Shown here: positions 1-64,000 of the stretch, one piece after another | Layout of the letters: every line of letters starts with the position of its first letter | How positions within the stretch are numbered: position 1 is the stretch's first letter | IMG/VR virus record: IMGVR_UViG_3300034418_006582 | Location: 14,157 to 78,156 of that record | DNA from: a virus | Length of the DNA: 64,000 bases | Direction: 5' to 3' (one strand) | The notes under the pieces: generated by a model | What the model saw: only the letters and a program-made list of their open reading frames with translations | The model's database searches: none | Told to the model about the DNA's origin: nothing | Made by a program: the position numbers and the translations under genes

Positions 1-240
1 TAAAGTGAAAAGAAAATTAATTAAATTAGTTATCAAAATATTGATAGAAAGATCAGATCTAGATCGTGATGATCTACACGAGATCTCAAAATATGCCGAT
101 AACATTATTGTAAGTAAATTTATAAGAGGTAAAAATTGATTTATATAATTCAAATTATATTGGAAAAACTTAAGGGCAAGAAGTAAAGCTGACACCATAA
201 GTTTTGAGAGAGGGGCTTACAAGCCCCTCTTTTTTTATTT

Positions 241-323
241 GAGATTGAAAATTTACATTAATGATAAGTCTTTTATTTGATCATGGTAAAAATCGAGATT
301 GAAAATGAGTATTAATAATGAGT
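241..323. repeat. Inter-cassette repeat, 2 copies (241, 295), core GAGATTGAAAAT-N6-TAATRATRAGT
   Basis: Two copies exactly 54 bp apart; same element recurs at 1452, 2213/2267, 4425/4479, 5471/5525, 7185. Confidence 0.9.
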
Positions 324-346
324 TTTTCATAGGATCATCGAAACAC

Positions 347-378
347 AAAAAAAAATGGGGATCCTAAGATCCCCATTT
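347..378 (-). terminator. Intrinsic terminator of cassette 393-1300
   Basis: AAATGGGGATC-CTAA-GATCCCCATTT hairpin with a U-tract on the minus strand, just past the 393 stop. Confidence 0.8.
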
Positions 379-392
379 GTATTGTTTGATTG

Positions 393-959
393 CTAAATTT
401 TTAAACGATCTTTTAACTGATGATCGGTATAGATCTCACCAGTCTCAAAATTCACACGATCATAATTGTATAAGTGATTAAACAAATCGACTTTTGATTT
501 GTCTAACTCTTTAACCATATGATCATAGATCCATTGAAAATTGATCAATAGAAAATTATGAAAATCAAGATTGCCAGTTGTTGATCTCTCATGCTTGATC
601 CATTTAGATCTGTAACTCTCTAAATGGCAATTTGAGTATGATACATCGAGGTTAAGACATTTACTACAACCTAACAACAATGCAATAGTCATGACATTTG
701 TATAAGTGTCTTTATTAACTCTTATATCGTAGATCGTATCGAATTGATCTCTATAGTCATTTTTTTCACCATTATTTTTACCGATACAATAATGAGTATA
801 AGAGGGATAGATCTTGCCATAAATGTTATTAACTTTTATTGGTAAATAATCTTGTCTCTTATAATCATCGAATCTTAGATCAACGATGATTGGCTTAAAG
901 TTTTCTAAAACATTTAAGATCATCGCATATTGATCTTTAGTTAAATTATGATCGATCAT
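393..959 (-). CDS. Hypothetical cassette protein (188 aa)
   Basis: ORF overlapping the upstream gene, followed by a terminator; very GATC-rich. Confidence 0.8.
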   Translation of the reverse strand: MIDHNLTKDQYAMILNVLENFKPIIVDLRFDDYKRQDYLPIKVNNIYGKIYPSYTHYCIGKNNGEKNDYRDQFDTIYDIRVNKDTYTNVMTIALLLGCSKCLNLDVSYSNCHLESYRSKWIKHERSTTGNLDFHNFLLINFQWIYDHMVKELDKSKVDLFNHLYNYDRVNFETGEIYTDHQLKDRLKI

Positions 960-1300
960 GATAAATTGATCTTATCTAAGATCTCATTGATCTTGTTTGC
1001 TTTAACTGGATCTTTAAAGACATCGTAATTGATCGCTTTAGAAAAACCAAAGGGATCATTTTGCGATAGATCCTCTTTTAAGATCTCAATATCCGTATCA
1101 CTTAAAGTTAGATCCTCTATGATCGTTTTATTGATTAATTCAAAACTAAACCAATTATCGATCTTTTGATCCTCTAACTCTTTTAGTAATAATTCTCTAG
1201 CAATAGTTTTACCTTGTTTTGTTGCAACAGATACAACCTTTTCGGTCTTATCCATTAACTTAACGAGATAGTCATATTGCCATAAGTTTTTATTGGGCAT
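956..1300 (-). CDS. Hypothetical cassette protein (114 aa)
   Basis: GAGG RBS and variant leader AGTAATTAA upstream. Confidence 0.8.
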   Translation of the reverse strand: MPNKNLWQYDYLVKLMDKTEKVVSVATKQGKTIARELLLKELEDQKIDNWFSFELINKTIIEDLTLSDTDIEILKEDLSQNDPFGFSKAINYDVFKDPVKANKINEILDKINLS

Positions 1301-1350
1301 AATTTCCTCTTTCTCTTAATTACTAATTTAAGCATATCACACATCGGCAA
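1301..1350 (-). promoter_or_regulatory. Cassette promoter/leader (TATGCT-N6-AGTAATT...GAGG)
   Basis: Minus strand reads TTGCCG-atgtgtga-TATGCT-taaatt-AGTAATTAAGAGAAAGAGG. Confidence 0.65.
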
Positions 1351-1410
1351 TTTATAAAAGTCAATAAATATAAACTTTTGGTTATGGTGATCGGTTAAGG
1401 TCTAAATTTA

Positions 1411-1440
1411 AAATCGCTTAAAACGGCTTAAAACGGCTTG
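1411..1440. repeat. 10-bp tandem repeat AAACGGCTTA x2-3
   Basis: aaatcgctta aaacggctta aaacggcttg; homologous tract at 4343-4364. Confidence 0.7.
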
Positions 1441-1451
1441 TTTAAAAAATC

Positions 1452-1480
1452 GAGATTGAAAATCAGCCTTAATGATAAGT
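1452..1480. repeat. Inter-cassette repeat, single copy
   Basis: GAGATTGAAAATCAGCCTTAATGATAAGT. Confidence 0.9.
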
Positions 1481-1550
1481 TTTTTAATGGATACTCAAAA
1501 AATGTGTTTTAAAATGAATCTCTTAAAATGGATCTAAAGAGGATATAAAG

Positions 1551-1580
1551 AAAGAGGATCCAGTAAAACTGGATCCTCTT
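1551..1580 (-). terminator. Terminator hairpin
   Basis: AAGAGGATCCAGT-AAA-ACTGGATCCTCTT past the 1601 stop. Confidence 0.75.
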
Positions 1581-1600
1581 ATTTGATTAGTAACCGATGT

Positions 1601-1852
1601 TTAAAACGGATCTGGTATTCTCAATTCATTTTGGAAGTATTCTAAATTTGCTTGAATTGTACTAGCTCTTTTAAAAGTCAATTCATTAAAATTAGAATTA
1701 AAATTTTCAAAGACTTCGATCATATGCCGTTCTAATACTGATAATTCATAGATCATTTTGAATTTAGTATCTAGATCATAATTTCTAAATTTGATCGCTG
1801 ATACTCTAACCTTTAGAATTTTTGCTATCGCTATAAAATGTTTTTTAGTCAT
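1601..1852 (-). CDS. Hypothetical protein (83 aa)
   Basis: ORF with RBS; MTKKHFIAIA start of a type common in small phage proteins. Confidence 0.75.
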   Translation of the reverse strand: MTKKHFIAIAKILKVRVSAIKFRNYDLDTKFKMIYELSVLERHMIEVFENFNSNFNELTFKRASTIQANLEYFQNELRIPDPF

Positions 1853-1854
1853 TT

Positions 1855-2094
1855 TTAACCTCTTTCTATTTTTCTATATGTATCTAAAGAATTGTAATTT
1901 TCTTTAATTAATTTGCTAACCTTAACAACTCTATAAACTCTTTTACATGTGATTGGATCACTTATAAACATTTTTACAGAATTGCACTCACCTATTGAGT
2001 TATGATCAGCACAACCGTCAGCTTTCTTTTCTAAAATGAAAAAAAACTGATCACCGTATTTTTTTCCTATTTGATCTAAAGTCATAAACTTCAT
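1855..2094 (-). CDS. Hypothetical protein (79 aa)
   Basis: First gene after leader AGTAATCGAAAAGAAAGAGG. Confidence 0.75.
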   Translation of the reverse strand: MKFMTLDQIGKKYGDQFFFILEKKADGCADHNSIGECNSVKMFISDPITCKRVYRVVKVSKLIKENYNSLDTYRKIERG

Positions 2095-2100
2095 TGATCA

Positions 2101-2148
2101 CCTCTTTCTTTTCGATTACTGATCTAAGCATATCACAACTATGCAATT
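2101..2148 (-). promoter_or_regulatory. Cassette promoter/leader
   Basis: TTGCAT-agttgtga-TATGCT-tagatc-AGTAATCGA...GAGG. Confidence 0.7.
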
Positions 2149-2212
2149 AATTCACTTAAAAAATAATTATTTATTTGAGTAAAAGAGGATCTAAAGAGGA
2201 TCTAGAAAAAAC

Positions 2213-2295
2213 GCGATTGAAAATCTGTCATAATGATAAGTTTTTTAATTGATAAGCGAAATAATCGAGATTGAAAATGGCCTTTAATGATAAGT
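2213..2295. repeat. Inter-cassette repeat, 2 copies (2213, 2267)
   Basis: 54-bp spacing, same core. Confidence 0.9.
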
Positions 2296-2390
2296 TTTTT
2301 ATTTGAGGCTCGAAATTAAGATATTTTAGATTTAGCTGAAGTTGATCCAGTATTGCCAAATTTAATATTGCGTTGAGAGATCCGTGGCAT

Positions 2391-2417
2391 AAAAAAAGTG
2401 GGGCATAAAGCCCCACT
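2391..2417 (-). terminator. Intrinsic terminator
   Basis: AGTGGGGC-ATAAA-GCCCCACT with a U-tract on the minus strand. Confidence 0.8.
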
Positions 2418-2437
2418 CAATCGATATTACTTTATTT

Positions 2438-2785
2438 TTAACTGTGACAAGTTACGACAAAAGCACATAATCTTTCTTTTATCGCTAAGTCCTCAGGCTT
2501 AGTACCTCGCAAGAGCTTATCCAACTCAGTCAAATCACCGTACTTTCCTCTGAAGTCGATATAAATTTGCTCATCTGCCTCATCGCCTAGAGCTTTAAAC
2601 AGACTTTCCAAACTGTCTATTGCTTTCAACTCAACAGATTTTCTTTCAGGTATTTCTATACTGTCATATTGTCCACCGTACTCAGTTTGTTTTTCGTACC
2701 AGTCAAGAATATTGCATGGCAAAAAGCCATTTTTAACACTCCAAACATGGTCGACAGTAGAAACACCAATGCCGTTTGTCCACAT
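2438..2785 (-). CDS. Hypothetical protein (115 aa)
   Basis: Single-gene cassette with leader and terminator. Confidence 0.8.
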   Translation of the reverse strand: MWTNGIGVSTVDHVWSVKNGFLPCNILDWYEKQTEYGGQYDSIEIPERKSVELKAIDSLESLFKALGDEADEQIYIDFRGKYGDLTELDKLLRGTKPEDLAIKERLCAFVVTCHS

Positions 2786-2804
2786 TTTATTTTTCCTTTT
2801 TTTA

Positions 2805-2849
2805 GTCGATTACTAATTTTAATTATAATTGCCTTTTACTTATATGCAA
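2805..2849 (-). promoter_or_regulatory. Cassette promoter TTGCAT-16-TATAAT-N7-AGTAATCGA
   Basis: Read from the reverse complement. Confidence 0.8.
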
Positions 2850-2925
2850 TAACATTTTTGCAATTAAAGATCCGTGGATAAAATGCAGAGTTAGATCTAA
2901 TTTTGCCTTGGATCTTTAACTGCAT

Positions 2926-2958
2926 AAAAAAAAGAGGTTGGACAAACCAACCTCTTTT
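2926..2958 (-). terminator. Intrinsic terminator
   Basis: AAAGAGGTTGG-ACAAA-CCAACCTCTTT. Confidence 0.8.
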
Positions 2959-2975
2959 AATTTTGGCAGAGCTGC

Positions 2976-3554
2976 TTAAGCTATTTCAATAGCCTCGCCC
3001 TCTAAAGTCCAAACAGTTTCGCCAGTATCTAGGTCGCCGAAATTTTCAAAATACCACTCAGTCCAAAACCAGTTATCAAGCCCACCACCAAAGTTCTTTT
3101 CGCCAGTTTTAGTATCAATAAGCCTGTGCCACTCTTTTGTATTCATTTCTATGCCACCGAACTCATCAGCCCTTTCAATTAAAGAGATGATGAAGTTTCT
3201 ATTCTCAACTGTTTCCTCATTTAGCAGAGTTAGATCTAAATTAGGCAAGTGCATATCATGGCAATTACAGTTATCATACTTTTCGCAATCTCTCACTTCA
3301 CACTCTCTTGAGCAAATCACACTGATATCGCCAATTAAGTAACCCTCATTTATGCCTTTACCACAATCATCGACTTCGCAATGTCTAGGGTAAACTGTTA
3401 AGGTTTCAACTTCTTTTAAACAAGTATCGCACCAAGTTTTGCCATTTCCAACTGGTTCGCCTACCTCGGATCTATATAAGCCAACCCAGTATTGCTTGCT
3501 TAATGTTCCGAAACTTTTGCAAGTTCCACATATCTCAACGGTTTTTTCGTCCAT
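2976..3554 (-). CDS. Cys-rich hypothetical protein, probably Zn-binding
   Basis: CGTC, CDTC, CEVDDC and CSREC motifs. Confidence 0.75.
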   Translation of the reverse strand: MDEKTVEICGTCKSFGTLSKQYWVGLYRSEVGEPVGNGKTWCDTCLKEVETLTVYPRHCEVDDCGKGINEGYLIGDISVICSRECEVRDCEKYDNCNCHDMHLPNLDLTLLNEETVENRNFIISLIERADEFGGIEMNTKEWHRLIDTKTGEKNFGGGLDNWFWTEWYFENFGDLDTGETVWTLEGEAIEIA

Positions 3555-3802
3555 TATTTATTCCTCTCTATACAAGTTTCACACTCAAACTCAGGACCAC
3601 TACACCATGAGCAGTAACACTCATCGAATAAGCCCTCAGCATGTTGGCAACAAGTTGCACTATCAAAAGCATGAGTTTCCAATTCAACTGGATAAGTCTT
3701 AAACATATATCTGTCTAATACTTTTCCAGTAAACTCCCAAACACCTAAAAGCAAAAATGCAATCACGGTTATTGAGAATATAAGAAAAAATGCGTTTTCC
3801 AT
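3554..3802 (-). CDS. Small membrane protein with a Cys-rich C-terminus
   Basis: N-terminal hydrophobic helix; CC, CYCSWC and CETC. Confidence 0.7.
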   Translation of the reverse strand: MENAFFLIFSITVIAFLLLGVWEFTGKVLDRYMFKTYPVELETHAFDSATCCQHAEGLFDECYCSWCSGPEFECETCIERNK

Positions 3803-3816
3803 TTTTTATCCTTTCA

Positions 3817-3861
3817 ATCGATTACTAATTTAATTTTGATCACTTTTTGCTATTTTGTCAA
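3817..3861 (-). promoter_or_regulatory. Cassette promoter TTGACA-17-CAAAAT-N6-AGTAATCGA
   Basis: Read from the reverse complement. Confidence 0.75.
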
Positions 3862-4235
3862 GAATAGAAATAGAACTCATAATTATCTCGAAGTTCTTTG
3901 TAGTCTTTCTTTTCCTGACAATCATGATCTCTGTCTGCAAAATACAAAGTTGGAGTTCTGCAAAAGTCACAGACATGATGATGAATTGCAAAAGAAAAAT
4001 CGTCACGAGTTGTTATTGTAAAAGCCAACCAACCCAAGTCAGTATAAACTTTTATATCTACACCTGGGAAACTATGATTTTTTAAATAGTGTTCTGCACT
4101 AAAAACAAGTTGTTCCAAATGTTCTGCACTTTTCAACTTTGTATCATCAACAGAATATTTTTCAATATAAGTTTCTTGTGCAAATGAGTTATCGCCTTTA
4201 ACTCCGATTTTAAATTTATATTTTCTTTGTTTCAT
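3858..4235 (-). CDS. Hypothetical protein (125 aa)
   Basis: Leader AGTAATCGATAAAGAGG upstream; CDFC...HDC. Confidence 0.75.
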   Translation of the reverse strand: MKQRKYKFKIGVKGDNSFAQETYIEKYSVDDTKLKSAEHLEQLVFSAEHYLKNHSFPGVDIKVYTDLGWLAFTITTRDDFSFAIHHHVCDFCRTPTLYFADRDHDCQEKKDYKELRDNYEFYFYS

Positions 4236-4240
4236 TTTTA

Positions 4241-4284
4241 CCTCTTTATCGATTACTACTTATTAGAATAACACTATTTTGCAA
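4241..4284 (-). promoter_or_regulatory. Cassette promoter/leader
   Basis: TTGCAA-aatagtgt-TATTCT-N7-AGTAATCGA. Confidence 0.7.
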
Positions 4285-4424
4285 TTAAAGATCCGTGTTA
4301 TCTATAAATATCTGTGCAGTCCAGTCAAGGTCCAAAAATTCTAAACGCTTAAAACGGCTTAAAAGTGCCTGTTTTTTTCAAGTTTTTACAAAATTAGCAA
4401 TCCTGGATCAAATTCAGCAAATTT

Positions 4425-4507
4425 GCGATTGAGAATTAGTCTTAATGATTAGTCATTTATTTGATAATTAAAACAATTGAGATTGAAAATGTATGTTAAT
4501 GATGAGT
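4425..4507. repeat. Inter-cassette repeat, 2 copies (4425, 4479)
   Basis: 54-bp spacing. Confidence 0.9.
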
Positions 4508-4550
4508 TTTTTATTTGATACTCAGAATTGAGCCATGGATCTTTTAGTGC

Positions 4551-4580
4551 AAAAAAAAAGCGAGGTCGAAACCTCGCTCT
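4551..4580 (-). terminator. Intrinsic terminator
   Basis: AGCGAGGT-CGAA-ACCTCGCT (UUCG loop on the minus strand) plus U-tract. Confidence 0.85.
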
Positions 4581-4597
4581 TTTTTATTTAATGCGAC

Positions 4598-5008
4598 CTA
4601 TAACATATCAGCAATTTGGTTTTCATATTCAGAATAAAAAGTTTCAAATTCCTCATTGGTCAATTTATTTTCATGACTTAACGACATGCAAGACTTTTGT
4701 ATTAAATCCGTAATTGAATTTCGGTTTGCACTTAAGTTAGGATTGTAACAATCAAGCCAAAACAAAAAATGGTCTGTCCTCATTTTGTAAGTTTCGACTA
4801 TTTCATTTTTGGCTAAAGAATACTTTTGGCATAAAGTCCAAAAGTCTGGCTCAGGTTGAGTTAAACAATCAAACAACCATAAATCATAACTATGAGTTTC
4901 TGAATTATGTGCCTCAATATCTCTACTGTCAAACATAAGAATATAGTTTGACATGTCTAAATTAGGCACAACAAACAACTGTTTCATATTGTCCCAAATA
5001 TTTTCCAT
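4598..5008 (-). CDS. Hypothetical protein (136 aa)
   Basis: ORF with GGGG RBS inside the cassette. Confidence 0.75.
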   Translation of the reverse strand: MENIWDNMKQLFVVPNLDMSNYILMFDSRDIEAHNSETHSYDLWLFDCLTQPEPDFWTLCQKYSLAKNEIVETYKMRTDHFLFWLDCYNPNLSANRNSITDLIQKSCMSLSHENKLTNEEFETFYSEYENQIADML

Positions 5009-5018
5009 TATTCCCCCT

Positions 5019-5300
5019 TTAACTTTTGTAATAGTTATTTATTGCGTTTTGCATTACGCTATCTTTTACAAAAAATTCATCAACTTCTACATTGTCAACA
5101 AACTTTTGTACATTGTAATTAAATTCCCAGTATTTTTTTTCCTCAAATGAAGTATGGTATTCATCATATTGGATTAACCATATGGTCTTACTACTACCTG
5201 GGATTATTTGTAAATCACGAAAACATAATTCCTCAAATAAAATCCAGCAATCGTTTTCAAAATTAACTGGATTTTTTTTAGTGTATTTTGGCTTAGCCAT
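5019..5300 (-). CDS. Hypothetical protein (93 aa)
   Basis: Leader and GAGG RBS upstream. Confidence 0.75.
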   Translation of the reverse strand: MAKPKYTKKNPVNFENDCWILFEELCFRDLQIIPGSSKTIWLIQYDEYHTSFEEKKYWEFNYNVQKFVDNVEVDEFFVKDSVMQNAINNYYKS

Positions 5301-5316
5301 TTTTTACCTCTTTTTA

Positions 5317-5362
5317 ATCGATTACTAATAACCATTATAGTTGCATATTTGTCTTATGCAAT
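5317..5362 (-). promoter_or_regulatory. Cassette promoter TTGCAT-16-TATAAT-N7-AGTAATCGA
   Basis: Read from the reverse complement. Confidence 0.8.
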
Positions 5363-5470
5363 TCAAAAATCTCTGAGATCCGTGTAAAAAAAAAATTGAT
5401 CACAAATAGCAAAACTGGATCCGTGTTTTGTAAAACTGGCCAAATTGCTGCAAAGCTGACGAAACAAAAC

Positions 5471-5553
5471 GAGATTGAAAATGTCTTATAATGATTAGTC
5501 CTTTAAGTGAAACTAGAGAGAATTGAGATTGAAAATGTGTATTAATAATAAGT
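5471..5553. repeat. Inter-cassette repeat, 2 copies (5471, 5525)
   Basis: 54-bp spacing. Confidence 0.9.
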
Positions 5554-5607
5554 TTTAAATTTGAAGATCGAAACTTAGATTTGTTTAAATACTGGTAAAA
5601 AAGAGAC

Positions 5608-5639
5608 AAAAAAAAAGAGGGCTTTAAACCCTCTTTTTT
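5608..5639 (-). terminator. Intrinsic terminator
   Basis: AAAAAGAGGG-CTTTAAA-CCCTCTTTTT. Confidence 0.75.
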
Positions 5640-5696
5640 AATTTTATTTGATTAATTAGCGCTTTAATTTCTCAAATATGATTTCTACAATATATT

Positions 5697-5954
5697 TCAT
5701 AATCTCCTCTCTTTTAATCGTTTTACTATTTCCTCGTATCTTTCATGGTTTAAACCAACTTCATGATCTTCTAATTCTTTAGCACCAACTTCATCATTCC
5801 ATTCATAAAGGGCATCTAATAGATTTTCATAAATATTTGGTCTTCTATATCTTGTGATAATTTTGGTTAACATGTCGAAGATCATCCCCAACATGAAACC
5901 AAAACCAAACATCAAAATTAAACCGTTAACAGATAGCATGTTTATATCTCCCAA
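5697..5954 (-). CDS. Small membrane protein
   Basis: N-terminal hydrophobic helix; true start probably MLSVNG. Confidence 0.7.
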   Translation of the reverse strand: MGDINMLSVNGLILMFGFGFMLGMIFDMLTKIITRYRRPNIYENLLDALYEWNDEVGAKELEDHEVGLNHERYEEIVKRLKERRL

Positions 5955-6286
5955 TTTTGTCTAATATCTTCTTTTTCTTTACCTTTTGCACTATCCCAAG
6001 AATTAAAGATCTCCAGTTCTTTCTCACTTAATAACTCAAGGGCAAACGATAAAGATTCTTTTATTGTTTCTATTTCTTTAGAAAATTTATTTAATTGATT
6101 TCCTAAATACTTAGCGCCATTATAAAATCCTGCGTCATACTCATTTGTTGAATCACAATCCATCACATACTCGAGTACTTCATCAAAATTTCTTAAACCC
6201 ATTCCACTTAAATCGGTAAAATTTTCACCTTCAAAATCTTCTCTAATTTCTTGAATTAGTTCTTCGATCTTCTCGTTTAATGTCAT
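5942..6286 (-). CDS. Acidic hypothetical protein (114 aa)
   Basis: GGAGG RBS; ATGA overlap with the upstream ORF. Confidence 0.75.
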   Translation of the reverse strand: MTLNEKIEELIQEIREDFEGENFTDLSGMGLRNFDEVLEYVMDCDSTNEYDAGFYNGAKYLGNQLNKFSKEIETIKESLSFALELLSEKELEIFNSWDSAKGKEKEDIRQNWEI

Positions 6287-6438
6287 TCTTCCTCCCCTAT
6301 AACTATAGTATCAGTTTCCGATTCACAATTATGGCAGTACTCCTCCCCAGCACCGTCTATAATTGTGTCATCGTTTAAATTTTGCCATATATCCGTATAA
6401 ACATCTTTCGAGCCACACCCACTGCAAACATACGGCAT
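6283..6438 (-). CDS. Zn-ribbon microprotein (51 aa, not in ORF track)
   Basis: Hand translation MPYVCSGCGSKDVY...EYCHNCESE; fills the gap between neighbours. Confidence 0.7.
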   Translation of the reverse strand: MPYVCSGCGSKDVYTDIWQNLNDDTIIDGAGEEYCHNCESETDTIVIGEEE

Positions 6439-6439
6439 T

Positions 6440-6706
6440 TTATTGTCTATCTTTCTTTAATTTGATTTCATTAATAATACTTTTGCTACCGTTCCACGCT
6501 CCAGTTGTTATTAATTCAACTTCAAACCCCAAACCCTCTAACCAACTATTGATTTCATTTTCAATAGCTGTCGCAATATTAAAGGGATGATCTTCGACTT
6601 CATAATCTTCATTGTGTTGAAGATCATGAACTTCTAAATCTACATTTTCATCCAGTTTTAAAACTAGCTTATATTCAAAATGTAGGTTATCTAATTTGAT
6701 TAGCAT
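6440..6706 (-). CDS. Acidic hypothetical protein (88 aa)
   Basis: Leader AGTAATCGAAAAAGAGG upstream. Confidence 0.75.
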   Translation of the reverse strand: MLIKLDNLHFEYKLVLKLDENVDLEVHDLQHNEDYEVEDHPFNIATAIENEINSWLEGLGFEVELITTGAWNGSKSIINEIKLKKDRQ

Positions 6707-6711
6707 ATTTA

Positions 6712-6763
6712 CCTCTTTTTCGATTACTTATTTAATTATTGATCAACTTCTGATTTATGTCAA
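6712..6763 (-). promoter_or_regulatory. Cassette promoter TTGACA-17-AATAAT-N6-AGTAATCGA
   Basis: Read from the reverse complement. Confidence 0.75.
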
Positions 6764-6907
6764 CAACCTTTTTAAATTATTTTCCAAACGGTCTAAACGG
6801 TCTAATAGTTCTTTATGTTGTAACCTTTTAAAATCAATATAAAGATAAATTAAACCAACTAAAGAAGCTAATATCAATAAACTTAAAAGCAATTCTAAAA
6901 GATTCAT
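6755..6907 (-). CDS. Small single-TM protein (50 aa, not in ORF track)
   Basis: Hand translation MNLLELLLSLLILASLVGLIYLYIDFKRL...; ATGA overlap with the 6904 ORF. Confidence 0.6.
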   Translation of the reverse strand: MNLLELLLSLLILASLVGLIYLYIDFKRLQHKELLDRLDRLENNLKRLLT

Positions 6908-7095
6908 TGATGGAGACCACTTCGACAAAATGCCACTTTATAATTAAACTTGCCCTCTATTGAGATCTCCAATTCATAAGAACATATTGGGCAATATTCA
7001 GCAAAGAGATTTATATCTTTTCTAGTTCTATTTTTAACTTGCTTATTTCCTACTCTTTTTCGGTCAATAAGTCTTTTAATGTTTCTCATCATCAT
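6904..7095 (-). CDS. Basic small protein with CPIC/CxxxxH
   Basis: ORF; possible Zn finger. Confidence 0.55.
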   Translation of the reverse strand: MMMRNIKRLIDRKRVGNKQVKNRTRKDINLFAEYCPICSYELEISIEGKFNYKVAFCRSGLHQ

Positions 7096-7184
7096 TAGTT
7101 ACTAGTGACAAGTTATTAAAAATTTGACCATTTTTTAAAAAAAAGAATTAGATCATGTGAATTAAAAAAGTAAACAAAAAAAAC

Positions 7185-7213
7185 GAGATTGAAAATGAGT
7201 CTTAATGATGAGT
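7185..7213. repeat. Inter-cassette repeat, single copy
   Basis: GAGATTGAAAATGAGTCTTAATGATGAGT; 3' flank matches the copy at 295. Confidence 0.9.
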
Positions 7214-7269
7214 TTTTTATAGGATCATAGGAAATGCTGTCAGATTATTAAGAGCTAAAAAAAGACAAT

Positions 7270-7298
7270 AAAAAAAGTGGGGTATGAAACCCCACTTT
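7270..7298 (-). terminator. Intrinsic terminator
   Basis: AAAGTGGGGT-ATGAA-ACCCCACTTT. Confidence 0.8.
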
Positions 7299-7319
7299 AA
7301 AAATAAATTAAATTATTTT

Positions 7320-7694
7320 TTAAATTAACTTTGATTGATCATCTAAGAAACAACTATTTAAAAAACCGATCATTAATCTTTGATCCGTCTTAGTAGTTGC
7401 AACATTAACAAACGGCATAAACCAATCTTGATATTGAGCCTGAATATCTTTAATCAAACCATTTTCATCAGTTGACCAGATCCAGCGATAAGCACCACCA
7501 CCCCACGAGATCAAAATGCCCTCGATATAACCAGCCTTTACATCTTGTCTAGTTAATCTAGTGTGATCAAGTTTTTCCAAAGCGTACCATTTACCGTTTT
7601 CTTTTATTTCTTTTGCTAATTCTTTCAAATAACTTTTGTGGTATTTGGTTCCCTCAACATGTAATTTTTCTAGTGTTTCAGCCATTATTTCCAC
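7320..7694 (-). CDS. Hypothetical protein with ISWGGG...YQDWF motif
   Basis: Motif resembles a recurring small phage family; function unknown. Confidence 0.75.
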   Translation of the reverse strand: MEIMAETLEKLHVEGTKYHKSYLKELAKEIKENGKWYALEKLDHTRLTRQDVKAGYIEGILISWGGGAYRWIWSTDENGLIKDIQAQYQDWFMPFVNVATTKTDQRLMIGFLNSCFLDDQSKLI

Positions 7695-8035
7695 CCCCTA
7701 AATGTGCTATAACTTTGCCAAAATTCAGTAGTTAGATCGATTAATATTTTTCCATTTTCATCAAAAATATTTGTTTCTAACATTGAATTTAAAACTTCAG
7801 AAAAATTATTTTTTGACAATAATTCTTTAGCAAGTTTCTTGTTTTTATTTGCTTGAATATGTGAAAACATTAACGCAACTATTTCATGTGTTGCGCCATA
7901 TTTTTCCATAAGATCCAAAGTCATATTTATATAGTGCTTAAAAGTTATATCCTTGTTTTTAAATTTACTTTCAATAACATAAAGCTGGTACAGTCTGACT
8001 TGATCGCCAGTCAAACCAATATTTAATTCAGTCAT
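7685..8035 (-). CDS. Hypothetical protein (116 aa)
   Basis: ORF in cassette. Confidence 0.7.
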   Translation of the reverse strand: MTELNIGLTGDQVRLYQLYVIESKFKNKDITFKHYINMTLDLMEKYGATHEIVALMFSHIQANKNKKLAKELLSKNNFSEVLNSMLETNIFDENGKILIDLTTEFWQSYSTFRGWK

Positions 8036-8036
8036 T

Positions 8037-8180
8037 TTAATTATTTCCTTTCAAATAATATTTCTTGTTTAATCTGTCTATTAATCTTTCAAAAAGATAA
8101 TTAGACAGAAAGCCTAAAGCAAAACAACCCAAAACAATAATTAAATATTCAGTTGGGTTTAAAGTGATTGTATCAACCAT
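8037..8180 (-). CDS. Small single-TM protein (47 aa, not in ORF track)
   Basis: Hand translation MVDTITLNPTEYLIIVLGCFALGFLSNYLFER...; directly after leader and GAGG. Confidence 0.7.
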   Translation of the reverse strand: MVDTITLNPTEYLIIVLGCFALGFLSNYLFERLIDRLNKKYYLKGNN

Positions 8181-8184
8181 TTTT

Positions 8185-8242
8185 TCCTCTTTCTTTTTCG
8201 ATTACTAATTTTAATATTAATCGCATATCAGAGTTATGCAAA
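8185..8242 (-). promoter_or_regulatory. Cassette promoter TTGCAT-16-TAATAT-N7-AGTAATCGA
   Basis: Read from the reverse complement. Confidence 0.75.
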
Positions 8243-8478
8243 TCAAAAAAATGTTTTTTTATGTATGATTGCTGATCGGTGGAACCTTAGCCCCACCGAT
8301 TATTTATTTAATGTTTATTAATAGGGGGTAGGGGTACTTTCAAAATCGCGATTGAATATTTGTGTGCTGTGAATAAGCACTGCGCAAATTTTTTTCAAAT
8401 TTTTCAAAGCCTATCTCTGATAGGCAGGTTTGTTAAAAACCTGTTGTCGTTACATTGAGTCTTTGCTATTATTGATCT

Positions 8479-8587
8479 GTAAGCTAATAGAAAGAAGTTG
8501 TTGATTGGACACTGGCAACTTGGTTTTCTTTAGAATTACGAAGCAGGACAGTATAAAGGGGTAGAGCAATCTGCCCCTTTATTATTT
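8479..8587 (+). ncRNA. Candidate sRNA-3 (hairpin, U-rich seed, terminator)
   Basis: TATTAT -10; AAGTTG/CAACTT stem; TTTTCTTTAGAATTAC; AAAGGGGTAGA-GCAA-TCTGCCCCTTT terminator. Confidence 0.45.
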
Positions 8588-8623
8588 CCTAAAGCTCTTA
8601 GATCTACTAGTAGAATAGAAGTA

Positions 8624-8690
8624 TCTTGCGACTTGGCTAGGTCTAGGGGTTTCGCCTCCTTTACCCTGGATCTAGCCACCCTTTTTTAAT
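8624..8690 (+). ncRNA. Candidate sRNA-4: hairpin with anti-SD loop CCTCCT
   Basis: TAGAAT -10; TGGCTAG/CTAGCCA stem with loop GTTTCGCCTCCTTTA, then a U-tract. Confidence 0.45.
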
Positions 8691-8708
8691 TTGTGCTATA
8701 CTTTTTAT

Positions 8709-8790
8709 TAGACATTGGGAAGTCCTTTCTCACTGGCTAGGTGTAATTTATATTGAAAGAGGAGCTGAAGACTCCTCTTTCTTTTTTTTT
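8709..8790 (+). ncRNA. Candidate sRNA-5 with TCCTTTC
   Basis: TG-C-TATACT extended -10; GAAAGAGGAG/CTCCTCTTTC terminator plus U-tract; no ORF. Confidence 0.4.
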
Positions 8791-8829
8791 CTAGAAAAAC
8801 TTAAAAAACTCTTACAGTCTTATTTATAT

Positions 8830-9036
8830 ATGAAGAAATTAATAAAACTACTACTGAAGATCCATAAGAAGAAAGTAATTATAGGTTGCGCTTGTACACA
8901 TAGGTGTAGTGAGTGCGATGAGTTAATAATGGCTCATAAACCATACCAGATCACCTTTATAAGCCTCTCAGAGAGACTTTCTGGTCATCATGGGACAATT
9001 ACCTGTAGAGAGTGTGTGGTGGCTCTGAAGTCATAA
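8830..9036 (+). CDS. Small Cys-rich (Zn-finger-like) protein
   Basis: CSEC and CREC pairs. Confidence 0.55.
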   Translation: MKKLIKLLLKIHKKKVIIGCACTHRCSECDELIMAHKPYQITFISLSERLSGHHGTITCRECVVALKS

Positions 9037-9295
9037 CTAGCCTTTCCTTACCAGCCTCTCTCAACTTCCTAACTTCCTAACTCCCTATCTATGTCAGGAA
9101 ATAGGTGTTTTTGATACCTCCACAGCGCAATTCATAATGATATAGTATGAGTTCGGATATAGGCACCAGAAATCCAAATATAAATTAGATCCGAGAGAAC
9201 AAGATCAGAGCAAAATTCGAGAGAAATACGAGATATATAGCAGATATTGATCCAGATACGCTAGATCCGAGTATTTATCTATACAATAAGGGTAT

Positions 9296-9814
9296 ATGAG
9301 TGATGAAATAGAAATTATTGACTCGGTTGATGAAATTGATCGCAGCGGGAATACAGATATAGCTGTTGCGGATCAAGAGGATTTCGATATAGAGATTGTT
9401 GGTAGGCCAAGCAAATTAACCGATGACACAGTAAGGAAATTATCCTCTGGCTTGAAAATGGGTTTAAGTCAGAAAAAAGCAGCAGATTTTGCTGGAATAT
9501 CAGAAACTACTTTTTATAGGTGGCAAAGAGAGTTCCAGAAGATCGATAAGGCTTGTTTAGGTAACCCAGATCGTATAAATAACGCTGATGATCTCAATTT
9601 ATGGGAGTTTTGGCAGTCCTTAAAAAAGGCAAAGATCGAGGGCGAGCTTTCCCATATAGCTGTAATCACAGAGGCAGCGAATAATGGAGTATGGCAGGCT
9701 AGTGCTTGGTTCTTAGAGCGATCTAATCCACAAGATTGGGGTAAAGACAAGCGAGAACTTGAAGCTCATTCAGAGGGTAAGACAATAGAATTTAATATTA
9801 AATACAGTTCATAA
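9296..9814 (+). CDS. terS: Putative terminase small subunit (HTH)
   Basis: GRPSKLT-HTH N-terminus and WQASAWFLER..P..WG motif typical of terS-like phage proteins; upstream of terL. Confidence 0.6.
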   Translation: MSDEIEIIDSVDEIDRSGNTDIAVADQEDFDIEIVGRPSKLTDDTVRKLSSGLKMGLSQKKAADFAGISETTFYRWQREFQKIDKACLGNPDRINNADDLNLWEFWQSLKKAKIEGELSHIAVITEAANNGVWQASAWFLERSNPQDWGKDKRELEAHSEGKTIEFNIKYSS

Positions 9815-9815
9815 G

Positions 9816-9833
9816 TTTTCCGATATCGGAAAA
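9816..9833. promoter_or_regulatory. Perfect 18-bp palindrome TTTTCCGATATCGGAAAA
   Basis: Recurs at 62939-62954 (16 bp) and 15226-15235 (10-bp core). Confidence 0.5.
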
Positions 9834-9844
9834 GTGTTACACAA

Positions 9845-9948
9845 GACAAAAACCCTCCATTGCTGGAGGGCTTGTTGCCAGTAATACGAAAAAAAGGAGT
9901 CGTCCTGTGGTCTAGAAAGACCGAAGAGGACTCTTTTGATTCAGTACT
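9845..9948 (-). ncRNA. Candidate sRNA-1, complementary to the cassette leader and RBS
   Basis: TATGGT-N6-AGTA start; 5' stem; CCTTTTTTTCGTATTACT; CCCTCCA-GCAA-TGGAGGG-TTTTT terminator on the minus strand. Confidence 0.55.
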
Positions 9949-9997
9949 TATTTAACCATAAGTAGATTTATATGCAACAATATATTAAAATATTTTT

Positions 9998-10543
9998 ATG
10001 ACGGTAATACCTTTTCCTGATAAAAAATACAACATTATTTACGCAGATCCTCCCTGGTCATTTAAGAACTTTAGTAAAAAAGGCGAGGGTAGAAATCCTA
10101 ATCAGCATTATGCAACACAAGATCTGAACTGGATCAAGTCTTTACCTGTAAATGACATAGCTGATAAAGATTGTGTTTTATTTTTATGGGTAGTGAACCA
10201 CTCTTTACCACAGGCATTTGAAGTTATTGAAAGCTGGGGGTTTACTTACAAGACAGTAGCTTTCAACTGGGTTAAAAAAAATATGAAATCTGAGGGATTT
10301 TTCACTGGTTTAGGATATTGGACAAGAGGAAATCCAGAAATATGTTTATTAGCAACAAAAGGTAAACCAAGTAGAGTTTCTAAAGCTGTGAAAGAATTAG
10401 TAATAGAGCCTAGATCTAAACACAGCAAAAAACCAGACAGAATTAGAGATGATATTATTGACTTGTGTGGTGATCTCCCTAGAATTGAATTGTTTGCAAG
10501 GAATACGACTAAAGGATGGGATGTATGGGGGAATCAGATTTAA
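9998..10543 (+). CDS. MT-A70 family adenine methyltransferase
   Basis: IIYADPPW, HSKKP, RIELFAR, GWDVWGN. Confidence 0.92.
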   Translation: MTVIPFPDKKYNIIYADPPWSFKNFSKKGEGRNPNQHYATQDLNWIKSLPVNDIADKDCVLFLWVVNHSLPQAFEVIESWGFTYKTVAFNWVKKNMKSEGFFTGLGYWTRGNPEICLLATKGKPSRVSKAVKELVIEPRSKHSKKPDRIRDDIIDLCGDLPRIELFARNTTKGWDVWGNQI

Positions 10544-11073
10544 TACCTTTTCCAGAGAAAAAATATAATATTATTTATGCCGATCCACCGTGGTCTTATG
10601 ATTCAGGTTTTCTTAAAAGAAATTGGGACGGTAAGTACAATCAGATGAAACCACAGGAGATCTATGATCTACCAGTGCAAGATATAGCAGACGATAATTG
10701 TATTTTGTTTATGTGGATCACTTATCCTAAATTACTTATAGGTTTACAAGCTATGGAAAGTTGGGGATTCAAGTATCGCAGTGCAGCATTTACTTGGGTT
10801 AAAAGGAATAAGAAAGCAGACACTTGGTTTTGGGGTATGGGACATTGGACTAGAGCTAATGCTGAGGTCTGCTTTCTAGGTGTAAAAGGAAAACCTCAAA
10901 GAGAAAGTGCTAGTGTTCACTCAATCGTTGATGAAAGAATACAAGAACACTCAAAAAAACCAGATGTAGTTAGAAATAAAATTGTAGAGCTTTGTGGAGA
11001 TCTACCTCGTATAGAATTATTTGCAAGACAAAAAGTAGAGGGTTGGGATAGTTGGGGAAATGAAATTATTTAA
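10516..11073 (+). CDS. MT-A70 family adenine methyltransferase (tandem paralog)
   Basis: IIYADPPW, HSKKP, RIELFAR. Confidence 0.92.
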   Translation: MGCMGESDLIPFPEKKYNIIYADPPWSYDSGFLKRNWDGKYNQMKPQEIYDLPVQDIADDNCILFMWITYPKLLIGLQAMESWGFKYRSAAFTWVKRNKKADTWFWGMGHWTRANAEVCFLGVKGKPQRESASVHSIVDERIQEHSKKPDVVRNKIVELCGDLPRIELFARQKVEGWDSWGNEII

Positions 11074-11749
11074 TGGTGATTGTTTAGAAGTTATGAAAGA
11101 GTTACCAGATAACTCTATTGATTTAATTGTTACAAGTCCACCTTATGAAGATATTTCTGGTGCAGGATATCAAGCTAGTAACAAAGATATTCTATTTTTA
11201 AAGCTGTACTCAGAATTTATAGATCAAGTCTTTGAACAATACGCCAGGATCTTAAAACCTAACGGCCAGTTGTTTTTTAATATTAAAAGCAAAACAGCGC
11301 AAAAAAAATTAAGGACACCTCATTGGTTAGAATTTACAAATGCTTTTCAACAGCTTGATTTCAAAAGTTACATTATTTGGAAATATGCTGGTAGCTTTGA
11401 TAGTTCCAAAGCTAGATTCCATTTAGATTACGAAATTATATATCACCTTGCAAAAGGAGATGATATTTATTTAAACAGTGATTGTGGTATAGATGATCCA
11501 TTAACTTCTGTATGGTATGTACCACACAATATACCAAAAGCAGAAAGAATACACCCTACACAAATGCCATTAGCTCTGGCAGACAGAATATTAAAAATTG
11601 CCTCAAAACCAAACGATGTTGTTTTAGATAATTTTATGGGAAGTGGAACTACTGGTGTCGCTTGTATAAAAAACAATGTAGATTTTATTGGAATTGAATT
11701 AAACAACGATAATTACAAATTAGCAAAGGAGAGAATTGAAGCTATTTAA
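11060..11749 (+). CDS. Beta-class N4-C/N6-A DNA methyltransferase
   Basis: TSPPY...HPTQMP...DNFMGSGTT. Confidence 0.92.
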   Translation: MKLFNGDCLEVMKELPDNSIDLIVTSPPYEDISGAGYQASNKDILFLKLYSEFIDQVFEQYARILKPNGQLFFNIKSKTAQKKLRTPHWLEFTNAFQQLDFKSYIIWKYAGSFDSSKARFHLDYEIIYHLAKGDDIYLNSDCGIDDPLTSVWYVPHNIPKAERIHPTQMPLALADRILKIASKPNDVVLDNFMGSGTTGVACIKNNVDFIGIELNNDNYKLAKERIEAI

Positions 11750-12659
11750 TGGCGATTGTTTAGAGTTTATGGAAACTTTAGATCATTCTTCTGTTGATCT
11801 TATCTTATGTGATCTTCCCTATGGATTAATGAAAGATATAGGCAAAGATGATGGTAGATACACTAATGGTATGCTTGGAAAGTTTGATTGGGACAGCTCA
11901 ATAGATTTAGACAAGTTTTTTCTGATGTCGGAAAGATTACTAAGGGAATCAGGTAGATTAATACTTTTTGGAGTACAACCGTTTACAACAAACCTTATAA
12001 ATCATAGTTCTTATAATTTAAACTTTTCTTACACAATGATCTGGGAAAAGGATCACTTTGCAAACGCTTTTCAGGCTAAGAGAGCGCCTCTTAACTATTT
12101 TGAAGATATTATTGTTTTTACAAAAAGATACGACACCATGAACAATAATCCATTGCGACAATATTTTTCTTGGTTACAAAAACATATAGGTTGGAGTAAA
12201 GCAAAATTAATTTTAGAATTTGGACAAAGAATAGACCATACCTTTAGAACAGAAAGCACACAGTTCAAATTATGCACCGAAGAGGCTTATAACGATCTCA
12301 TTGAAAGATTCAACCTTGAAAATAACGAAAAATTTATTCCTTATAAAGAATTAAAAAAAATAAACAACAAGCATTTACAAACATTTAATTTAAAAAAAGG
12401 CGAAAAAATAAAAAGCAACATATTGAAATATCCTAGAGATGAGGAAAAAATACACCCAACACAGAAACCTGTTGATCTTTTAAAGGATATTATTTACAGC
12501 TTTACCAACAAAGGAGATCTTGTTGCAGATTTTACAATGGGTAGTGGCAGTACTGGAGTTGCAGCATTAGAATTAAAAAGAAATTTTATAGGATCCGAGT
12601 TAGATCCAGAGTTTTACGAAAAAGCAAAGGAACGAATTGATAACATTATTTCAAGGTGA
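11736..12659 (+). CDS. Beta-class N6-A/N4-C DNA methyltransferase with internal insertion
   Basis: CDLPY...HPTQKP...DFTMGSGST. Confidence 0.9.
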   Translation: MKLFNGDCLEFMETLDHSSVDLILCDLPYGLMKDIGKDDGRYTNGMLGKFDWDSSIDLDKFFLMSERLLRESGRLILFGVQPFTTNLINHSSYNLNFSYTMIWEKDHFANAFQAKRAPLNYFEDIIVFTKRYDTMNNNPLRQYFSWLQKHIGWSKAKLILEFGQRIDHTFRTESTQFKLCTEEAYNDLIERFNLENNEKFIPYKELKKINNKHLQTFNLKKGEKIKSNILKYPRDEEKIHPTQKPVDLLKDIIYSFTNKGDLVADFTMGSGSTGVAALELKRNFIGSELDPEFYEKAKERIDNIISR

Positions 12660-13299
12660 CGCTTTAGAAATATTAAAAGAAATGCAAGATGACTATGTAG
12701 ATCATGTTTTTACTAGTCCACCATACAATATTGGCAGAAGTAGATCTATACAATCAAAAGCAAAAGGTAAATATGAACATTTTGAAGATAGTAATGAAAA
12801 CTATTTTGATTGGTGTACAAAAATCATTGACCAGCTTTTAAGAGTTTCTAGTGGGTATGTTTTTTGGAATATACAAGCAAACTCACAAAATAAAAAAGAT
12901 GTTTTTAAACTAATAGGTCATTATGCAGATATTTTAGAACAAAACTTTATTTGGTATAAGCCTAATGCGACACCTAGTTCAAAACAATATTATGTTTCAA
13001 ATGTAGTTGAATATATTTTATGTTTTTCTAAATCTAAGGTAAAAGGAAATAAACATTTTTTAAGAAATCATGTTGAAATAAATAAAGGAACTAAGTATAT
13101 AAAAAACTTAAATGCACAAATGCCTCTTTCTTTAGCTGATCATTTTATTAAAAATTACACACAAAAGGGCGAAATTGTACTAGATCCTTTCTTAGGTAGT
13201 GGAACAACTGGAGTAGTTTGCATGAATAGACAAAGAAGTTTTATTGGTATAGAATTAGTACCAGAATATTTAGAAATAGCAAAAGAAAGAATCAAATGA
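12637..13299 (+). CDS. Beta-class N4-C/N6-A DNA methyltransferase
   Basis: TSPPY...DPFLGSGTT. Confidence 0.9.
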   Translation: MITLFQGDALEILKEMQDDYVDHVFTSPPYNIGRSRSIQSKAKGKYEHFEDSNENYFDWCTKIIDQLLRVSSGYVFWNIQANSQNKKDVFKLIGHYADILEQNFIWYKPNATPSSKQYYVSNVVEYILCFSKSKVKGNKHFLRNHVEINKGTKYIKNLNAQMPLSLADHFIKNYTQKGEIVLDPFLGSGTTGVVCMNRQRSFIGIELVPEYLEIAKERIK

Positions 13300-14906
13300 G
13301 ACTTGGCAGCATGTTTGCAGGTATTGGTGGTATAGAACTTGGCTTAGTTAGATCAGGACTTGTTACTGATGTCAAATGGCAAATAGATAACGATGAATTT
13401 TGTACAAAAATATTAAAAAAAAATTTTCCTGATAGTTTAGTTTTAAACAAAAATGTTGAGGAAATAAACACAAAAGATTTACCAGAGGTAGATATTATCA
13501 CAGCAGGTTTTCCTTGCCAGCCAGTAAGCGTGGCAGGAAACCAGAAAGGAGTATTAGATGAAAGATGGTTATGGGATGAAGTCGAAAGATTTATTAATGA
13601 GTTACGACCACCAGTCTTCATGTTGGAAAATGTCCCCAACATCCTCAGAGCAAGCAACGGAGAAGCCATTAATCGTGTCCTCAAAGGTGTGGCCGAAATG
13701 CGCCATTATAGATTTGAATGGCAACTTATATCAGCAAAGTTCGTTGGAGCAAGGCACAAAAGACAAAGATGGGTGGGAGTTGGAATCGTGGGAGACACCG
13801 AACACTATGGATCACTTGCCAGCGAGATCAGGGGACGCTTTGGAGAGAGCCTTGTATCGTGGAGATCCAGAGAGGAAGAGCAAAAGAAAATCTACTGGCA
13901 ACTTGCGAGAGAATCCGAAAATTTGGTTAACACCCACAACAATGGATCAGAAAGAGGACAGCCTGAAACACGCAACGAAACTCATGCAGGGGAAAACACG
14001 CAGAGCGACAGGTCACAGAATACAGAGAACTTTGAGCGATCAAGTCTGGATGGACATGATAGAAAAGGATCCGAGCCTAATGGAGTATTACCAGGATCAC
14101 GAGATAGTGAAACGACCAATGCTTCCAGATCAAATGGAGTTCGTGGAATATCTGAGGAGTCAGACATCAGCAACCAAACTTCAGAAATTGACAGGAATAA
14201 AGAAATCAACAGTGGATCATTGGTTCAGGAAAGACAAATACTTCAGTCATCCAACAGTGGATCAATGGATTCAGATCAAACCTCATCTACAGGAGATCAA
14301 ATACGACAAGGAATTGATGACAGTGGAAGTGATGGAGTGGAAAACCAAAGAGGAAATGGAGATGTGGCCGACACCATCGACACAGGACAACGAACACAAG
14401 AATTTGGAACTGAACGACAAGGGCAGGAGAGTAGCGAAAAGTGGGGGCGAGAGCAGATCCCTCAATCTAGCAGACAAAGTGCAAGTGAGGGAAAAGGAAA
14501 CTTTTTCGACACCAGCAGCAAGTCAAGCCTCAAAGCCAGTCAATCGCCATACCCCATCAGCGAGAGCAGGGAAACACGGCTCTACTTTGGAACAGGACAT
14601 TGGGGAACGAGATCCAACATTGATTGGCAAGCGCCTCAACCCAGCATGGGTGAACAGACTTATGGGTTACCCAGATGGTTGGCTGAACTTGGACTAACTA
14701 ACGATTGGGGAATTGATAGCGAGTGGGAAAAAGGACAAGAAAGAGTAGCTGAACGCAAAGATAATGATGTTGACAGACTTAAAGCTCTAGGAAATGGCGT
14801 AGTGCCACAATTCTCTGAGCTTGTAGGTCGATTAATCATCAGATCCATGATTGCAGAAACTTTAGTCTTTGATCCAGAAATCGTTAAGGTAGATCGTCCT
14901 CAGTAA
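13296..14906 (+). CDS. C5-cytosine DNA methyltransferase, large (alpha) chain
   Basis: FAGIGG (I), GFPCQ (IV), ENV (VI), HKRQR (VIII), LKALGNGVVP (X); low-complexity middle; no motif IX in this frame. Confidence 0.88.
   Translation: MRLGSMFAGIGGIELGLVRSGLVTDVKWQIDNDEFCTKILKKNFPDSLVLNKNVEEINTKDLPEVDIITAGFPCQPVSVAGNQKGVLDERWLWDEVERFINELRPPVFMLENVPNILRASNGEAINRVLKGVAEMRHYRFEWQLISAKFVGARHKRQRWVGVGIVGDTEHYGSLASEIRGRFGESLVSWRSREEEQKKIYWQLARESENLVNTHNNGSERGQPETRNETHAGENTQSDRSQNTENFERSSLDGHDRKGSEPNGVLPGSRDSETTNASRSNGVRGISEESDISNQTSEIDRNKEINSGSLVQERQILQSSNSGSMDSDQTSSTGDQIRQGIDDSGSDGVENQRGNGDVADTIDTGQRTQEFGTERQGQESSEKWGREQIPQSSRQSASEGKGNFFDTSSKSSLKASQSPYPISESRETRLYFGTGHWGTRSNIDWQAPQPSMGEQTYGLPRWLAELGLTNDWGIDSEWEKGQERVAERKDNDVDRLKALGNGVVPQFSELVGRLIIRSMIAETLVFDPEIVKVDRPQ
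13558..14697 (+). CDS. Nested alternative-frame C5-MTase subunit (motif IX plus 4 WxTP repeats)
   Basis: 379-codon open frame; AAGGAG RBS upstream; ends RLNPAWVNRLMGYPDGW (motif IX-like). Confidence 0.8.
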   Translation: MKDGYGMKSKDLLMSYDHQSSCWKMSPTSSEQATEKPLIVSSKVWPKCAIIDLNGNLYQQSSLEQGTKDKDGWELESWETPNTMDHLPARSGDALERALYRGDPERKSKRKSTGNLRENPKIWLTPTTMDQKEDSLKHATKLMQGKTRRATGHRIQRTLSDQVWMDMIEKDPSLMEYYQDHEIVKRPMLPDQMEFVEYLRSQTSATKLQKLTGIKKSTVDHWFRKDKYFSHPTVDQWIQIKPHLQEIKYDKELMTVEVMEWKTKEEMEMWPTPSTQDNEHKNLELNDKGRRVAKSGGESRSLNLADKVQVREKETFSTPAASQASKPVNRHTPSARAGKHGSTLEQDIGERDPTLIGKRLNPAWVNRLMGYPDGWLNLD

Positions 14907-15078
14907 GTTTAAAGTTAATAGCATGAAAATTAGCGTGTGATGAAACTTGCCTTATTCTTTTGTGTTTCTTTACTTTACCCCATTTGGCTTCATACAGAGA
15001 TTTACCATCTGTCATTCCTACTGCCATTTGAGTTAAGTAATCTTTTATATCTAACATAAGTTTTCCATAATAGAACAT
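14884..15078 (-). CDS. Hypothetical protein
   Basis: ORF only. Confidence 0.35.
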   Translation of the reverse strand: MFYYGKLMLDIKDYLTQMAVGMTDGKSLYEAKWGKVKKHKRIRQVSSHANFHAINFKLTEDDLP

Positions 15079-15297
15079 TTGTTCGATTTATAAAAACAAT
15101 TTATGTTAAAAATATGTTAAAAATATTTCACAAAATATTTAGATTGTGAAAAAATACAAAAAATTTGCTACAAAGTCGTTAAATTGTGAAATTGCATAAC
15201 AGTGCTTGCCAATCAGTGAATTTTTCCGATATCGGCTACATTGAAAAAAGCCCATAAACATTGACTTTGATTTTTTTTGTGTCCGAGTCACTTTCCT

Positions 15298-15390
15298 CGG
15301 AATTCCGCGGAATTCCGTGTGACACCACCTCGGAATTCCGTGGCTAGAGTAGAGTAGAGTAGAGAAGAGTAGACTAGAGTAGAGAAGAGT
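15298..15390. repeat. Origin-like repeats: CGGAATTCCG x3 plus AGAGT-like pentamer x9
   Basis: Palindromes at 15298, 15308 and 15331; pentamers 15346-15390; AT-rich tract 15085-15170. Confidence 0.7.
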
Positions 15391-15422
15391 ATATAATATA
15401 TATTAGAAAGGTCAGGTAAGAA

Positions 15423-15800
15423 ATGAATATTATGGTTAGTTTTGAAAGCACTGAAGATTATATCTTAAAAGCTGAAAATGAAACTGAAGCAATAAAAATA
15501 GTACAAATGATTTGGGATCATAAACAAGAATCACAAAACGATCTATTAAAGCAATATGACATAGATTACTCACTTGATGTTAGTAAGAAGTATGTTGAAG
15601 TAGAAGATCAAGAAGAAGACAATATTGTTTTAGATTATAAAGTCACATTTGTTATGACTGGAAAAAGTCCAGAAGATGCTATAGACAATTTCCACGAAAT
15701 GATGAAAGGTGGGCTAGACTATATACCACCAATTGTTGAGCCAGTTATAAATGATGAGTATGAACTTTTAACTGGGATCAAAGCAGAAGGGACAGCATAA
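15423..15800 (+). CDS. Acidic hypothetical protein
   Basis: ORF with RBS. Confidence 0.75.
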   Translation: MNIMVSFESTEDYILKAENETEAIKIVQMIWDHKQESQNDLLKQYDIDYSLDVSKKYVEVEDQEEDNIVLDYKVTFVMTGKSPEDAIDNFHEMMKGGLDYIPPIVEPVINDEYELLTGIKAEGTA

Positions 15801-15994
15801 TGGCAAGTGAATTTAATTTTCCAGCAGGAACAAAAAGAAAAGATGCACTGCATGAATTAATTGATTCTGATGATTTTATGGAAGTTGTTTTAAAACAATT
15901 TAATTACATGAGGATCAAAGGAATTAATTTAGTACAAGACGCAGATGATCTAGTAAATTTATATTTAAAAGTTTGCAAAGAAATTCCTGAGTAG
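15800..15994 (+). CDS. Hypothetical protein
   Basis: TAATG overlap with the upstream gene. Confidence 0.7.
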   Translation: MASEFNFPAGTKRKDALHELIDSDDFMEVVLKQFNYMRIKGINLVQDADDLVNLYLKVCKEIPE

Positions 15995-16006
15995 TATAAT
16001 TTTTTT

Positions 16007-16110
16007 GTATTCATCTATGGATCAATCCATAGTAAGCTGTAACAGAAAACGCCTTTCGTGTTACTGACTGAATAAGAAAGCGAGGTCTTCAACCACCTCG
16101 CTTTTTTATT
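16007..16110 (+). ncRNA. Candidate sRNA-2 with CCTTTCGTGTTACT
   Basis: TTGCAA-16-TATAAT promoter (15973-16000); CTATGG/CCATAG stem; AAAGCGAGGT/ACCTCGCTTT terminator. Confidence 0.55.
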
Positions 16111-16145
16111 TACCTTAAACTTTATAGGGATAGTCTATGATTATT

Positions 16146-16212
16146 AAGTCGGCTACTAAACCGACTTCCTCCCATCATCGGCTGTATCTAACGGTACAGC
16201 CTTATTTTTTTT
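16146..16212 (+). ncRNA. Candidate sRNA-6 with anti-SD seed TTCCTCCCATC
   Basis: TATGAT -10; AAGTCGG/CCGACTT stem; GGCTGTA/TACAGCC terminator plus U-tract. Confidence 0.45.
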
Positions 16213-16326
16213 AAGGATCTTTTTTTCTCTTGCTAAATCGTCTCGAATTTTTTTAGCAAGTCTTCTACGCTCTTTTCTGTTTAAAGTAGGTGCGTGATCT
16301 TTCTCTACTGTAAATATTTTCTTCAT
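16156..16326 (-). CDS. Basic microprotein (56 aa, not in ORF track)
   Basis: Hand translation MKKIFTVEKDHAPTLNRKERRRLAKKIR... Confidence 0.45.
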   Translation of the reverse strand: MKKIFTVEKDHAPTLNRKERRRLAKKIRDDLAREKKILKKNKAVPLDTADDGRKSV

Positions 16327-16383
16327 AATTTAAGAATACTAAAAGTTTTAAAAAAATCTTGCTTATGCTACTATGGAAAAACT

Positions 16384-16707
16384 ATGATTAAGAAAGTCGA
16401 TGAAAGTAACTTTAACGAAACAATTAATAGAGATGAAATTACCACTGTAGTTAAATTTGAAGCTGATTGGTGTATGCCATGCAAAGAAATTACGCCAGCA
16501 GTTGAATCTCTAAATCAGGAATGGAAAGACCGAAAGGTCGAATTTGTTGCTTTTGATATTGAAAGTGACACAAGCATTACTAATCAATACGGTATTTTCG
16601 GTGTACCAACTTTTATAGCTTTTCAGAATGGTCAGCCAGTTTCTGAAGTTCGTTCAAGAGTTAACATTGGAAATATTAAATCATCATTTGAAAAGTTCTT
16701 AGTCTGA
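16384..16707 (+). CDS. trxA: Thioredoxin
   Basis: WCMPC active site and VPT motif; start moved to MIKKV. Confidence 0.9.
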   Translation: MIKKVDESNFNETINRDEITTVVKFEADWCMPCKEITPAVESLNQEWKDRKVEFVAFDIESDTSITNQYGIFGVPTFIAFQNGQPVSEVRSRVNIGNIKSSFEKFLV

Positions 16708-16815
16708 TACTCGTTCAGGATCTCTAGGTTTTTTATTTGTTTTTCCCTAGCTGATCCTGACATGCTTTTTTATTTTTTTAGATTTTGTCACAAAGATATG
16801 TTATAATTTTTAGTT

Positions 16816-17910
16816 ATGGGAGAGATAATAAATACAGAAAATCGTAGAGAGGCAACTTATATGCAGTTGTCTGATGAAACAACTTTTGAACAATGGTTGG
16901 ACATAGGATCAAAACTTATACAAACTACACAAAATATTATGTGGTGGCTAGGTGATTGGTGGAACTTTGGTGAAAGAAAATACGGCGAGGCAGCAAGTCA
17001 GGCTTTATCAATGGAAATACCTTATTCTACTTTTAGTAAAGCCAGTTATGTAGCTAGGCAAATTGACAAAGAGCGTAGACTTCCAGAAGTTTCATGGTCT
17101 GTTCATAATGAAATTGCACAGTTAGATCAAGAAGATCAGGATAAGTTTTTAATTAAAGCTCGTGATGAAAAATTTACAGTAGCTAGAGCTAGAGAAGAAG
17201 TAAAGAAACATAAAGTACAAAAATTAGTTGATCCAAGTACAAGCAATGATGTAATGCTTTATCAAAATATAAATATTAAATCTAGTAATGTTTGGACTTT
17301 TGGAAAGGCATTAGGAAGTTATGGTGTTGAGGACGATCAGAAAACACCACCTCAAATGATAGCGAATTTGTTTTATTGGTTTGAAAATAGAGAACTTGAG
17401 GAAAATACAAAAGTAGTTGATCTTACTGATAAATATCAAGTGACATATGATGTTTGTAGAGATTTTGCTTTTCAATGCAATAGTTATGATCTTTATCCTC
17501 ATGCAGATGCAAAGAAAGTCCAACAAGCAGATTGGACAGTAGATAATTACCCTGATCCTGTACATGAGGCAGATATTGTAATTTTAAATATTTTAGATTA
17601 CTTAGATAATGCAAGCGACATTGATCCAGAGAATTTTTTAAGAAAACAAATTGTAGATCTTGGGGTAGCAATGAAACCAGGATCTCAACTTTTTCTCATA
17701 TGTCAAGATTTAGATGATTGGAAATTAGAAAATACTTTTTCTTTAATTTATGAGGAAAATGATTTTTCAGTTGTAGAATTTGTATCTATTCCTAATAAAA
17801 TTAGTTACTCAAAAGATGATGAGGTTAAAGCAATAGCTAATAGAGAGCTACTTAACAAATTTGGTTATGTATTAGTTCTTGAAGTTATTGATGATTCTTC
17901 TCAGTTTTAA
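16816..17910 (+). CDS. LmbU-like N-terminal domain fused to a degenerate MTase-like domain
   Basis: FEQW..IG...WWLGDWW..GE..YG; C-terminal half lacks intact FxGxG/DPPY. Confidence 0.55.
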   Translation: MGEIINTENRREATYMQLSDETTFEQWLDIGSKLIQTTQNIMWWLGDWWNFGERKYGEAASQALSMEIPYSTFSKASYVARQIDKERRLPEVSWSVHNEIAQLDQEDQDKFLIKARDEKFTVARAREEVKKHKVQKLVDPSTSNDVMLYQNINIKSSNVWTFGKALGSYGVEDDQKTPPQMIANLFYWFENRELEENTKVVDLTDKYQVTYDVCRDFAFQCNSYDLYPHADAKKVQQADWTVDNYPDPVHEADIVILNILDYLDNASDIDPENFLRKQIVDLGVAMKPGSQLFLICQDLDDWKLENTFSLIYEENDFSVVEFVSIPNKISYSKDDEVKAIANRELLNKFGYVLVLEVIDDSSQF

Positions 17911-17924
17911 CTGTTAGACTTCAT

Positions 17925-19187
17925 TTGATGGAGTCACAAAATATAAAAAAATTAGAAGTCAAAGTTGGTGCTGATACTTTTGTTATTGGTTTCCCAGCTT
18001 TACACGAAGCACAGCAAACAGTTTCAGATAGTAATGCTCGTTGGAAGATCTTGTGTGCTGGTAGGCGATTTGGTAAATCAAGACTTGGTGTCCAATTATG
18101 TATGGAAAAAGCCTTGCAAGGTAAAAGAGCTTGGTGGGTTGCACCTACTTATTCAATCGCAAGAGTTGGTTGGCGTGATATTCAAGAATCAGCAAGATCA
18201 TTCCCAGAACTTTTAGAACCTAATATTTCATTAGTCAATATGGAAGTAAAATTCCCTCAAACAGGTGGATCTATTGCAGTTAGATCTGCTGATACACCAC
18301 ATAGACTTCGTGGTGAAGGTTTGGATTTCTTAGTAATGGATGAGGCAGCATTCGTTAAGCCTGATGTATGGCAACAAGTTCTAAGACCTACTCTTACTGA
18401 AAGAAAAGGTGGTGCTTTATTTATCTCAACACCAATAGGTATGAACAATTGGTTTTATGAATTGTGGGAAATGGCTGAGGGTAGAGAGGATTGGGAAAGA
18501 TTCCAATTTCCTAGCTGGTCTAATCCTCTTGTAGATAAAGCAGAAGTTGAACAAGCTAAAACAGAAGTTGGATCTATTGTTTACGCTCAGGAATATTTAG
18601 CTGAATTTGTAGAGGCTGGACAAGGTTTATTAAAACCTGAGTGGCTTAGTTATTTTAAAGAAAAAAATGGTAGATACTTTACTGGTTCTGAAAATGTAGA
18701 GTTATCAGAATGTACAAGATTTGCTACAGTAGATCTTGCAACTAGCATTGATGAAAACGCAGATTATACAGTTATAGCCAGTTGCGCAGTCACACCACAA
18801 GGTAAAATACTTATTTTGGATATTCATCGTGAAAGGATGCAAGCACCAGACATAATACCTAAAATAAGACAAAAAATGAAAGAATTTGATTTACAATGGG
18901 TTGGTATGGAACGAGCAGGTTTCCAACTTTCGCTTATCCAGTTTGCTAAAAGAGATGGTCTAGCTGTCAAGGAATTGAAAGCTGACAAAGATAAAATTAG
19001 TCGTGCCATGCCTTTAGCAGCAAGGATGGAGTCTGGAGATGTATACTTTAGACAAGGTGCGATGTGGTTACCTGAAGTAGAAAGAGAATTAATGACATTT
19101 CCAGTAGGTCATCATGATGATGTAGTGGATGCATTAGCATACGGAGTTTTATGCGCTCAAGTGCGTAGAGAATGGATAGCATTTTAA
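17925..19187 (+). CDS. terL: Terminase large subunit
   Basis: GRRFGKS Walker A, DEAA Walker B, ISTP, HDDVVDA nuclease motif. Confidence 0.95.
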   Translation: MMESQNIKKLEVKVGADTFVIGFPALHEAQQTVSDSNARWKILCAGRRFGKSRLGVQLCMEKALQGKRAWWVAPTYSIARVGWRDIQESARSFPELLEPNISLVNMEVKFPQTGGSIAVRSADTPHRLRGEGLDFLVMDEAAFVKPDVWQQVLRPTLTERKGGALFISTPIGMNNWFYELWEMAEGREDWERFQFPSWSNPLVDKAEVEQAKTEVGSIVYAQEYLAEFVEAGQGLLKPEWLSYFKEKNGRYFTGSENVELSECTRFATVDLATSIDENADYTVIASCAVTPQGKILILDIHRERMQAPDIIPKIRQKMKEFDLQWVGMERAGFQLSLIQFAKRDGLAVKELKADKDKISRAMPLAARMESGDVYFRQGAMWLPEVERELMTFPVGHHDDVVDALAYGVLCAQVRREWIAF

Positions 19188-21863
19188 ATGGCAGATAATA
19201 AATCAAGAATAGGTAGATTTGTTGATTACCTTAATCAACCAACACAAAGACAACAACAAAAATATAGTAGATATAATCAGCAAACAAGTTTAGACAGAGC
19301 AGTTTACGGTTACAATACAGATGCTGGTTACTGGCCAGTTTCAGAATTAGATGATATCGGAGATGGATCAAACAATTCAGCAGTAGTTGCTTGTTTGAAT
19401 GTATTGACAACATCTTTTGCAGAACCAAAAAATATTGTTATTGATGATGAAGCAGAATATGGAAATGATCGAATAAAAAATCATCCAGTTTTAAAATTAT
19501 TAAATAGACCAAATCCATTTACTTCAGGTGTGTTAATGGCTCATTATATTGTTACAGCATTATCAGCTTATGGAGATGCTTATCTGTATAAAAACCGAAA
19601 TGTAGATGGAAATGTGGTAGAGCTGGTACCTTTAATGCCAAATATGGTTGAACCTAAAGGTGATGAAAATACTTTAATTACACATTTTAAATACAGTCCT
19701 TATGGTGGACTTGGAGGTAATAGTATAATCGTTCCAACTAACGATATAGTGCATATTCGTCAAGGAATAGATCCAAATAACCATAGACGAGGTTTCGCTC
19801 CTCTAAAATCAGTATTAAGAGAAATCTTAGGAGATGAGGCGGCAGGACAGTATGCAGCAGCACTCTTACATAACATGGCTGTACCAGGTGTCATACTCTC
19901 TCCAAAAGATGACTCAATGGGTGGTCCATCGAAAGAGGAAGCTGAGGCTATCTCTGCGATGTACAAGCAGAAGTTTGGTGGCAAGAACAGAGGTGCGCCA
20001 ATGATCTTGTCAGGTGCGATGAATGTTGAAGTCGTGTCTTTTTCACCAGATCAAATGAACTTAACTGAACTTAGGAAATTGCCTGAAGAGAGAGTATCTG
20101 CTGTTTTAGGTGTCCCAGCTATACTCGCTGGACTCGGCGCTGGTTTAGACGCAGCAACATACAACAATACTCGTGAATTAAGAGAATTTTTTACAGAACA
20201 AAAATTAGTACCTTTATGGAAATCTGTAGCATCAGAGCTTACACATCAATTATTAAGAAAAGATTATGAAGCTGAAGGGTTAAGTATTAAATACGATCTT
20301 GAAGATGTAAGGGCATTATCACAAGATAAAGATGATCTTTATAAAAGAATGAATACTGCTGTTCAAGGTGGTTGGATAACAATTGGTGAGGCTAGAAAAG
20401 CAGTAGGACTTGATGTTGATGACAGTCATGAGGTTTATTTAAGACCAATGAATATGATCGAAACAGCACCAGGTCAAAATAATATACCTCAAGAAGAACA
20501 GGAAACAGAACCTGTACAAGAAGATCCAGTTTTGCAAATTGCAAAACAATTAATTGATAAAGTTTTGACTACTGGTGGCGCAAGCGTTGACTCAACTAGA
20601 TCTCCAGTGGTAAAACCAACACCAACTTATCTAGATGAAGAGGAAATGAAATATGTTGCTGAAATGCCAAATGGTGCATGGTGTATTTTAGATCATGATA
20701 CTAATGATGTTATAGAGTGTTTTTCATCTGAAAGTGAAGCAAGAGATGAACTTGAGAGAATGAAAAAAGATGTGAAAGCACCTAAGAAAACTAACTTTCC
20801 TAGTTCAGGTGATAATCAAACTATATCGATCAGTAATAGCAAATTTAAACAATTTCCAGATTATAACTATGTAAAAGACTTAAAAGAAAACTGGCCAGAG
20901 ATTTGGCGTAGAGCTGGTACAGGTGGTAATCCACCAACTTCATTTACTGGCAATGACGCATTTAACAGATGGACTAAGTACAGATCAGGCGATAGATCAG
21001 AATCTGTTTTAAATTGGGTAAAGCGTAGAGAAAGTTTTATGGCAAGACATTCTGGGAATACAAAACTAAATGGTTACATTGCAGTTATGAAGTGGGGTGG
21101 AGTTACTAAAACTGGCGTTTCTGCTATGAAAAAAACTGTAAATGAATACAAAAAAGTTGTCAGGGAAAGAAGAAAGATACAAGAGGAATTACTTGCTGAA
21201 ATTGAGAGCAAAGCATTATCACAAGTAGTTAAAGATTCTTTAAAGAAAAAAGTGGAAGATCATAATGCAAAAAATCCTAAATACAGAGCTACATTAAGAA
21301 TGTTGACTGCAAGTTATAACAGAGGTTTAGCAGCATATCAAAATAATCCTGGATCTGTCAGGGGTAATGTAAGTTCACCACAACAATGGGCAATGGCCAG
21401 AGTGAATGGACTATTAACAGCTTTAAGAACTGGTAAATTCAAGAGGACTGCTTATGATACAGATTTGTTACCAAGCAATCATCCTTTAAGCTCTAAAAAA
21501 AATAATGAAAATATTATTGAGGAGATCAATGTAAGCACTGAAGAGGCAGAAGCTCTTTTTGAAGTTGAGTTTGAAAGTGCAAGATCTGAAAAAGCACCAG
21601 CAGGATCAATTAAAAAAGGTGACGCTGTTTCATGGAGTATAAATAAAGATCCACAACCAGCCTCAACAGCTAATGGAATTGTGACAAGTGTAGCTACATC
21701 TGGATCTATCTCAGTAGGTCAAGAAAAAATGGACGCAACACCAGAAAAGCCTATAGCTAAAATTAAAGTTTGGGCTATTAATGAAGATGGATCTAGAACA
21801 GAAACTGATAGATCAGTAATACAACCAGTTTCTAAACTTCGTAAAATCTCCGATTTTCGCTAG
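19188..21863 (+). CDS. HK97-type portal protein with about 450 aa of C-terminal accessory domains
   Basis: LLNRPNP, GDAYL, IVHIR, SAVLGVP, ITIGEAR portal motifs; position after terL. Confidence 0.9.
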   Translation: MADNKSRIGRFVDYLNQPTQRQQQKYSRYNQQTSLDRAVYGYNTDAGYWPVSELDDIGDGSNNSAVVACLNVLTTSFAEPKNIVIDDEAEYGNDRIKNHPVLKLLNRPNPFTSGVLMAHYIVTALSAYGDAYLYKNRNVDGNVVELVPLMPNMVEPKGDENTLITHFKYSPYGGLGGNSIIVPTNDIVHIRQGIDPNNHRRGFAPLKSVLREILGDEAAGQYAAALLHNMAVPGVILSPKDDSMGGPSKEEAEAISAMYKQKFGGKNRGAPMILSGAMNVEVVSFSPDQMNLTELRKLPEERVSAVLGVPAILAGLGAGLDAATYNNTRELREFFTEQKLVPLWKSVASELTHQLLRKDYEAEGLSIKYDLEDVRALSQDKDDLYKRMNTAVQGGWITIGEARKAVGLDVDDSHEVYLRPMNMIETAPGQNNIPQEEQETEPVQEDPVLQIAKQLIDKVLTTGGASVDSTRSPVVKPTPTYLDEEEMKYVAEMPNGAWCILDHDTNDVIECFSSESEARDELERMKKDVKAPKKTNFPSSGDNQTISISNSKFKQFPDYNYVKDLKENWPEIWRRAGTGGNPPTSFTGNDAFNRWTKYRSGDRSESVLNWVKRRESFMARHSGNTKLNGYIAVMKWGGVTKTGVSAMKKTVNEYKKVVRERRKIQEELLAEIESKALSQVVKDSLKKKVEDHNAKNPKYRATLRMLTASYNRGLAAYQNNPGSVRGNVSSPQQWAMARVNGLLTALRTGKFKRTAYDTDLLPSNHPLSSKKNNENIIEEINVSTEEAEALFEVEFESARSEKAPAGSIKKGDAVSWSINKDPQPASTANGIVTSVATSGSISVGQEKMDATPEKPIAKIKVWAINEDGSRTETDRSVIQPVSKLRKISDFR

Positions 21864-22041
21864 GGATATAATTAATACCTCTAGATCTCAATTCATTAAC
21901 TAACTTAACTTGTTCATCAGAATTAATTAATGCTAATTCATCAGTAATTAACTTATTTCTGTTGGATTTATCAGCTTTCGCTAAAGCGTCCATGAACATG
22001 TGAAAAGGTGCTACAGATTTTGTAGTTCTTTCTTCAGCCAT
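21832..22041 (-). CDS. Hypothetical protein (moron-like)
   Basis: Opposite-strand ORF filling the portal-protease gap. Confidence 0.55.
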   Translation of the reverse strand: MAEERTTKSVAPFHMFMDALAKADKSNRNKLITDELALINSDEQVKLVNELRSRGINYIPSENRRFYEV

Positions 22042-22280
22042 TTTAATAACTCGTTCCTATCCTCAGCGCCATATGTAAAATCTTTAGCGCTAAAATTGTC
22101 CGATACTCTTATTTTAAAATCATTTAAAGACAATGGGACCTCACGATCAAAAATATCCAAAGTAGCTGAACCGTCAGACATGACTTCAAGCCTGAAAGAT
22201 CCAGATCCAATGTGCAAAGTTGATATTTTTACTATCTCTAAATTCACAATATTAGTATAGCAGTGATTGGCAAATATCAA
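22011..22280 (-). CDS. Hypothetical protein (moron-like)
   Basis: Opposite-strand ORF; start uncertain. Confidence 0.55.
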   Translation of the reverse strand: MIFANHCYTNIVNLEIVKISTLHIGSGSFRLEVMSDGSATLDIFDREVPLSLNDFKIRVSDNFSAKDFTYGAEDRNELLKWLKKELQNL

Positions 22281-22401
22281 GTGGCAATCGGAAATACACT
22301 AACTTTAATTTTTTTTCTATAAAATACCATTGTTGTACTGTTTAGGCAGTAGAGCTGTGCGCACCAATTAAATATATATATTAGATAGGAGCTATAGCAA
22401 T

Positions 22402-23880
22402 ATGTCTGAAGAGTATAAAAAAATAGATGTAGAGTTTAGTAAATCAGAAGGTGAAGAAGGCAAAGTCAAAGCTGTATTTTCTGTTTTCAACGATGTGGAC
22501 AGTGACGGTGATGTCGTTTTACCTACAGCTATCAAATCAGGTTTTGATCCAGTAAATGAAGAAGTACCAATGGTCTGGGCGCACCAATGGGATAAGCCAA
22601 TAGGTAGAGGAAAGATTGTAAAAGATGGTGAAAAAGCAGTTTTTGACGGTGAGTTTTTTATGGACACTGACAGTGGATCAGAGGCTTACAAACTTGTCAA
22701 GAATATGGGTAATTTGCAACAATGGTCTTTTGGTTTTAGAGTAGAAGATTCAGAATATGGAAAGTTTAAAAAATCATCTGATCAAGATGAGCAAGATGTT
22801 CGATACCTCAAAAATTTATCGGTATATGAAGTTAGCCCAGTTTTGGTTGGAGCTAACCAAGATACATTCACTATGGCAATTAAGTCAACAAACAAAGACA
22901 CCGATGAGAAAGGTGTTCTTGGACACGACAGTTTCCAATCTGAAGATCAAGATGAAGAAGTTGAAGAGAAAAATAAATTAGCTGGAGATCTATACAACAC
23001 ACAAGAAGAAGCTGAGGAAAGAGCAAAACAACTTGGCTGTTCTGGATCTCATAGTATAGATAGCAATGGATCCGTGTATTTTATGCCATGCGCAACTCAT
23101 GAACAATATGAGGAAAGTATGAAAAAAGAAGCTAAGACACACACTGAACAACATGCAGCAATGGAAGCTCTTGGAAATATTGCAAATGACATGAAAGATA
23201 TTTTACAAGCAATTCCAAAAGATGAAAATGCAGACTTGCCACAGTGGTGGGTTGATTTAGTCAGGGAAGTTGCTGAAAAAATGAAACAGGTTAAAGACAA
23301 TCTTATAGAACCTGATCCTGAAAAGATACAAAATTTAGAAGTTTCGGAAAAGAGTGCCAGCGTGCAAGGTAAACGCTTTTCTGATGAGGTAAAAGATGTG
23401 CTTGCAGCATTGAATAGCCTAGTCGCCAGAGTTCAAGCTATAGGAGAACTCCGACAAAAGAATGGTAGGAAGTTGGGGGTTTCAGCAACAGAAGCTCTCA
23501 GAACAGTTCAAGAAAGTGTCGCAGATGCTTTTGATGAACTAGATAAATTCGTAGAAGAATTTGGAAGTGAGGGTGCATTGGAAACTGAAACAGTTGAAAA
23601 TACCGAAATAGAAGATCAAATAGCAGAAACTGAAGTAGAAATTTCAGACGAAGTTGAAACTGAAGAGGAAGTAGTAGAGGAAGAACCAAAAGCTGAGGCT
23701 GAGGTTGTAGATCCTGCTGAAGAACCAGAGGTTGATACAGGTGATGAAAGAGAAACTGAGGAACCTGTTGATCAAGTAGAAGTAGAAGTAGACACAGAGT
23801 TAGATAATCTTTGGCTAGAAAGTCAAGAAGTATTGTCTGACATTACATTAACCGACATTGAATTAGAAGACACAGAATAA
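22402..23880 (+). CDS. HK97-family prohead protease with acidic extension
   Basis: DSDGD, WAHQWDKPIG, WSFGF, YEVSPVLVGAN. Confidence 0.92.
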   Translation: MSEEYKKIDVEFSKSEGEEGKVKAVFSVFNDVDSDGDVVLPTAIKSGFDPVNEEVPMVWAHQWDKPIGRGKIVKDGEKAVFDGEFFMDTDSGSEAYKLVKNMGNLQQWSFGFRVEDSEYGKFKKSSDQDEQDVRYLKNLSVYEVSPVLVGANQDTFTMAIKSTNKDTDEKGVLGHDSFQSEDQDEEVEEKNKLAGDLYNTQEEAEERAKQLGCSGSHSIDSNGSVYFMPCATHEQYEESMKKEAKTHTEQHAAMEALGNIANDMKDILQAIPKDENADLPQWWVDLVREVAEKMKQVKDNLIEPDPEKIQNLEVSEKSASVQGKRFSDEVKDVLAALNSLVARVQAIGELRQKNGRKLGVSATEALRTVQESVADAFDELDKFVEEFGSEGALETETVENTEIEDQIAETEVEISDEVETEEEVVEEEPKAEAEVVDPAEEPEVDTGDERETEEPVDQVEVEVDTELDNLWLESQEVLSDITLTDIELEDTE

Positions 23881-23897
23881 ATTATCGAGGAGTAATA

Positions 23898-25136
23898 ATG
23901 GATGTAAAAAAAATCCGTGAAGACATCGCTAAAGAATCTGCTGAATTAAAAGGTCTTTTTGACCAAATCTCAGAACAAGACGGTGGCGCTACTTCAGAGC
24001 AAAAAAAATCTATCGTTGATAGAAATGAAGCTCTTAAAGGTTTAAGAGATGATCTTAAAGTAGCTGAAGCTAAATCTAAATTAGATATGAGCGACAGCCC
24101 TGTAGCAAGCATACCTAACCCATCAGAAGAATCAAAAGGTTCATCTTTTGGTGCAGAAGTTCTAAAATCAGCAGCTTACAAAAGCTATGTTGAAAATGGT
24201 GCTAAGAATATTCAAAGCACAGTTCCTTTTGAAGTTAAGACTAACTTAACTACAACTGGATACCCACCAGAGTCTTTAAGACAACCTGGTATTTTGGAAA
24301 CAGCTCTTCGTGATCCTAATGCAGTTATTGGATTGTTTGATCAAATTCAAACAGATCAAAACGCTTTCGTTTATTTGGAAGAAACAACTTTCACAAATAA
24401 CGCAGCTGAAGCCGCAGAGGCAGCAGCAGTTGGTGAAGCAGCATTAGCATTCACAGAGAGAACAGCCACAATTTCAAAACTTGGTGTAAATATACCAGTT
24501 ACTGATGAATTAATGGCAGATGTTTCTGGCCTTGAGGGATATTTGAACTCAAGATTGCAAACAATGATCAGACTTCGTTTGGACAGCCAACTTCTTTCAG
24601 GAGATGGTACTTCCCCAAACCTAGAAGGTATCTTAGACGCTGGTAAAGCAAGCGTTGGATCAACTGATTATTCCAGCTACGCAGGTGGCTTAGGCAGAAT
24701 TGGCGCAATTTATAATGCAATTACCGATATTCGTGTAAATGCTTTTACTGAGCCAGATGCTGTTGTTATCCACCCTAATGATTGGGCGCAAATCGTACTT
24801 CAATTAGATGAAGACTTTGCAGGCACAAGCTCTGCTGGATATACAGCTAAAAGCCCTGTATTTGCTAGCGCAGGTGGTTTTGCTGGAGGAGTAGCTAATC
24901 AATTGTGGGGACTTAAAGTCGTTCCTTCAACAGCTATTTCCGAAGGTACCATGCTAGTTGGTAAATTTGGTGGTGGAGAAGCTGCACATGTTGTCATGAG
25001 ACAAGGTATTGACATCGCAGTTTCTGATTCACATGGTGAAAACTTTACAAAGAACATCATGGTGATCAGAGCTACAATGCGTGTTGGATTCCCTGTTTAC
25101 AGACAAGCAGCATTCCATAAGATCACAAACGCTTAA
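23898..25136 (+). CDS. Major capsid protein (HK97 fold)
   Basis: N-terminal coiled-coil delta domain; LLSGDG, IHPNDW, LWGLKV, FTKN..VIRA..R. Confidence 0.93.
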   Translation: MDVKKIREDIAKESAELKGLFDQISEQDGGATSEQKKSIVDRNEALKGLRDDLKVAEAKSKLDMSDSPVASIPNPSEESKGSSFGAEVLKSAAYKSYVENGAKNIQSTVPFEVKTNLTTTGYPPESLRQPGILETALRDPNAVIGLFDQIQTDQNAFVYLEETTFTNNAAEAAEAAAVGEAALAFTERTATISKLGVNIPVTDELMADVSGLEGYLNSRLQTMIRLRLDSQLLSGDGTSPNLEGILDAGKASVGSTDYSSYAGGLGRIGAIYNAITDIRVNAFTEPDAVVIHPNDWAQIVLQLDEDFAGTSSAGYTAKSPVFASAGGFAGGVANQLWGLKVVPSTAISEGTMLVGKFGGGEAAHVVMRQGIDIAVSDSHGENFTKNIMVIRATMRVGFPVYRQAAFHKITNA

Positions 25137-25154
25137 TTTTATTAAGTAGTTTTA

Positions 25155-25178
25155 GTATGGGGGCTAACGCCCCCATAC
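25155..25178 (+). terminator. Hairpin after the capsid gene
   Basis: GTATGGGGG-CTAACG-CCCCCATAC; weak U-tract. Confidence 0.55.
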
Positions 25179-25234
25179 GCATTTAAGAGGCAAAAACCCA
25201 AAAAGTATTAAAAGTAAGTTAGGATTAAATCATT

Positions 25235-25471
25235 ATGGCAGAGAAATTTATAACATTAGAGAAAGATTTATGGCAAATGGGCGATGGATCCTTTTTTGAA
25301 GGACCTAAAGCTGAACTTCCAAAATCAAATGCTTCTAAGTTAGGTGGCGCTGGTAAAAGCTACCCAGAAAGTTATTTGAAAGAAATTGGATATATTAAGC
25401 CAGAAAAGAAAGTTTCTAAAAAGAAAGTTGAAAATAAGGCTGTTAAGCCAAAAGATGTAGAAGATAAGTAA
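25235..25471 (+). CDS. Small head-associated protein
   Basis: Position after MCP; ENKA...EDK tail. Confidence 0.65.
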   Translation: MAEKFITLEKDLWQMGDGSFFEGPKAELPKSNASKLGGAGKSYPESYLKEIGYIKPEKKVSKKKVENKAVKPKDVEDK

Positions 25472-25482
25472 GGAGATCCTAA

Positions 25483-26121
25483 ATGGCTCTCTGTAGTTAT
25501 TCTGATGTAGAAGCTATTGTCCAAATTGACTTTAGCTCTACATTACAAACATCAATCACAAATAATATTATTCCATTTGCTGATCAGGTTATTAAAACAT
25601 ATTTAGGTTATGATATTGAATTAGCAGATCATACAGAAATATTATTCGGTGATAATATCAGGGAACTTGCTTTAAAGCATATTCCTGTAAATTCGATAAC
25701 ATCAATCACTGAAGATGGTAATAGTTTATCAGAGGGTAATGAATCTGATTATGTTTACCATAGTAATGGTAGAGTCGAAAGAGTACTAGGTCGTTGGTCT
25801 GGTGCTAAACCTAAAAACATCACAATTGTTTATAACGCAGGATATTCTACAATTCCTGACGACATAAAGTTTACAAGTGCAAGAGTTTCTGCAAGAATTG
25901 TCATGTCTGCCTTAAACTTGAGCAGTCAAGCTAAGACAGGCACAGTTGAAACACATTTAAGTGATTCAACTAATGGGGCTACTATGACAAATGTAATTGA
26001 AGAACGCATTGGAGATCTTGCTGTGAGATTTGCTGATCCTTTAGCATATTTCGATGGCGAAGTTCTCAAGCAATCAGATAAACTCTTATTACAACCATAT
26101 AAAAAGCAGGTATTCGTTTAA
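25483..26121 (+). CDS. Head-tail adaptor/connector
   Basis: Y.DV, IKTYLG, Y.AGY..IP.DI, E.IGD, LL.PYK motifs. Confidence 0.8.
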   Translation: MALCSYSDVEAIVQIDFSSTLQTSITNNIIPFADQVIKTYLGYDIELADHTEILFGDNIRELALKHIPVNSITSITEDGNSLSEGNESDYVYHSNGRVERVLGRWSGAKPKNITIVYNAGYSTIPDDIKFTSARVSARIVMSALNLSSQAKTGTVETHLSDSTNGATMTNVIEERIGDLAVRFADPLAYFDGEVLKQSDKLLLQPYKKQVFV

Positions 26122-26291
26122 TGGATCTTGCAACATATGTGTATCTAATAGGATTTCTAAACTATCACGGTTTAATGTCTGTTTACCTAAATAATTACAC
26201 AAGAGAGAGAGTTGATATGGAAAGTTATGTCAACCAAAAATTTAGTGAAATTATTGCAGGTGAAGAGTGGAATATAAAGAGGAATCTCTAA
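26121..26291 (+). CDS. Hypothetical microprotein (56 aa, not in ORF track)
   Basis: TAATG overlap; MDLATYVYLIGFLNYHG... Confidence 0.5.
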   Translation: MDLATYVYLIGFLNYHGLMSVYLNNYTRERVDMESYVNQKFSEIIAGEEWNIKRNL

Positions 26292-26560
26292 GTAATTTAT
26301 TAAGATTACAAGAACTATGGTGGCAAGTCGATGCCAACTGTAAAGACGCTGATCCAGACATCTTTTTTCCTGAAAGAGGTGCAAGCACTAGACAAGCAAA
26401 AGAATTATGTAATTCCTGTAAAGCTCAAGAACACTGTTTAGAATATGCAATAGTAAATGCAGAAAAGTTTGGAATATGGGGTGGCTTATCTGAAAGAGAG
26501 CGTAGGAAAATTCGTAAACAAAGAGGATTAACTAGAAAGCGTAGGAAAAATGCCAAGTAG
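26267..26560 (+). CDS. whiB: WhiB family Fe-S transcription factor
   Basis: C..ADPDIFFPERG...C..C....CLEYA...GIWGGLSERERR. Confidence 0.95.
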   Translation: MEYKEESLSNLLRLQELWWQVDANCKDADPDIFFPERGASTRQAKELCNSCKAQEHCLEYAIVNAEKFGIWGGLSERERRKIRKQRGLTRKRRKNAK

Positions 26561-27095
26561 AAGATTGCCTAGTGTAGAAGAAGCATATGAATTATTTAAA
26601 AAAGATCCATATAAGCGTTTAAGTGAATGGGCTAAAGAATGGGACTGTTCACACGAAAGAGTTAGACAGTTAAGAGATCAAGCAGGATTTCCGAAAATAT
26701 CAGAAATAGATTACAAGATATCTAGGAAAGTAGTTGAAAGAATTAGATCAGGTGAATACACATTAACTAGGCGAATTACATATGCTGACCTTCCTATTGG
26801 TTATGAAAAGTTTGTAAGTTGGTACGAAGAGGATCCAGCCATATATCTCGCTGTTCTTGAGGCTCAACAATGGGCATATAATCAAAAAATGAACCCTACT
26901 GAAAAAGTTTGTGAGGGCTGTAAAGAAAAAAAGCCTATTGATCAATATAAGCGATCTGCTAAATATATTGACGGATATTCAAAATATTGTAAAGATTATC
27001 CAGATTGTACCAACATTGATATAAAAGAAAAATTAAATAATTTAGAAGATATGCGTAGCAGGTTAGATAAACTTAGAAAAAGTTTAGATACCTAA
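26550..27095 (+). CDS. HTH plus Zn-finger DNA-binding protein
   Basis: CSHERVRQL (sigma-r4-like) and KVCEGC...YCKD. Confidence 0.65.
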   Translation: MPSRRLPSVEEAYELFKKDPYKRLSEWAKEWDCSHERVRQLRDQAGFPKISEIDYKISRKVVERIRSGEYTLTRRITYADLPIGYEKFVSWYEEDPAIYLAVLEAQQWAYNQKMNPTEKVCEGCKEKKPIDQYKRSAKYIDGYSKYCKDYPDCTNIDIKEKLNNLEDMRSRLDKLRKSLDT

Positions 27096-27125
27096 AAAAT
27101 AGCTTTTAATTAGTAAAGTATAGGT

Positions 27126-27461
27126 ATGTCTTACAACTACCAAACATATCTAAAAGAAACTGTCGTATTCCAATCTGCTGGAACATCTACAGTCGATGAA
27201 AGAGGATTGTATAATTCTGATTGGGTTGATGATATTACTACAAAATGTCGTATTGATCCAAGGACATCAGATGAGGATAGTGGAACTAGAGATACTGAAG
27301 TATCTGAAATTGATATCCATATTCCTGCAAATGTAAATGTAAAAACTTCACACAGAGCAGTATTGAATAGTAAATATTACGATGTATTGGGTATTGAGGA
27401 AAAGAAAAATAGATATTCAAACCCAGTAATCAAAACAGTCACAATGCGTAGGAGTGGTTAA
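27126..27461 (+). CDS. Head closure (stopper) protein
   Basis: Size, synteny, CRIDP...YDVLG. Confidence 0.65.
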   Translation: MSYNYQTYLKETVVFQSAGTSTVDERGLYNSDWVDDITTKCRIDPRTSDEDSGTRDTEVSEIDIHIPANVNVKTSHRAVLNSKYYDVLGIEEKKNRYSNPVIKTVTMRRSG

Positions 27462-28519
27462 TGGGTGTAAAACAAATAAATCCTTCAAAAGTTAACAGGT
27501 TTAGAAATTTTTTATACAATACTTCATCAGCAAGATACGGAACTGGTAACTTAATATCTTTAAATGTTTATCAAAATAATTTAAGAGGTATTCGTAGGAT
27601 TTCTCTTACAACAGCAAGGCTTACTTCAGATTTAAAATCTATATCACCTGGTGGTCAGGGTATAAAGTTTAGGGTAGGTCGTAGAGTTGCAGGTCGTATT
27701 GCTGGTAAATTTGGTCAAGCTGTAATTCCACAGGGTTTAGGATTTGCGTCACGATTAGCTAACAATTTTTACGGTAGATATGTTGGTAGAGAAATACAAC
27801 AGTTCTTTAATAGAAAAACACAAATTCAAGCATACATAAATGGATATGCTATGACAGAAGAAGCCAAGAAAGCAATTTTACTAGAACCTAAAATGCAAAG
27901 GCAATATCAGGCAGCAAAGTTTAGTTATGAAACTTCTGGCGTTAGTGTGTCGGAATATAGCCCAGTAAAGTTTTTGTCAACTATACAAGCATATATGATT
28001 GGTTTAAATTCAGGTGGAATGGCAGGTGCGCCTATTCTTTCTGGTTCATTAATTGATAGTATTAATAATCGTGGATTTACAACTAATGATCCAGAAGCGC
28101 TAGTTGCAGGAACTATTACAGTAGGATCTTCTGAAGGTAATTTTGGCGATGTTGCTGATCTAGCACCTTATTGGTGGAAAACAATATACAAAGGTGCATT
28201 TTATGATCTTCGTAAATTTGGAATTAATAATCATAGTCAGTGGATAAATTCTAGTAAACCTTATTGGTGGGGACATGCAGTTAAAATGGCTATAGCAGAC
28301 GAATTACCTAAAAGATTAGAAGTTGCTACTAAGCATATAGAAAACTGGGAGTTTCAATTTAGACCTCAAAGTGCTTTAACACCTAAATATTTACAACCAG
28401 GTATTCCTAAAGGTGGTTGGAACTCTTTTGAGCTTTCAGCTAGAAATGTTACAGATGAGGATCGTAGTTTATTAAGAGCAATGGGGTATGAAGCAGGTGT
28501 ACCAGGAAAGATGAGATAA
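27461..28519 (+). CDS. Putative neck/tail-completion protein, unusually long
   Basis: Synteny; APILSGSLIDSI resembles the AP..TG.L..SI neck motif. Confidence 0.5.
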   Translation: MGVKQINPSKVNRFRNFLYNTSSARYGTGNLISLNVYQNNLRGIRRISLTTARLTSDLKSISPGGQGIKFRVGRRVAGRIAGKFGQAVIPQGLGFASRLANNFYGRYVGREIQQFFNRKTQIQAYINGYAMTEEAKKAILLEPKMQRQYQAAKFSYETSGVSVSEYSPVKFLSTIQAYMIGLNSGGMAGAPILSGSLIDSINNRGFTTNDPEALVAGTITVGSSEGNFGDVADLAPYWWKTIYKGAFYDLRKFGINNHSQWINSSKPYWWGHAVKMAIADELPKRLEVATKHIENWEFQFRPQSALTPKYLQPGIPKGGWNSFELSARNVTDEDRSLLRAMGYEAGVPGKMR

Positions 28520-28992
28520 TGCAAGGAATTGAATATGCAAATATGCCACCTGACGCTGAAATTATATTTCGCCAATGGTTATTAGATCAAACAGCAATTA
28601 CAGATCTAATTAGTACAAGAGTTGCTACAAGGCTACCTTTAGAACCAACACTTCCATTTGTTGTCATAACTAATAGAGGTAGTGCATTAATTAACCCTGC
28701 AAGCCAAACAGCTATCAATGAGTCAGATTTTTCTATTGATTGTTATGCAGGTCGTTGGGGTGGAGATGGAACTAAACCAGAGCCAGATTATTCTACAGCT
28801 TCAAATGTAGCACAAGTAATATCTTCACAAATATTTAAAGCTGGAAGTTCAATGGTGGAAACTTCTGGTGGAACTAAAGCAAAAATATATGGTTTTGAAA
28901 TAACTTCTATGCCTACAAGAGTTGAGGAAGAAGAGATACTCGTAGCTAACTTTTCTATAGGCGTAACTATGTTCTATAGACATTCCGAATAA
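28519..28992 (+). CDS. Tail terminator
   Basis: Synteny; LP...TLPFVV...IDCYA. Confidence 0.7.
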   Translation: MQGIEYANMPPDAEIIFRQWLLDQTAITDLISTRVATRLPLEPTLPFVVITNRGSALINPASQTAINESDFSIDCYAGRWGGDGTKPEPDYSTASNVAQVISSQIFKAGSSMVETSGGTKAKIYGFEITSMPTRVEEEEILVANFSIGVTMFYRHSE

Positions 28993-29038
28993 CACTAATC
29001 TGCAAATTAATCCTCTAATATATTGCTTGAGGTAAATT

Positions 29039-29347
29039 ATGGCAAATAGTAAAAAGATTAAAGTTAAAGTTAATCCGATCTATCCAGCAGATAGTATTGG
29101 TGACGCTATTACTGGTATTAAATTTACCAAAGATGTATGGGAAGAAGTAAGCCTTAAAGACTGGAGTAGGTTAAAAGAATCCAGAGGTCGTATGTGGGAT
29201 CATAGCATGCCAAGATTTATCACAGAAGATCAAGACTGGAAAATTACAAGAGTCAAAGAATCTGAATTGACTATAGACAATATGGTTGATCCAGTTGTTG
29301 AAGAGCCTGACATTTCTGAAGATTGGTATGGATCCGAGGAAGAGTAA
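29039..29347 (+). CDS. Hypothetical protein
   Basis: ORF with GAGG RBS. Confidence 0.7.
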   Translation: MANSKKIKVKVNPIYPADSIGDAITGIKFTKDVWEEVSLKDWSRLKESRGRMWDHSMPRFITEDQDWKITRVKESELTIDNMVDPVVEEPDISEDWYGSEEE

Positions 29348-29393
29348 AAGATATGTTTGCAAACATATTAGAAGTATAAGTTAGGAGTATTGT

Positions 29394-30047
29394 ATGTCAA
29401 CAACATCATATAATACATCAGGTACAATATCTGATGTGCTTATCGGCACAGGTGTTTTGTATGCAGCTAATAAAGGAACAGCGTTCCCAGGTGCAGACAG
29501 CACTACAGCTACTGAGTGGGCAGAAATTGCCTCTGGGTGGTCAGATGTTGGTTATTCCGAAGATGGATGGACTCTAGAGTACGATAAGTCTTTTGAGGAC
29601 ATCATGGTTGCAGAGGAAATTGATCCAATTAAATCAGTTAAAACTGCACAAGAAATAAGAATCACTGGAACACTAGCTCAAGCAAGTTTAACAAACTTAA
29701 ACCTTGCTTTTGGTGGTGGAACTCTAGATGAAGATGACACAGCATACGGAGATGGATATGACACATTAGTGCCACCAGCTACAACTGGTTTTAACGAAAA
29801 GTCATTATTGTTAGTAACTGAAGGTGCCTCTGGTGCAATCAGACACTTTCAAATTCCTAGAGCTGTCAATGTTGGTGCATTTTCTATGGCTCATCAAAAA
29901 GCACCTCAAAAAGTGCTTATTGCTGTTGAGTTTAAAATTCTAGTTCCAGATTCAAGTTCAACATCTGTTGGAACAACTGATGGAAAAGAAAATCTATTTA
30001 GAATAGTAGAAAATACTAACGGCTCAACTGAAGGAGTTGTTAACTAA
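29394..30047 (+). CDS. Major tail tube protein
   Basis: W.DVGY.EDG; position before the chaperones and tape measure. Confidence 0.85.
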   Translation: MSTTSYNTSGTISDVLIGTGVLYAANKGTAFPGADSTTATEWAEIASGWSDVGYSEDGWTLEYDKSFEDIMVAEEIDPIKSVKTAQEIRITGTLAQASLTNLNLAFGGGTLDEDDTAYGDGYDTLVPPATTGFNEKSLLLVTEGASGAIRHFQIPRAVNVGAFSMAHQKAPQKVLIAVEFKILVPDSSSTSVGTTDGKENLFRIVENTNGSTEGVVN

Positions 30048-30075
30048 TTCGCTTTAAAGATGGGAGGAGAAACAC

Positions 30076-30426
30076 ATGAGTAAGCGTTTTAAAGATTTTA
30101 GTGCTGCGAAAGAGGGCGTTAATAAGGAACCAATTGTGATTGGGGTAGACGGAGAAGAATTTACTTTTCCACCTTTCCTTACAGCAGAGACTGTTTTAAC
30201 ACAGTTAACATGGCTGGAAGAAGATGGCTCAATCGCAGCACCAAATCTACCAAAATGGTTTGTCGCAATTATGGGACAAGACAATTTTGATAAAATATCA
30301 GCAAAGGTAGATCTACCTACATTGCAAGAAATATCACAACATCTTATGTCTGAATACGGTATGACACCAGAAGATCTTAATGCTGTACCAGTTGAAGACG
30401 AGGATGAGGGTGATAGCCCAAAATAA
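30076..30426 (+). CDS. Tail assembly chaperone G
   Basis: Synteny; ends at slippery C CCA AAA TAA. Confidence 0.8.
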   Translation: MSKRFKDFSAAKEGVNKEPIVIGVDGEEFTFPPFLTAETVLTQLTWLEEDGSIAAPNLPKWFVAIMGQDNFDKISAKVDLPTLQEISQHLMSEYGMTPEDLNAVPVEDEDEGDSPK

Positions 30427-30770
30427 GTTATTCAATTGATGACATACTAGATAAATGGTCAGCAGTTGAATCAGACTTTATAAAAATATATAACATATAT
30501 GAACCATTAGAAATTGAATGGCGCAAATTTTACAGATTGCTTGGTACAATTCCTATAGATCAATCATTATTCTTTGCAGACGCATATAAGGCAATAGTGG
30601 ATGGTGATGATCCAACGGAAGCATTGTCTAAAGATCCACCAAAAAATTGGTATAAAGAGGAACTAGACAAACGCAGAGGTAGATCGAAAAGGCAAAGAGT
30701 TGCCACTTCCATAGATGATATGATCACAGATCAAAAGAGAATAGGTAAAGAAGATGCCCCCACAAGCTAA
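30423..30770 (+). CDS. Tail assembly chaperone GT extension (-1 frameshift)
   Basis: -1 frame open from 30423 (ISYSIDDILDKWSAVESDF...WRKFYRLL) into the 30537 ORF. Confidence 0.8.
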   Translation: MSYSIDDILDKWSAVESDFIKIYNIYEPLEIEWRKFYRLLGTIPIDQSLFFADAYKAIVDGDDPTEALSKDPPKNWYKEELDKRRGRSKRQRVATSIDDMITDQKRIGKEDAPTS

Positions 30771-33700
30771 GGTTGGATTTCTAAAATTAATGATCGGTGC
30801 TACACCAGTAGGTGATGCACTTCGTAATGACATACAACAAAGTGGTCAGGCTATGTCCGATGCCACCAAAAAACTTCAATCAGCGCAGTATGCAATTATT
30901 TCAGGTGCTTTAGTTGGTATAGCAGCAGTAACATTTGAATTGATAAAAGCTGTACAAGCTACAGCAATGTTTGAAAGTGCTTTTGCAGGAATAAGAAAAA
31001 CAGTAGAGGCTAGTGAGTCTCAATTTGAAGATTTATCAAGATCTATTTTAAGAATGTCAACAACAATACCTGTATCAGCAGGTGAGCTGGCAAGAATTGG
31101 TGAGTTAGGTGGTCAGTTAGGTATATCTGTACAAAACTTACCAGAATTTATTTCTACTGTTTCTACTCTTGCAACTACTACTAACTTAACAGTTGACAAT
31201 GCAGCGCTTGGTCTTGCACGACTTGACGCAATTGCTCAAACTAATGGTGAAACATTTTCTAATTTAGCTTCAACAATTGTAGATCTTGGTAACAACTTTG
31301 CAGCTACTGAATCTGAAATTATGACAACTGTTTTGCGTATTGCTCAGGCAGCAGCACAGGTTGGTGCAACAACACAAGATGCTTTAGCTTTTGCAACTGC
31401 ACTTCAAGCTATTGGTGTTCCAGCTCAGGCTGGTGGTACTGCTGTAGCTCGTGTATTTCAGAGTATTCAATCAGCAATAATACAAGCTGGTGAAGATGCA
31501 GAAATATTTGCTAAAGTTGCTTCAAGATCTGGAAAAGTAAGTGCTGAAGGTTTTGCACAAATGTTTGGTGAGGATCCAGCTTATGCAGCTCAATTATTTA
31601 TTGAGGGCTTAGGTAATATGAATGAAGCTGGTGAAGATGTCATAACAGTACTTGATAAATTAGGATTATCACAAAGAAGAACTACTCTTGCGATATTAGG
31701 TTTAGCTGAAGCAGAAGATCTATTAGATAGAGCAATGAACACTAGTAGAGATGCTCATGAGGCAAATACAGCAGCTACTGAAGAGGCTATTAAAAGATAT
31801 TCAACTTTAGAATCTCAGCTACAAATAACAAAAAACGCATTTAACGAGTTACAGGTTCAAATTGGTGAAAATGTTGCACCAGCAGTAAAAGGATTTAACG
31901 ATATTATTCAAGAAACAATTATAGGTTTAACTAATTCTGGTGCGGCATTTAACATATTAGTAGGATCAGTAGCTGTATTCTCAATTATGATCTTAAGAGC
32001 AATTGCTCATATGTACTCTATCAAAAAAGTTTTAAAACAGTTACAGTTTTCTTTTGCTTATGCTTTTACAGGACCAGCAGCTTGGATTGCAGCTATTACA
32101 GCTGCGCTTGCATTTTTAGCAATTAAAATTGCTAACGCAAAAGGCGAAATGGATCAGTTGGTCAGATCCGTGGAAACATTTGTACAAGACGGTGATATAA
32201 CAAGAAATACAATAAAAGGTTTAATAGATACAACACAAGAATTTGAAAAAGCACTTCGAGGATACAACGAAGAAGCAAGAAAAACTATCAAAGAAAATCT
32301 TATAAATAATTTAACAGGTACACCAGAAGAGAGGCAAGCATATATAGACAGTATTGAACAAGTCATTGATAAAAATGAAGATCTTATAAATGTAACAAAT
32401 GGCTTGTTAAAGCATGCTTTTGGTAGAGATATGCGAGAAGCTGTTAGAAATGGAACAATGGATTATGAAGAATTTGTAGCTGAAATGGAGCGTATCAACA
32501 ATCTTTCAATTGCATCACCGTTTAGAAATATGAGTGAAGAATCATCACAAATGTTATTCCAAGCATTTAAGATGTCAAATTATAGAGGCTACCTACAAGA
32601 ACAAGAAAATAATTTAAGAAATCAAAATAGATTGTTAGAAGATGAATTAGGTATAGCAAAAGATCTTACTAAAGCTCTTGAAATTTATGAAAAAAATAGA
32701 GATGAAAAAATAAGAAATGACGCAATAGAAGCTCTTGGTATAGATAAGTTAGCTGAAGAGGGAACACATTTTAGATATGTTCAAGAAGAGCAGATAAAAG
32801 CCTACATAGAAAATAACAAACAACATGATGAGGCAGCTAAAAAATATCAAGAAGAACGAGAGGCTATCTTAGAGCTTGATACAGTTTATTCAACAATAAC
32901 TGACAATATTAAAAAGAATACAGATAGTTTTGTAGCAAGTCTTGAGGCTTTGCCTGAAGCAACTGCCATGACAGCAGATGAAATGTTAAAAAACTTTAAA
33001 GAAAGATTTGCAATAGCACAAATATTTAAAGATCAAATGAAGCAACTTGAAGATGCAGGTTATGATGATTTAGGGCTTTTAGTTTCATCATTAGGTCCAG
33101 AATTTGCACCAAGTCTTGCAAACTTATTAAAAGATCCAGAAGTAATGAATGCTATTGAAGCTGGTTTAGAGGCACAAAGAATAACTGCAAGTGAAAATTT
33201 AAAAGAGAATACAGCTAAAGTCATTAATACTTACGGTGATACATATGCAAAATTAGGTAAAGATCTAGCATCTAATATGATGCAGGGTGCTATTGATGGA
33301 CTAGAAGCTGAAGAAGAAGAGTATTACAAAACAATTGATAAGATAATATCAAATGGTATTACTGTAGCTAATTTAGCTGCTGGTAACAAATCTCCATCAT
33401 GGAAAACAGCTAGAATATCTAAATTCATGATATTGGGTTTTGTAAAAGGTATTAAAGATAATTACCCACAACTAGAAACAACTTGGAAAGAGACTGTTAT
33501 TGATTTAGTAACAGTTATAGAGCAAAGTGTTGGTGATGCTATGAATAGGATCAACACTGTATTCGGAACTCAATTTGGTTTATTTGGTGCGCAAAATAAT
33601 TTAATACAAAATGAACAAAAATACAACGAATTATTAGAAAAAAGAAATGTATTACTAAAAGGTAATACAGCAGAACAAATAATATCTATTAGAGAGGCTC

Positions 33701-34524
33701 AAGATAAAGTTGATTTTTTAAGAATTGCATATAAAGAAGGTACTATAAGCGCTGAAGAGTTGGCAATAGCAGAACAAGAACTTACTGACGCACAAAATGC
33801 AAGACAAAAAGAATTAGATGAAATAAATAGACAAGTTGAGCAGTCTGAATTACAACAAGCTCAAGCATTGCTTAACTTAGCACAACAGGCTTATCAAATA
33901 TTACAACTAGGTCCTGAAGGTTTAAATCAATTTAAAGAAATAGCCGATGTATTAGGTGTAGATTCTCAATTGATAGATAGAGTTTCTACAAAGACTAGTG
34001 AATTAGCAAATACAATTGGTACTAAGTTTGGTGGTGTTGTAGATGATATGGCAAAAAATTATTTTGATACTAATTTGAAAATTGAACAAGAGAAAATAGA
34101 TATAGAAGTTGATACAACTCAAGCAGATAATGCGTTTAAAAAACTCATAAATGACTATGCAATAGCAAAAGATTTTATTGAGGGAAATTCAGCAAAGCCC
34201 AACTTTACAGTACCTGGTTTAGAAATGTATGCAAAAGGTGGCCGTATACCAATGTATGCTAATGGTGGAAAACTTAGAGGTGGATATGGTTTAGTTGGCG
34301 AATATGGACCAGAGTTAATTAGAGCTATACCTGGTGGTGGTGTTGACATTACACCTTTAGGAAATACTGGGAACAGTAGTATTACAGTTCAAAATCTTAA
34401 TGTAAATGTAACTGGTGTTCCATCTGATCCAGGACAAGCTAGAAAGGCTGCAATAGAAATTAAAAAAGCACTACATAAGTTAGATAGAGAAGGTTTAATT
34501 GGAACAGGCATAAGAGGTAGATAA
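30754..34524 (+). CDS. Tape measure protein (TP901-type core)
   Basis: FESAFAGIRKT, LGNNFAATESEI, AGGTA, SPS..T, GEYGPEL. Confidence 0.93.
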   Translation: MPPQAKVGFLKLMIGATPVGDALRNDIQQSGQAMSDATKKLQSAQYAIISGALVGIAAVTFELIKAVQATAMFESAFAGIRKTVEASESQFEDLSRSILRMSTTIPVSAGELARIGELGGQLGISVQNLPEFISTVSTLATTTNLTVDNAALGLARLDAIAQTNGETFSNLASTIVDLGNNFAATESEIMTTVLRIAQAAAQVGATTQDALAFATALQAIGVPAQAGGTAVARVFQSIQSAIIQAGEDAEIFAKVASRSGKVSAEGFAQMFGEDPAYAAQLFIEGLGNMNEAGEDVITVLDKLGLSQRRTTLAILGLAEAEDLLDRAMNTSRDAHEANTAATEEAIKRYSTLESQLQITKNAFNELQVQIGENVAPAVKGFNDIIQETIIGLTNSGAAFNILVGSVAVFSIMILRAIAHMYSIKKVLKQLQFSFAYAFTGPAAWIAAITAALAFLAIKIANAKGEMDQLVRSVETFVQDGDITRNTIKGLIDTTQEFEKALRGYNEEARKTIKENLINNLTGTPEERQAYIDSIEQVIDKNEDLINVTNGLLKHAFGRDMREAVRNGTMDYEEFVAEMERINNLSIASPFRNMSEESSQMLFQAFKMSNYRGYLQEQENNLRNQNRLLEDELGIAKDLTKALEIYEKNRDEKIRNDAIEALGIDKLAEEGTHFRYVQEEQIKAYIENNKQHDEAAKKYQEEREAILELDTVYSTITDNIKKNTDSFVASLEALPEATAMTADEMLKNFKERFAIAQIFKDQMKQLEDAGYDDLGLLVSSLGPEFAPSLANLLKDPEVMNAIEAGLEAQRITASENLKENTAKVINTYGDTYAKLGKDLASNMMQGAIDGLEAEEEEYYKTIDKIISNGITVANLAAGNKSPSWKTARISKFMILGFVKGIKDNYPQLETTWKETVIDLVTVIEQSVGDAMNRINTVFGTQFGLFGAQNNLIQNEQKYNELLEKRNVLLKGNTAEQIISIREAQDKVDFLRIAYKEGTISAEELAIAEQELTDAQNARQKELDEINRQVEQSELQQAQALLNLAQQAYQILQLGPEGLNQFKEIADVLGVDSQLIDRVSTKTSELANTIGTKFGGVVDDMAKNYFDTNLKIEQEKIDIEVDTTQADNAFKKLINDYAIAKDFIEGNSAKPNFTVPGLEMYAKGGRIPMYANGGKLRGGYGLVGEYGPELIRAIPGGGVDITPLGNTGNSSITVQNLNVNVTGVPSDPGQARKAAIEIKKALHKLDREGLIGTGIRGR

Positions 34525-34637
34525 TGGTTGATAATTTAACAGGAAAAGATTTGGAACCTTGTGATAGTTGTGGTGATTATTATTATAAAATGCCAAGTGC
34601 TGAAGTATGTATAAGGTGTAGGTTAAAAAATGGCTAA
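34524..34637 (+). CDS. Zn-ribbon microprotein (37 aa, not in ORF track)
   Basis: MVDNLTGKDLEPCDSC...VCIRC; TAATG overlap. Confidence 0.45.
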   Translation: MVDNLTGKDLEPCDSCGDYYYKMPSAEVCIRCRLKNG

Positions 34638-35862
34638 TACAGTAACTATAGGTAGATTAACATTTACTTCTCCGTCAGCTTTATCAGATAGCAGAAGTGG
34701 ATCATCTCGTGAATTTTCTATACAAGGTAAGTTTGTTGCAGACACAATTGCAGAAGTCAAACATTTAAGAGATGAATTACTAGCTTGTGCTAATGGATAT
34801 TATGTAGTTCCTTTTAGCTGGACTGGTGATGATACAGTTTCTGGCTATGTACGAGTTGTTAGTGCTTCTGTGAATACTGCAAGAACAGTTGTAGGTGGTT
34901 ACGATTATGCAGTTTCTATGGAGTGGCTAGGTAATATAGGTGAAATAGAAATGGAAAGTCAATTTTCAGGGGCGTTACTTGAAAATGATCACTCAATTAC
35001 TTCTACCACTGATCAGTTTTATGCACCACCTGTTGATAGCTATTCTCATAGTCATTCATCTAATCCAACTAACTTTGAAAGAGTGGGTGAAGATGGATCT
35101 ATTTACGCAAAATTTAGTTCTAGCTTACGATCTTATAATGCTAAATTTTTAGTAGATCCAGATGATTTTTATAAAAATTCTTGTGAAATATTTACAAATG
35201 ATAGTTCTGATGTATCAAGACTAAGATGTGGTCTTGAAACACCAAATTTTCCGACATCGGCAATATTGCAAAATGGCTTAGTAAAAATGACATTTGATAA
35301 CAACAATTCACAATCCAGATTTACAGTTTATAGTTATGATGGTGATGGTTATAAATCTGCAAAAGAAATAGCCATATCTAGAGGCGCAAGTGAACAAGAG
35401 TGGTTAGGTTGGAGATCTATACAGATACTCAAAAATGAACCAGAAGTTGCCACTATTAGATTAACTAGTTATTACGATACTGATAGTAGAGATCAAAGAC
35501 TTACTTTTGATGTTACACTTCGTAGGGGTGCTAGGCATTTTTCATTAGTTACTACTCAGTGGTCATCTGGTAAATTTAATATAAAACCAACTGCAACTTT
35601 ACCTTTTACTGATAACACAAGTTATGCAGTGATGACAAATAATGATGCTGACGGAAATCAACTTGTTATGGGATCTCCACAGAATTTTGATGTTGATACA
35701 ACTAATGGTGGTATTAGTACTACATCGAATACAGCAACTATGAAATCATTTATTGGTTTTGTATATGATGGGACCTCTGCAACTTCGTATGATACTGCTG
35801 ATAGTATTAGGGATCAATATCTTGATAATATTTATGAAGTTGTGAGGATAGTTAAGTCATGA
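34630..35862 (+). CDS. Minor tail protein (distal-tail position)
   Basis: Synteny after the tape measure gene. Confidence 0.7.
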   Translation: MANTVTIGRLTFTSPSALSDSRSGSSREFSIQGKFVADTIAEVKHLRDELLACANGYYVVPFSWTGDDTVSGYVRVVSASVNTARTVVGGYDYAVSMEWLGNIGEIEMESQFSGALLENDHSITSTTDQFYAPPVDSYSHSHSSNPTNFERVGEDGSIYAKFSSSLRSYNAKFLVDPDDFYKNSCEIFTNDSSDVSRLRCGLETPNFPTSAILQNGLVKMTFDNNNSQSRFTVYSYDGDGYKSAKEIAISRGASEQEWLGWRSIQILKNEPEVATIRLTSYYDTDSRDQRLTFDVTLRRGARHFSLVTTQWSSGKFNIKPTATLPFTDNTSYAVMTNNDADGNQLVMGSPQNFDVDTTNGGISTTSNTATMKSFIGFVYDGTSATSYDTADSIRDQYLDNIYEVVRIVKS

Positions 35863-38800
35863 GCGTAACAGAAAAATTAATGGCACCAGGTGGTTTTAGT
35901 CTTGTACTAAATAAGCAAAACACACCAAATTCAGTAATCAATACTATTGACGCTTGGGGACACATCGTAATTATCCCAGCAGATCTAAATGTTCAGGAAT
36001 TTGATGACGCAACTTTATTAGATTCAGCTAGATATGTCGGAATTGTAGAATCTTTAGAACTAGGTTTAGAAGATGATGTAAATATTGCAGGTGTAGGTTT
36101 AGTTTCATACTTAGGTGATAGTGAAACTAGAGGTATGCCTATTGCTACTACTGGTGGTCCATCAGGTGTTAGATCTTATAAAAATAAAACTCTAGAGCAA
36201 GTATTAGACAGTACTGGATCTCCTAAAGGTATTTTAAGAACAGAATCAGGTGGTCAGGGACCTATTAGAAAAGGAACAATAACTGAACCAACAGATAGTT
36301 CTACATATACTGGTAAGCATTACACAGAGTCAGCTTTAAAAGCAATCAGGTACATATGTCAAGATCTAAATGTTGAATTTAAAATTGATACTAAGGGTTA
36401 TTTATCTGCTGGTCCATCAGGTACATTATTTGCTGGAATTGACAGCGATCCAACAGCAATAATAGTTAGAGGTGGTGGTGGACAAGATCCAAATATAAGT
36501 GGTATTAATACAACAAGTTTAGTTGCACAATTTGACGCTAGTGAATTTGTCAGTTCTGTTGAATTAATTGCGAGTAAGCATGGTGCTGAGGCAAATATTG
36601 GAAACGCTACTGTTTCATCAAATCCTTATAAAGATTTGTTTGGTAGTGACCTTTTAAGAACACAATATGTATCTGATCCACAAACTGAGGGAACTACTAA
36701 AACTGAAAGAGCAGGGGCTTATTTATCTGAATTAAATTTAGTCAAAAAAAGTTTAAATGTTTCTCTTGAGGAGTATGACATAAGTGGGGATTTTAAAGTT
36801 GGAGACAAAATATTTATTTTTGATCCTGACATAGGTTTTCAAGACACTGAAGTTGATAGAATAAGTGATGGAAGAGACTCTTTATACGAAACTGTTTATC
36901 AAGGACAAGTACTTAATCCTACAAAAATTAGAATACTATCAATTACATGGCCAGTATTGAATGGATATGGCGTATTTTATAGAGATAAAAATGGTTCATA
37001 CACTGAACTTACTGATTATGTTGTTTGGGAATCAGGCGATGTACAATTAGAAATAGGTGATGTAGCACCTTCAATTAGTGAAAGTTTAAATTTAAGTGGA
37101 CACACTGTAGATCTTGTAGGTAGTCCAGACAAATCTGTTCCAGATACACCATCAGGTTTAACTACTGTAGCTGGATCGTATTCTGACGGTAATGGTATTT
37201 CAAAAGCATTTATTAAAATGTCTTGGACAGAACCTACGAATACTGACGGATCATCAATAACTGACGGATCGTATTACAGAGTAAGGTGGCGTGTAGTTCA
37301 AGATACTGATGGTAATAATATTATTGATAGTAATGACGATCAAGCAACGGAATACAATTATTCAACTTTAGCTTTCGATAAAAGAGAATTTGTTATTTAT
37401 GATCTGTCACCAAATACTTATTACTCAGTTGGTGTACAAGCTGTTGATACTTCTGGATTTGATAGCGAATTTACTAGTATAGCCTCATTGCAAACTACTA
37501 GAGATGGTGGTGCGCCAAATAAACCAGACGGATTTGCCACAATAGCTTCAAACCCACTTAGAGTACAATTTATTCATAATTTAGGACAAGCTAAAGATAA
37601 TGATGGTAATGCAGTTAGTCCAATAGTTAATTTTACCTTAGCTAAAGATATTGATCATCTAAACATTTATGCCTCTACTACTCAAGGTTTTGATTTGGAA
37701 TATAACTCTGTAACTAAAAGAGTCTCACAAACAGGTTATAAAATAGGTGAACTTAAAGCTGGTAGTGCGCATATTCTTAATACAATTGCAGCAATAGGTT
37801 ATATTGATCTGGATAATGCAGATACTCATTATTTTAGAGTTACAGCAGTTGATACATCAGGCAATGAGTCTGAACCATCAGATGAACAAGAAGGTAATGC
37901 AGATTTAGTTGACACACAAAATATTGCTAACTTAGCAGTTACTAATGCAATTCTTGCTAATGCGGCTGTCACGGATCTTAAAGTTGTAGATGTTTCAGCA
38001 GGTAAATTAACAGCAGGTACGATATCAGGTCAAACAATTATTCTTGATGCTAGTGGCGACACTGGTGCTGACTCTATAATAAAATCATCTAATTATGTAT
38101 CAGGATCTACAGGTTGGGCAATTAATTCAGACGGAACAGCAGAATTTAGAAATGCAACTATTAGAGGATCACTAAATGCTAGTGATATTACAGCAGGTAC
38201 TTTATCTTCAGACAGACTTGATACTGATTTTATAGCAGTTGGTGGTGCAGCAAGTGATGTAAACTCAGGATCTACAACTATTGATGGTGGATCAATTACT
38301 GCTAACAGTATCACAGCAAGTCAAATAGCCTCAAGCACTATAACAACTAACCAACTAAATTTTACACCTTACACAGATGGCGAAAACATTGATAGTGGAT
38401 CAATAGGTGGTATATCAATAGATAGTGATAGCATACATACTTCAGGCTATCCTAGTTCAGGTTTTGAAATTACTTCTAGTGGTAATGCAAACTTTTTAAA
38501 TGTTCTTGCTAGAGGAACAATAAGTGGAACTGTTGATACAACTTTAAATGCAGGATCTTCAGGATATATACAATCTGGATCTGGTGCAAACAGAGTTCGT
38601 TTTGGTGCAGGATCTGGTGCTGCAATAGACTTTATTTATAATTCAGGAACAGTTGGAATAGTAGAGGCTGTAGGTAGTGATACTTTTAGAATTAGAGGCT
38701 ATACAACTGGTGATAACATTGAAATGTATGCAGGTGGTTTAGGTGGTGCTGGTACATTATCTTTAAATCAAGGAACTCTTAATATCTCTGGTGGAACAAA

Positions 38801-39698
38801 TATTGTTACTACTGTAGGAACAAAACTTACATTATCAGGTAGTTCAGGAAATTCAGGACAAGTTTTAAAAAGTAATGCTAATGGTATGTCTTGGGGAAAT
38901 GTAGATACAACATCTACTTTTACTAATAGTAATAACGCAGTAACAATAAATAATACAAACTCTACTATCAATATATCCGTAGGTAATGACTCTAATACAT
39001 TATCAGCAGGACATAACCATCCTTATTTAACAAGTGTTAGTGAAAATAACCATAACCACTCAAACTATTTAACAAGTTTGCCTAATCACACTCACAATTT
39101 TAGTGCTGACATAACAGGATTTAGTGGTAATAATCATGATCACAGTGCTTATTTATCAGTAAATCATGTTCTTAACACCACCAACCCACACTCAATATCA
39201 GGTAATAATCACAATCACAGTAACTACGCAACTGAAAACTATGTAAATGGACAAATCTTACAACATAGAATTGATTACTATCACTCTGATGAAAGGTTGA
39301 AAGAAAATATATCAGAAACTAATTTAGGTCTAGATTTTATAAATAGATTACAACCAAGAGACTTTACTTGGAAATCAGATTATTTGGATTATATATGGTC
39401 TGATGATGAAAATCTACAGGCACAGAAACTTAAAGGTTTTCAAAGTAACTTACAACAAGGATTTATTGCACAAGAAGTTCAGGATGCAGTTTATCAAGAA
39501 ACAGGAAGTAACAATGCTTTTGGTGGGCTAACTTTAGGAGATGTAAGTGATTTTGAAAAGACTACAACTTCTGATGCTGATGATTTTGGAAGAGTAGATT
39601 ACACACAATTTATTGCACCATTAGTAAAAGCAGTCCAACAATTGTCTGCTAAGATAGAAGTACTTGAGGCTAGAGTGGACGAATTAGAAGGTGTATAA
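35859..39698 (+). CDS. Tail tip/central fibre with FN3 domains, HxH repeats and an S74 autocleaving chaperone
   Basis: FN3-like VGVQAVD and FRVTAVDTSGNES; SDERLKENI...GFIAQEV...LVKAVQQL. Confidence 0.85.
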   Translation: MSVTEKLMAPGGFSLVLNKQNTPNSVINTIDAWGHIVIIPADLNVQEFDDATLLDSARYVGIVESLELGLEDDVNIAGVGLVSYLGDSETRGMPIATTGGPSGVRSYKNKTLEQVLDSTGSPKGILRTESGGQGPIRKGTITEPTDSSTYTGKHYTESALKAIRYICQDLNVEFKIDTKGYLSAGPSGTLFAGIDSDPTAIIVRGGGGQDPNISGINTTSLVAQFDASEFVSSVELIASKHGAEANIGNATVSSNPYKDLFGSDLLRTQYVSDPQTEGTTKTERAGAYLSELNLVKKSLNVSLEEYDISGDFKVGDKIFIFDPDIGFQDTEVDRISDGRDSLYETVYQGQVLNPTKIRILSITWPVLNGYGVFYRDKNGSYTELTDYVVWESGDVQLEIGDVAPSISESLNLSGHTVDLVGSPDKSVPDTPSGLTTVAGSYSDGNGISKAFIKMSWTEPTNTDGSSITDGSYYRVRWRVVQDTDGNNIIDSNDDQATEYNYSTLAFDKREFVIYDLSPNTYYSVGVQAVDTSGFDSEFTSIASLQTTRDGGAPNKPDGFATIASNPLRVQFIHNLGQAKDNDGNAVSPIVNFTLAKDIDHLNIYASTTQGFDLEYNSVTKRVSQTGYKIGELKAGSAHILNTIAAIGYIDLDNADTHYFRVTAVDTSGNESEPSDEQEGNADLVDTQNIANLAVTNAILANAAVTDLKVVDVSAGKLTAGTISGQTIILDASGDTGADSIIKSSNYVSGSTGWAINSDGTAEFRNATIRGSLNASDITAGTLSSDRLDTDFIAVGGAASDVNSGSTTIDGGSITANSITASQIASSTITTNQLNFTPYTDGENIDSGSIGGISIDSDSIHTSGYPSSGFEITSSGNANFLNVLARGTISGTVDTTLNAGSSGYIQSGSGANRVRFGAGSGAAIDFIYNSGTVGIVEAVGSDTFRIRGYTTGDNIEMYAGGLGGAGTLSLNQGTLNISGGTNIVTTVGTKLTLSGSSGNSGQVLKSNANGMSWGNVDTTSTFTNSNNAVTINNTNSTINISVGNDSNTLSAGHNHPYLTSVSENNHNHSNYLTSLPNHTHNFSADITGFSGNNHDHSAYLSVNHVLNTTNPHSISGNNHNHSNYATENYVNGQILQHRIDYYHSDERLKENISETNLGLDFINRLQPRDFTWKSDYLDYIWSDDENLQAQKLKGFQSNLQQGFIAQEVQDAVYQETGSNNAFGGLTLGDVSDFEKTTTSDADDFGRVDYTQFIAPLVKAVQQLSAKIEVLEARVDELEGV

Positions 39699-39910
39699 TG
39701 ACTGTTACTTATGACACATTAAATATTCCAGATCCTGAAACCAATGAAGAATTATTGGACAGATTATTAACAGAAATAAAAGAATTAGAAATGAAATATT
39801 ATAACTATGAAAATCGCGATGATAAAGAGGATGATATTCTTTTATCAATTGAAAATGAAATAACTCTTAAAAAAAGTGAATATTCAGATGCTGGAGGAAC
39901 TTTCGATTGA
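39698..39910 (+). CDS. Small acidic protein
   Basis: Coupled ORF; resembles the 40681 and 40930 proteins. Confidence 0.65.
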   Translation: MTVTYDTLNIPDPETNEELLDRLLTEIKELEMKYYNYENRDDKEDDILLSIENEITLKKSEYSDAGGTFD

Positions 39911-40671
39911 AGTTTAATTTGGGGGGAAAAGAATATATAGAATTTAAAACAGATCTAAAAGGTCTAGACGAATTTGCACCTGTTAAACCATCTAAGTTTT
40001 TTTTACCACAGTGGTTTAAAGATATGGATGAATATATTACTCAAGACGCTGTACACGAAAAAGGTAAAAAATTTTACTTTGGTAGAAGTAAAGAAACTGC
40101 TATTAAAACTGCTGGTGGAACAGTGAAACGATGTCCAGCAATTGTAGATCTTCTTACCGAAGGGTTCATAATACCTATGTGGGCAGATTTTTTAGTTCAA
40201 AGAGATATGGAAACATTAGAATGGGACAACAAAGGTATGTTGCAATACGGAATTGAATTTCATGGGAAACAGCAAATAACAGGTTGGAAATTAAAAAAAA
40301 CTGATTTTCCTGAAGGAGTAAAGTTTATAAATCCGTGGAGAATTTACACACCTAAAGGTTATTCAGTAATGTTTATGCAACCAACTTATCAATTTGAAAA
40401 CAGATTTACTGTATTACCAGGTATTGTAGAAACAGATTCTTATCATCATATAAACTTTCCAACAATATGGCACACAACAAAAGATGCAGTAATAGATCGA
40501 GGAACACCTTTTATTCAAGTAATTCCATTTAAACGAGACGAATTTGATCTAGATGTAGGACAAATGACAGATAAACAAATACAAGATGATTTATTAGAAA
40601 AAAATGAATTAAATACAAAATTTAAAAATGCTTATAGGTCAATTACGCAAAGATTTAAAAATGAAAGGTAA
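39907..40671 (+). CDS. DUF6065-like protein (paralog 1)
   Basis: P.WFK, KRCP, NPW..TP.GYS, PGIVETD, GTPFIQVIPFKR. Confidence 0.65.
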   Translation: MKFNLGGKEYIEFKTDLKGLDEFAPVKPSKFFLPQWFKDMDEYITQDAVHEKGKKFYFGRSKETAIKTAGGTVKRCPAIVDLLTEGFIIPMWADFLVQRDMETLEWDNKGMLQYGIEFHGKQQITGWKLKKTDFPEGVKFINPWRIYTPKGYSVMFMQPTYQFENRFTVLPGIVETDSYHHINFPTIWHTTKDAVIDRGTPFIQVIPFKRDEFDLDVGQMTDKQIQDDLLEKNELNTKFKNAYRSITQRFKNER

Positions 40672-40680
40672 TATTTAGTT

Positions 40681-40872
40681 ATGCCTTATACATATGAATA
40701 CTTATCAAATGAAGATCAAATATCCTTTGTTCAAGCAAGAATTAAAAGTGAAGAAGAAAGAATATTTGAAATGGAGCTATCAAATACAGATGGCGAACAT
40801 GACGATGAAATAGCAGAGGTCACATCAAGAATTACTGATCTAAAAGCTAAACTTTCTGAACTAGAGGGTTAA
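40681..40872 (+). CDS. Small acidic coiled-coil protein
   Basis: ORF. Confidence 0.65.
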   Translation: MPYTYEYLSNEDQISFVQARIKSEEERIFEMELSNTDGEHDDEIAEVTSRITDLKAKLSELEG

Positions 40873-40929
40873 TCAATTACCTTAAATCTATAATTGAATA
40901 AGTAATATAAAAGTATCTAAAAGGTATTT

Positions 40930-41187
40930 ATGGCAGAATCTTACGAGTTCAATGTGTTTAATGACAGAATGAAACGCCAATATTTATTAGACCAAATCTT
41001 ACAAGGTGAAGTCGCTATATTTGGTGTTTTACTTAAACCTATGGCAGAAAATCATCCAGATTATGCTGAATGGAAGCATAGCTTAGAAGAAATGAAAAAA
41101 GAAATTGCAAATATGAAAGAAGTTTATGAAAAATTAGGTGGCACTTATGAAATACAGGAGATAAGAAATGTCACTGACAAGTCATAG
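40930..41187 (+). CDS. Small helical protein
   Basis: ORF. Confidence 0.65.
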   Translation: MAESYEFNVFNDRMKRQYLLDQILQGEVAIFGVLLKPMAENHPDYAEWKHSLEEMKKEIANMKEVYEKLGGTYEIQEIRNVTDKS

Positions 41188-42352
41188 TAGAGATACTCTT
41201 GAAATAAACAATTTATCTACTCAAGATGATTTTTTTGATACTTCATCTGAGGGCGAAGGATATACACTATCAAATGCTACTGTACAAATAGTTTCACTAA
41301 ATAACAATTTATATTTAGATGGTAAAACTATAGTTTCTGATGGCAATTTATCTATTGCAACTTCTGAAACAGATACTTATATTGTTTTAGGTACAGCAAG
41401 TACTAAAGCTCTTAAAATAGATAGTTCCCAAAGAATAGATATTTTATCAGGGAAACTTCGCATAAATGGATCAGATGGTAATCCTGGTCAAGTTTTGACT
41501 ACAGATGGATTTGGTAATATATCATGGTCGTCAGTAGATAATACACAATATGCTTTTGCTGGTTTTGTCGTTGATGGTTCTGCTACAATCACTGCTAGTT
41601 CAACTTCAGAAAATGTTGAATTTGAAGCTGGATCTGGAATTGCTATAAGCACGGATACTTCCTCGGATCCAAAAAAAATAACTATTAGCAATACTAATAC
41701 TGCTGCGAATGCTTTTACTACATTTAATGTGACAGCAGGATCTGGTTCAGCAAGTGGATCAGATATAGAGGCAGACAGTAGCACTGATACTCTTACTTTT
41801 ATAGCTGGATCTGGTATAACTCTTACATCAGATGCTAATAATGATCAAATCACAATTGCATCAACTGCCAGTGCTTCAGGAGAACAAGATCTATTCAAAT
41901 TTATTACAGCCCCAAATCAAAGTACTATTTCTGCGACAAGCACCACTGATACTTTGAGTTTAGATACTTTTACACCAAGTATTACAAGAACTGAACGAGA
42001 GGCGAAAATAGAAATCGAAACAGATGTTTCAGCAAGATCTGTTACTTTGAAATCAAAGATACCGATAACTCACAGTCACAGTGGTAAAATGCCAATAGTG
42101 TTAAGTGGAGGATCGTCATCAGGTGTTCCTTTAAAAAATCACTTTATTCCTATGAGTGTAAGTGGTGTAACAGTAAATGGTGGTGGATCAGACTTTGGTG
42201 TTAGCACTAGAGCTGTAGAAGTGCTAGAAAGAGATGGAAGCACATTATCAAGGTTTATTATGCCACCAACAACAAGTGGTAGATCATTACTGTTAACTTC
42301 AACACTAAATGACGGAACTACAGAACAACAAGAAATTAATATGGGTGAATAA
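41168..42352 (+). CDS. Tail fibre-like structural protein
   Basis: DGNPGQVLTTDG.G..SW and repeated A.S.TDTL.F.AGSGI. Confidence 0.75.
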   Translation: MSLTSHSRDTLEINNLSTQDDFFDTSSEGEGYTLSNATVQIVSLNNNLYLDGKTIVSDGNLSIATSETDTYIVLGTASTKALKIDSSQRIDILSGKLRINGSDGNPGQVLTTDGFGNISWSSVDNTQYAFAGFVVDGSATITASSTSENVEFEAGSGIAISTDTSSDPKKITISNTNTAANAFTTFNVTAGSGSASGSDIEADSSTDTLTFIAGSGITLTSDANNDQITIASTASASGEQDLFKFITAPNQSTISATSTTDTLSLDTFTPSITRTEREAKIEIETDVSARSVTLKSKIPITHSHSGKMPIVLSGGSSSGVPLKNHFIPMSVSGVTVNGGGSDFGVSTRAVEVLERDGSTLSRFIMPPTTSGRSLLLTSTLNDGTTEQQEINMGE

Positions 42353-45300
42353 ATGGCACAAAAATATCCAATAAGACTGAATTATGATGCTGAAAATAAT
42401 CCAGAGGGTTTTGCTGAATTTCAGAGTGCTGATTACATAGGTTTATCAGATGGTGGTACAGGTGGATCTTATTCCTCTTTAGCAGATCTACGAACAGGTT
42501 TAGGTTTAGAAATTGGTTCAGATATACAAGCCTATGACGCAGATCTCAGCGCAATTGCAGCATTAACACATATAGATGGTGGTTTCATTGTTTCAAATGG
42601 AACTACATGGGTAGTTGAAAGTGGATCAACAGCTAGAGATAGTTTATCTTTAGGAACTGGTGATGATGTAACATTTGCTACTTTGACAACTACAGGATCG
42701 GTAACAATACAAGGGAATCTTGATGTTCAGGGTGAGTTCTTAAATACTACAGCAGAAATTGTCGTAGTAGATGACGCTTTTGTAAAACTAAATAATGGCA
42801 ATGGTGAAGTTGACTCAGGTATTATTGTTGAAACTTCAGATACTGATGACGCAAGATTATTTTATGATGTTTCAAATAATCGTTGGGTACTTGGCGAAAA
42901 TGGATCATACGATGAAATCCTAACACAAGACTCTACAGATACATTAACAAATAAATCTATTGACGGATCTACTAACACTCTTACTAATATTCCAAACTCT
43001 GCATTTAGTAATAGTTCTATAACAGTAACTGATGGGACAAACTCTACAGATATTGCTTTAGGTGGAACGATCACTTTCAGCGATGGTACAGGAATTACAG
43101 TTTCTGAAAGTTCAGGAACAATTACTGCAAGTGTAGATTTCACAGAATTTGATACAGACAATGTTACTGAAGGTTCTACAAATCTTTATTACACAGACGC
43201 AAGAGTTTCAACTTATCTAACAGGTGGAACAGGTATAACAGAATCCTCTGGAACAATAAGTATTGACTTTACAGAATTTGATACTGACAATGTTGTAGAA
43301 GGTAGTTCTAATCTTTACTATACAAATGCAAGAGCAGATGCTCGTATTGGTTTAGCTAGTATTGGAGATCTAGCAGATGTAACGCTGACATCTACTGCCA
43401 CAGGTGACATACTTAGATACAATGGATCAGCTTTTATAAACGAACCACTTAACTTAGGTACTGACACTGAAGGTGATTATGTTGCAAGTCTTGTAGCTGG
43501 AACAGGTATAACCCTAACAAATAATAGTGGTGAAACATCAACTCCTACTGTTTCAGTAGATATGACTGCTTTTGATACTGATGATTTAACAGAAGGATCG
43601 ACAAATCTTTACTATACAGACACAAGAGTAGGAAGTTATTTAACAACTAATAGTTATGCAACTGAGTCATATGTTGATAGTGCTGTAGCAACTGAAAACG
43701 AAATAAGCGAAATGAATGATGTCACATTGACATCTTTAGCTAGTGGTGAATTTTTACAATACAATGGTACAGCTTGGGTAAATGTAGTACCTGACACAGA
43801 TGATATTACTGAGGGTACAAATCTTTTTTATACAAATGCAAGAGTTGATACAGAGATAGATAGTTATGTTACTGGTGGAACTGGTGTAACAGTTTCTTCT
43901 GGTCAGATAAGTATAGGTCAAGCTGTAGAAACAACTTCTAATGTACAGTTTGCAGACACTCAAATAGATGGTGACTTAACAACTGGTGGTCAAGTAGTCC
44001 ACGGAACTAATACTATATCTATAAATCAAGACGCAGATGGTACTGATAATACTTTAAATGTAGAAATAGAATTTTTAAGAGGTAACTTACAACACAAACA
44101 TTTCTTTTGGGATGAAACCAACGATAGATTTAGCATTAACAGTGATGATCTAGCAGTCGGAACTGTAATAGGTAACCTAACAGGTAATGTTACAGGTGAT
44201 CTAACTGGAGATGTTACTGGTACAGTTTCTGACATATCAAATCATGATACTGATGATCTCAGTGAAGGACTTACAAATCTTTATTATACAGATGCTAGAG
44301 CTAGATCTTCAATTAGTTATACAGATGCAGGTGGTGACGGATCACTTAGTTACGACAGCAGTACTGGAACAATTACATACACTGGTCCTAGTGCAACTGA
44401 AGTAAGAGCGCATTTCAGTGCAGGTACAGGTGTATCTATTTCATCAGGCGAAATTTCAATTGGACAGTCTGTTGGGACTTCTGATGATGTAACATTTAAT
44501 GATTTAATTCTTTCTGGAAATCTAACTGTCAGTGGTACTACTACAACCATTAACACTGAAACCTTAACTCTTGCTGACAATGTAATTATATTAAATTCAA
44601 ATGCAACAGGATCTGCAAGTGAAAACGCAGGTATAGAAGTTGAAAGAGGCGATGACACTAATAAGACTTTGATCTGGAATGAGGGTACTGATAAATGGTC
44701 AGTAGGCTCAGAGACATTTGTAGCAGGGACATTCGAGGGTGCCTTGACTGGAAATGTCACAGGTACTGTCTCAGATATTTCTAATCACGACACAGATGAT
44801 CTTACTGAAGGATCAACTAATTTATACTACACCGACACAAGAGTCGGAACTTACCTGACAACAAACAGCTATGCAACACAAACTTATGTTGATAATGCTG
44901 TAGCCAGTGAAAATGAATTAAGTGAGATGAATGATGTTACTTTAACATCTAGTACCACAGGAGATTTCTTACAATATAACGGATCTGCTTGGGTTAACAT
45001 TGCGCCTGATACAGACGATATAGCTGAAGGAACAAATCTTTATTACACTACTGCAAGATTTGATACTGCTTTTTCAGGAAAGACTACAGATAATTTAACT
45101 GAGGGTTCGACCAATCTTTACTATACAGATGAAAGAGCGCAGGACGCATTAGGTACAGCTTTAACTATGGGAACACAAACTCTCATAACTGTTACCTATC
45201 AAGACAGTACTAATGATTTTGACTTTGTAGTTGATAACGATTTAGCTAATTACGACAACACAACATCAGCATTTACAACTCTTGCTGACTTTAGTGGTGG

Positions 45301-48300
45301 TACAAATATTAGCTTTAGCTCAGGAACAATAGCATTTGATAATTCAACTGATCTAGATATGGGTGGTAGAAAAGTCTTATTTGCTAACATCTATTCAGCA
45401 GAGGGTGATTTACCAAGTGCCTCAACTTATCATGGTATGTTTGCTCATGTTCATGGAACTGGTAGAGCTTACTACGCACATGCAGGAAATTGGGTTGAGT
45501 TAATTGGTGAAAATGAAATTGGATCTGGTTTAACATATTCATCTGGATCTTTAAGTGCAGACTTTACACCAACAAGCACAGATACTTTAACTAACAAAAC
45601 AATAAACTTCGAGGACAATACACCAATTATAGAATTTGCAGTTACAGTATCTAATGCAAGTGGATCAAATAAGTTTTATCTTGATGGTGAATTAGCAGCA
45701 AGTATTCAATTAATACCTGGTGTTACATATAGATTTGATTTGTCTGATGGTTCAACATCTGGACATCCTTTTGCATTATCAACAACTCAAGACGGAACAC
45801 ATAATTCAGGATCTTCTTACACAACAGGTGTTACAACCAATGGATCACAAGGATCTGTTGGTGCTTATTTACAAATCGTTGTTGACGCTGCCACAGCAGA
45901 TACTTTGTATTATTACTGTACAGCTCACTCTGGTATGGCTAATGATGCAGTAATATCTGTTCAAGGAACATCATTATCTGCTAGTGATACTGATGATTTA
46001 GCTGAAGGTAGTTCTAACCTTTATTACACAGATACAAGGGCTAGAAGTGCAATTTCAGTTACTGATGCTGGTGGAGATGGATCGCTAAGTTACGACAACA
46101 CGACAGGAGTGTTTACTTACACAGGTCCATCAGCATCCGAAGTTAGATCACATTTTTCTGCTGGTACAGGAGTTACTTTAAGTTCTGGTGAAATAAGTAT
46201 CGGTCAGGCAGTAGGTACAAGTTCTGATGTAACATTTAATGATGTCACTGTTTCAGGAGATCTTACAGTCTCAGGAACCACAACAACTGTAAATACTGAA
46301 ACAATAGAATTAGCAGACAACATAATTGTATTTAACTCTAACGCTACAGGTTCAGCAACAGAAAATGCAGGAATTGAAATTGAGCGTGGAGATGACGCTA
46401 ATAAAACTTTAATTTGGGACGAAACATCTGATAAATGGACTGTTGGATCCGAGACATTTGTAGCCTCTACCTTTGAAGGTAATTTAACAGGAACTGTTAG
46501 TGATATAAGTAATCATGATACTGACGACTTAACAGAGGGTTCTACTAATTTATACTATACAACAGCTAGAGCAAATACTGATTTTGATACTAAACTTGCA
46601 GCAGCAGATACAGATGATCTATCAGAGGGCGCTTCAAATCTTTACTACACAACAGCAAGATTTGATACAGCATTTAGTGGTAAAGGCGCTGCTGACTTAT
46701 CTTACGATAACTCTGATGCTGATACCTTAACTGCAACAAATGTTAAAGGTGCATTAGATGAATTAGACTTAGCTAAAGTTGATAAATCTACTTTAGCATC
46801 TACATTAACTTTTTTTCCTACTGATACAGCAGATGGAAGTATTAGTGGTTACTACAGAATGGTTACTTCTATATCTGATACTGATTATGATACAACTGCT
46901 GTAAATGTATCAACAGGTAATATCACTGCTAATGACCAAGAAGTAGGTGCAGTAATAGCAGATGCAGACTTATTTACTGGCAATCCAGGTTATATCAATG
47001 TTCATGTTGTAGGTAGTATAAGAAACACATCTGGTGGTAGTGCAGGATTTTACTTTAAAGTTTTCCATAGAGACTCTAGTGGTACTGAGACACTTATGGG
47101 TACTTCTAGTTCTACATCTAATGTTACAAACACTACATATCAAGAGTTCTATGCAGATGCTTTACTTAATAACCCACAAGAATTTACTTCTACAGATAGA
47201 GTTGTATTCAAATGGTTTGCAACCAACCTATCTGGTTCTGCAACTTATGATTTCCGATATGGTGGAACAGGTCCTGTAAGAGGTAACTTCCCAGTACAGA
47301 CTTCATTAATTATACACGACCAAGAAGCAGTAGATGTCCAAACCGATACATCAGCCTTTGCTGGAATATTAAGTACTTCTGAGACAACAGTTCAAGCAGC
47401 ACTTGATGTTATAGATGATATCGATACAGACAATGTACCAGAAGGTAGCACTAACCTTTATTACACAACAAGCAGATTTGATACAGCATTTACAGGGAAA
47501 TCAACTACAGATCTATCGGAAGGAACTAATCTTTATTACACACAAGCTAGATTTGATACTGCATTTGGTGGAAAAGATACAGATGATCTGTCTGAAGGTT
47601 CTACTAACTTATACTTCACTAATGCTAGAGCAGACGCAAGAATTACTGCTGCCAATGTAAATGACTTAAATGATATATTATTTGCTGATCCTACATCATC
47701 AGATGACGCAAAAGTCATTAGTTATAGTGATACATCAGGTGGTTTTGTATTGTCATCTCTTGCAGGATTGTCTGGATCTGGTGAAGTAAACACAGCTTCT
47801 AATTCAAATGTTGCAGGTATCGGTGTATTTAAACAAAAAACTGGTGAAGATCTTGAATTTAGAGGTATCAATGCTGGATCAACGAAAATTACAGTTACAA
47901 ATGATACTTCTAACGATGAAATAGATATAGATCTAGGTACTGTATCAATTGATCACTTATCAGATGTAGATACTACTACTTCTGCACCTACAAGTGGTCA
48001 AGCACTTAAATGGTCAGGATCACAATGGGAACCTGGTGACGCAAGTTCTCAAGTATCACAATTAACAGATGTAACATTAACTTCTTTAGCAACTGATGAT
48101 CTCCTTGTTTATAACGGAACTAACTGGGTTAACACAACACTTGATACTGATGATGTTGCTGAAGGATCGACAAACCTTTATTATACAGACGCAAGAGCGC
48201 AAGCCTCTATAACAGGTGGAACTGGAATATCTAATACTTCAGGAACAATAGCTATTGACTTTACTGAATTTGATACTGATAGTATTACAGAGGGATCAAC

Positions 48301-49588
48301 CAATCTTTTTTATACAAATGCAAGAGTTCAATCATACTTATCAGGTGGTACAGGTGTAACACTTAGTGGATCTGGTGAGTTCAGTATTGGACAGGCTGTT
48401 GGTACTACTGACAATGTAACTTTTAATGATATGACTGTAAGTGGAAACTTAACTGTTTCTGGTACTACAACTACTGTCAACACAGAAACAATTAACCTAG
48501 CAGATAATACAATAACTCTTAATTCCAATGCTACTGGTTCAGCCAGTGAAGATGGTGGTATTGAAATTGAGAGAGGTGACGATACTAATAAGACACTTAT
48601 TTGGAACGAAACTACTGATAAGTGGACAGTCGGATCTGAAACTTTCGTTGCAGGAACTTTTGAGGGTGAGGCAACAAATATACAAGCAACTGCAATTACA
48701 GATCTAACAGAGGATACTTCCCCTGCTGAAGGTGATTATTTAGTTACTTATGATGTAAGTGCTAGTTCTTTAAAGAAAGTTCAAAAATCAAACATTGCAG
48801 CAGCAGTCAGCTTTAGCGTAAATGATGAATTACCACTTACACTTGCTGACAGTACCTCGGATCCTATACAATTTACAAATGTTGGAACATCAGCTACTGA
48901 TCTTGATCTTGTTTTAGCAGACGGTACTTCTGATCCTATCCAGATTGTAGGGACTTCAAACTCTGCAACAGTATTCAGAGATGGCGATACAGATACTTAC
49001 ATTAAAGTAGAAGATACTACTGATGATGACACAATTAAGATGGCTACTGCTGGAACTGAAAGACTTATTATTGAAAGCACAGGTGAAGTCAAAGCAAATG
49101 GTAAAGACTTAGCTGGTTATTCAAATGGTGTAGAATTTAGCGTTCAACAATTTAGATTAACTGCAAATCAAACTACTACTGGTGCTGGTACAGACATAAC
49201 CTCAGGTTGGGAAGTTCCAGATAGCACATTACAAGCAAACTTTGGTAATAATGTATCAGAATCTTCTGGTATATTTACATTTAGTAAAACAGGTTTTTAT
49301 AAAGTAGAAGCAGTAGTTAAAGGTCAAAATGGTACTGCTGGATCTGCACATCATATATTATACATTATAACTTCAGATGATAATTTCAGCACTCAAGCAC
49401 CTGTAGCAAGAGCTATAACTCAAGAAGGTGGTAATGGAGACACTGCATATACAGCAGCAGTACTAGATATAACAGATTTAACAAATCATAAGGTCAAATT
49501 TCAATATTTCAATAACAGTGGCGAAATAGAAGGAGACACCAACCAAAATAGAACTTTTGTAACATTTACAAGACTAGGAGATACATAA
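42353..49588 (+). CDS. Giant repetitive fibre protein (2411 aa)
   Basis: About 20 DTDDLxEGSTNLYYT repeats, 3 near-identical GIEIERGDD blocks, LYYYCTAHSGM domain. Confidence 0.85.
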   Translation: MAQKYPIRLNYDAENNPEGFAEFQSADYIGLSDGGTGGSYSSLADLRTGLGLEIGSDIQAYDADLSAIAALTHIDGGFIVSNGTTWVVESGSTARDSLSLGTGDDVTFATLTTTGSVTIQGNLDVQGEFLNTTAEIVVVDDAFVKLNNGNGEVDSGIIVETSDTDDARLFYDVSNNRWVLGENGSYDEILTQDSTDTLTNKSIDGSTNTLTNIPNSAFSNSSITVTDGTNSTDIALGGTITFSDGTGITVSESSGTITASVDFTEFDTDNVTEGSTNLYYTDARVSTYLTGGTGITESSGTISIDFTEFDTDNVVEGSSNLYYTNARADARIGLASIGDLADVTLTSTATGDILRYNGSAFINEPLNLGTDTEGDYVASLVAGTGITLTNNSGETSTPTVSVDMTAFDTDDLTEGSTNLYYTDTRVGSYLTTNSYATESYVDSAVATENEISEMNDVTLTSLASGEFLQYNGTAWVNVVPDTDDITEGTNLFYTNARVDTEIDSYVTGGTGVTVSSGQISIGQAVETTSNVQFADTQIDGDLTTGGQVVHGTNTISINQDADGTDNTLNVEIEFLRGNLQHKHFFWDETNDRFSINSDDLAVGTVIGNLTGNVTGDLTGDVTGTVSDISNHDTDDLSEGLTNLYYTDARARSSISYTDAGGDGSLSYDSSTGTITYTGPSATEVRAHFSAGTGVSISSGEISIGQSVGTSDDVTFNDLILSGNLTVSGTTTTINTETLTLADNVIILNSNATGSASENAGIEVERGDDTNKTLIWNEGTDKWSVGSETFVAGTFEGALTGNVTGTVSDISNHDTDDLTEGSTNLYYTDTRVGTYLTTNSYATQTYVDNAVASENELSEMNDVTLTSSTTGDFLQYNGSAWVNIAPDTDDIAEGTNLYYTTARFDTAFSGKTTDNLTEGSTNLYYTDERAQDALGTALTMGTQTLITVTYQDSTNDFDFVVDNDLANYDNTTSAFTTLADFSGGTNISFSSGTIAFDNSTDLDMGGRKVLFANIYSAEGDLPSASTYHGMFAHVHGTGRAYYAHAGNWVELIGENEIGSGLTYSSGSLSADFTPTSTDTLTNKTINFEDNTPIIEFAVTVSNASGSNKFYLDGELAASIQLIPGVTYRFDLSDGSTSGHPFALSTTQDGTHNSGSSYTTGVTTNGSQGSVGAYLQIVVDAATADTLYYYCTAHSGMANDAVISVQGTSLSASDTDDLAEGSSNLYYTDTRARSAISVTDAGGDGSLSYDNTTGVFTYTGPSASEVRSHFSAGTGVTLSSGEISIGQAVGTSSDVTFNDVTVSGDLTVSGTTTTVNTETIELADNIIVFNSNATGSATENAGIEIERGDDANKTLIWDETSDKWTVGSETFVASTFEGNLTGTVSDISNHDTDDLTEGSTNLYYTTARANTDFDTKLAAADTDDLSEGASNLYYTTARFDTAFSGKGAADLSYDNSDADTLTATNVKGALDELDLAKVDKSTLASTLTFFPTDTADGSISGYYRMVTSISDTDYDTTAVNVSTGNITANDQEVGAVIADADLFTGNPGYINVHVVGSIRNTSGGSAGFYFKVFHRDSSGTETLMGTSSSTSNVTNTTYQEFYADALLNNPQEFTSTDRVVFKWFATNLSGSATYDFRYGGTGPVRGNFPVQTSLIIHDQEAVDVQTDTSAFAGILSTSETTVQAALDVIDDIDTDNVPEGSTNLYYTTSRFDTAFTGKSTTDLSEGTNLYYTQARFDTAFGGKDTDDLSEGSTNLYFTNARADARITAANVNDLNDILFADPTSSDDAKVISYSDTSGGFVLSSLAGLSGSGEVNTASNSNVAGIGVFKQKTGEDLEFRGINAGSTKITVTNDTSNDEIDIDLGTVSIDHLSDVDTTTSAPTSGQALKWSGSQWEPGDASSQVSQLTDVTLTSLATDDLLVYNGTNWVNTTLDTDDVAEGSTNLYYTDARAQASITGGTGISNTSGTIAIDFTEFDTDSITEGSTNLFYTNARVQSYLSGGTGVTLSGSGEFSIGQAVGTTDNVTFNDMTVSGNLTVSGTTTTVNTETINLADNTITLNSNATGSASEDGGIEIERGDDTNKTLIWNETTDKWTVGSETFVAGTFEGEATNIQATAITDLTEDTSPAEGDYLVTYDVSASSLKKVQKSNIAAAVSFSVNDELPLTLADSTSDPIQFTNVGTSATDLDLVLADGTSDPIQIVGTSNSATVFRDGDTDTYIKVEDTTDDDTIKMATAGTERLIIESTGEVKANGKDLAGYSNGVEFSVQQFRLTANQTTTGAGTDITSGWEVPDSTLQANFGNNVSESSGIFTFSKTGFYKVEAVVKGQNGTAGSAHHILYIITSDDNFSTQAPVARAITQEGGNGDTAYTAAVLDITDLTNHKVKFQYFNNSGEIEGDTNQNRTFVTFTRLGDT

Positions 49589-49779
49589 TGGAAGTATTTA
49601 TATCATTTCTAGCAGGTTTATCAATAGGTTGGGCTAGCGTATGGTTTATTTTTTGTTTGAAAGAGCTAAAAGCCATAGATCATAAAAGTTTAGAATATAA
49701 TAATGGTGGTGGGAAAACGCTTAGAGAAATCGTAAACTCTAAGTTTGATCCAGAAAATTATTTAGGAAAAGGTAAATAA
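49588..49779 (+). CDS. Small membrane protein
   Basis: N-terminal TM helix. Confidence 0.6.
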   Translation: MEVFISFLAGLSIGWASVWFIFCLKELKAIDHKSLEYNNGGGKTLREIVNSKFDPENYLGKGK

Positions 49780-49781
49780 AT

Positions 49782-50237
49782 ATGGCTGATAGACAACAAC
49801 TTTTAAGAGTAAAAATGACAGGATCTGACTCTACAGGTCTAGCAGAATTTCAAGACGGACATGTAGATGGTGGTCCATTAATACCTGCTTATACAGAGGC
49901 AGAAAGAGATCTTATTACATCAGCAACTGAAGGTATGCTTATATACAATACTGATGATGATCGTTTAGAGCTAAGAACTTCAAGCTCATGGATACAATTA
50001 GATATTGGTGATGTTACAGGTGTTACCACAAGCACTACATCTGGTATTTCAGGTGGTGCAACTTCAGGTGCTGTAGACATTTCAATTGACGCAACAAGAC
50101 TTACTGATGGTACAAGCATTGATATAGATGAAGATAACGATTTAGTTATGATCTATGACAATTCAGCTAGTGCAATGGTAAAAGTTAATCCAGTACAACT
50201 CTTCACTAATGAGGCGTTGGTATGGATGGGATTATAG
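49782..50237 (+). CDS. Virion structural protein
   Basis: T.AERD....GMLIYNTD fibre-base motif; N-terminus resembles the 42353 protein. Confidence 0.7.
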   Translation: MADRQQLLRVKMTGSDSTGLAEFQDGHVDGGPLIPAYTEAERDLITSATEGMLIYNTDDDRLELRTSSSWIQLDIGDVTGVTTSTTSGISGGATSGAVDISIDATRLTDGTSIDIDEDNDLVMIYDNSASAMVKVNPVQLFTNEALVWMGL

Positions 50238-50245
50238 GAGAATAA

Positions 50246-50575
50246 ATGGCTATATATAACGCAGCAGAACTTGCAGAGGTAACTGCATTAGGAACATCTG
50301 AAACAGAAGTTTTCAGCAATTCTAATAAGTGCATTATCAAGCAAATTATGTTGGCTAACTATACAGCAACTGACAGAACAGTGGAGATCAAAGTTATTCC
50401 ATCAGGAGATACTACTGGTGATCAACATATCATTTTTGGTGATGTTACTGTTCAAGCAAATACAACTACAGTTATTGACTTAGCTATGGTTATACCTGCT
50501 AGTGCTTCAGTAGCTGCATTATGTTCAGCAGCAAGCTCTGTGAATATACATGTATCTGGTGTAGAGGTTAGCTAA
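50246..50575 (+). CDS. Small beta-rich virion protein
   Basis: IIKQI.LAN...SGVE. Confidence 0.65.
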   Translation: MAIYNAAELAEVTALGTSETEVFSNSNKCIIKQIMLANYTATDRTVEIKVIPSGDTTGDQHIIFGDVTVQANTTTVIDLAMVIPASASVAALCSAASSVNIHVSGVEVS

Positions 50576-51918
50576 TGCCTTACATAGAAATACCTGAACC
50601 AGTCTTTCTGGACAGGTTAGGTGGCGATGAAGTTTACGGTTACGGCCAAGACGGAGATGTAACTATAACAGCCGACACCACACTGTCTAGAGATATGTAT
50701 TACAACGATCTTACAATTAATTCATCTTGTACATTAGATACAAATGGTTATCGTGTATTTGTTCGTGGTACTTTAACTTTTACAGACTCAACTTCAAGAA
50801 TTGGTAGATTTACAAACAAAACAAATACAGGAACTCTTAAAGGTGGTTTTGCTAAAGGTACAGCAGCAACAGATACTTTAGGTGGTGCCTCAGGTGAACA
50901 ATCAGGATCTCACCCCTCAGGTAATGAGTTTTTTGCTGGTGAAAATGAAATGTTCAACTTATCAGTAGCTATACAAGGTAGAAAATTTGATGTAGATAGT
51001 GGTGGGTATAAATTTATTAGTGGTGGATCTGGCGCAGGCGATGGATCTATTACAGCAAACGCACAATCAGGTGCTGATGGTGGCGACTCTAACTGGGGTG
51101 ATTACCAAACAGTTGGTGCAGCAGGTGGTAAAGGTGGTTCAGGAAATGCTGCCTCAGCAGGCACAGGCGCAGTAGGTGGTGGAGTTGTAGTAGTGTGTGC
51201 AAAAACTATTTCAGGAGATGGAACAGTAAGAGCTGACGGCGATGACTCTACATCAGCTACACAAGGAACTGATGGATCTCCAGCACCAGACGCAAGTACA
51301 CCAGGTAATAATTATTCATATCCTGGTAATAACTACTCTTATTCAGGAAACAATTATTCTTATGGATATAGCTACGGATATAGCTATCCTGGTAGCAACT
51401 ACTCTTACTCAGGAAATAATTATTCTTATACAAGCAACTACTCTTATTCAGGATCTAATCCTCATACACATTATCACTGGCATCCAGTTGTTGTAAATAA
51501 CTACTCAACAGGTACTTATCACTATCATTACAATCACTGGCATCCATATACTAACTATGGTTCAAATACAAACTATGGTTCTAACCCAACTAACTACGGA
51601 TCTAATCCAACAAACTACGGTGCTAACTATGGTTCTAACTATGGTTCTAATCCAACTAACTACGGAACAAATCCAACTAACAATGACACAAATCCAACTG
51701 TCTACCATCCAGGTGGTGCAGGTGGATCTGGTGGGACAGCTACAGATGGCTACAATGCTGGAGGTGGAACTGTTATACTTGTTTCAGGAACTAAGCCATT
51801 ACCATCAGGTTTGACTTTAGCAGCAGCAGCAGGAACAGGTGGAACAGGTACAGCAAGTGCAGGAACAGTGGTAACAGTTTATAACATAGGTGCAGATAAT
51901 ACAGATCCAGGGGCTTAA
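50575..51918 (+). CDS. Gly-rich virion protein with symmetric Asn/Tyr repeat insert and His-rich centre
   Basis: GNNYSY repeats, HTHYHWH...HYHYNHWH, NYGSNPT repeats. Confidence 0.8.
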   Translation: MPYIEIPEPVFLDRLGGDEVYGYGQDGDVTITADTTLSRDMYYNDLTINSSCTLDTNGYRVFVRGTLTFTDSTSRIGRFTNKTNTGTLKGGFAKGTAATDTLGGASGEQSGSHPSGNEFFAGENEMFNLSVAIQGRKFDVDSGGYKFISGGSGAGDGSITANAQSGADGGDSNWGDYQTVGAAGGKGGSGNAASAGTGAVGGGVVVVCAKTISGDGTVRADGDDSTSATQGTDGSPAPDASTPGNNYSYPGNNYSYSGNNYSYGYSYGYSYPGSNYSYSGNNYSYTSNYSYSGSNPHTHYHWHPVVVNNYSTGTYHYHYNHWHPYTNYGSNTNYGSNPTNYGSNPTNYGANYGSNYGSNPTNYGTNPTNNDTNPTVYHPGGAGGSGGTATDGYNAGGGTVILVSGTKPLPSGLTLAAAAGTGGTGTASAGTVVTVYNIGADNTDPGA

Positions 51919-51919
51919 T

Positions 51920-52579
51920 ATGAGTGAACAATTTATAGGTAAAATACCGACAGACTACGAATCATTTGATGTTATACCAGACAGCATATATGGATCTGGT
52001 ATGGACGGAAATATTACCATATCATCAAATACATCTTTAACAAGAGATATGTACTACAACAATTTAACAATAGATCCTGGTATTACTTTAGATACAGCAG
52101 GTTATAGAGTTTTTGTAAGAAATGTATTAGCTATGGCTACTACATCAGCAAATCAAGCAGATACTATTATCGGTCGTATTGGTGGCGTATCTACATCAGG
52201 AACATTAAGAGGTGGCGCTATTGAAAGCGTTACAGATTCTCTTGGTGGTAATGGTAATGGTTACACAGCTACTGTACCAACAGAGGGTGCTGAATACTTT
52301 AATCATCCTGACATTGCTATATCAGGTGTCATTGTTCATGCAGGATCAACTACCCCTTCAGCTTTACAAGGTGGCGCAGGTGACAGCGTTAATCATGGTG
52401 GTGGTGTGGTAGTAGTTTGTGCTAGAAGGTTACAAGGATATGGAACTATAGAGGCTAGTGGTGAATCTACTACAGGTGGTGGAGTTATTTTTATTGTTTC
52501 TCAAGACTTACCACTAACAGGTATAGCTACAGATGTAACAGGATACGCAGACGGTACTGTAAAGACATTTAAGGTTTAA
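51920..52579 (+). CDS. Gly-rich paralog of 50575 lacking the insert
   Basis: Shares YG.G.DG..TI....L.RDMYYN.LTI...LDT.GYRVFVR and GGGVVVVCA. Confidence 0.8.
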   Translation: MSEQFIGKIPTDYESFDVIPDSIYGSGMDGNITISSNTSLTRDMYYNNLTIDPGITLDTAGYRVFVRNVLAMATTSANQADTIIGRIGGVSTSGTLRGGAIESVTDSLGGNGNGYTATVPTEGAEYFNHPDIAISGVIVHAGSTTPSALQGGAGDSVNHGGGVVVVCARRLQGYGTIEASGESTTGGGVIFIVSQDLPLTGIATDVTGYADGTVKTFKV

Positions 52580-52580
52580 C

Positions 52581-53504
52581 ATGGCTACTGTAAGAATCTA
52601 CTACAGTAGAGAAGATCAAGATTACGATAACTGGAACTTATTTTATTTTCCTGGTACTTTCAAAGATGACACACACGAGAACTTGTTACCTGATGACACT
52701 ATAGATTTTATATTTCCTTATGGACCAAGAAAAAAACTAGATTTTACCTCTGAAGGTAACTTTGGCTATGTTGATGTAGAACTAAACACAGCTAAACAAT
52801 TCTCTTTTTATATAAGACGAAAAGACTTTATATTTGATTACAACGATGAGTATTGTGAACCTCTTAAAATGGAAAACAGCCCATTATGTGAATACTGTTA
52901 TGAAGTTGGTTATGTGTGGGACATAAATACAAATGTTGCACCATATACAGAGTTTTATGTAAAAAATGATAGTCCTTATGTATTTACTGATAGTAATTGG
53001 AATATGTTGTGTCCTATGGATATAACTATGACAGGTGCAACAGTATTTGATAAAGACGAGGATCCATTAGCAGTTGATGACGGTGATGACGGAACTGATC
53101 AAGGATCATTTGAAAAATTTAAAATATTTTATAGTAAAGGCGAAGCATTGCTATTGGATATTCCAGCAGAGGCTGAATTTCCTATGGCAGGTGAGTTCGC
53201 TGAAAGAGATATTCGAGAGTATCTCGTGCTATACTTACTAGGTAAATCTTACACTATAGGAGAAGATATGGATATAAACATAAGTGCTGAGGCATTAGCT
53301 TCTGAAAAGGCTGACGCTTTACAAATGTGCGAAAAGGCAATTGCAAACTGTCTTTTTAAATTAGGTGAAGATATCGATGCTTTTGATGAAGTTGCATTTT
53401 TAGCTGATGTAGATGGTTACAAAGAGGGATTTTCTCTTTCTTTTGGACCAACAATCGACTATCTAGAAGAACAGCTCAATATTCAAGCAACACTCACAGC
53501 TTAA
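52581..53504 (+). CDS. Acidic hypothetical protein
   Basis: ORF in operon. Confidence 0.75.
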   Translation: MATVRIYYSREDQDYDNWNLFYFPGTFKDDTHENLLPDDTIDFIFPYGPRKKLDFTSEGNFGYVDVELNTAKQFSFYIRRKDFIFDYNDEYCEPLKMENSPLCEYCYEVGYVWDINTNVAPYTEFYVKNDSPYVFTDSNWNMLCPMDITMTGATVFDKDEDPLAVDDGDDGTDQGSFEKFKIFYSKGEALLLDIPAEAEFPMAGEFAERDIREYLVLYLLGKSYTIGEDMDINISAEALASEKADALQMCEKAIANCLFKLGEDIDAFDEVAFLADVDGYKEGFSLSFGPTIDYLEEQLNIQATLTA

Positions 53505-53523
53505 TAATATTAAGGGAGGTGCA

Positions 53524-53991
53524 GTGAGATATATATTCTACATACCTAAAGGTGAATCTGTTTCAGATTACAAAGATCAATGGGAACATAAAACCAATGA
53601 GGTTCATTGTGGTATGTCTAAAAGTTTAGAAGGATTAGTTACAGATCCTGATAAAGCACAATTTGTAGAAATACCTGAATATCAATTTGCAAGAGTTCAA
53701 AAAAATGTAGCTAGTAAAGATTACATTTCATACAATTATGTAGATGACTTCGTTGATCAAAATGATCTTCCACAATACATTATGGAAGTTTGGAAAAAGA
53801 ACTTAGATAATCCTAGTGATCCTGAAATAAAAATAGATCAACACTTTATGCAATATGAAAAAATATACCGTTGGTTTTACACAGATCACATCAAGCTAAA
53901 TGCAGGTTGGTATAATTTAGTTTTTAAAAAAGATGACGAGGAAGTAGAAGTTAAAGAAATTACGGCTTATGACGCTTATGAAGAAGAGTAA
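53524..53991 (+). CDS. Hypothetical protein
   Basis: GGAGG RBS, GTG start. Confidence 0.75.
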   Translation: MRYIFYIPKGESVSDYKDQWEHKTNEVHCGMSKSLEGLVTDPDKAQFVEIPEYQFARVQKNVASKDYISYNYVDDFVDQNDLPQYIMEVWKKNLDNPSDPEIKIDQHFMQYEKIYRWFYTDHIKLNAGWYNLVFKKDDEEVEVKEITAYDAYEEE

Positions 53992-54694
53992 TCTTTGGAT
54001 AGATGGCAATCCTAAAGAAGTTGTTAAAGGTGTTTATGCTTGGGAAAATTGTTTAACAGTTCCTGAGGGTATTATCGAATCAATGAATCAAGATGTAGAT
54101 AATTGGTCTAAAGCTGTTACTACTGATGATGTAAAGAAAAATGATAGCAAGAAAACTGTTTACAATGATAATGGACCTATACGATTTAATCCTGAATTAG
54201 AATTTACAAAACCTGAACATTATACATTTTTAAGGCAAGTACAAACTAATGCTTTAAATAAAATATCTCAGTATTTTGAATTATTTCCAGATCTAGAACG
54301 AGAAGTCAATTGGATGGAAAATTGGCAATACATTACATATAGACCACCAAAACACATGACATTTCATAGTGATAATCACTCAGTAAGAAATCCTAAAAAT
54401 AATAAGTTTTATATGGCACCTTATTTAAGAAGATGTACTGTACTTACATACCTTAATGATGATTTTGATGGTGGTGCTTTAGTATTTAAGTATTTTCCTG
54501 AAGCAATGCCATATAAACCACCAGCAGGATCAGTTGTTATAATGCCAAGTAATTATATGTATTCACATGCAACTACACCATTATTAAATGGTAGAAAGGC
54601 AGCATTTTTAGTTCCCTGTAGCAGTAATTATGATATGGATAGTTATAATAGTGGTATGCCATTGGCAGAAGTAAAAGCAAGGGAGTTAAGATGA
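53969..54694 (+). CDS. Fe(II)/2OG oxygenase (prolyl-4-hydroxylase-like)
   Basis: HSD, YLNDDFDGG, distal H, GRK. Confidence 0.88.
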   Translation: MTLMKKSNLWIDGNPKEVVKGVYAWENCLTVPEGIIESMNQDVDNWSKAVTTDDVKKNDSKKTVYNDNGPIRFNPELEFTKPEHYTFLRQVQTNALNKISQYFELFPDLEREVNWMENWQYITYRPPKHMTFHSDNHSVRNPKNNKFYMAPYLRRCTVLTYLNDDFDGGALVFKYFPEAMPYKPPAGSVVIMPSNYMYSHATTPLLNGRKAAFLVPCSSNYDMDSYNSGMPLAEVKARELR

Positions 54695-55368
54695 AAAGAG
54701 TTATGGGTTGCGTAGAAATATATGAGGACGCAATTACAGAAGATCAAGCCAAGCAAATAATTGCAGTTACTGAGGAAATAGATAAAGATACTGATATTGA
54801 AATAGGATATGAAGATGCCTCAGTAGGTAAAGGTCACAAAGGTGGCGATATTAGATCAAATAAATTATTTAACATTTCTCAATTAGCTTTTACTCCACAA
54901 GAAACAAGACTTTATCGTGAAGCTGTAAAATCTGGTAAGGATCAATACTTTTCCGACATCAGAAACATTAACGATCTAATTCATGGTATTTTAATGAAGT
55001 ATGTTAATGAATATACAGAAAAGTACGAATTTCCTATTCAACATGATGAGGGATATACCTTATTAAGATATCAAGGTGGGCAAGAGTATAAGCCACATAG
55101 TGATTATGCACCACATATACCTCGCTATTTATCAGCTTTAATTTTATTAAACCCAAGTGAATACGAAGGTGGTGGAACATACTTCGTACATTTTGACGAA
55201 AATGTGAAACCAGAAAAACCTGCTCTAGTATTATTTCCTAGCAATTACGCATACACTCACAGAGCTATGCCTGTTGTGAATGGTACAAAGTATGCAATCG
55301 TAACATGGCTAGGTCATAGACTTGATCTTGATGGTATGCCTCATAACTACAGACCAGAGGGTGTCTAA
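54691..55368 (+). CDS. Fe(II)/2OG oxygenase (prolyl-4-hydroxylase-like)
   Basis: PHSD, YEGG, FPSNY..HRAMPV..GTKYAIVTW. Confidence 0.9.
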   Translation: MKRVMGCVEIYEDAITEDQAKQIIAVTEEIDKDTDIEIGYEDASVGKGHKGGDIRSNKLFNISQLAFTPQETRLYREAVKSGKDQYFSDIRNINDLIHGILMKYVNEYTEKYEFPIQHDEGYTLLRYQGGQEYKPHSDYAPHIPRYLSALILLNPSEYEGGGTYFVHFDENVKPEKPALVLFPSNYAYTHRAMPVVNGTKYAIVTWLGHRLDLDGMPHNYRPEGV

Positions 55369-55925
55369 TGGACGCAGTTGTTATACCAGATTTATTTAAA
55401 GGTAATCAATTAGAGGAAATGAGATATTGGTTAGATAGTGAAACGCCTTATAACAACGATGACACATGGTTTAAGAAAAATACAGGACACATGGTCAAAA
55501 TGTGTCCAGAGTTAAATACACTACACACTTATACAATAGACAAAGCAAGAGAAGTGTTTGATGTTCATGACTTGCTACCTACATTTGCGACACTTAACTG
55601 GTATGAGTTTGATCAACAACATCCTGTTCATAAAGACACTGATCCAGTTGAATACACTATTATGTACAATTATTTTTCTGAGAATACTTGGAAAATAGAT
55701 ATTGGTGGACATATTATTGAATTAGGAAACGAAGAATCAGTAGCATATCACGGATCTAAACAAAATCATAGTAGATTAAATAACCCAGGTGGTATAACTC
55801 TTGCACTATACTTGAACTATGCAACCCCTAGTAGTTACCATTTTATATTAGGTGAATACAGTACAGGTAATGCACAATTTCCATCAGGTAGGCATTTTAG
55901 TGAAATTGAGAAAGATTGGTTATGA
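55368..55925 (+). CDS. Fe(II)/2OG oxygenase-like protein
   Basis: HKD...Y.G....HSR. Confidence 0.7.
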   Translation: MDAVVIPDLFKGNQLEEMRYWLDSETPYNNDDTWFKKNTGHMVKMCPELNTLHTYTIDKAREVFDVHDLLPTFATLNWYEFDQQHPVHKDTDPVEYTIMYNYFSENTWKIDIGGHIIELGNEESVAYHGSKQNHSRLNNPGGITLALYLNYATPSSYHFILGEYSTGNAQFPSGRHFSEIEKDWL

Positions 55926-56632
55926 ACAAGACATTACTAAACAACACAACAGTTGATATAGATGAAAATGATAAATCTGAATATAAATTATTAAATGAAA
56001 CTAGCACATTGGCACCAAGTTTAGAATTTTGGCTAGATCAAAACTTTGGCAGCATTAACAAAGCTCTCATAGTAGGTGCAGGTGTTGGTGTGGCCAGTAA
56101 AATACTAGAAGATGCAGATGTTGATCTAACAAATATAGAACCACAAAGTGATCGTTTTGCTAAATTAGAAACTAATTGTCCTAACTCTACAAATATTAAT
56201 AAAGCATGCGATAGCACATCTGGATCTGGAACTATGTACTATTTTGATGATAACAAATCAGGTGCAAAGTTAGATCTGTTATTTGGTGATAACAGTGAGG
56301 CAGTAGATGTAATAACTGTAGATAGTTTGTCTTTGACTGATCTTGATCTTATTGTCATAGATGTCAATGGTAAAGAAATGGATGTTCTAAGTGGCTGTAC
56401 AGATACTTTAACTAATAATCCTGACTGTAAAGTTATTATGTATTGGAATAATGATCTAAAAGCAAGTCCAAATACTGATTTTACTGCATTAAGAAATTGG
56501 GGTTTTACATCAATAAATATTATTCACTGGAATAGTTCTGATAATACTATTACATTGAAGTCACAATTTACAGGAGATAATCCTGAAGATGGTTTAAAAG
56601 TAGTTCAACAAGCACATTTATTATTGGAGTAA
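55922..56632 (+). CDS. FkbM-like SAM methyltransferase
   Basis: VGAGVG, IEP, IDVNGKEMDVL.G. Confidence 0.75.
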   Translation: MNKTLLNNTTVDIDENDKSEYKLLNETSTLAPSLEFWLDQNFGSINKALIVGAGVGVASKILEDADVDLTNIEPQSDRFAKLETNCPNSTNINKACDSTSGSGTMYYFDDNKSGAKLDLLFGDNSEAVDVITVDSLSLTDLDLIVIDVNGKEMDVLSGCTDTLTNNPDCKVIMYWNNDLKASPNTDFTALRNWGFTSINIIHWNSSDNTITLKSQFTGDNPEDGLKVVQQAHLLLE

Positions 56633-56633
56633 T

Positions 56634-57449
56634 ATGGCAAAACGATGGTGGGAAACAAAAAAATATTCAAGATTTCTAGAGGAAAAAGAACACAAAGTTG
56701 GTGATGATAAGATTTTATTTCTTACAGCAGATCCTGAATATGTAGATCTCGCACCACCTAAACCTGCAACTGAATTTATGCCAGCTTGGTATAAGCATTT
56801 GCAAAGAGAGTGGACAGAGATGAGGGCTGATGATGAAAGTTGGAATAGTGTACCATACAAAGATAACTCACTAAAAAAATGTCCAACGGTTAAAGATATT
56901 ATGTTTAGTGGCTACATTATACCTTTGTGGTTAGATCTAAAGATAAGTCACTCAAAAGATACAGGGTTTAATTGGTATAACAAACACGCATATAACGATA
57001 CGGTAACATATCATAATCCTGCTTCAATAGGAAATATGCCTATACCACCTGAAAGTTATCACACAGCTTTAAAATTTAGTAATCCGTGGGATATTATTAC
57101 ACCACCAGGTTGGTCAGTGTTGATTATGTCACCGTGGTATCACAGACATTGGGAAATAGAAATAATGCCTAGTATTGTCGAAACAGACTCATATCATCAA
57201 ATGAACATACCTTTTTTATATCATGGCACAGGAGAAAGAACTTTTAGACAAGGCATGCCTTTAATTCAGGTTATCCCCTATCGTAGAGATGGTTGGGATC
57301 TTGAAGTTGGTGTGACAAGAGAAATGGATGAGCTTGATAAAAAGTATTATGCAAAGAGTAGATCAGCAGAGAGAACAAGACAAAATGGTTTTTATCGTTG
57401 GCTTACCCAACAGAATAAGAAAAGATGGAAGGATCAAGGAATATTATGA
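56634..57449 (+). CDS. DUF6065-like protein (paralog 2)
   Basis: P.WYK, KKCP, NPW..TPPGWS, PSIVETD, GMPLIQVIP. Confidence 0.65.
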   Translation: MAKRWWETKKYSRFLEEKEHKVGDDKILFLTADPEYVDLAPPKPATEFMPAWYKHLQREWTEMRADDESWNSVPYKDNSLKKCPTVKDIMFSGYIIPLWLDLKISHSKDTGFNWYNKHAYNDTVTYHNPASIGNMPIPPESYHTALKFSNPWDIITPPGWSVLIMSPWYHRHWEIEIMPSIVETDSYHQMNIPFLYHGTGERTFRQGMPLIQVIPYRRDGWDLEVGVTREMDELDKKYYAKSRSAERTRQNGFYRWLTQQNKKRWKDQGIL

Positions 57450-58282
57450 AATGTCCAGTACCAAAGAATTTTAGATTAACTGATATATGGTCGCAACCTA
57501 TGAAAGATAATCTAAGAAATGCGCCAAGAGTTGCCTATACAATTCCTACTCGTAATTTAGCTTGGGGACAATTGGAAAACAATGAAAGTAGTTCGTTGCC
57601 ACCTATTAATTATGAATTACCTAAAAAGTTTGTAAAAGCACCTAATGGTTGTGTATCTACACAGTTTATGCGTAGTAGATTATATGAAGTAAATTTTCCA
57701 TATAGCTATGTAAAGGTTAAATTACAAAAAAATAAATTTGCTGATGAAGTTGATCGCTTTGGTGGTTACAATGTGTCAGCTAATTACTATGGCAATGTTA
57801 AACATCATGGTCCTTTTACAGAATTAATTATGGAAGAAAAAGAGGGTTGGGCTAGACCTGGTATTCCTACAATGCAAATTTCTATGCCTGTTATGTTATT
57901 TACTGATGATCCTGATGTTTGGATGGATGTATTACCCTCTGATCGTAATGTTGGTAAAAACTTACCAATTACAACAATACCTGGTTTTATGCCAATACAC
58001 GCATGGTCTCGTGGTTTATCATGGGCATTTGAGTGGGTTGATTTAGAACAAGAGGAATTACTATTAAATCACGATACAGTAATGTTTAATCTTTTATTTT
58101 CTAAACCAGTCAAGTTAGAGTATGTGCCGTGGAACGAAACTTTTAGTAAGCAATGGAACTTAATTAGTCAATCATCTGTAAATAGACGAAACACTAATGA
58201 ATTGTATACAGAGGCTTTAGCTAGACGACCAAAGAAACTAATGCCTAGAAAACAGAGAATATGGAAAGACAAGAGAAAGTAA
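57446..58282 (+). CDS. Divergent DUF6065-like protein
   Basis: GC, IPG....W.R..WAFEW pattern; weak similarity. Confidence 0.45.
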   Translation: MKCPVPKNFRLTDIWSQPMKDNLRNAPRVAYTIPTRNLAWGQLENNESSSLPPINYELPKKFVKAPNGCVSTQFMRSRLYEVNFPYSYVKVKLQKNKFADEVDRFGGYNVSANYYGNVKHHGPFTELIMEEKEGWARPGIPTMQISMPVMLFTDDPDVWMDVLPSDRNVGKNLPITTIPGFMPIHAWSRGLSWAFEWVDLEQEELLLNHDTVMFNLLFSKPVKLEYVPWNETFSKQWNLISQSSVNRRNTNELYTEALARRPKKLMPRKQRIWKDKRK

Positions 58283-58770
58283 TAGAAAATATATTTGAAG
58301 ATCAAGTATTTGATCGTATTGTAAATATATGTAAAAGAAGTTATAAAAGATTTCCCTATTCTGAAGATTTTGGTAGATACTTTGTAAATAATCACGAATG
58401 GAAAGCAATAGAGCCTTTTTATGCCAGATCCGTGGAATTAGCGAGGAATATATTTGAATCAGATACTTTGCTGCCTAGCTATGCCTTATTTGCACATTAT
58501 GAGGGCGAGAAAGCAAGTTTAGAAAAGCATATAGATAATAATGCTTGTACATACACTTTAGATATTTGTCTATATCAAGAAACAGCGTGGGATTTATTTA
58601 TAGAGGGCAGAGCTTACACATTACAACCTAATCAAGCTCTTGCATTTTATGGTGAGGAACAAGAACATTGGCGTGAAGATTTCCCAGATCCTGAAAATAA
58701 CAAAGTAGGTATGTTGTTTCTTCACTATGTTGAACCAGATCATTGGTTTTATAAGGATAAAAATGTTTAA
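58261..58770 (+). CDS. Fe(II)/2OG oxygenase-like protein
   Basis: L.KHID..AC...YG....HWR...FLHY. Confidence 0.75.
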   Translation: MERQEKVIENIFEDQVFDRIVNICKRSYKRFPYSEDFGRYFVNNHEWKAIEPFYARSVELARNIFESDTLLPSYALFAHYEGEKASLEKHIDNNACTYTLDICLYQETAWDLFIEGRAYTLQPNQALAFYGEEQEHWREDFPDPENNKVGMLFLHYVEPDHWFYKDKNV

Positions 58771-59503
58771 GAAAAAAGAAAATAATATAACTTTTGCAAC
58801 TATGGTTCCGTCCTTATTGGAGGTAGCACCACCTGTTCCAGCAGGTCAAATGATCCCTGAGTGGTTTAAAAAGTTACCACTTGATCTACCTCGTATGAAC
58901 GATAAGCCATTTCCTAAGTTAGGACCAATACTTAAAGATCTAAACTCGCATACTGTTAAGAAATGTCCTGCTGTTGTAGATTATTTTACTGAGGGATACA
59001 TTATTCCTTTATGGACAGATATATTAGTTCAAAGACATGGTGATCAATTTCACTTTGAAACTAACCATCCTGATGATACTTTTGCAACTGTTATAGAGTT
59101 TCATAACAATGAACAACTTAGTACATATCCTTTTGAAAGAAATGATTTTAGAAATGCTGTTAAGTTTACAAGTCCTTGGTTCTTTTGGACACCACCAGGT
59201 TGGTCAACATTGTTCTTGCAACCACAAATGCACCCTAATAGAGATTTTACTTTGATACCTGGTATTGTTGAGACAGATTCATTTCATCAAGTAAACTTTC
59301 CTAGCATTTGGCATAGTGAGGGTGATAGGTTGTTAAAAAGAGGTAGTCCATTTTTACATGTCATACCATTTAAAAGAGAGAAAACAAATATGGTTGCTAA
59401 AGAGTTTGATGATTTTGAAAATGACGCAATGCGTGATGAAAGTTTTAAACTTCGATCAAAGATGACAGGTGGCTACAGAGAAATTACTAGAAGGTACAAA
59501 TGA
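58763..59503 (+). CDS. DUF6065-like protein (paralog 3)
   Basis: PEWFK, KKCP, SPW..TPPGWS, PGIVETD. Confidence 0.65.
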   Translation: MFKKKENNITFATMVPSLLEVAPPVPAGQMIPEWFKKLPLDLPRMNDKPFPKLGPILKDLNSHTVKKCPAVVDYFTEGYIIPLWTDILVQRHGDQFHFETNHPDDTFATVIEFHNNEQLSTYPFERNDFRNAVKFTSPWFFWTPPGWSTLFLQPQMHPNRDFTLIPGIVETDSFHQVNFPSIWHSEGDRLLKRGSPFLHVIPFKREKTNMVAKEFDDFENDAMRDESFKLRSKMTGGYREITRRYK

Positions 59504-60198
59504 AGATCCAATTTGCACCACGCAGAGAGGACTATGTACCTATAGGTAAAACATTACCTCAACCTGCAAAGAATTTTATACCTGATTGGTTTAAAGATAT
59601 GCCAGTTCATAAAGCAATAGATGATCCTAAAACAGCTTTATTACATCAATTAGATATGTCAACAATAAAGAAGTGTCCTAGTTTCAGAGATATATGGAAA
59701 TATGGAATTGTTATTCCTGCACCATGCGATATATATATAAATGCAACACACGATGAATGGATGTGGCGAACACCTACAAATATAATAGAACTTGAATATC
59801 ATGCAGATTATCAATTTAAAGATCATTATCCTAACAAAAATATAAAAGGTGTTTTTAAAATTAAGCACCCATTAGCTGTAATTACACCAAAAGGTTATAG
59901 CGTAATGCAAATACCACTTTTATATCACAATAATCCTGACTGGTACTTTCCGTGGGGATTATTAGATAGTGATGAATACCATGATTTGAATCCACAATTA
60001 ATTGTTACATCTAAAGATAGAGAAATACTGATTAAGCAAGGCGAACCATTGTTCTACTTGTACCCATTTAAAAGAGAAAACTGGCAAATTGAAATGCTAG
60101 AATACAAAGATATTCAACAAAAATTAAAGGAAACTCGTTGGAAGTTAGGAACTATGTTTCAAGGCAGATATATTAAAAATATAAGGAAGAATATATGA
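59500..60198 (+). CDS. DUF6065-like protein (paralog 4)
   Basis: PDWFK, KKCP, TPKGYS, IKQGEP...PFKR. Confidence 0.65.
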   Translation: MKIQFAPRREDYVPIGKTLPQPAKNFIPDWFKDMPVHKAIDDPKTALLHQLDMSTIKKCPSFRDIWKYGIVIPAPCDIYINATHDEWMWRTPTNIIELEYHADYQFKDHYPNKNIKGVFKIKHPLAVITPKGYSVMQIPLLYHNNPDWYFPWGLLDSDEYHDLNPQLIVTSKDREILIKQGEPLFYLYPFKRENWQIEMLEYKDIQQKLKETRWKLGTMFQGRYIKNIRKNI

Positions 60199-60458
60199 AA
60201 GTTTATATAGATCAAGATCTTTGTACAGGTGACGGACTTTGTGCTGAAATAGCACCTGATGTTTTTATTATGCAAAATGATGGTTTAGCTTATGTACAAG
60301 AAACAGTAGGTAATTTTGGCGAATTAAAGATATTTAGTGCAATACATAATAATTCACAGGGTGCTGAAGGTTTAGCAAGAATACCTACAGGTCAAGAAGA
60401 TATAGTGCGTGAGGCAGCTGAAGAATGCCCAGGTGAGTGTATTTATATAGTAGAATAG
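60195..60458 (+). CDS. fdx: Single-cluster ferredoxin (actinobacterial type)
   Basis: IDQDLCTGDGLC...APDVF...EECPGECI. Confidence 0.9.
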   Translation: MKVYIDQDLCTGDGLCAEIAPDVFIMQNDGLAYVQETVGNFGELKIFSAIHNNSQGAEGLARIPTGQEDIVREAAEECPGECIYIVE

Positions 60459-60461
60459 ATT

Positions 60462-60596
60462 ATGGTAAATTTATACGATCTAGAATGGCAACTTATTAAA
60501 AAAAGTAACATTACTAATCGTTCACCAAAGTCAAATATTGATATAAAACAGCATATTGATGATCTAGATCAGTGTGACTGTGGCTGTAAAAAATAG
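60462..60596 (+). CDS. Microprotein ending CDCGC (44 aa, not in ORF track)
   Basis: Hand translation MVNLYDLEWQL...DQCDCGCKK. Confidence 0.45.
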   Translation: MVNLYDLEWQLIKKSNITNRSPKSNIDIKQHIDDLDQCDCGCKK

Positions 60597-60668
60597 TTCA
60601 TAAAGTCGAAATCTCAAATATTATTGTATATAATTATGTAGTAATTAATTAATTATTAAGAAAGGATT

Positions 60669-60890
60669 GTGATGGCAGATCAACAACAATTAAGTCCAGA
60701 GCAAGTTGCAGATATAGCTAATAAGCTACAAGCTGAGAACAGAACTCTTAGACAAATGTTAGCTGATACAGCAGAAAAAATTGCGAATCTTGAGTTAAAG
60801 AACTCTGAAATGAAAGTTCAAAACACAAATTTACAACAAGTTCTTGCACAAGTATCAGGTAAAAATACACCAAAAGCTGAAGAAGAATAA
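60669..60890 (+). CDS. Coiled-coil protein
   Basis: Heptad pattern. Confidence 0.7.
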   Translation: MMADQQQLSPEQVADIANKLQAENRTLRQMLADTAEKIANLELKNSEMKVQNTNLQQVLAQVSGKNTPKAEEE

Positions 60891-61129
60891 TGAGTTCTTT
60901 AAAGGAGTTTTCAGATAATTATAATTCTAGGACTGGACCAATTCCGTGGCGTGATCAATCCGATTCAAACAGGGCTGCGTGGATCGAAGCATTAGAGGGT
61001 GTTAAAAATGGCACTGTTACCTTTAGAGGTGCTGCTATTTGGTTAGTAGAAGATCAAGGCTGTCCTTTAGCCGTAGATTATATAAGAACCCAACTAAGAA
61101 ATACAATGGAACGCTATGTCAAGTCTTGA
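60890..61129 (+). CDS. Hypothetical protein
   Basis: Coupled ORF upstream of the metallophosphoesterase. Confidence 0.7.
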   Translation: MSSLKEFSDNYNSRTGPIPWRDQSDSNRAAWIEALEGVKNGTVTFRGAAIWLVEDQGCPLAVDYIRTQLRNTMERYVKS

Positions 61130-62354
61130 AGAGTACGCAAAAAATAGAAGTGATCTTTCTAATGCAAAAAGAAAGAACAACGAAAATCTAAAAGGTTATG
61201 ATCCTGGTTACAAATTAAAAGGTAACGAGGGTGAAATAACTTCTAAACCACAAAAAGATGGAAACATCACTGACTTTACGCATATATTAAAGGAACTAGA
61301 ACTAGATCCTAAATTATATGATGTTGTAGAGCCTGTAGAGGTTAGAAGTTGGGATAGTATGGTCGATGGTGGGACACGACTTTTTTATTACAAAGCAAAG
61401 ATAGTATCTAAGAAACCTAGAAATCCAAATGATCCAGACTATGACAAATTATTAGCTGAAGTCAAAAAGGTTAAAAAACCTAAATTACCTAAGGTTGATA
61501 AAGACGATAGTGCTGTCATTTGTTTTTCTGATTGGCAATTAGGTAAACCTGATGGAGATGGAACTACAGCAATAGTAGATCGTTTAAATCAAATGATTCC
61601 TGATTTTACTGATTATGTCTTAAAGATGAGAAAAAGTGGAAAGAAGTTAAAGCATTTACACATATTATCTTTAGGGGATATTATCGAAAATTGTACTGGC
61701 CATTACGACACGCAAATTTATGGAGTACAGCTCAATCTTCGTGATCAAGTTAAGGTAGCTCGTAGAATAATTGTAAAAGCAATTACAGAATGGGCTCCAT
61801 TATTCGACACTGTAACAGTTTCGGCAATTCACGGAAATCATGGTGAAAATCGTAATAACGGAAAAACTTTTACGGATTTTGCTGATAATCACGATGTAGC
61901 GATATATGAACAAGTGCAAGAAATATTATCTCAAAATAAAAAAGCGTTTGGTCATGTTAAGTTTTTAATTCCTGAAAGCGAATTATCAGCTACAGTTGAG
62001 ATTTCTGGAAAACTGGTTGGTCTAGTTCATGGTCATCAGTTTAGATCTGGAGTATCTGTGAAAACAGGTAGATTTGCTTTTGATAAAGGTATTAAATGGT
62101 TTGCAGGACAATGTATGGGGCGTGAGCCGATAGGTGACAGCGATCTCATAGTTTCTGGTCATTTTCATCATTATTTTTGTATATCTAATCGTGGAAGATG
62201 GTTTATGCAATGTCCGTCAGTCGATGGTGGATCCGAGTGGTACAAAGATATTTCAGGCGATTGGTCGCCACCTGCTCAAGTAGGTTTTACTGTAAGTAGT
62301 GAAAATAAAATGTACTTTTGGGATAATTTAAAATTTTTCCCATATAACTGTTAA
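61116..62354 (+). CDS. Calcineurin-like metallophosphoesterase
   Basis: SDWQ, LGD, GNHG, HGH, GHFH. Confidence 0.88.
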   Translation: MSSLEEYAKNRSDLSNAKRKNNENLKGYDPGYKLKGNEGEITSKPQKDGNITDFTHILKELELDPKLYDVVEPVEVRSWDSMVDGGTRLFYYKAKIVSKKPRNPNDPDYDKLLAEVKKVKKPKLPKVDKDDSAVICFSDWQLGKPDGDGTTAIVDRLNQMIPDFTDYVLKMRKSGKKLKHLHILSLGDIIENCTGHYDTQIYGVQLNLRDQVKVARRIIVKAITEWAPLFDTVTVSAIHGNHGENRNNGKTFTDFADNHDVAIYEQVQEILSQNKKAFGHVKFLIPESELSATVEISGKLVGLVHGHQFRSGVSVKTGRFAFDKGIKWFAGQCMGREPIGDSDLIVSGHFHHYFCISNRGRWFMQCPSVDGGSEWYKDISGDWSPPAQVGFTVSSENKMYFWDNLKFFPYNC

Positions 62355-62394
62355 ATACCTAAAACCCATATCTAGTAAATTAAACTAGCTATGT

Positions 62395-63204
62395 ATGTTT
62401 TTAGAAGTATTAAGAATCAGCTCACAACCAGACTCAACAAGTGGTATCTTATTTGATATTACAGATGATAAAAGGAAATTTCTTTGTTATACCGTTGAAG
62501 ATGAATATAGATCAAAAAAAGTAAAACACGAAACAAGAATACCTGCTGGAACATATAAGTTAACTTTAAGAACTGAAGGTGGTTTTCATTCGAGGTATCT
62601 TAAGAAGTATGGACCTGAGTTTCACAAAGGTATGATTTATGTAAATAATGTACCTAATTTCGAGTGGATTCTTTGGCATACTGGGAACAATGATGAGTCG
62701 ACCTCTGGTTGTCTCATTATTGGCCAAAATCAAGAAAGTAATCTTGTTAAAAAAGATGGCTGGGTTGGATCAAGCGTTTCTGCGTACAAATTTCTTTATC
62801 CTAAAGTGAGAGACGCAATATTGTCAGGTGAAGATGTTTATGTAAAATATGTAGATTTTGACGATACTGGTGATAACGAATATATTGCTGTATCAGGAAA
62901 AGAACCTATATATTCAGAAAGTCCTACAGATTCAAAAGTTTCCGATATCGGAAAAAAAGAAACAGAAATATATGATTTTTCAAAAGATTTTCCTAAATGG
63001 CCTAACATACACTTCAAGGTACAAGTGCCTATGATAAAATCAGAAGATCTTAAAGCATGGCAAAAAGCTGTAGGTTTAAGTCCTGATGGTTGGTATGGAA
63101 ATGGATCAAGGAAAAAAGTACTCGAACTTCAAAAGGAGTTTGGGCTAAAAGAAGATGGTGTTCTAGGTAAAAAAACCTGGGACATTTCTTTTGCAAAACA
63201 GTAG
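62395..63204 (+). CDS. Putative endolysin (DUF5675-like plus peptidoglycan-binding domain)
   Basis: ETRIPAG.Y, ILWH.GN...TSGCLI.G; C-terminal DG.YG and DG.LG..TW. Confidence 0.75.
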   Translation: MFLEVLRISSQPDSTSGILFDITDDKRKFLCYTVEDEYRSKKVKHETRIPAGTYKLTLRTEGGFHSRYLKKYGPEFHKGMIYVNNVPNFEWILWHTGNNDESTSGCLIIGQNQESNLVKKDGWVGSSVSAYKFLYPKVRDAILSGEDVYVKYVDFDDTGDNEYIAVSGKEPIYSESPTDSKVSDIGKKETEIYDFSKDFPKWPNIHFKVQVPMIKSEDLKAWQKAVGLSPDGWYGNGSRKKVLELQKEFGLKEDGVLGKKTWDISFAKQ

Positions 63205-63213
63205 GAGATAAAT

Positions 63214-63438
63214 ATGAAATGGGAACTCACTGATGCTTTTAAGGTGTCATTAGTTAGAGCAGTCAGAACTGGCTTGCAAGCTGGTGTTGGAGTGATAGTC
63301 GCTGCACAATCAGGTTGGCTAGAAATGTCTATTTTAGAGGGTGCCGTAGTAGCTGCTGGTGCAGCATTTTTCTCAGCATTGCAAAATGTAATAGAGGAAG
63401 CACCTTTTAAATTTATGTCGAACTTTCCAAAAGGTTAA
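63214..63438 (+). CDS. Holin
   Basis: RAVRT..Q plus two TM helices; follows the endolysin. Confidence 0.75.
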   Translation: MKWELTDAFKVSLVRAVRTGLQAGVGVIVAAQSGWLEMSILEGAVVAAGAAFFSALQNVIEEAPFKFMSNFPKG

Positions 63439-63511
63439 GATTTGATCCTGAAAGGGATCAGGTGCGCAAAGACTTTGGGGGCGTTAGCCCCCTTTGTCAA
63501 TTGAGAGATGT

Positions 63512-63856
63512 ATGTATTATTATAAAATTGAATTATTACGAGTAGTAGATGGAGACACAATAGATGTCAGAATTGATTTGGGTTTTAATGTGTGGCATAA
63601 ATGCCGTGTACGACTTATGGGCATTAACGCTCCAGAGTCTAGAACAAGAGATCTTGAAGAGAAAAAACGAGGGTTGGCTGCAAAAGATTGGCTAATTAAA
63701 ACATTAGAAAATGCACAAGCAGATCTAGAAATGAAATCACACGGATCTGGTAAATATGGTCGTGTATTAGGTGAGATTTTTATTAATGATGTAAGTATCA
63801 ACGATTTAATGGTTGATGAGGGACATGCCGTAAAATATGATGGTGGGAAGAGGTAG
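63512..63856 (+). CDS. Staphylococcal-nuclease-like protein
   Basis: RVVDGDT, RL.GINAPE, KYGRVL. Confidence 0.9.
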   Translation: MYYYKIELLRVVDGDTIDVRIDLGFNVWHKCRVRLMGINAPESRTRDLEEKKRGLAAKDWLIKTLENAQADLEMKSHGSGKYGRVLGEIFINDVSINDLMVDEGHAVKYDGGKR

Positions 63857-63870
63857 GAAGTGATGAGAAA

Positions 63871-64000
63871 GTGCTTCGTAAATTTAATACCTTAGCTCGT
63901 TTATTAATCGTTGGCTTACTTATTTATCCTTTACCTATTGCTATGGCTGACCATGTTCCTACACAAGCACCTTATGGTACAAATGCTAGTGATGATGCTA
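63871..64000 (+). CDS. Partial secreted/membrane protein (truncated by window end)
   Basis: GTG start; signal-peptide-like MLRKFNTLARLLIVGLLIYPLPIAMA. Confidence 0.5.
   Translation, partial: MLRKFNTLARLLIVGLLIYPLPIAMADHVPTQAPYGTNASDDA

Follow-up and report, generated by a model that had tools for sequence, protein, structure and literature searches.

The question raised by this locus is what is encoded in the 183-bp gap that separates two plus-strand phage genes, those for the terminase small subunit (terS) and a DNA methyltransferase, and what the product could act upon. A preliminary description had placed there a small RNA complementary to the leaders of the phage's own gene cassettes. 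The window, i.e. the whole stretch of DNA analyzed, is 64,000 nt long and corresponds to bases 14157-78156 of a 78,156-bp IMG/VR record rated complete; coordinates below are window positions unless stated otherwise. The genome is AT-rich (G+C about 34%); its genes are read from the minus strand as far as about 8.2 kb and from the plus strand beyond about 8.8 kb, and the large terminase, portal, protease and capsid genes lie downstream of the methyltransferase cluster. DNA runs holding the stretch were from freshwater metagenomes and related contigs from freshwater and marine metagenomes. No close cultured phage was found, and a search for host or cultured relatives gave only distant relatives of TerS. 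The genes flanking the gap, in which the unit referred to as sRNA-1 lies, are:

9296-9814, plus strand: terS (phrog_4102 at E = 2e-30, with HTH Pfam matches), convergent with sRNA-1.
9998-10543, plus strand (promoter from 9986): first DNA methyltransferase gene, at which six tandem methyltransferase genes start.

The first methyltransferase gene is apparently leaderless, TAAAAT at 9986-9991 being followed after 6 nt by the ATG at 9998 without a Shine-Dalgarno (SD) sequence; relatives have TATAAT, 6 nt and ATG. The methyltransferase promoter stands back to back with the promoter of sRNA-1. Read along the minus strand, the elements of sRNA-1 are:

9950-9977, minus strand: promoter, with -35 element TTGCAT (9977-9972), a 16-nt spacer and an extended -10 element TG-G-TTAAAT (9958-9950).
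9848-9943, minus strand: predicted transcript of about 96 nt, with a putative start at 9943-9941 and its 3' end in a U5 tract (9852-9848).
About 9893-9937, minus strand: hairpin 1, in whose basal stem the A-rich, SD-like 5' arm AAAGAGUCC pairs with the anti-SD arm GGACGACUCCUUU; its apical stem is GGUC/GACC and its loop UUUCUA.
9880-9899, minus strand: anti-leader segment CUCCUUUUUUUCGUAUUACU, with its 3' half CGUAUUACU in a single-stranded linker and its 5' half, the anti-SD, in the stem base.
9845-9873, minus strand: intrinsic terminator with stem CCCUCCA/UGGAGGG, a GCAA tetraloop and the U5 tail (9852-9848).

The stem, the segment and the GCAA-loop terminator with its U-tract that had been reported earlier are thus all present on the minus strand; the segment as then written, CCTTTTTTTCGTATTACT, was located at 9897-9880, and the linker includes UACU and CGUAUUAC. 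The unit was also said to be free of open reading frames, and no minus-strand ORF was found in it. A 31-amino-acid ORF with a TTG start on the plus strand (9860-9955) was rejected as a candidate: it is not conserved and, in a by-eye reading, is interrupted by a stop in L063, the closest (85%) relative. A promoter of its own and a Rho-independent terminator enclose this short ORF-less unit, as is generic for trans-encoded sRNAs. No Rfam family matched, with the whole window searched at gathering scores and the locus at E <= 10 (the best score at the locus was 22.7 bits, for Phe_leader, whose gathering score is 55), and a tRNA/tmRNA scan of the window found none.

Two overlapping -10 readings, TATGGT (9960-9955) and the extended -10 element TG-G-TTAAAT (9958-9950), lead to different transcription starts. 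The cassette-style start of the preliminary description, TATGGT followed by AGTA at 9948-9945, is present in the sequence, but TATGGT has no usable -35 element (TTGCAT is only 11 nt distant) and is missing from the 85% relative. The geometry TTGCAT/TTGCTT, 16 nt, TGnT(A/T)AnnT is present in all relatives, which support the TTAAAT reading. The start formerly proposed (AGUA at 9948) was probably set 5-7 nt too far upstream, and transcription would begin about 7 nt after the extended -10 element, near 9943-9941. The two starts differ in predicted fold. With the 9948 start (104 nt; -42 kcal/mol, z = -6.3) the anti-leader linker is fully paired with the RNA's own 5' end, and the earlier caveat that the segment can pair with that end holds for this version; with the 9943 start (-35.2 kcal/mol) the part complementary to the leaders' 5' ends is left single-stranded, at a predicted unpaired probability of 0.73 versus 0.20 for the anti-SD part. 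Across relatives the predicted unpaired probability of the former part was 0.6-0.95 in most variants (0.48-0.95 overall) and that of the anti-SD part, in the stem base, 0.12-0.42.

Conservation was followed with the TerS protein as query, which retrieved 40 viral and 80 metagenome loci. The unit was found in the gap after terS at every locus with TerS at about 53% identity or above, except in one subgroup that carries a convergent gene in its place; no copy of the sRNA-1 core was found in bacterial genomes. About 19 non-identical versions of the unit, from loci with TerS 53-85% identical, fell into six sequence types:

Type A: the window, L063 and L066.
Type A': L068.
Type B: L071, L074, L076, L081, L086, L089, L095 and L007.
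Type C: L075/L015.
Type D: L082, L083 and L085.
Type E: L069, L072, L079 and L080.

All types share a TTGCAT-like -35 element, a 16-nt spacer, an extended -10 element (TGnTAAnnT), a 5' hairpin, a linker of 12-18 nt and a terminator with a minus-strand U-run. Hairpin 1 keeps its shape in types A', C, D and E, although its sequence is wholly different there. The terminator stems vary between types by compensatory changes, and their loops are GCAA (once GAAA) or UUCG, tetraloops that are stable only on the minus strand. When all six types were aligned with MAFFT the terminators came out misaligned, and RNAalifold then recovered the apical stem only, which covaries across types; the full structure was recovered from an alignment of the A and B subset. 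In the latter, 9 of 10 sequences have G.U at the hairpin pair of columns 25/36, an A.C mismatch if read on the plus strand, and two further hairpin pairs switch from U-A to U-G, again leaving A.C mismatches on the plus strand. The stems covary, and the G.U pairs, loops and U-runs fit the minus strand only; these signals argue for selection on a minus-strand RNA, and we consider it very probable that a minus-strand small RNA gene is present. The only invariant blocks of the 19-sequence alignment, UACU and CCUU, both lie in the linker, and the persistence of the linker where hairpins were replaced likewise points to selection on RNA rather than to the decay of a relic.

The plus strand of the gap could nonetheless be the functional one, with a leader-like ribosome-binding site and a start-stop mini-ORF that captures ribosomes, or couples translation, ahead of the methyltransferases. 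Types A and B do contain AAGGAG, 7 nt and GTG/TTG-N3-TAG, the mini-ORF being GTG GTC TAG here and TTG ATC TAG in relatives. Read by eye, this arrangement is not conserved elsewhere, with four codons in type A', six in type C, no start in type D and an ATG before the SD in type E; no plus-strand promoter lies at the right distance, and the structural signals favor the minus strand, so that this explanation is very improbable.

The convergent arrangement with terS allows another account, in which the locus acts only in cis, either as a bidirectional terminator or insulator made of two hairpins, which would separate terS from the methyltransferase operon, or as an antisense RNA against terS read-through (by convergent transcription and duplex cleavage), in both cases without trans targets. 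The terminator abuts the terS stop, and the unit's promoter is placed back to back with the leaderless methyltransferase promoter. Metatranscriptome contigs from four runs were mapped to 9300-10500: terS was covered, 9900-10048 was without cover and one 151-nt contig reached 9899. Neither strand nor transcript ends nor levels can be read from such contigs, and libraries of this kind usually lose small RNAs, so the coverage gap says nothing for or against expression of sRNA-1. The terS contigs ended at 9807, 9840 and 9846 (three runs), just short of the terminator hairpin, which hints weakly at an end of terS transcripts there; the stops at 9840 and 9846 (two runs) would suit the cis-only account to the same slight degree. 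On the plus strand, however, the terminator has no U-run and hairpin 1 contains A.C mismatches, and neither the invariance of the linker nor its match to the early leaders and its co-variation with them between lineages (see below) is accounted for. A purely local role is improbable on this evidence.

The linker was compared with the early leaders of the phage. An exact AGTAATCGA occurs at seven minus-strand sites (8206, 6728, 5326, 4257, 3826, 2814 and 2120), each 6-7 nt after a -10 hexamer with a TTGCAT or TTGACA -35 element 16-17 nt upstream, and each followed 3' by an A-rich run, AAGAGG/AAGGA and then ATG. Variants starting with AGTAAT were found at 1324. The 14 kb that precede the window hold others, at two minus-strand promoters and at one on the plus strand, and two plus-strand promoters farther along in the window also carry one. 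About 11-13 transcription units are predicted from these sites to yield mRNAs that begin with a common tag. Cassettes with recurring promoters, leaders and terminators are arrayed in the early region, and the predicted targets comprise at least 11 separate units at 1.7-12 kb from sRNA-1, including the following early leaders:

8178-8206, minus strand: AGUAAUCGA...AAGAGG...AUG, predicted target; duplex -21.4 kcal/mol.
6704-6728, minus strand: leader of the 17-bp duplex, predicted target; -18.7 kcal/mol, dimer ddG -8.9 kcal/mol.
5298-5326, minus strand: predicted target.
4233-4257, minus strand: predicted target.
3800-3826, minus strand: predicted target.
2783-2814, minus strand: predicted target.
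2092-2120, minus strand: predicted target; dimer ddG -11.3 kcal/mol.
1298-1324, minus strand: variant leader AGUAAUUAAGAG..., predicted target.

The duplex of 17 bp that had been described for the segment with leader 6728-6712 (6 bp, a 1-nt bulge and 11 bp with one G.U) is exact and was reproduced by RNAduplex at -18.7 kcal/mol. Pairing with the other leaders, described at first as partial, extended to 13 of 13 AGTAAT-type leaders, all of which paired from their first base with AUUACU of the linker (RNAduplex). The mean leader duplex was -15.8 kcal/mol, compared with -7.4 +/- 0.6 kcal/mol for 500 shuffled linkers (z about -13.7), and 0 of the 500 shuffles did as well. Because a genome-wide RNAduplex scan was noisy, long-loop duplexes giving non-leader windows similar raw energies, it was replaced by a comparison of translation-initiation regions and by dimer ddG values. 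Across 77 translation-initiation regions the tagged ones had a mean of -17.0 versus -11.1 for the others (Mann-Whitney p = 6e-6), with tagged cassette regions at ranks 1, 2, 4, 5, 7, 9, 10, 12 and 13. Net of self-structure, dimer ddG was favorable for 11 of 11 leaders, with means of -10.4 (9943 start) and -7.8 (9948 start); 66 control regions had a mean of -5.5 kcal/mol, and 14% of them reached -8 or better and so overlapped with the leaders. The modeled separation between leaders and controls is therefore clear, not absolute. sRNA-1 accordingly has a seed that is predicted to be accessible and is complementary to translation-initiation regions encoded elsewhere, as expected of a trans-acting sRNA, while the predicted sequestration of the anti-SD half in the RNA's own stem counts against the pairing model.

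A trans-pairing RNA is predicted to track lineage-specific changes in its leaders, and the linker does so. Leader tags of each lineage were read from promoters upstream of terS or elsewhere in the related records:

Type A: leader start AGUAAU (21/22); linker complement AGUAAUACGAAAAAAAGGAG.
Type C: leader start AGUAUC / AGUAUU (5/5); linker complement AGUAUCGAACAAAAAAGGA.
Type E: leader start AGUACA (3/3); linker complement AGUACAGACAUGAAGGAAA.
Type B: leader start AGUAAUUGAUUAACA (2/3); linker complement AGUAUUUGACAAACAAAAGGAG, with a mismatch at position 5 and matches further in.

Mean duplexes within a lineage were -16.7, -18.9, -20.1 and -19.2 kcal/mol, whereas all cross pairs fell between -8.8 and -13.7 kcal/mol, and the true assignment of RNAs to leaders was the best of 24 permutations by a margin of 12.6 kcal/mol, in a comparison that comprises four lineages with few leaders in types B and E (3 each). 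Seed and targets thus co-vary among relatives, as is expected of sRNAs generally, and this co-variation is the strongest evidence, at the level of sequence, for a trans-pairing RNA. For the remaining types, early-leader starts of AGUAUCGAAC... (type D) and AGUAAUAACAAAAAAAGG (type A') are predicted. Two checks named in the preliminary description, duplex energy against shuffled controls and covariation in relatives, here of linker with leaders, thus came out in favor of pairing, and the pairing relationship appears strongly supported by the comparative evidence.

The same pattern of identity would be seen if the plus strand held a copy of a leader kept similar by recombination. The locus would then be an inverted, promoter-less early-leader copy, a relic or an empty regulatory cassette, such as those by which genes are shuffled in hyperplastic regions of phages, maintained by recombination or gene conversion, and its transcript a by-product without trans function. 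The plus strand does resemble a leader (AGTAATACGA-A7-GGAG), in the window the RNA's 5' arm is leader-like too, and the early region is an array of repeated elements comparable to PeSL cassettes (PMC2839356, PMC4122927). The likeness, however, is limited to the stretch from +1 through the SD and excludes the promoter: it stops at +1, and what lies upstream of AGTA on the plus strand is the terminator, which argues against simple homogenization of whole cassettes. Position, own promoter, terminator and architecture were all kept where hairpin 1 was wholly replaced (types A', C, D and E), and UACU/CCUU of the linker stayed invariant throughout. What is conserved is antisense to leaders and constant across types while hairpins were exchanged, and not what a PeSL-like empty cassette would be expected to retain. 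We therefore regard a relic as unlikely.

Binding of one protein at all copies of a DNA site likewise predicts the observed identities. AGTA(A)T...CGA could be a site for a phage or host protein at early start sites, whether an operator or a site of sigma-dependent pausing or loading, with the RNA complementarity incidental. In every early promoter this motif covers +1 to +9, beginning 6-7 nt past the -10 element; it is partly palindromic (TAATCGATTA in some copies), and as a DNA site could function in either orientation. Against it, the likeness extends over the A-tract and the SD at the spacing seen in leaders, for which a start-site operator has no need; the copy at issue is part of an exposed linker, within a transcript that is structured and terminated and shows stem covariation on one strand; and no candidate binding protein was identified. 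This explanation is improbable. Each of the alternatives accounts for part of the data. What none of them covers is the joint occurrence of an exposed linker that is invariant, a likeness of leader length including the SD spacing, one-strand covariation and lineage-matched changes.

Our preferred reading is that sRNA-1 is a trans-acting RNA that would bind all early mRNAs from the 5' end through the SD and repress them, to which we assign a probability of roughly 0.6. In the pathway that we infer, host sigma70 RNA polymerase would transcribe the RNA of about 96 nt from the minus strand, and its own intrinsic terminator would end the transcript. The single-stranded linker (...CGUAUUACU) is complementary to the first nucleotides, AGUAAU(C)G, predicted for at least 11-13 early mRNAs, and the adjoining U-run and CUCC to the A-rich tract and SD of their leaders. 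The free 5' end of a leader may dock on the exposed linker as on a toehold, after which pairing could spread into the base of hairpin 1, displacing its SD-like 5' arm, until the SD is covered. Ribosome loading would then be blocked on every tagged mRNA, and decay would probably be faster. The CUCCUUU segment presumably resembles the anti-SD end of 16S rRNA, so sRNA-1 would compete with the ribosome, and the leader tag would supply specificity. The U-rich linker, U-tailed terminator and A-rich leaders would be compatible with, and do not demand, Hfq dependence; no Hfq gene was found in the phage.

The promoter of sRNA-1, judged by its elements, is of the sigma70/TTGCAT class, the same as the early promoters, so the RNA is probably made alongside its targets. 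The earlier interpretation of a trans-acting RNA stands as regards a discrete, conserved, ORF-less minus-strand unit that is antisense to the leaders from +1 to the SD and matched to them by lineage; its master off-switch, if understood as separately timed, is less probable, since a promoter of the early type is not enough to make a temporal switch. The likely role, given this promoter, would be delayed, dose-dependent damping or shut-off of early protein synthesis as the RNA accumulates, or the silencing of superinfecting genomes of the same type. Going further, leader tag and linker might form a lineage-specific RNA 'address code', in which types A, B, C/D and E silence only mRNAs bearing their own tag and which serves both as a timer of the early regulon and as heteroimmunity, or superinfection exclusion, against same-type relatives; this extension is doubtful. 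If such a code exists, a gene would become a member of the regulon simply by being captured into a tagged cassette.

We class sRNA-1 with the antisense, base-pairing regulators of phages, a kind that is already known. The closest known parallels are the c4 antisense RNA of phages P1 and P7 (immI) and the CI RNA of satellite phage P4, which repress the phage's own early or anti-repressor functions through base pairing to short, repeated targets on or close to ribosome-binding sites. Their specificity classes (P1 versus P7, and P4 versus its relatives) are set by matched changes in RNA and target, and the linker and leader pairs of sRNA-1 are matched by lineage in like manner. Both RNAs arise by processing of the leader of the very operon they regulate, in which they have two target sites, and they belong to temperate or plasmid-like elements in which their role is immunity. 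By contrast, sRNA-1 has its own promoter and terminator, lies far from its predicted targets, between terS and the methyltransferases and not in the leader of an operon it represses, and would address at least 11 separate units via their 5' ends; no tyrosine integrase was found in the phage, and sRNA-1 has no sequence or Rfam similarity to c4 or CI.

Canonical trans-encoded sRNAs block ribosome-binding sites; an Hfq-type architecture is known, and C/U-rich anti-SD seeds occur in Gram-positive sRNAs such as RsaE. sRNA-1 resembles them in its independent promoter, 5' hairpin, single-stranded seed, U-rich stretch by the terminator and predicted pairing across several SDs. It differs in that its targets would be a family of phage mRNAs with a standardized 5' tag, not unrelated mRNAs with short seed matches, and in that pairing would begin at +1 and run for about 17 bp. 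OOP of lambda and sar of P22 are short, terminated cis-antisense phage RNAs that overlap a single target gene; sRNA-1 would share with them a short, terminated antisense transcript that acts by pairing, but it overlaps no early gene. The phage sRNAs known to control their phage's own program come from a handful of temperate elements, with one RNA per operon.

Among proteins, the endoribonuclease RegB and the translational repressor RegA of T4 shut off a class of early mRNAs via a shared feature of translation initiation (PMC3014915). The proposed role of sRNA-1 in post-transcriptional shut-off of early mRNAs is similar, with the difference that the specificity element here would be an RNA and those of T4 are proteins. 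The PeSL (promoter-stem-loop) cassettes of T4-type phages are described as recombination and regulatory modules (PMC2839356, PMC4122927); the tagged leaders here are carried by a comparable array of modules of early promoter, small ORF and terminator with repeated regulatory ends, and PeSL leaders are not known from those papers to be addressed by an antisense RNA. No precedent for a shared-leader regulon was found in the literature searched, a non-exhaustive set that included a 2025 review of phage sRNAs (PMC12197685).

If the proposed function is confirmed, a single RNA would govern a dozen independent transcription units of the early class via a standardized 5' tag in an apparently virulent, uncultured group of aquatic phages. 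It would stand, as an RNA, beside protein shut-off factors, T4 RegB and RegA among them, would explain why early leaders are standardized in cassette arrays, and would provide naturally orthogonal pairs of sRNA and leader (types A, C and E) usable in synthetic biology. With the comparative data at hand, the idea is open to testing by a simple two-plasmid reporter system, for which culture of the phage is unnecessary.

Further observations were made in the course of the analysis. A second ORF-less, sRNA-like unit lies at 15973-16107 on the plus strand. Behind a TTGCAA-16 nt-TATAAT promoter it comprises a 5' hairpin, a middle hairpin in which the stem covaries and GCCUUUC is conserved, and a strong terminator (fold z = -6.5), and four related records keep the unit at the end of the same gene. 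As a candidate anti-leader sRNA it was rejected, the pairing of 16007-16107 (plus strand) with the leaders being -7 to -12.5 kcal/mol, near the shuffled baseline, and not lineage-matched.

Immediately 3' of the terS stop, at 9816-9833, is a perfect 18-bp palindrome, TTTTCCGATATCGGAAAA, which is kept in L063 and L068 with differences only in its two central bases, behaving in this like a hairpin. Contigs of relatives commonly start 20-140 nt upstream of terS (window about 9200-9296), as is the case for L004, L006, L008, L009, L011, L066, L071, L074 and L075, which suggests a physical genome end (pac/cos) or a repeated assembly break.

Ten copies of a repeat of about 66 nt, with the core TTGAAAAT-N7-TTAATGATAAG, occur in plus orientation between 227 and 7236; they are sited at early-cassette junctions and often paired 54 nt apart. 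A tandem run of GAGTAGA-like repeats is present at about 15336-15395 (plus strand), just upstream of a gene starting at 15423, and at the equivalent position in two related records (L048 and L050). Nine DNA methyltransferase genes are carried by this one 78-kb phage. The six in tandem after terS (9998-14906, plus strand) comprise two MT-A70, three N6/N4 and one C5 enzyme, the remaining three, all N6/N4, lie at the left end of the record (L143:656-2877, minus strand), and paralogous pairs share 72-85% DNA identity over short stretches.

Follow-up and report, generated by a model that had tools for sequence, protein, structure and literature searches.

The window analysed here, a 64,000-nucleotide stretch of DNA from an uncultured phage, carries on its plus strand two long open reading frames that share much of the same sequence. 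The outer ORF (alpha, positions 13296..14906, 536 aa) encodes pieces of a C5-MTase large domain, motifs I-VIII and then X, linked by putative read-through filler. The inner ORF (beta, 13558..14697, 379 aa) is offset by +1 and encodes a predicted N-terminal docking part, four cassettes and motif IX. Upstream on the same strand (9998..13299) are five amino-methyltransferase genes, two MT-A70 and three N6_N4_Mtase, each overlapping the next, and the stop codon of the fifth overlaps the outer start codon in the sequence ATGA. A thioredoxin is the sole Pfam family among the downstream ORFs, and no nuclease was recognised among the neighbouring ORFs scanned, which include small ORFs lacking an assignment. 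A scan of positions 9500-16500 provided no evidence for an internal promoter (22 promoter-like sites versus 25.9 expected) and returned 4 terminator-like sites, with 3.7 expected. All of the elements listed in a first-pass annotation of this DNA, namely the motifs, the ribosome-binding site, the repeats, the HTH-like insert and the motif IX-like end, are present where that annotation had placed them.

The same annotation had described 1140 bp as open in two frames, and this observation holds. Over the 1137-nt overlap there are no stop codons in the outer or the inner frame, whereas the third frame contains 28 and the three reverse frames between 13 and 19. When the inner protein is kept and synonymous codons are redrawn by phage codon usage, the outer frame acquires a mean of 40.6 stops (minimum 25). 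Redrawing with the gene's own usage yields a mean of 17.8 (minimum 7), and shuffling the codon order yields a mean of 21.0 (minimum 9). Zero stops were reached in 0 of 3000 trials for each of these three null models, so neither chance nor composition accounts for the two frames being open. Likewise, shuffling the outer codons left the inner frame open in none of 3000 trials (mean 11.8 stops, minimum 5). A sequencing or assembly error is excluded by the recurrence of the layout on dozens of independent metagenome contigs.

A GC-rich stretch at the locus has a GC content of 45-51%, compared with 30-35% for the background. A foreign origin of this stretch is excluded because the same module is AT-rich in relatives where one frame alone codes. 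The module in question, module B, corresponds to cassette 2 of the inner chain and serves as a natural control: some phages dual-code this protein module, and others encode it in a single frame. In the window, where it is dual-coded, its GC content is 43% and its T content 18%, and two frames are free of stops. In five relatives where it is single-coded, GC falls to 28-33%, T rises to 25-28%, and each other frame contains 11-25 stops.

The outer frame carries motif I (FAGIGG, 13314..13331, aa 7-12), motif IV with the catalytic cysteine (GFPCQPVS, 13506..13529, aa 71-78), motif VI (ENVPN, 13626..13640, aa 111-115) and the motif VIII region (RHKRQRWVGVG, 13752..13784, aa 153-163). Motif X (LGNGVVPQ, 14787..14810, aa 498-505) lies past the inner stop codon. 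The FAGIGG and GFPCQPVS sequences are invariant across 18 relatives. Pfam family PF00145 matches the outer protein with an E value of 1.4e-45, and outer aa 2-159 align with residues 13-166 of M.HhaI (E 4.4e-19). A Foldseek search with the AF2 model of the outer protein likewise identifies M.HhaI (2z6q_A, E 2.7e-12, 167 columns, 29% identity); in this model the core is folded and a helix spans aa 502-520 at motif X. The outer chain thus has motifs I, IV, VI and VIII and the large-domain fold of PF00145, but motifs IX and X do not both reside on the core polypeptide, as motif IX is confined to the +1 frame.

Between motifs VIII and X, the outer frame is kept open through a stretch (13791..14696, about aa 166-467) that is poorly conserved and predicted to be disordered. 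Residues 166-455 are rich in S, G, E, R and Q, with 19% hydrophobic residues versus 44% in the core, and the AF2 block pLDDT is 25-42 across aa 167-482. The earlier description of motifs I-VIII and X flanking filler-like sequence is borne out.

The inner ATG is preceded by a Shine-Dalgarno sequence, AAAGGAG (13545..13551), located 6 nt upstream and within the outer codons for the conserved sequence QKGV. An SD-like site and an ATG are present at the inner start in all 45 marine-clade loci. The first 77 inner residues, the predicted docking part, are encoded by a dual-coding stretch (13558..13788) that also specifies outer aa 88-165, from after motif IV to motif VIII. Motif IX, RLNPAWVNRLMGYPDGWL (14632..14685), occupies inner aa 359-376 and is 44-47% identical to the +1 frame of MTase genes from Bacillus and Paenibacillus phages. 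Together with AAAGGAG and the ATG, it substantiates the proposal that the inner frame has its own ribosome-binding site and a motif IX-like end. The family phrog_1008 ('DNA methyltransferase') matches the inner protein at 5.8e-8 over aa 264-376, whereas Pfam and NCBIfam contain no family for it; a Period_C match (E 0.008, below the cut-off) was dismissed as spurious. No PDB relative was found by sequence for the inner protein or its profile, the best scores being those of CTB10 (E 0.76) and ribosomal eL31 (E 0.38). AF2 modelling of the inner protein alone gives a mean pLDDT of 43, with confidence in aa 190-255 only, and so the cassettes and the docking part are assigned no fold.

Four cassettes precede motif IX in the inner frame. 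Cassette 1 (WETPNTMD..., 13789..13923) is 45 aa long, cassette 2 (WLTPTTMD..., 13924..14364) is 147 aa and contains an HTH-like insert, cassette 3 (WPTPSTQDNEH..., 14365..14502) is 46 aa, and cassette 4 (FSTPAASQASKP..., 14503..14631) is 43 aa. Their heads, WETP, WLTP, WPTP and FSTP, fall at inner aa 78-81, 123-126, 270-273 and 316-319, confirming the four repeats read from the letters in the first-pass annotation. The Xre/Cro-like HTH domain of cassette 2 (14116..14334, aa 187-259) includes LQKLTGIKKSTVDHWF at aa 208-223 and is modelled by AF2 with a block pLDDT of 83-94. A structure search with this domain returned Xre-type HTH proteins in its top rows, the best being 7t5u_A (Z 5.2, rmsd 2.4, 59 aligned), and no score exceeded a Z of 5.2. 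The Pfam family HTH_28 scores E 0.23 against the domain, which is below the cut-off. By tblastn, N6-MTases of Twort-like Staphylococcus phages contain an insert that is 50% identical (E 5e-9) to the HTH region.

Among 45 marine-clade loci, seven module types are combined into 12 cassette architectures, and relatives differ by the gain, loss and reordering of whole cassettes. The HTH-bearing module is found in the inner frame of 19 loci and in the outer frame of 16; in relatives L033-L042 it lies at the tail of alpha. Cassette 2 itself (module B) has a counterpart within the outer protein of relative L035, at 53% identity and E 8e-53. These data agree with the earlier suggestion that the repeats are swappable. 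Cassette number ranges from 0 to 11 in the best 150 representatives, and the type represented by cassette 1 is found again in distant family members. Cassette A is present in 44 of the 45 loci, and the type represented by cassette 4 adjoins motif IX in 40. With so little variation among the 45 loci, these two types may be structural.

Substitutions among relatives distinguish the two frames. Within the filler stretch, identity to relatives is 72-78% for the inner protein and 50-54% for the outer, and changes gather at the third position of inner codons (for relative L009, 57 at position 1, 35 at position 2 and 118 at position 3). Across the 231 nt underlying motifs IV-VIII, only 10-16 substitutions separate the window from each of six relatives, and both frames are 88-96% identical. 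As judged from these patterns, the inner frame is the one selected in the filler, and both frames are constrained over motifs IV-VIII.

The nested layout is widespread. In all 45 marine-phage loci, the outer frame has no stops in the overlap, while the third frame has a total of 1058 (13-39 per locus). A +1 nested pair of ORFs of at least 450 nt is present in 50 of 63 viral loci, some of the other 13 being cut by contig ends. Bacillus phage yong1, Paenibacillus phages Lilo and Tadhana, and actinophages Gudmit and Kenuha5 share the layout, as do 12 of 16 bacterial or archaeal loci; of the remaining four, two are single-frame, one is split in tandem and one is partial. The Tadhana record (MG727700.1) labels the inner ORF as a further 'DNA-cytosine methyltransferase', and the product of this ORF matches phrog_1008 at 1.6e-74, with three W-x-T-P heads and a LNPDWVECLMGFPIGW end. 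A beta-type profile recovers 2842 representative clusters at E<=1e-3. Nesting is not obligatory in the family: protein P0012 (1214 aa) has the core, about 20 cassettes, motif IX and motif X all in one frame, and L074 is a further single-chain relative. The smallest relative, L049, retains two heads, one on each chain. In sum, selection acts on both frames, the family as a whole is conserved, and its cassettes turn over, at times passing from one chain to the other.

The first-pass annotation had proposed a structure prediction of the complex as a check. In three ESMFold2 runs, alpha and beta together give ipSAE values of 0.87, 0.87 and 0.86, compared with 0.00 for the best of three controls. 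The ipSAE mark of this complex is attained by 116 of 157 solved complexes versus 2 of 215 mismatched pairs. The runs have at least 37% of contacts in common, with a partner pLDDT of at least 57. One modelled interface joins inner aa 16-67 to outer aa 117-154. The other joins inner aa 355-379 to outer aa 10-15, 38-43 and 459-530, which comprise the motif I and X regions. Since alpha and beta effectively divide a known fold between them, the complex may owe its success in this comparison to likeness to solved single-chain C5-MTases. Both chains are presumably made and assemble with each other. Combined with the 45 of 45 open frames, the conserved SD site and ATG and the pattern of substitutions, the model lends support to the nested two-chain reading put forward from the letters.

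Single-chain C5-MTases carry their small domain as an insert that separates motif VIII from motif X. The large domain of these enzymes consists of motifs I-VIII plus X, and the small domain of the variable region plus motif IX, according to the cited section of PMC3404938. We consider it probable that one stretch of DNA in the window encodes a two-polypeptide C5-MTase, in which alpha is the catalytic large domain and beta the small target-recognition domain. In such an enzyme, the small domain would have become a separate chain in another frame. Alpha, read from the outer frame, would supply the catalytic half with motifs I-VIII plus X, and its filler would owe its existence solely to the need for ribosomes to traverse the beta gene en route to motif X. 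Beta would be translated from its own Shine-Dalgarno site and ATG to form the small target-recognition domain. Its N-terminal part would dock onto the motif VI-VIII face of alpha, its middle would be a string of roughly 45-aa cassettes with W/F-x-T-P heads, one of them bearing the Xre-like HTH domain, and its motif IX would pack against alpha around motifs I and X. The enzyme is the sixth gene of a methylase battery, and likely serves in self-methylation against host restriction.

The arrangement proposed here has partial counterparts among known C5-MTases. The source study of M.EcoHK31I is reportedly that of Lee, Kam and Shaw in 1995. This E. coli enzyme, which recognises YGGCCR, is described as a heterodimeric C5-MTase requiring both chains for activity, with the TRD on the large chain and motif IX only on the small one, in the relevant parts of PMC2836561 and PMC3404938. 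As far as those parts describe it, the small-chain gene lies wholly inside the large-chain gene in another frame, with motifs I-VIII and X on the large chain and IX on the small, as in the window. As regards gene layout, the analogy with M.EcoHK31I drawn in the first-pass annotation stands, but it fails for the division of labor between chains. The nested chain in the window has the whole variable region (docking part, four cassettes and HTH) in addition to motif IX, and its outer chain has only filler and no TRD between motifs VIII and X. Moreover, M.EcoHK31I is reported as part of a type II R-M system, whereas the present gene belongs to a phage battery of six methylase genes. M.EcoHK31I is the only published precedent that we found, and it is split differently.

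M.AquI, which recognises CYCGRG, is another two-polypeptide C5-MTase, whose second chain carries motifs IX and X (PMC3404938, in the part describing this enzyme). It resembles the locus in being split within or near the variable region, and its two chains must, by that description, assemble. In the window, however, motif X is on the first chain, past the inner stop, and the second gene is nested rather than merely overlapping. The inner protein of Tadhana, the phrog_1008 type, belongs to the same beta type and is likewise nested in the +1 frame, but relative to the Paenibacillus type the beta chain in the window is longer, lacks a long N-terminal region and has an HTH-bearing cassette. The part of the Paenibacillus phage paper that lists these genes makes no comment on their nesting (PMC6070908). 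A literature search, with subscription journals and REBASE outside its scope, returned no description of nested phage C5-MTases.

M.SPRI, M.Phi3TI, M.Rho11sI, M.H2I and M.SPBetaI, on which work is cited in PMC8936443, are multispecific C5-MTases of temperate Bacillus phages. The present enzyme has four units, of 45, 147, 46 and 43 aa, between its docking part and motif IX. The multispecific Bacillus phage enzymes are single chains encoded in one frame, with a separate specificity proven for each unit. Like those of SPR, Phi3T and SPbeta, the predicted enzyme is phage-borne and has an enlarged VIII-IX region of short tandem units that vary in number and order; its anti-restriction role is putative. 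It differs in that its units share a strong W-x-T-P head and occur on either of two chains. It also uses two frames; on the coding strand of the SPbeta MTase gene, only one long frame is open. When the inner protein was searched by tblastn against 50,697 phage records, no SPbeta-group record was among the 11 matches at E <= 1e-5.

Two explanations would do without a two-chain enzyme. Expression of the outer frame alone, with the inner ORF a composition by-product, a decayed remnant or an assembly artefact, would accord with the 'hypothetical protein' label that databases mostly attach to inner-type proteins and with their lack of a Pfam family. This explanation is nevertheless hardly credible, given that the inner frame is the better conserved within the filler stretch, that motif IX is on the inner frame and absent from the outer, that outer-codon shuffling never left the inner frame open, and that dozens of independent metagenome contigs have the same layout. 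Alternatively, two programmed frameshifts, one into the inner frame downstream of motif VIII and a second returning to the outer frame downstream of motif IX, would produce a single polypeptide with the order I-VIII, TRD, IX, X. The motif order over frames 0, +1 and 0 is indeed that of a canonical enzyme, and P0012 and L074 demonstrate that single-chain relatives exist. But an open outer frame across the overlap would then be superfluous, yet it is devoid of stops at every one of the 45 loci, and so would the N-terminal 77 residues of the inner protein, which are conserved with their SD site and ATG at the same 45 loci and form the predicted docking surface. Two shifts per message would also be very inefficient, and we regard this route as highly improbable.

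How the cassettes of the proposed two-chain enzyme function is less certain than its division into chains. Their heads might be the counterpart of the canonical TRD T-L core, with several cassettes conferring several target sequences; the T-L/T-P likeness extends to a few residues only, and we give this idea somewhat less than an even chance. A bolder proposal, which we offer tentatively, is that each cassette is a self-contained target-recognition unit presenting its own loop to a shared catalytic center, such that the enzyme in the window could address up to four unrelated targets. With between 1 and about 20 cassettes per member, the family would then constitute an anti-restriction plug-in platform in which a cassette is functional on either chain, and the nested +1 gene would be an ancient, cross-phylum device for housing the small domain within the gene of the large one. 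About as plausible as this proposal is a two-chain enzyme whose cassettes are not independent TRDs, but instead form one extended DNA-binding domain or add affinity, processivity or tethering (for example through the HTH domain), with a single target. The near constancy of two cassette types over the 45 loci is consistent with such an enzyme, as are the two heads, one per chain, kept even by L049, the predicted lack of structure when the cassettes are modelled alone, and the absence of similarity, by tblastn, to characterised multispecific TRDs. Conversely, one interlocked domain fits poorly with proteins that, though otherwise 60-80% identical, have cleanly gained, lost or reordered entire cassettes, with cassettes that appear to work from either chain, and with cassette numbers of 0-11 in the best 150 representatives and about 20 in P0012. 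The size of the cassettes also agrees with that of the TRDs of SPR-type enzymes, which is roughly 40-50 aa.

Textbook accounts describe bacterial C5-MTases as single-chain enzymes and regard M.AquI and M.EcoHK31I as oddities (PMC3404938, in the section that covers them). The family to which the locus in the window belongs is very large in phages and prophages: its nested chain by itself accounts for 2842 representative clusters. In this family, overlapping frames would encode the catalytic and the DNA-reading domain as separate proteins. The outer gene alone is what databases mostly record, with the inner product as hypothetical. The locus is also a clean natural case in which a long stretch of one strand codes twice, and the single-coded module provides an inherent control. 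If the cassettes are independent recognition units, they would provide a modular scaffold for engineering methylation specificity, and specificity would be readable from cassette content in metagenomes. Cassette independence would likewise explain how phages escape from many restriction systems by means of one enzyme.

The outer ORF (13296..14906, plus strand, 536 aa) and the inner ORF (13558..14697, plus strand, 379 aa), which is offset by +1 relative to the outer ORF, share 1137 bases that contain no stop codon in either frame, with 28 stops in the third frame and 13–19 in the reverse frames. Three null models of 3000 trials each never yielded an outer frame free of stops. When the inner protein was kept and synonymous codons were redrawn with phage codon usage, outer-frame stops averaged 40.6 (minimum 25); the gene's own codon usage gave a mean of 17.8 (minimum 7), and shuffling of codon order a mean of 21.0 (minimum 9). 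Conversely, shuffling outer codons produced 11.8 inner-frame stops on average (minimum 5) and zero in none of 3000 trials. These results bear out the first-pass annotation, which had described the gene as open in two frames.

Between positions 13500 and 14800, GC content rises from ∼30% to 45–51%, A strongly exceeds T, and T occupies just 16% of inner third codon positions, as expected if the partner frame has to be kept free of TAA, TAG and TGA. A natural control is provided by the HTH-bearing unit of the inner protein, which is 53% identical (E 8e-53) to the outer protein of a related locus, L035. In the window, where this unit is dual-coded, its DNA has 43% GC, 18% T and 0, 14 and 0 stops by frame. 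In five relatives the unit lies behind the inner stop with the outer frame alone coding, and there GC is 28–33%, T is 25–28% and the other frames carry 11–17 and 18–25 stops. Since the unit is AT-rich where it is single-coded, the shift in composition is due to the read-through requirement and does not indicate foreign DNA.

Selection was examined by comparing the window with six relatives that share its architecture. In the filler, the outer-frame stretch between motifs VIII and X that is read through the inner gene, substitutions cluster at inner codon position 3 (57, 35 and 118 at positions 1, 2 and 3 for relative L009), and identity is 72–78% for the inner frame against 50–54% for the outer. 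Thus, in the filler the frame that truly codes is the inner one, and the outer is simply kept open. Inner aa 1–77 (the docking part) overlie outer aa 88–165, from after motif IV to motif VIII. Here only 10–16 changes occur per 231 nt and both proteins are 88–96% identical; judged by this conservation, the stretch is true dual coding.

The outer protein matches Pfam PF00145 (1.4e-45), and its residues 2–159 align with M.HhaI 13–166 (E 4.4e-19). Motifs FAGIGG (I), GFPCQPVS (IV), ENVPN (VI) and RHKRQRWVGVG (VIII) are followed, after a long gap, by LGNGVVPQ (X). Residues 166–455 are rich in S, G, E, R and Q and only 19% hydrophobic, versus 44% in the core, as expected from the earlier description of motifs I–VIII and X around filler-like sequence. 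AF2 folds residues 1–166 (block pLDDT mostly 75–86) and predicts a helix at 502–520, with pLDDT of 25–42 across residues 167–482. Foldseek matches the folded portion to M.HhaI (2z6q_A, E 2.7e-12, 167 columns, 29% identity).

The inner ATG is preceded, six bases 5′ on the plus strand, by a Shine-Dalgarno-type AAAGGAG. W/F-x-T-P heads at aa 78, 123, 270 and 316 begin units, or cassettes, of 45, 147, 46 and 43 aa. The C-terminal end, RLNPAWVNRLMGYPDGWL, is 44–47% identical to the +1 frames of methyltransferase genes from Bacillus phage yong1 and Paenibacillus phages, and aligns by eye with M.HhaI motif IX as printed by HMMER (...RKLHPRECARVMGYPDSY); on these alignments, it is motif IX. The ribosome-binding site, four repeats and motif IX-like end that had been proposed for the inner frame are therefore all present. 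In the AF2 model of the inner chain alone (mean pLDDT 43), the sole confident part is aa 190–255 within the second unit (block pLDDT 83–94). Nearly all of its top 50 VIA-align rows are Xre/Cro/cI-type HTH domains, including the CapH NTD (7t5u_A, Z 5.2, rmsd 2.4, 59 aligned) and C.AhdI (1y7y_B, Z 4.5), although all rows have Z ≤ 5.2 and the tool warns that such values can mirror a common arrangement. Pfam HTH models match this part only below their cut-offs (HTH_28, E 0.23). The HTH-like insert noted previously thus stands as a predicted fold. This ∼60-aa piece matches, at 50% identity (E 5e-9), an insert in the N6/N4 methyltransferase of Twort-like Staphylococcus phages, and appears from that match to be a portable, predicted DNA-binding submodule common to two methyltransferase classes. 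In Staphylococcus phage Alsa_4 (OR354823.1; L001, 1922–3064), the counterpart of window positions 14116–14334 sits in an N6/N4 adenine- or cytosine-amino methyltransferase.

A search with the inner protein recovered 63 viral loci. In 50 of these, a second ORF, always at an offset of +1, shares at least 300 nt with the ORF that carries motifs I and IV, and 49 of the 50 have a motif X pattern in the outer tail; the remaining 13 fall below the length thresholds applied or are truncated at contig ends. Within a clade of 45 marine-phage loci, the window counted, every inner start has a Shine-Dalgarno-like site and ATG, and the overlaps contain 0 outer-frame stops versus 1058 in the third frame. Overlap lengths in this clade span 417 to 1140 nt, which puts the window among the longest. 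The +1 nesting extends to Bacillus phage yong1 and to Lilo and Tadhana, phages of Paenibacillus; the GenBank record of Tadhana calls its inner ORF a second ‘DNA-cytosine methyltransferase’. Gudmit and Kenuha5, both actinophages, encode the docking part together with LLPTP units in the +1 ORF, and further units, IX and X in the annotated outer frame, so that the point of return to the outer frame varies between clades. These +1 ORFs (Gordonia phage Gudmit, L068 799–1536; Mycobacterium phage Kenuha5, L069 1141–1554) lie in genes each annotated as one ‘DNA methylase’ CDS.

Of 16 loci from bacteria and archaea, 12 likewise have the nested layout, among them loci of Thermomicrobiales, Actinoplanes, Planctomycetes and a Methanoregula MAG; the others are single-frame (two), split in tandem (one) or partial (one). 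In the archaeal Methanoregula sp. MAG contig (L072, 1032–1966), the outer frame has IV, VI and X, and the inner has IX and three x-T-P heads. A profile of the inner protein matches 2842 representative clusters at E ≤ 1e-3. Among the best 150, the median length is 270 aa, 8 match the catalytic-core HMM and 18 the motif X tail HMM. Four beta-like representatives of 490–660 aa (P0057, P0103, P0111 and P0152) combine a docking part, many cassettes, IX and a motif X tail without a catalytic core, and by this composition may represent a third way to split the enzyme. The inner-protein type is present in PHROGs as phrog_1008, and its close relatives are named ‘hypothetical protein’ or left unnamed in their sources.

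In solved C5-methyltransferases, the large domain comprises motifs I–VIII together with X, and the small domain the variable region and motif IX (PMC3404938). The outer chain would be exactly the large domain, its two pieces joined by filler, and the inner chain exactly the small domain. Prediction of the complex, a check named in advance, gave ESMFold2 ipSAE values of 0.87, 0.87 and 0.86 for the pair against 0.00 for the best of three controls. Of 157 solved complexes, 116 attain the mark of this pair, as do 2 of 215 mismatched pairs; runs had at least 37% of contacts in common and partner pLDDT of at least 57. In the model, inner aa 16–67 lie on outer aa 117–154, and inner aa 355–379 (motif IX) on outer aa 10–15, 38–43 and 459–530 (motif I and X regions). 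Because each chain is effectively half of a fold already solved in single-chain form, this result may stem from structures that the predictor has memorised, and the modelled pairing shows likeness rather than binding. The proposed heterodimer is probable and well supported by comparative evidence, given the +1 nesting across the 45 marine loci with both frames open. Frameshifting could instead fuse the frames into a single polypeptide, but this is unlikely, as fusion would require neither an open outer frame nor an inner N-terminus that is conserved and starts independently.

Multispecific Bacillus phage C5-methyltransferases are single chains, and the coding strand of the SPbeta gene lacks a further long frame, whereas the window gene has two. 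The analogy originally drawn to M.EcoHK31I holds for the nested layout and fails for the split: in that enzyme the TRD stays on the large chain, and motif IX is all that the small one carries (PMC2836561 and PMC3404938), whereas here the variable units and IX share the inner chain. The second chain of M.AquI bears motifs IX and X, according to PMC3404938, whereas here X is on the outer chain. The accessible text of a Paenibacillus phage paper (PMC6070908) reports two cytosine methyltransferase genes without remark on nesting, and no description of a nested two-frame phage C5-methyltransferase family was found in the literature searched.

Splitting at W/F/Y-x-T-P/A heads gave 167 segments in the 45 loci, which form seven types: A, WETPNTMD; B, W(L/R)TPTT with the HTH domain; C, (F/W/Y)STP.ASQ, running into motif IX; D, WPTPSTQDNEH; E, FPTAAARD; F, FGTPLTSSERPS; and G, YPTPSSSEHKY. 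Written as inner modules/outer-tail modules, the 12 architectures are ABDC/none (15 loci, including the window), AC/BF (8), AC/E (5), ABC/none (4), DA/BE (4) and seven rarer forms (9 together). Nineteen loci have type B on the inner chain and 16 have it on the outer tail, and gaps in the alignment are clean and span whole units. This variety supports the suggestion that the modules are swappable. The best 150 of the 2842 representatives have 0–11 heads per protein, and in P0012 (1214 aa), a single chain, one frame encodes the core, ∼20 W-x-T-P-headed units, IX and X. Two of its units are of the window's WETPNTMD type.

Whether several cassettes confer several targets is more tentative; we regard this reading as plausible but unproven. 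SPR-type TRDs are ∼40–50 aa long, and the 250–257 loop of M.HhaI reads target bases. HMMER pairs M.HhaI ...GIAITLSAYGGG with SPbeta enzyme ...GLSPTLTTMGGG, a sub-alignment weak on its own, and the second head in the window is WLTPTTMD; on this basis the heads may be likened, over a few residues only, to the T-L core found in canonical TRDs. Cassettes (aa 78–354) make no confident contact with the outer chain in the ESMFold2 model, which fits, but does not prove, DNA-facing, mobile elements. Counting against several targets, tblastn against phage records (E ≤ 1e-5) found no sequence similarity between the inner protein and SPbeta-group enzymes, two cassette types are near-constant, and cassettes lack a confident predicted fold.

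The C5 gene closes a run of six methyltransferase genes (9998–14906, plus strand) in which every gene overlaps its successor. By Pfam, it follows two MT-A70 genes (9998–10543 and 10516–11073) and three N6_N4_Mtase genes (11060–11749, 11736–12659 and 12637–13299), all on the plus strand, and its start codon and the stop codon before it share the sequence ATGA. Such density is unusual for a 78-kb phage. Downstream lies a thioredoxin gene (16294–16707; PF00085, 1.3e-21). With no nuclease recognised among neighbouring ORFs, this battery of methylases fits an anti-restriction role for the phage.

Follow-up and report, generated by a model that had tools for sequence, protein, structure and literature searches.

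We propose, tentatively, that a co-oriented block of genes behind the tail-fibre genes of an uncultured marine phage is a late-expressed cassette of the tail-fibre operon that post-translationally modifies virion proteins of the fibre region. The window, the whole stretch of DNA analysed, comprises 64,000 nt (IMG/VR record IMGVR_UViG_3300034418_006582, positions 14,157 to 78,156) of a non-T4-like 78-kb phage. The block (50575-60458) encodes a Gly-rich fibre-like protein, four oxygenases, an FkbM-family methyltransferase, a 4Fe-4S ferredoxin and three clear plus one very divergent DUF6065/phrog_7084 paralogs; a fifth DUF6065 paralog lies at 39907, after an HxH-bearing fibre. The cluster is not of a new kind, as such arrays have a precedent (Iyer et al., 2010; PMC2938197). 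The features are:

35859..39698, + strand: tail fibre, 1279 aa (fib1279); fn3, tail-tip domain, five C-terminal HxH, Peptidase_S74 intramolecular chaperone (PF13884, PF09327, PF00041)
39907..40671, + strand: D65_0, next gene after the HxH fibre; DUF6065 paralog with dUTPase fold (PF19541, 26.6 and 26.9 bits)
42353..49588, + strand: fib2411, giant fibre protein (2411 aa) in which the motif TEGSTNLYYT recurs (ORF and translation); kept in relatives
49782..50575, + strand: g151 (phrog_1325) and g109, small fibre-associated proteins conserved in relatives
50575..51918, + strand: REP447, Gly-rich fibre-like candidate substrate (translation); homologues in all cluster-bearing relatives
51280..51726, + strand: 149-aa insert of REP447 (aa 236-384), from composition, motif counts and tandem DNA repeats
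51920..52579, + strand: g229, insert-less Gly-rich REP447 paralog (homologues 219 aa; weak phrog_13336)
52581..53504, + strand: PUD307, N-terminal pullulanase-associated (carbohydrate-binding-type) domain (PF03714, 33.4 bits)
53524..53991, + strand: g155, variable protein (33-70% identity in relatives)
53969..54694, + strand: OXY_a, P4H/PKHD-type Fe(II)/2OG oxygenase (PF13640, 35.1 bits)
54691..55368, + strand: OXY_b, P4H-type Fe(II)/2OG oxygenase (PF13640, 54.1 bits)
55368..55925, + strand: oxy_c, small divergent 2OG-oxygenase-like protein, Syn9 gp54 type (phrog_2954, E 5e-6; HxD...H)
55916..56632, + strand: FkbM-family methyltransferase (PF05050, 27.9 bits; cut-off 22.7)
56634..57449, + strand: D65_1, dUTPase-fold DUF6065-like paralog (phrog_7084, E 6e-52; PF19541, 21.2 bits, below cut-off)
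57425..58282, + strand: g285, very divergent dUTPase-fold paralog (KCP motif; hhalign; low-confidence model)
58261..58770, + strand: oxy_d, small divergent 2OG-oxygenase-like protein, Syn9 gp54 type (phrog_2954, E 5.5e-15; HxD...H..R)
58727..59503, + strand: D65_2, dUTPase-fold DUF6065-like paralog, modelled (phrog_7084, E 7e-57; AF2 pLDDT 86)
59500..60198, + strand: D65_3, dUTPase-fold paralog in some relatives only (phrog_7084, E 9e-47)
60195..60458, + strand: single-cluster 4Fe-4S/3Fe-4S-type ferredoxin, last gene of the block (PF13459, E 6.5e-18)

The fibre operon runs on into the block

All listed genes of the block lie on the + strand and their stops and starts overlap or abut, confirming the tightly coupled run described in the initial annotation, together with its FkbM (27.9 bits) and ferredoxin (Fer4_15) members. 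Downstream of fib2411 as far as the ferredoxin, adjacent genes overlap or are spaced by ≤19 nt, and no convincing terminator or promoter was found inside the operon. The true starts of three genes are likely to be an ATG at 51920 (g229), 57446 (g285, MKCP) and 58763 (D65_2). The cluster sits immediately downstream of the tail-fibre genes and far from the replication genes.

In >40 related IMG/VR contigs the block continues the fibre operon in the same way, with the shared order g151-g109-REP447-g229-PUD-g155-OXYa-OXYb-(oxy_c)-FkbM-D65-g285-oxy_d-D65-(D65)-Fdx and the ferredoxin conserved in its position. Gene order and translational coupling were retained across 33-94% protein divergence, and the enzymes were conserved equally to or better than the flanking PUD307 (highly variable, 37-65% identity among relatives) and g155; g109 identity was 70-94%. 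The presence of oxy_c, oxy_d and D65_3 varied between relatives, oxy_c being missing from some and D65_3 being present in L017-L019, L021, L036 and L119. Further upstream, the order fibre-D65_0-g394-fib2411 is syntenic in L049-L074.

Four oxygenases and the peptidyl hydroxylase relatives of OXY_b

The four Fe/2OG oxygenases claimed initially were recovered, two by PF13640 and two divergent ones by phrog_2954 and an HxD...H triad. OXY_a and OXY_b scored above the PF13640 cut-off, and the H, D, H and K of OXY_a were invariant in alignment A7. The nearest solved structures to OXY_b were peptidyl prolyl and lysyl hydroxylases (Bacillus anthracis P4H, 3itq/5iax, E 1e-6; lysyl hydroxylase LH3, 3e-4). 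Neither oxy_c nor oxy_d matched a Pfam family; their H-x-D...H triad was invariant over 15 homologues, the ESM Atlas model of oxy_d aligned with a viral PF13640 cluster (TM 0.85), and its cyanophage homologues are annotated 2OG-Fe(II) oxygenase or 'ferrochelatase'. The proteome of cyanophage S-SCSM2R virions includes a 2OG oxygenase.

Candidate substrates among the fibre-region proteins

The REP447 insert is composed of Y 20%, N 19%, S 14%, G 13%, P 9% and H 6%; Y, N and H together reach 46%, the genome maximum (mean 11.7%, sd 4.8, 170-aa windows). The DNA beneath it carries tandem repeats with periods of 21 and 12; in the protein, arrays of PGNNYSY, GYSY and TNYGSNP lie on both sides of a core, SNPHTHYHWHP..INN..YHYHY(N/A)HxHP, with five overlapping HxH. 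Among relatives the arrays are shuffled and the core is conserved. The N- and C-terminal parts of REP447 are paralogous to g229. REP447 matched no Pfam or PHROG family, fib2411 no Pfam family and g155 none in either collection. g229 does not belong to PF21722. REP447 and g229 showed no detectable relationship to the Gly_rich_2 proteins of other lineages, an observation that counts against fibre modification.

REP447 homologues were found in every cluster-bearing relative, and a Y/N/H-rich protein was present in 14/14 cluster-bearing loci tested and 0/20 cluster-less relatives. The gene-neighbourhood co-occurrence for which the initial annotation had suggested looking is seen for repeat and enzymes, confined to one clade, and so amounts to roughly one evolutionary event. 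A DUF6065-like gene just downstream of the other His-rich tail gene was borne out (39907-40671, 26.6 bits): the HxH motifs of fib1279 lie at positions 1052-1118, SDERLKENI is present, and its homologues carry 1-11 HxH motifs each. The pairing of His-rich tips with DUF6065 genes held inside this phage family and failed in other lineages. Receptor-binding fibre tips commonly have Tyr/Asn/Ser/Gly-rich loops and HxH motifs that do not require modification, a further point against the fibre-modification reading.

DUF6065-like proteins have a dUTPase fold

Three of the four DUF6065-like proteins counted in the initial annotation, D65_1, D65_2 and D65_3, are clear paralogs (phrog_7084, E about 1e-47 to 1e-57), with borderline PF19541 scores (D65_2 26.0, D65_1 21.2 bits; cut-off 26.6). 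The fourth (57425-58282, g285) is very divergent, its resemblance to them being confined to the K-C-P motif and a weak motif-III-like segment, D-x5-N-x-P, which hhalign placed on the D65 motif (E 0.07); its low-confidence model (pLDDT 54) had dUTPase superfamily proteins as all of its top 20 VIA matches (Z 5.6-3.0).

Modelling indicates that the D65 paralogs have a dUTPase/dCTP-deaminase fold, upholding at fold level the 'dUTPase-like C-terminus' proposed earlier. The top Foldseek matches of the D65_2 AF2 model were exclusively dUTPase/dCTP deaminase. ASFV dUTPase gave Z 9.0 (rmsd 3.4 A over 127 residues), the best 22 matches all belonged to this superfamily, and Z ran from 9.0 to 4.8 for dUTPases before dropping to 2.9 at the next match. 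A motif-III-like G-(I/L)-(V/L)-(E/D)-(T/S)-D-x-(Y/F)-H is conserved, and Cys, His and Asp are invariant over 42 diverse D65 sequences, with the Cys at a helix N-terminus. Relative to the superfamily, D65 proteins have ~75 additional N-terminal residues, a K-x-C-P motif and invariant His residues; the C-terminus is helical and the motif-V arm is absent. Where the HF1 dCTP deaminase has its motif-IV Arg, hhalign places an invariant Pro of D65. To call the KxCP proteins an uncharacterised class was fair; they are not novel, having been noted already (Iyer et al., 2010; PMC2938197).

Arrays in other lineages

In Syn9, S-RIM44 and P-TIM40, which represent three cyanomyovirus genera, homologous arrays come straight after fibre and Gly-rich genes; they contain Trp halogenases, 2OG genes and a D65 homologue (E 1e-29 to 1e-32). 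The preceding genes include PF21722 Gly-rich 'tail fiber assembly' genes, and the downstream flanks differ (neck genes in S-RIM44; helicase and DNA methylase in Syn9 and P-TIM40). Two relatives, L033 and L044, carry within the block a PF11397 GlcNAc-transferase of the Skp1-hydroxyproline type. A separate phage lineage, L146, combines an Fn3+Gly_rich_2 protein and two D65 genes with an Asp/Asn beta-hydroxylase, a sulfotransferase and an APS kinase. Judged by sequence, the recurring scheme is a hydroxylase with an enzyme predicted to decorate the hydroxyl group. No PF13640 oxygenase accompanies the D65 homologues of HF1 and of a 91%-complete phage, whose D65 gene comes after that for the major capsid protein, and other homologues neighbour nucleotide-metabolism genes (after thymidylate synthase in HSTV-2 and after nrdAB in S-RIM4); these cases, and the one-clade co-occurrence of the repeat, speak against fibre modification.

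A scheme for fibre modification and its alternatives

From the observed gene content, folds, catalytic triads, synteny and cross-lineage recurrence we infer a substrate, modified residues, an order of steps and roles for the ferredoxin and dUTPase-fold proteins, as follows. The four oxygenases would act on the Gly-rich fibre-like proteins whose genes lie shortly before theirs, hydroxylating side chains that are most likely those of Pro and perhaps also of Asn, Lys or His. As candidate substrate we favour the Tyr/Asn/Ser/Gly/Pro/His insert of REP447, with g229, PUD307 and the large fibres as alternatives. FkbM may then O-methylate the new hydroxyls (or those of Tyr/Ser/Thr), a role that a GlcNAc-transferase or sulfotransferase would take in relatives. 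The ferredoxin could keep enzyme iron reduced or supply another redox step. The dUTPase-fold proteins, with their helix-N-terminal Cys and conserved His and Asp, would be non-nucleotidase partners, either thiol-dependent enzymes or trimeric fibre recognition/assembly factors.

That the enzymes serve the fibre genes is suggested by the fixed position of the block behind the fibre operon in >40 related contigs, by arrays behind fibre/Gly-rich genes with differing downstream flanks in three cyanomyovirus genera, by the peptidyl hydroxylases nearest to OXY_b, by the protein-type GlcNAc-transferase added in relatives, and by the Asp/Asn hydroxylase, sulfotransferase and APS kinase beside a Gly-rich fibre protein in L146. 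The initial annotation had assigned the enzymes to fibres rather than metabolism; gene context supports such service, and the DNA/nucleotide reading is weakened. Its RiPP-like pathway was not supported: there is neither a leader/core precursor nor a releasing protease.

Post-fibre regions are frequent insertion sites for accessory genes, which counts against fibre modification. It is conceivable, if unlikely, that unrelated genes for oxygenases and dUTPase-fold proteins merely piled up in such a permissive site and have no common target; they may modify host proteins (e.g. translation factors) or have unrelated roles, and the dUTPase-fold proteins may be non-catalytic, structural or assembly components. 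Single D65 genes do occur among head, tail or nucleotide genes and even among bacterial housekeeping genes, block content varies (oxy_c, oxy_d, D65_3), and other viruses have reused the dUTPase fold in non-enzymatic proteins (pp71, ORF10, Tlp20). Against such a pile-up stand the coupling and strict order that survive 33-94% protein divergence, enzyme conservation at least matching that of PUD307 and g155, the same family combination beside fibre genes in unrelated backbones, and the Cys, His and Asp invariant over the 42 D65 sequences.

We consider it quite improbable that the cluster builds a hypermodified base, with dUTPase-fold proteins binding pyrimidine (deoxy)nucleotides and the oxygenases, methyltransferase and relatives' glycosyltransferase acting on them. 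The fold and its conserved motif-III-like sequence would suit this, as would homologues after thymidylate synthase and DNA polymerase (HSTV-2) or nrdAB (S-RIM4), a S-CREM1 homologue annotated 'triphosphate nucleotidohydrolase', the DNA methyltransferases following the Syn9 and P-TIM40 arrays, and the large DNA methyltransferase that the window's phage also encodes. However, at E<=0.1 no cluster protein matched an AlkB-type family, Tet_JBP or PF00692, the motif-IV Arg and motif-V arm are missing from D65, HF1 carries a separate dCTP deaminase family gene, the oxygenases are of P4H/PKHD type, the relatives' glycosyltransferase belongs to a protein-modifying family, and the block lies in a late fibre operon distant from replication genes (between fibre and neck genes in S-RIM44). 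Tailoring of a host or phage small molecule or short peptide, leaving the virion uninvolved, is the published reading of the cyanophage arrays (Iyer et al., 2010; PMC2938197) and seems to us distinctly unlikely here: stacked non-orthologous oxygenases, an FkbM-type O-methyltransferase and a small ferredoxin follow a natural-product cluster pattern, as do the cyanophage Trp halogenases, but the block has no scaffold-forming enzyme (NRPS, PKS, ATP-grasp, cyclase), short leader-bearing precursor or exporter, and a fibre or Gly-rich structural gene is the constant neighbour in each lineage examined.

Comparison with known systems

The proposed fibre modification by this cassette can be set beside several known systems. 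The T4 long tail-fibre tip (gp37) is an HxH metal-binding needle, and here too H-x-H runs lie near a distal fibre end (five in fib1279, five overlapping in the REP447 core); those of REP447 differ in alternating with aromatics (HTHYHWH, YHYHYNHWH) inside a low-complexity Tyr/Asn insert. D65 shares the fold and motif-III-like hairpin sequence of the trimeric dUTPase/dCTP deaminase superfamily and lacks a PF00692 match, the motif-V arm and the conserved motif-IV Arg. The Skp1 hydroxyproline-GlcNAc pathway of Dictyostelium and Toxoplasma comprises the prolyl 4-hydroxylase PhyA and Gnt1 (PF11397). In L033 and L044 a PF13640-type hydroxylase is likewise genetically coupled to a PF11397 transferase, and the predicted logic, hydroxylation of a protein residue and decoration of the hydroxyl, is alike; the window has FkbM in place of a glycosyltransferase, and the putative target is a viral fibre protein, not Skp1.

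The closest array, the tandem dioxygenases of Syn9 gp41-gp54, was proposed to serve secondary metabolism (Iyer, Abhiman, de Souza, Aravind, Nucleic Acids Res 2010; PMC2938197). It too directly follows tail-fibre and Gly-rich 'fibre assembly' genes and has several tandem non-orthologous Fe(II)/2OG oxygenases, with gp54 matching the oxy_c/d profile (E 4e-10), gp50 the OXY_a/b profile (E 6e-6) and gp43, a conserved-Cys dUTPase-fold protein, the D65 profile (E 3.5e-29). The window lacks its Trp halogenases and JmjC/MINA-type member, has five dUTPase-fold paralogs instead of one, and adds the FkbM methyltransferase and ferredoxin, in a phage that is not T4-like. The same authors predicted bacterial operons of beta-hydroxylase-type dioxygenases, sulfotransferases and PAPS synthesis with tail-collar or Gly-rich proteins, the latter predicted to be hydroxylated and then sulfated (Iyer et al., 2010; PMC2938197). 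Both predictions have a fibre-like/Gly-rich protein hydroxylated and the hydroxyl then capped; the window differs in its methyltransferase instead of a sulfotransferase and in P4H-type instead of Asp/Asn beta-hydroxylase-type oxygenases, whereas the L146 phage lineage reproduces exactly the bacterial sulfation-operon set beside two D65 genes.

Gene organization of the block

The phage carries genes for a large terminase, a portal protein, a prohead protease and an HK97-type major capsid protein, followed by a minor-tail/tape-measure-like protein and then three very large fibre proteins. The window represents bases 14157–78156 of a single 78,156-bp virus contig without terminal repeat; its GC content is ~34% and its late genes all lie on the + strand. 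Megablast of the block (genes 50575–60458) against 50,697 phage records returned no match, and none of them was close at the DNA level; related metagenomic contigs number in the hundreds. The initial annotation had described the block as a tightly coupled run, and this was borne out: from the gene for the 2411-aa fibre protein (42353–49588) to the end of the ferredoxin gene, all neighbouring genes overlap or are spaced by ≤19 nt. The gene order on the + strand is g63, g151, g109, REP447, g229, PUD307, g155, OXY_a, OXY_b, oxy_c, FkbM, D65_1, g285, oxy_d, D65_2, D65_3, ferredoxin.

Selected genes of the block
50575–51918, +, REP447: fibre-like protein; Gly-rich N- and C-terminal parts common to g229
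from 51920 (likely start, ATG), +, g229: paralog of REP447 lacking its insert; start judged by homologue length
+, PUD307: variable protein with a PF03714 domain at the N-terminus
+, FkbM: putative methyltransferase; PF05050 at 27.9 bits (cut-off 22.7)
ending at 60458, +, ferredoxin: Fer4_15 match

The start of g229 was placed at 51920 because its homologues are 219 aa long. By its PF05050 profile, FkbM is a predicted member of the FkbM methyltransferases. Promoter and terminator scans inside the block gave nothing exceeding shuffled expectation. In this region the best promoter-like site, TCGAAA-17-TATAAT at 60606–60634, lies in the 210-bp gap right after the ferredoxin gene, and this putative site is consistent with the block ending there. 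Just upstream of REP447, g109 (50246–50575) shows the highest conservation of any gene in the region, with 70–94% identity across relatives whose fibres and enzymes are 33–80% identical; no family match was found for it. Beyond the block, adjoining lysis genes, 61116–62354 encodes a 412-aa protein (MPE412) with a weak calcineurin-like phosphoesterase match and the invariant motif GNHGENR...HGHQFR; conserved in >585 viral contigs, it is a good anchor for locating relatives that lack the cluster.

Oxygenases of the block

Four Fe/2OG oxygenases had been proposed, of which two are firm and two probable only. OXY_a and OXY_b, both of P4H/PKHD type, scored above the PF13640 cut-off of 27 (35.1 and 54.1 bits, respectively), and H136, D138, H190 and K200 were invariant among 17 sequences of their family, corresponding to the 2-His-1-carboxylate triad plus a basic residue. 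The nearest solved relatives of OXY_b were Bacillus anthracis P4H (E 1e-6) and lysyl hydroxylase LH3 (E 3e-4), both peptidyl hydroxylases; its likeness to collagen-type prolyl 4-hydroxylase, through the B. anthracis enzyme, is one of sequence similarity alone. The small, divergent proteins oxy_c and oxy_d had no Pfam match at E ≤ 0.1, and both hhalign against OXY_a/b and hmmsearch of PDB sequences were negative. What makes them probable oxygenases is a family alignment of 15 homologues in which H90, D92 and H136 (HxD plus a distal H) are invariant, together with the ESM Atlas's own model of oxy_d, which matched a viral cluster that is 100% PF13640 with a TM of 0.85. The Arg after the triad is conserved in oxy_d and variable in oxy_c. 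Both proteins match phrog_2954, labelled 'ferrochelatase', and their cyanophage homologues are labelled 'ferrochelatase' or '2OG-Fe(II) oxygenase'. GenBank and RefSeq entries for many array genes of the cyanophages Syn9, S-RIM44 and P-TIM40 read 'ferrochelatase', 'DNA endonuclease V' or 'minor coat protein'; by profile, at least those called 'ferrochelatase' resemble 2OG oxygenases (Syn9 gp54, E 4e-10; S-RIM44 157, E 5e-14).

The dUTPase-fold paralogs

The DUF6065-like paralogs (D65) D65_0 (39907–40671), D65_1, D65_2 and D65_3 are 26–38% identical to each other, and the latter three match phrog_7084 at E 1e-47 to 1e-57. Against PF19541 (cut-off 26.6), D65_0 scored 26.6–26.9, D65_2 26.0–26.8 and D65_1 21.2; D65_3 and the very divergent paralog g285 had no match, and g285 had none to phrog_7084 either. 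An AlphaFold model of D65_2 made with 42 diverse homologues as input (mean pLDDT 86) was compared with 48,161 representative PDB chains (VIA). The top 22 matches were dUTPases, dCTP deaminases or viral derivatives, with Z from 9.0 (rmsd 3.4 Å, 127 residues) to 4.8, and the next, unrelated match reached 2.9; the top Foldseek matches were likewise all dUTPase or dCTP deaminase. The fold predicted for D65_2 is that of the dUTPase/dCTP deaminase superfamily. For g285 the same assignment is weaker: what it has in common with D65 is limited to the K-C-P motif and a stretch D-x5-N-x-P (hhalign on the D65 motif, E 0.07), and its model is poor (pLDDT 54). Since the first 20 structural matches of this model nevertheless fall in the dUTPase superfamily (Z 5.6–3.0), the earlier count of five DUF6065-like proteins, four within the block and one at 39907, is reasonable, with g285 as a weak member.

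By the five-motif and PF00692 criteria, the D65 family is not a canonical dUTPase. PF00692 found no match in the window genome or among the block proteins, and the best dUTPase retrieved with the D65 profile from PDB sequences was at only E 1.6. The D65_2 model has a helical C-terminus in place of the motif-V arm, and when D65 was aligned by hhalign with the halovirus HF1 dCTP deaminase, an invariant Pro occupied the position of the motif-IV Arg. Across 42 D65 sequences, C80 (just ahead of helix 81–88), D98, H126, K146, D184, H187 and N190 are invariant or nearly so. The family comprises 4,450 clusters at 50% identity (E ≤ 0.001). Its members in a profile search of 1.84 billion proteins were almost all stand-alone, of 230–280 aa; no longer, fused forms that might have been informative were found, which is weak evidence. 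In the ESM Atlas D65_2 matched nothing but DUF6065 or unnamed viral clusters, and a literature search for 'DUF6065' found no paper. We also considered D65 as a stand-in for a missing dUTPase and rejected this, as HF1 has both a Dcd-type gene and a D65 gene. The role of the five dUTPase-fold paralogs is the least understood part of the locus.

Candidate substrate and fibre tips

REP447 contains a 149-aa insert between its Gly-rich parts (Y 20%, N 19%, S 14%, G 13%, P 9%, H 6%). With 46% Y+N+H it is the genome's richest stretch (genome mean 11.7%, sd 4.8), and it is underlain by 21- and 12-bp tandem DNA repeats. Its core is nearly fixed across relatives (SNPHTHYHWH..INN..(F/Y)YHYHYAHxHP), and the flanking PGNNYSY, GYSY and TNYGSNP arrays expand, contract and even change sides. 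The prolines occur mainly in S-N-P-T, (Y/T)-P-G and H-P contexts, with Y-P-G, T-P-G and H-P-G present. In one relative (L041:2255–3676) an in-frame stop within the repeat divides the REP447 homologue into 369 aa and 104 aa, which reflects either misassembly of the repeat or a truncation that occurs naturally. Loss of oxy_c and oxy_d was considered as tracking a change in repeat types, but the differences follow clades only.

Gene-neighbourhood co-occurrence had been suggested as a check. A Y/N/H-rich protein was present in 14/14 cluster-bearing loci tested, and a comparable protein upstream of MPE412 in 0/20 cluster-less relatives (maximum Y+N+H 0.14–0.30, HxH ≤2). Because the cluster-bearing contigs form one clade, these counts amount to approximately one event and are weak evidence. 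Fibre tips also ordinarily have HxH motifs and loops rich in Tyr, Asn, Ser and Gly. The tail fibre upstream of D65_0 (35859–39698) bears five HxH motifs ahead of a Peptidase_S74 chaperone domain, and its homologues, such as those in L050, L063 and L070, have 1–11, some tips with (GN)n runs; this fibre end appears to be hypervariable and of metal-binding type. REP447 and g229 were also considered as Gly_rich_2 members and rejected: PF21722 matched neither at E ≤ 5, the g229 family, aligned by hhalign with seven PF21722 proteins, reached E 0.17 over 10 columns, and the likeness is compositional only. With co-occurrence of about one event, ordinary tip features and no PF21722 kinship, it is by position that REP447 is the best candidate substrate. 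The RiPP-like pathway originally envisaged does not fit the locus: REP447, the candidate substrate, is a fibre-like protein of 447 aa with conserved structural segments on either side of its insert, and the block is without a protease, leader peptide or RiPP recognition element family.

Association with fibre genes across phage lineages

The same gene order was found in >40 IMG/VR contigs with protein identities of 33% to 94%, which shows selection on the block, yet within one lineage. Cases independent of this lineage are provided by cyanomyoviruses. Syn9, S-RIM44 and P-TIM40, of three genera, carry, in this order, a tail fibre, Gly-rich 'tail fiber assembly' proteins (all above the PF21722 Gly_rich_2 cut-off), two halogenases, D65 (homologues at E 1e-29 to 1e-32) and an oxygenase array. 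On the downstream side S-RIM44 has genes for neck, head closure and terminase, whereas Syn9 and P-TIM40 have genes for helicase and DNA methyltransferase; it is thus the fibre side that stays constant.

Two relatives of the window locus have an extra gene between D65_2 and ferredoxin (L033:10735–11679 and L044:8876–9841) that matches PF11397 (E 9e-19 and 3e-22), the family of Skp1-hydroxyproline GlcNAc-transferases. L033 is at the same time without oxy_c and oxy_d. More distant phages were found by a scan anchored on the conserved downstream gene MPE412. In one of a distinct lineage (L146:1122–6383, IMGVR_UViG_3300044613_001842), a Fn3+Gly_rich_2 protein, two tandem D65, a sulfotransferase, a PF05118 Asp/Asn beta-hydroxylase and an APS kinase are encoded in one co-oriented run; another, L115, combines a Gly_rich_2 protein with a D65 gene and a sulfotransferase. 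The pattern that recurs is therefore one of fibre or Gly-rich protein, D65, hydroxylase and hydroxyl-decorating enzyme. Judged from the gene families, the hydroxyl would receive a methyl group in the window phage, GlcNAc in L033 and L044, and sulfate in L146, which also has a donor-synthesis gene.

Interpretation and alternatives

We interpret the block, at slightly below an even chance, as a fibre-operon cassette acting on virion proteins. The oxygenases would hydroxylate proteins of the fibre region and FkbM would then O-methylate the hydroxylated products; the ferredoxin may support the iron enzymes, and the dUTPase-fold proteins may serve as protein-directed partners. The small-molecule or free-peptide tailoring first proposed for Syn9 we regard as decidedly unlikely here.

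D65 genes also turn up where oxygenases do not. In a second phage group one D65 gene follows those for terminase, portal, protease and capsid and a 229-aa gene, and no PF13640 gene was found in a 91%-complete genome of that group or in HF1. D65 is co-oriented with and follows thymidylate synthase and DNA polymerase genes in halovirus HSTV-2, follows nrdA and nrdB in cyanophage S-RIM4, and lies between ribonucleotide reductase and tail genes in HF1, where the dCTP-deaminase-type gene is separate. Because D65 thus occurs without oxygenases and also beside nucleotide-metabolism genes, at least part of the family may have a nucleotide-directed role. The HSTV-2 and S-RIM4 neighbourhoods would suit modification of nucleotides or DNA by the block as well, but PF13640 was the sole family reported for the block oxygenases, with no TET/JBP or AlkB profile at E ≤ 0.1, and D65 is without a PF00692 match and a motif-V arm; we consider this reading as improbable as tailoring of small molecules. 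A loosely related accessory region, or one targeting host proteins, is unlikely too, if a little less so. It would accommodate D65 genes that occur without oxygenases and in bacterial housekeeping surroundings: a contig scan for bacterial homologues yielded only two MAG loci, with uninformative neighbours (hisS/relA and SmpB/cNMP-binding). The nearness of D65 genes to His-rich fibre tips, pointed out in the initial annotation, holds within the window phage family but not beyond it, as halovirus tail proteins beside D65 are without HxH and the second phage group has no HxH-rich protein within 10 kb of D65. D65 as a general chaperone of HxH fibre tips was rejected, the link failing in both.

A broader version of the fibre-modification reading, which we hold to be doubtful, is that aquatic phages apply a modular 'hydroxylate, then cap' chemistry to their own receptor-binding fibre proteins. 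Hydroxylases (P4H-type or Asp/Asn-type; in cyanophages also halogenases) and capping enzymes (O-methyl, GlcNAc, sulfate) would be interchangeable, and the Cys-bearing D65 family (~4,450 clusters) would be a new protein-directed enzyme class or substrate-presenting factor. The target of this chemistry in the window phage would be a metal-binding HxH core with Tyr/Asn/Pro repeats on either side. Adhesive properties or host range would then hinge on post-translational chemistry, and the many 2OG oxygenases of marine phages would gain a role. Few accessory genes are as common in marine phages as those for Fe(II)/2OG oxygenases, whose role has been an open question since the first cyanophage genomes. 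Should fibre modification be real, host recognition by abundant ocean phages would rest on chemistry invisible to sequence-based host-range prediction, and a function would be at hand for the large dUTPase-fold family as well. The value of the locus and its relatives is that the same gene logic (fibre or Gly-rich protein, dUTPase-fold protein, hydroxylase, hydroxyl decorator) recurs in unrelated phages and that the search for a substrate comes down to a few candidate proteins encoded beside the enzymes, amenable to co-expression and mass spectrometry. As the parts are small and co-expressible in E. coli, a mass-spectrometric test is possible without phage culture.

Relation to known systems

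A literature search on phage fibre hydroxylation found no paper. In cyanophage S-SCSM2R a 2OG oxygenase was detected in the purified virion proteome, and its authors deem it non-structural. A tandem array of ten dioxygenases with two tryptophan halogenases was described in Syn9 (Iyer, Abhiman, de Souza and Aravind, 2010; PMC2938197). With the profiles built here, Syn9 gp43 is a D65 (E 3.5e-29), gp54, the 'ferrochelatase', belongs with oxy_c/d (E 4e-10) and gp50 with OXY_a/b (E 6e-6). The block is like this array in having tandem unrelated dioxygenases and a Cys-bearing dUTPase-fold protein behind fibre genes, with three families homologous, and unlike it in that 50575–60458 matched no halogenase or JmjC/cupin family at E ≤ 0.1, whereas the array has paired tryptophan halogenases and a JmjC/MINA-type member. 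The same study predicted hydroxylation followed by sulfation for bacterial operons with tail-collar or Gly-rich proteins (Iyer et al., 2010), of which L146 is a phage version. The gene arrangement has been known since 2010, and the window locus is a variant of it.
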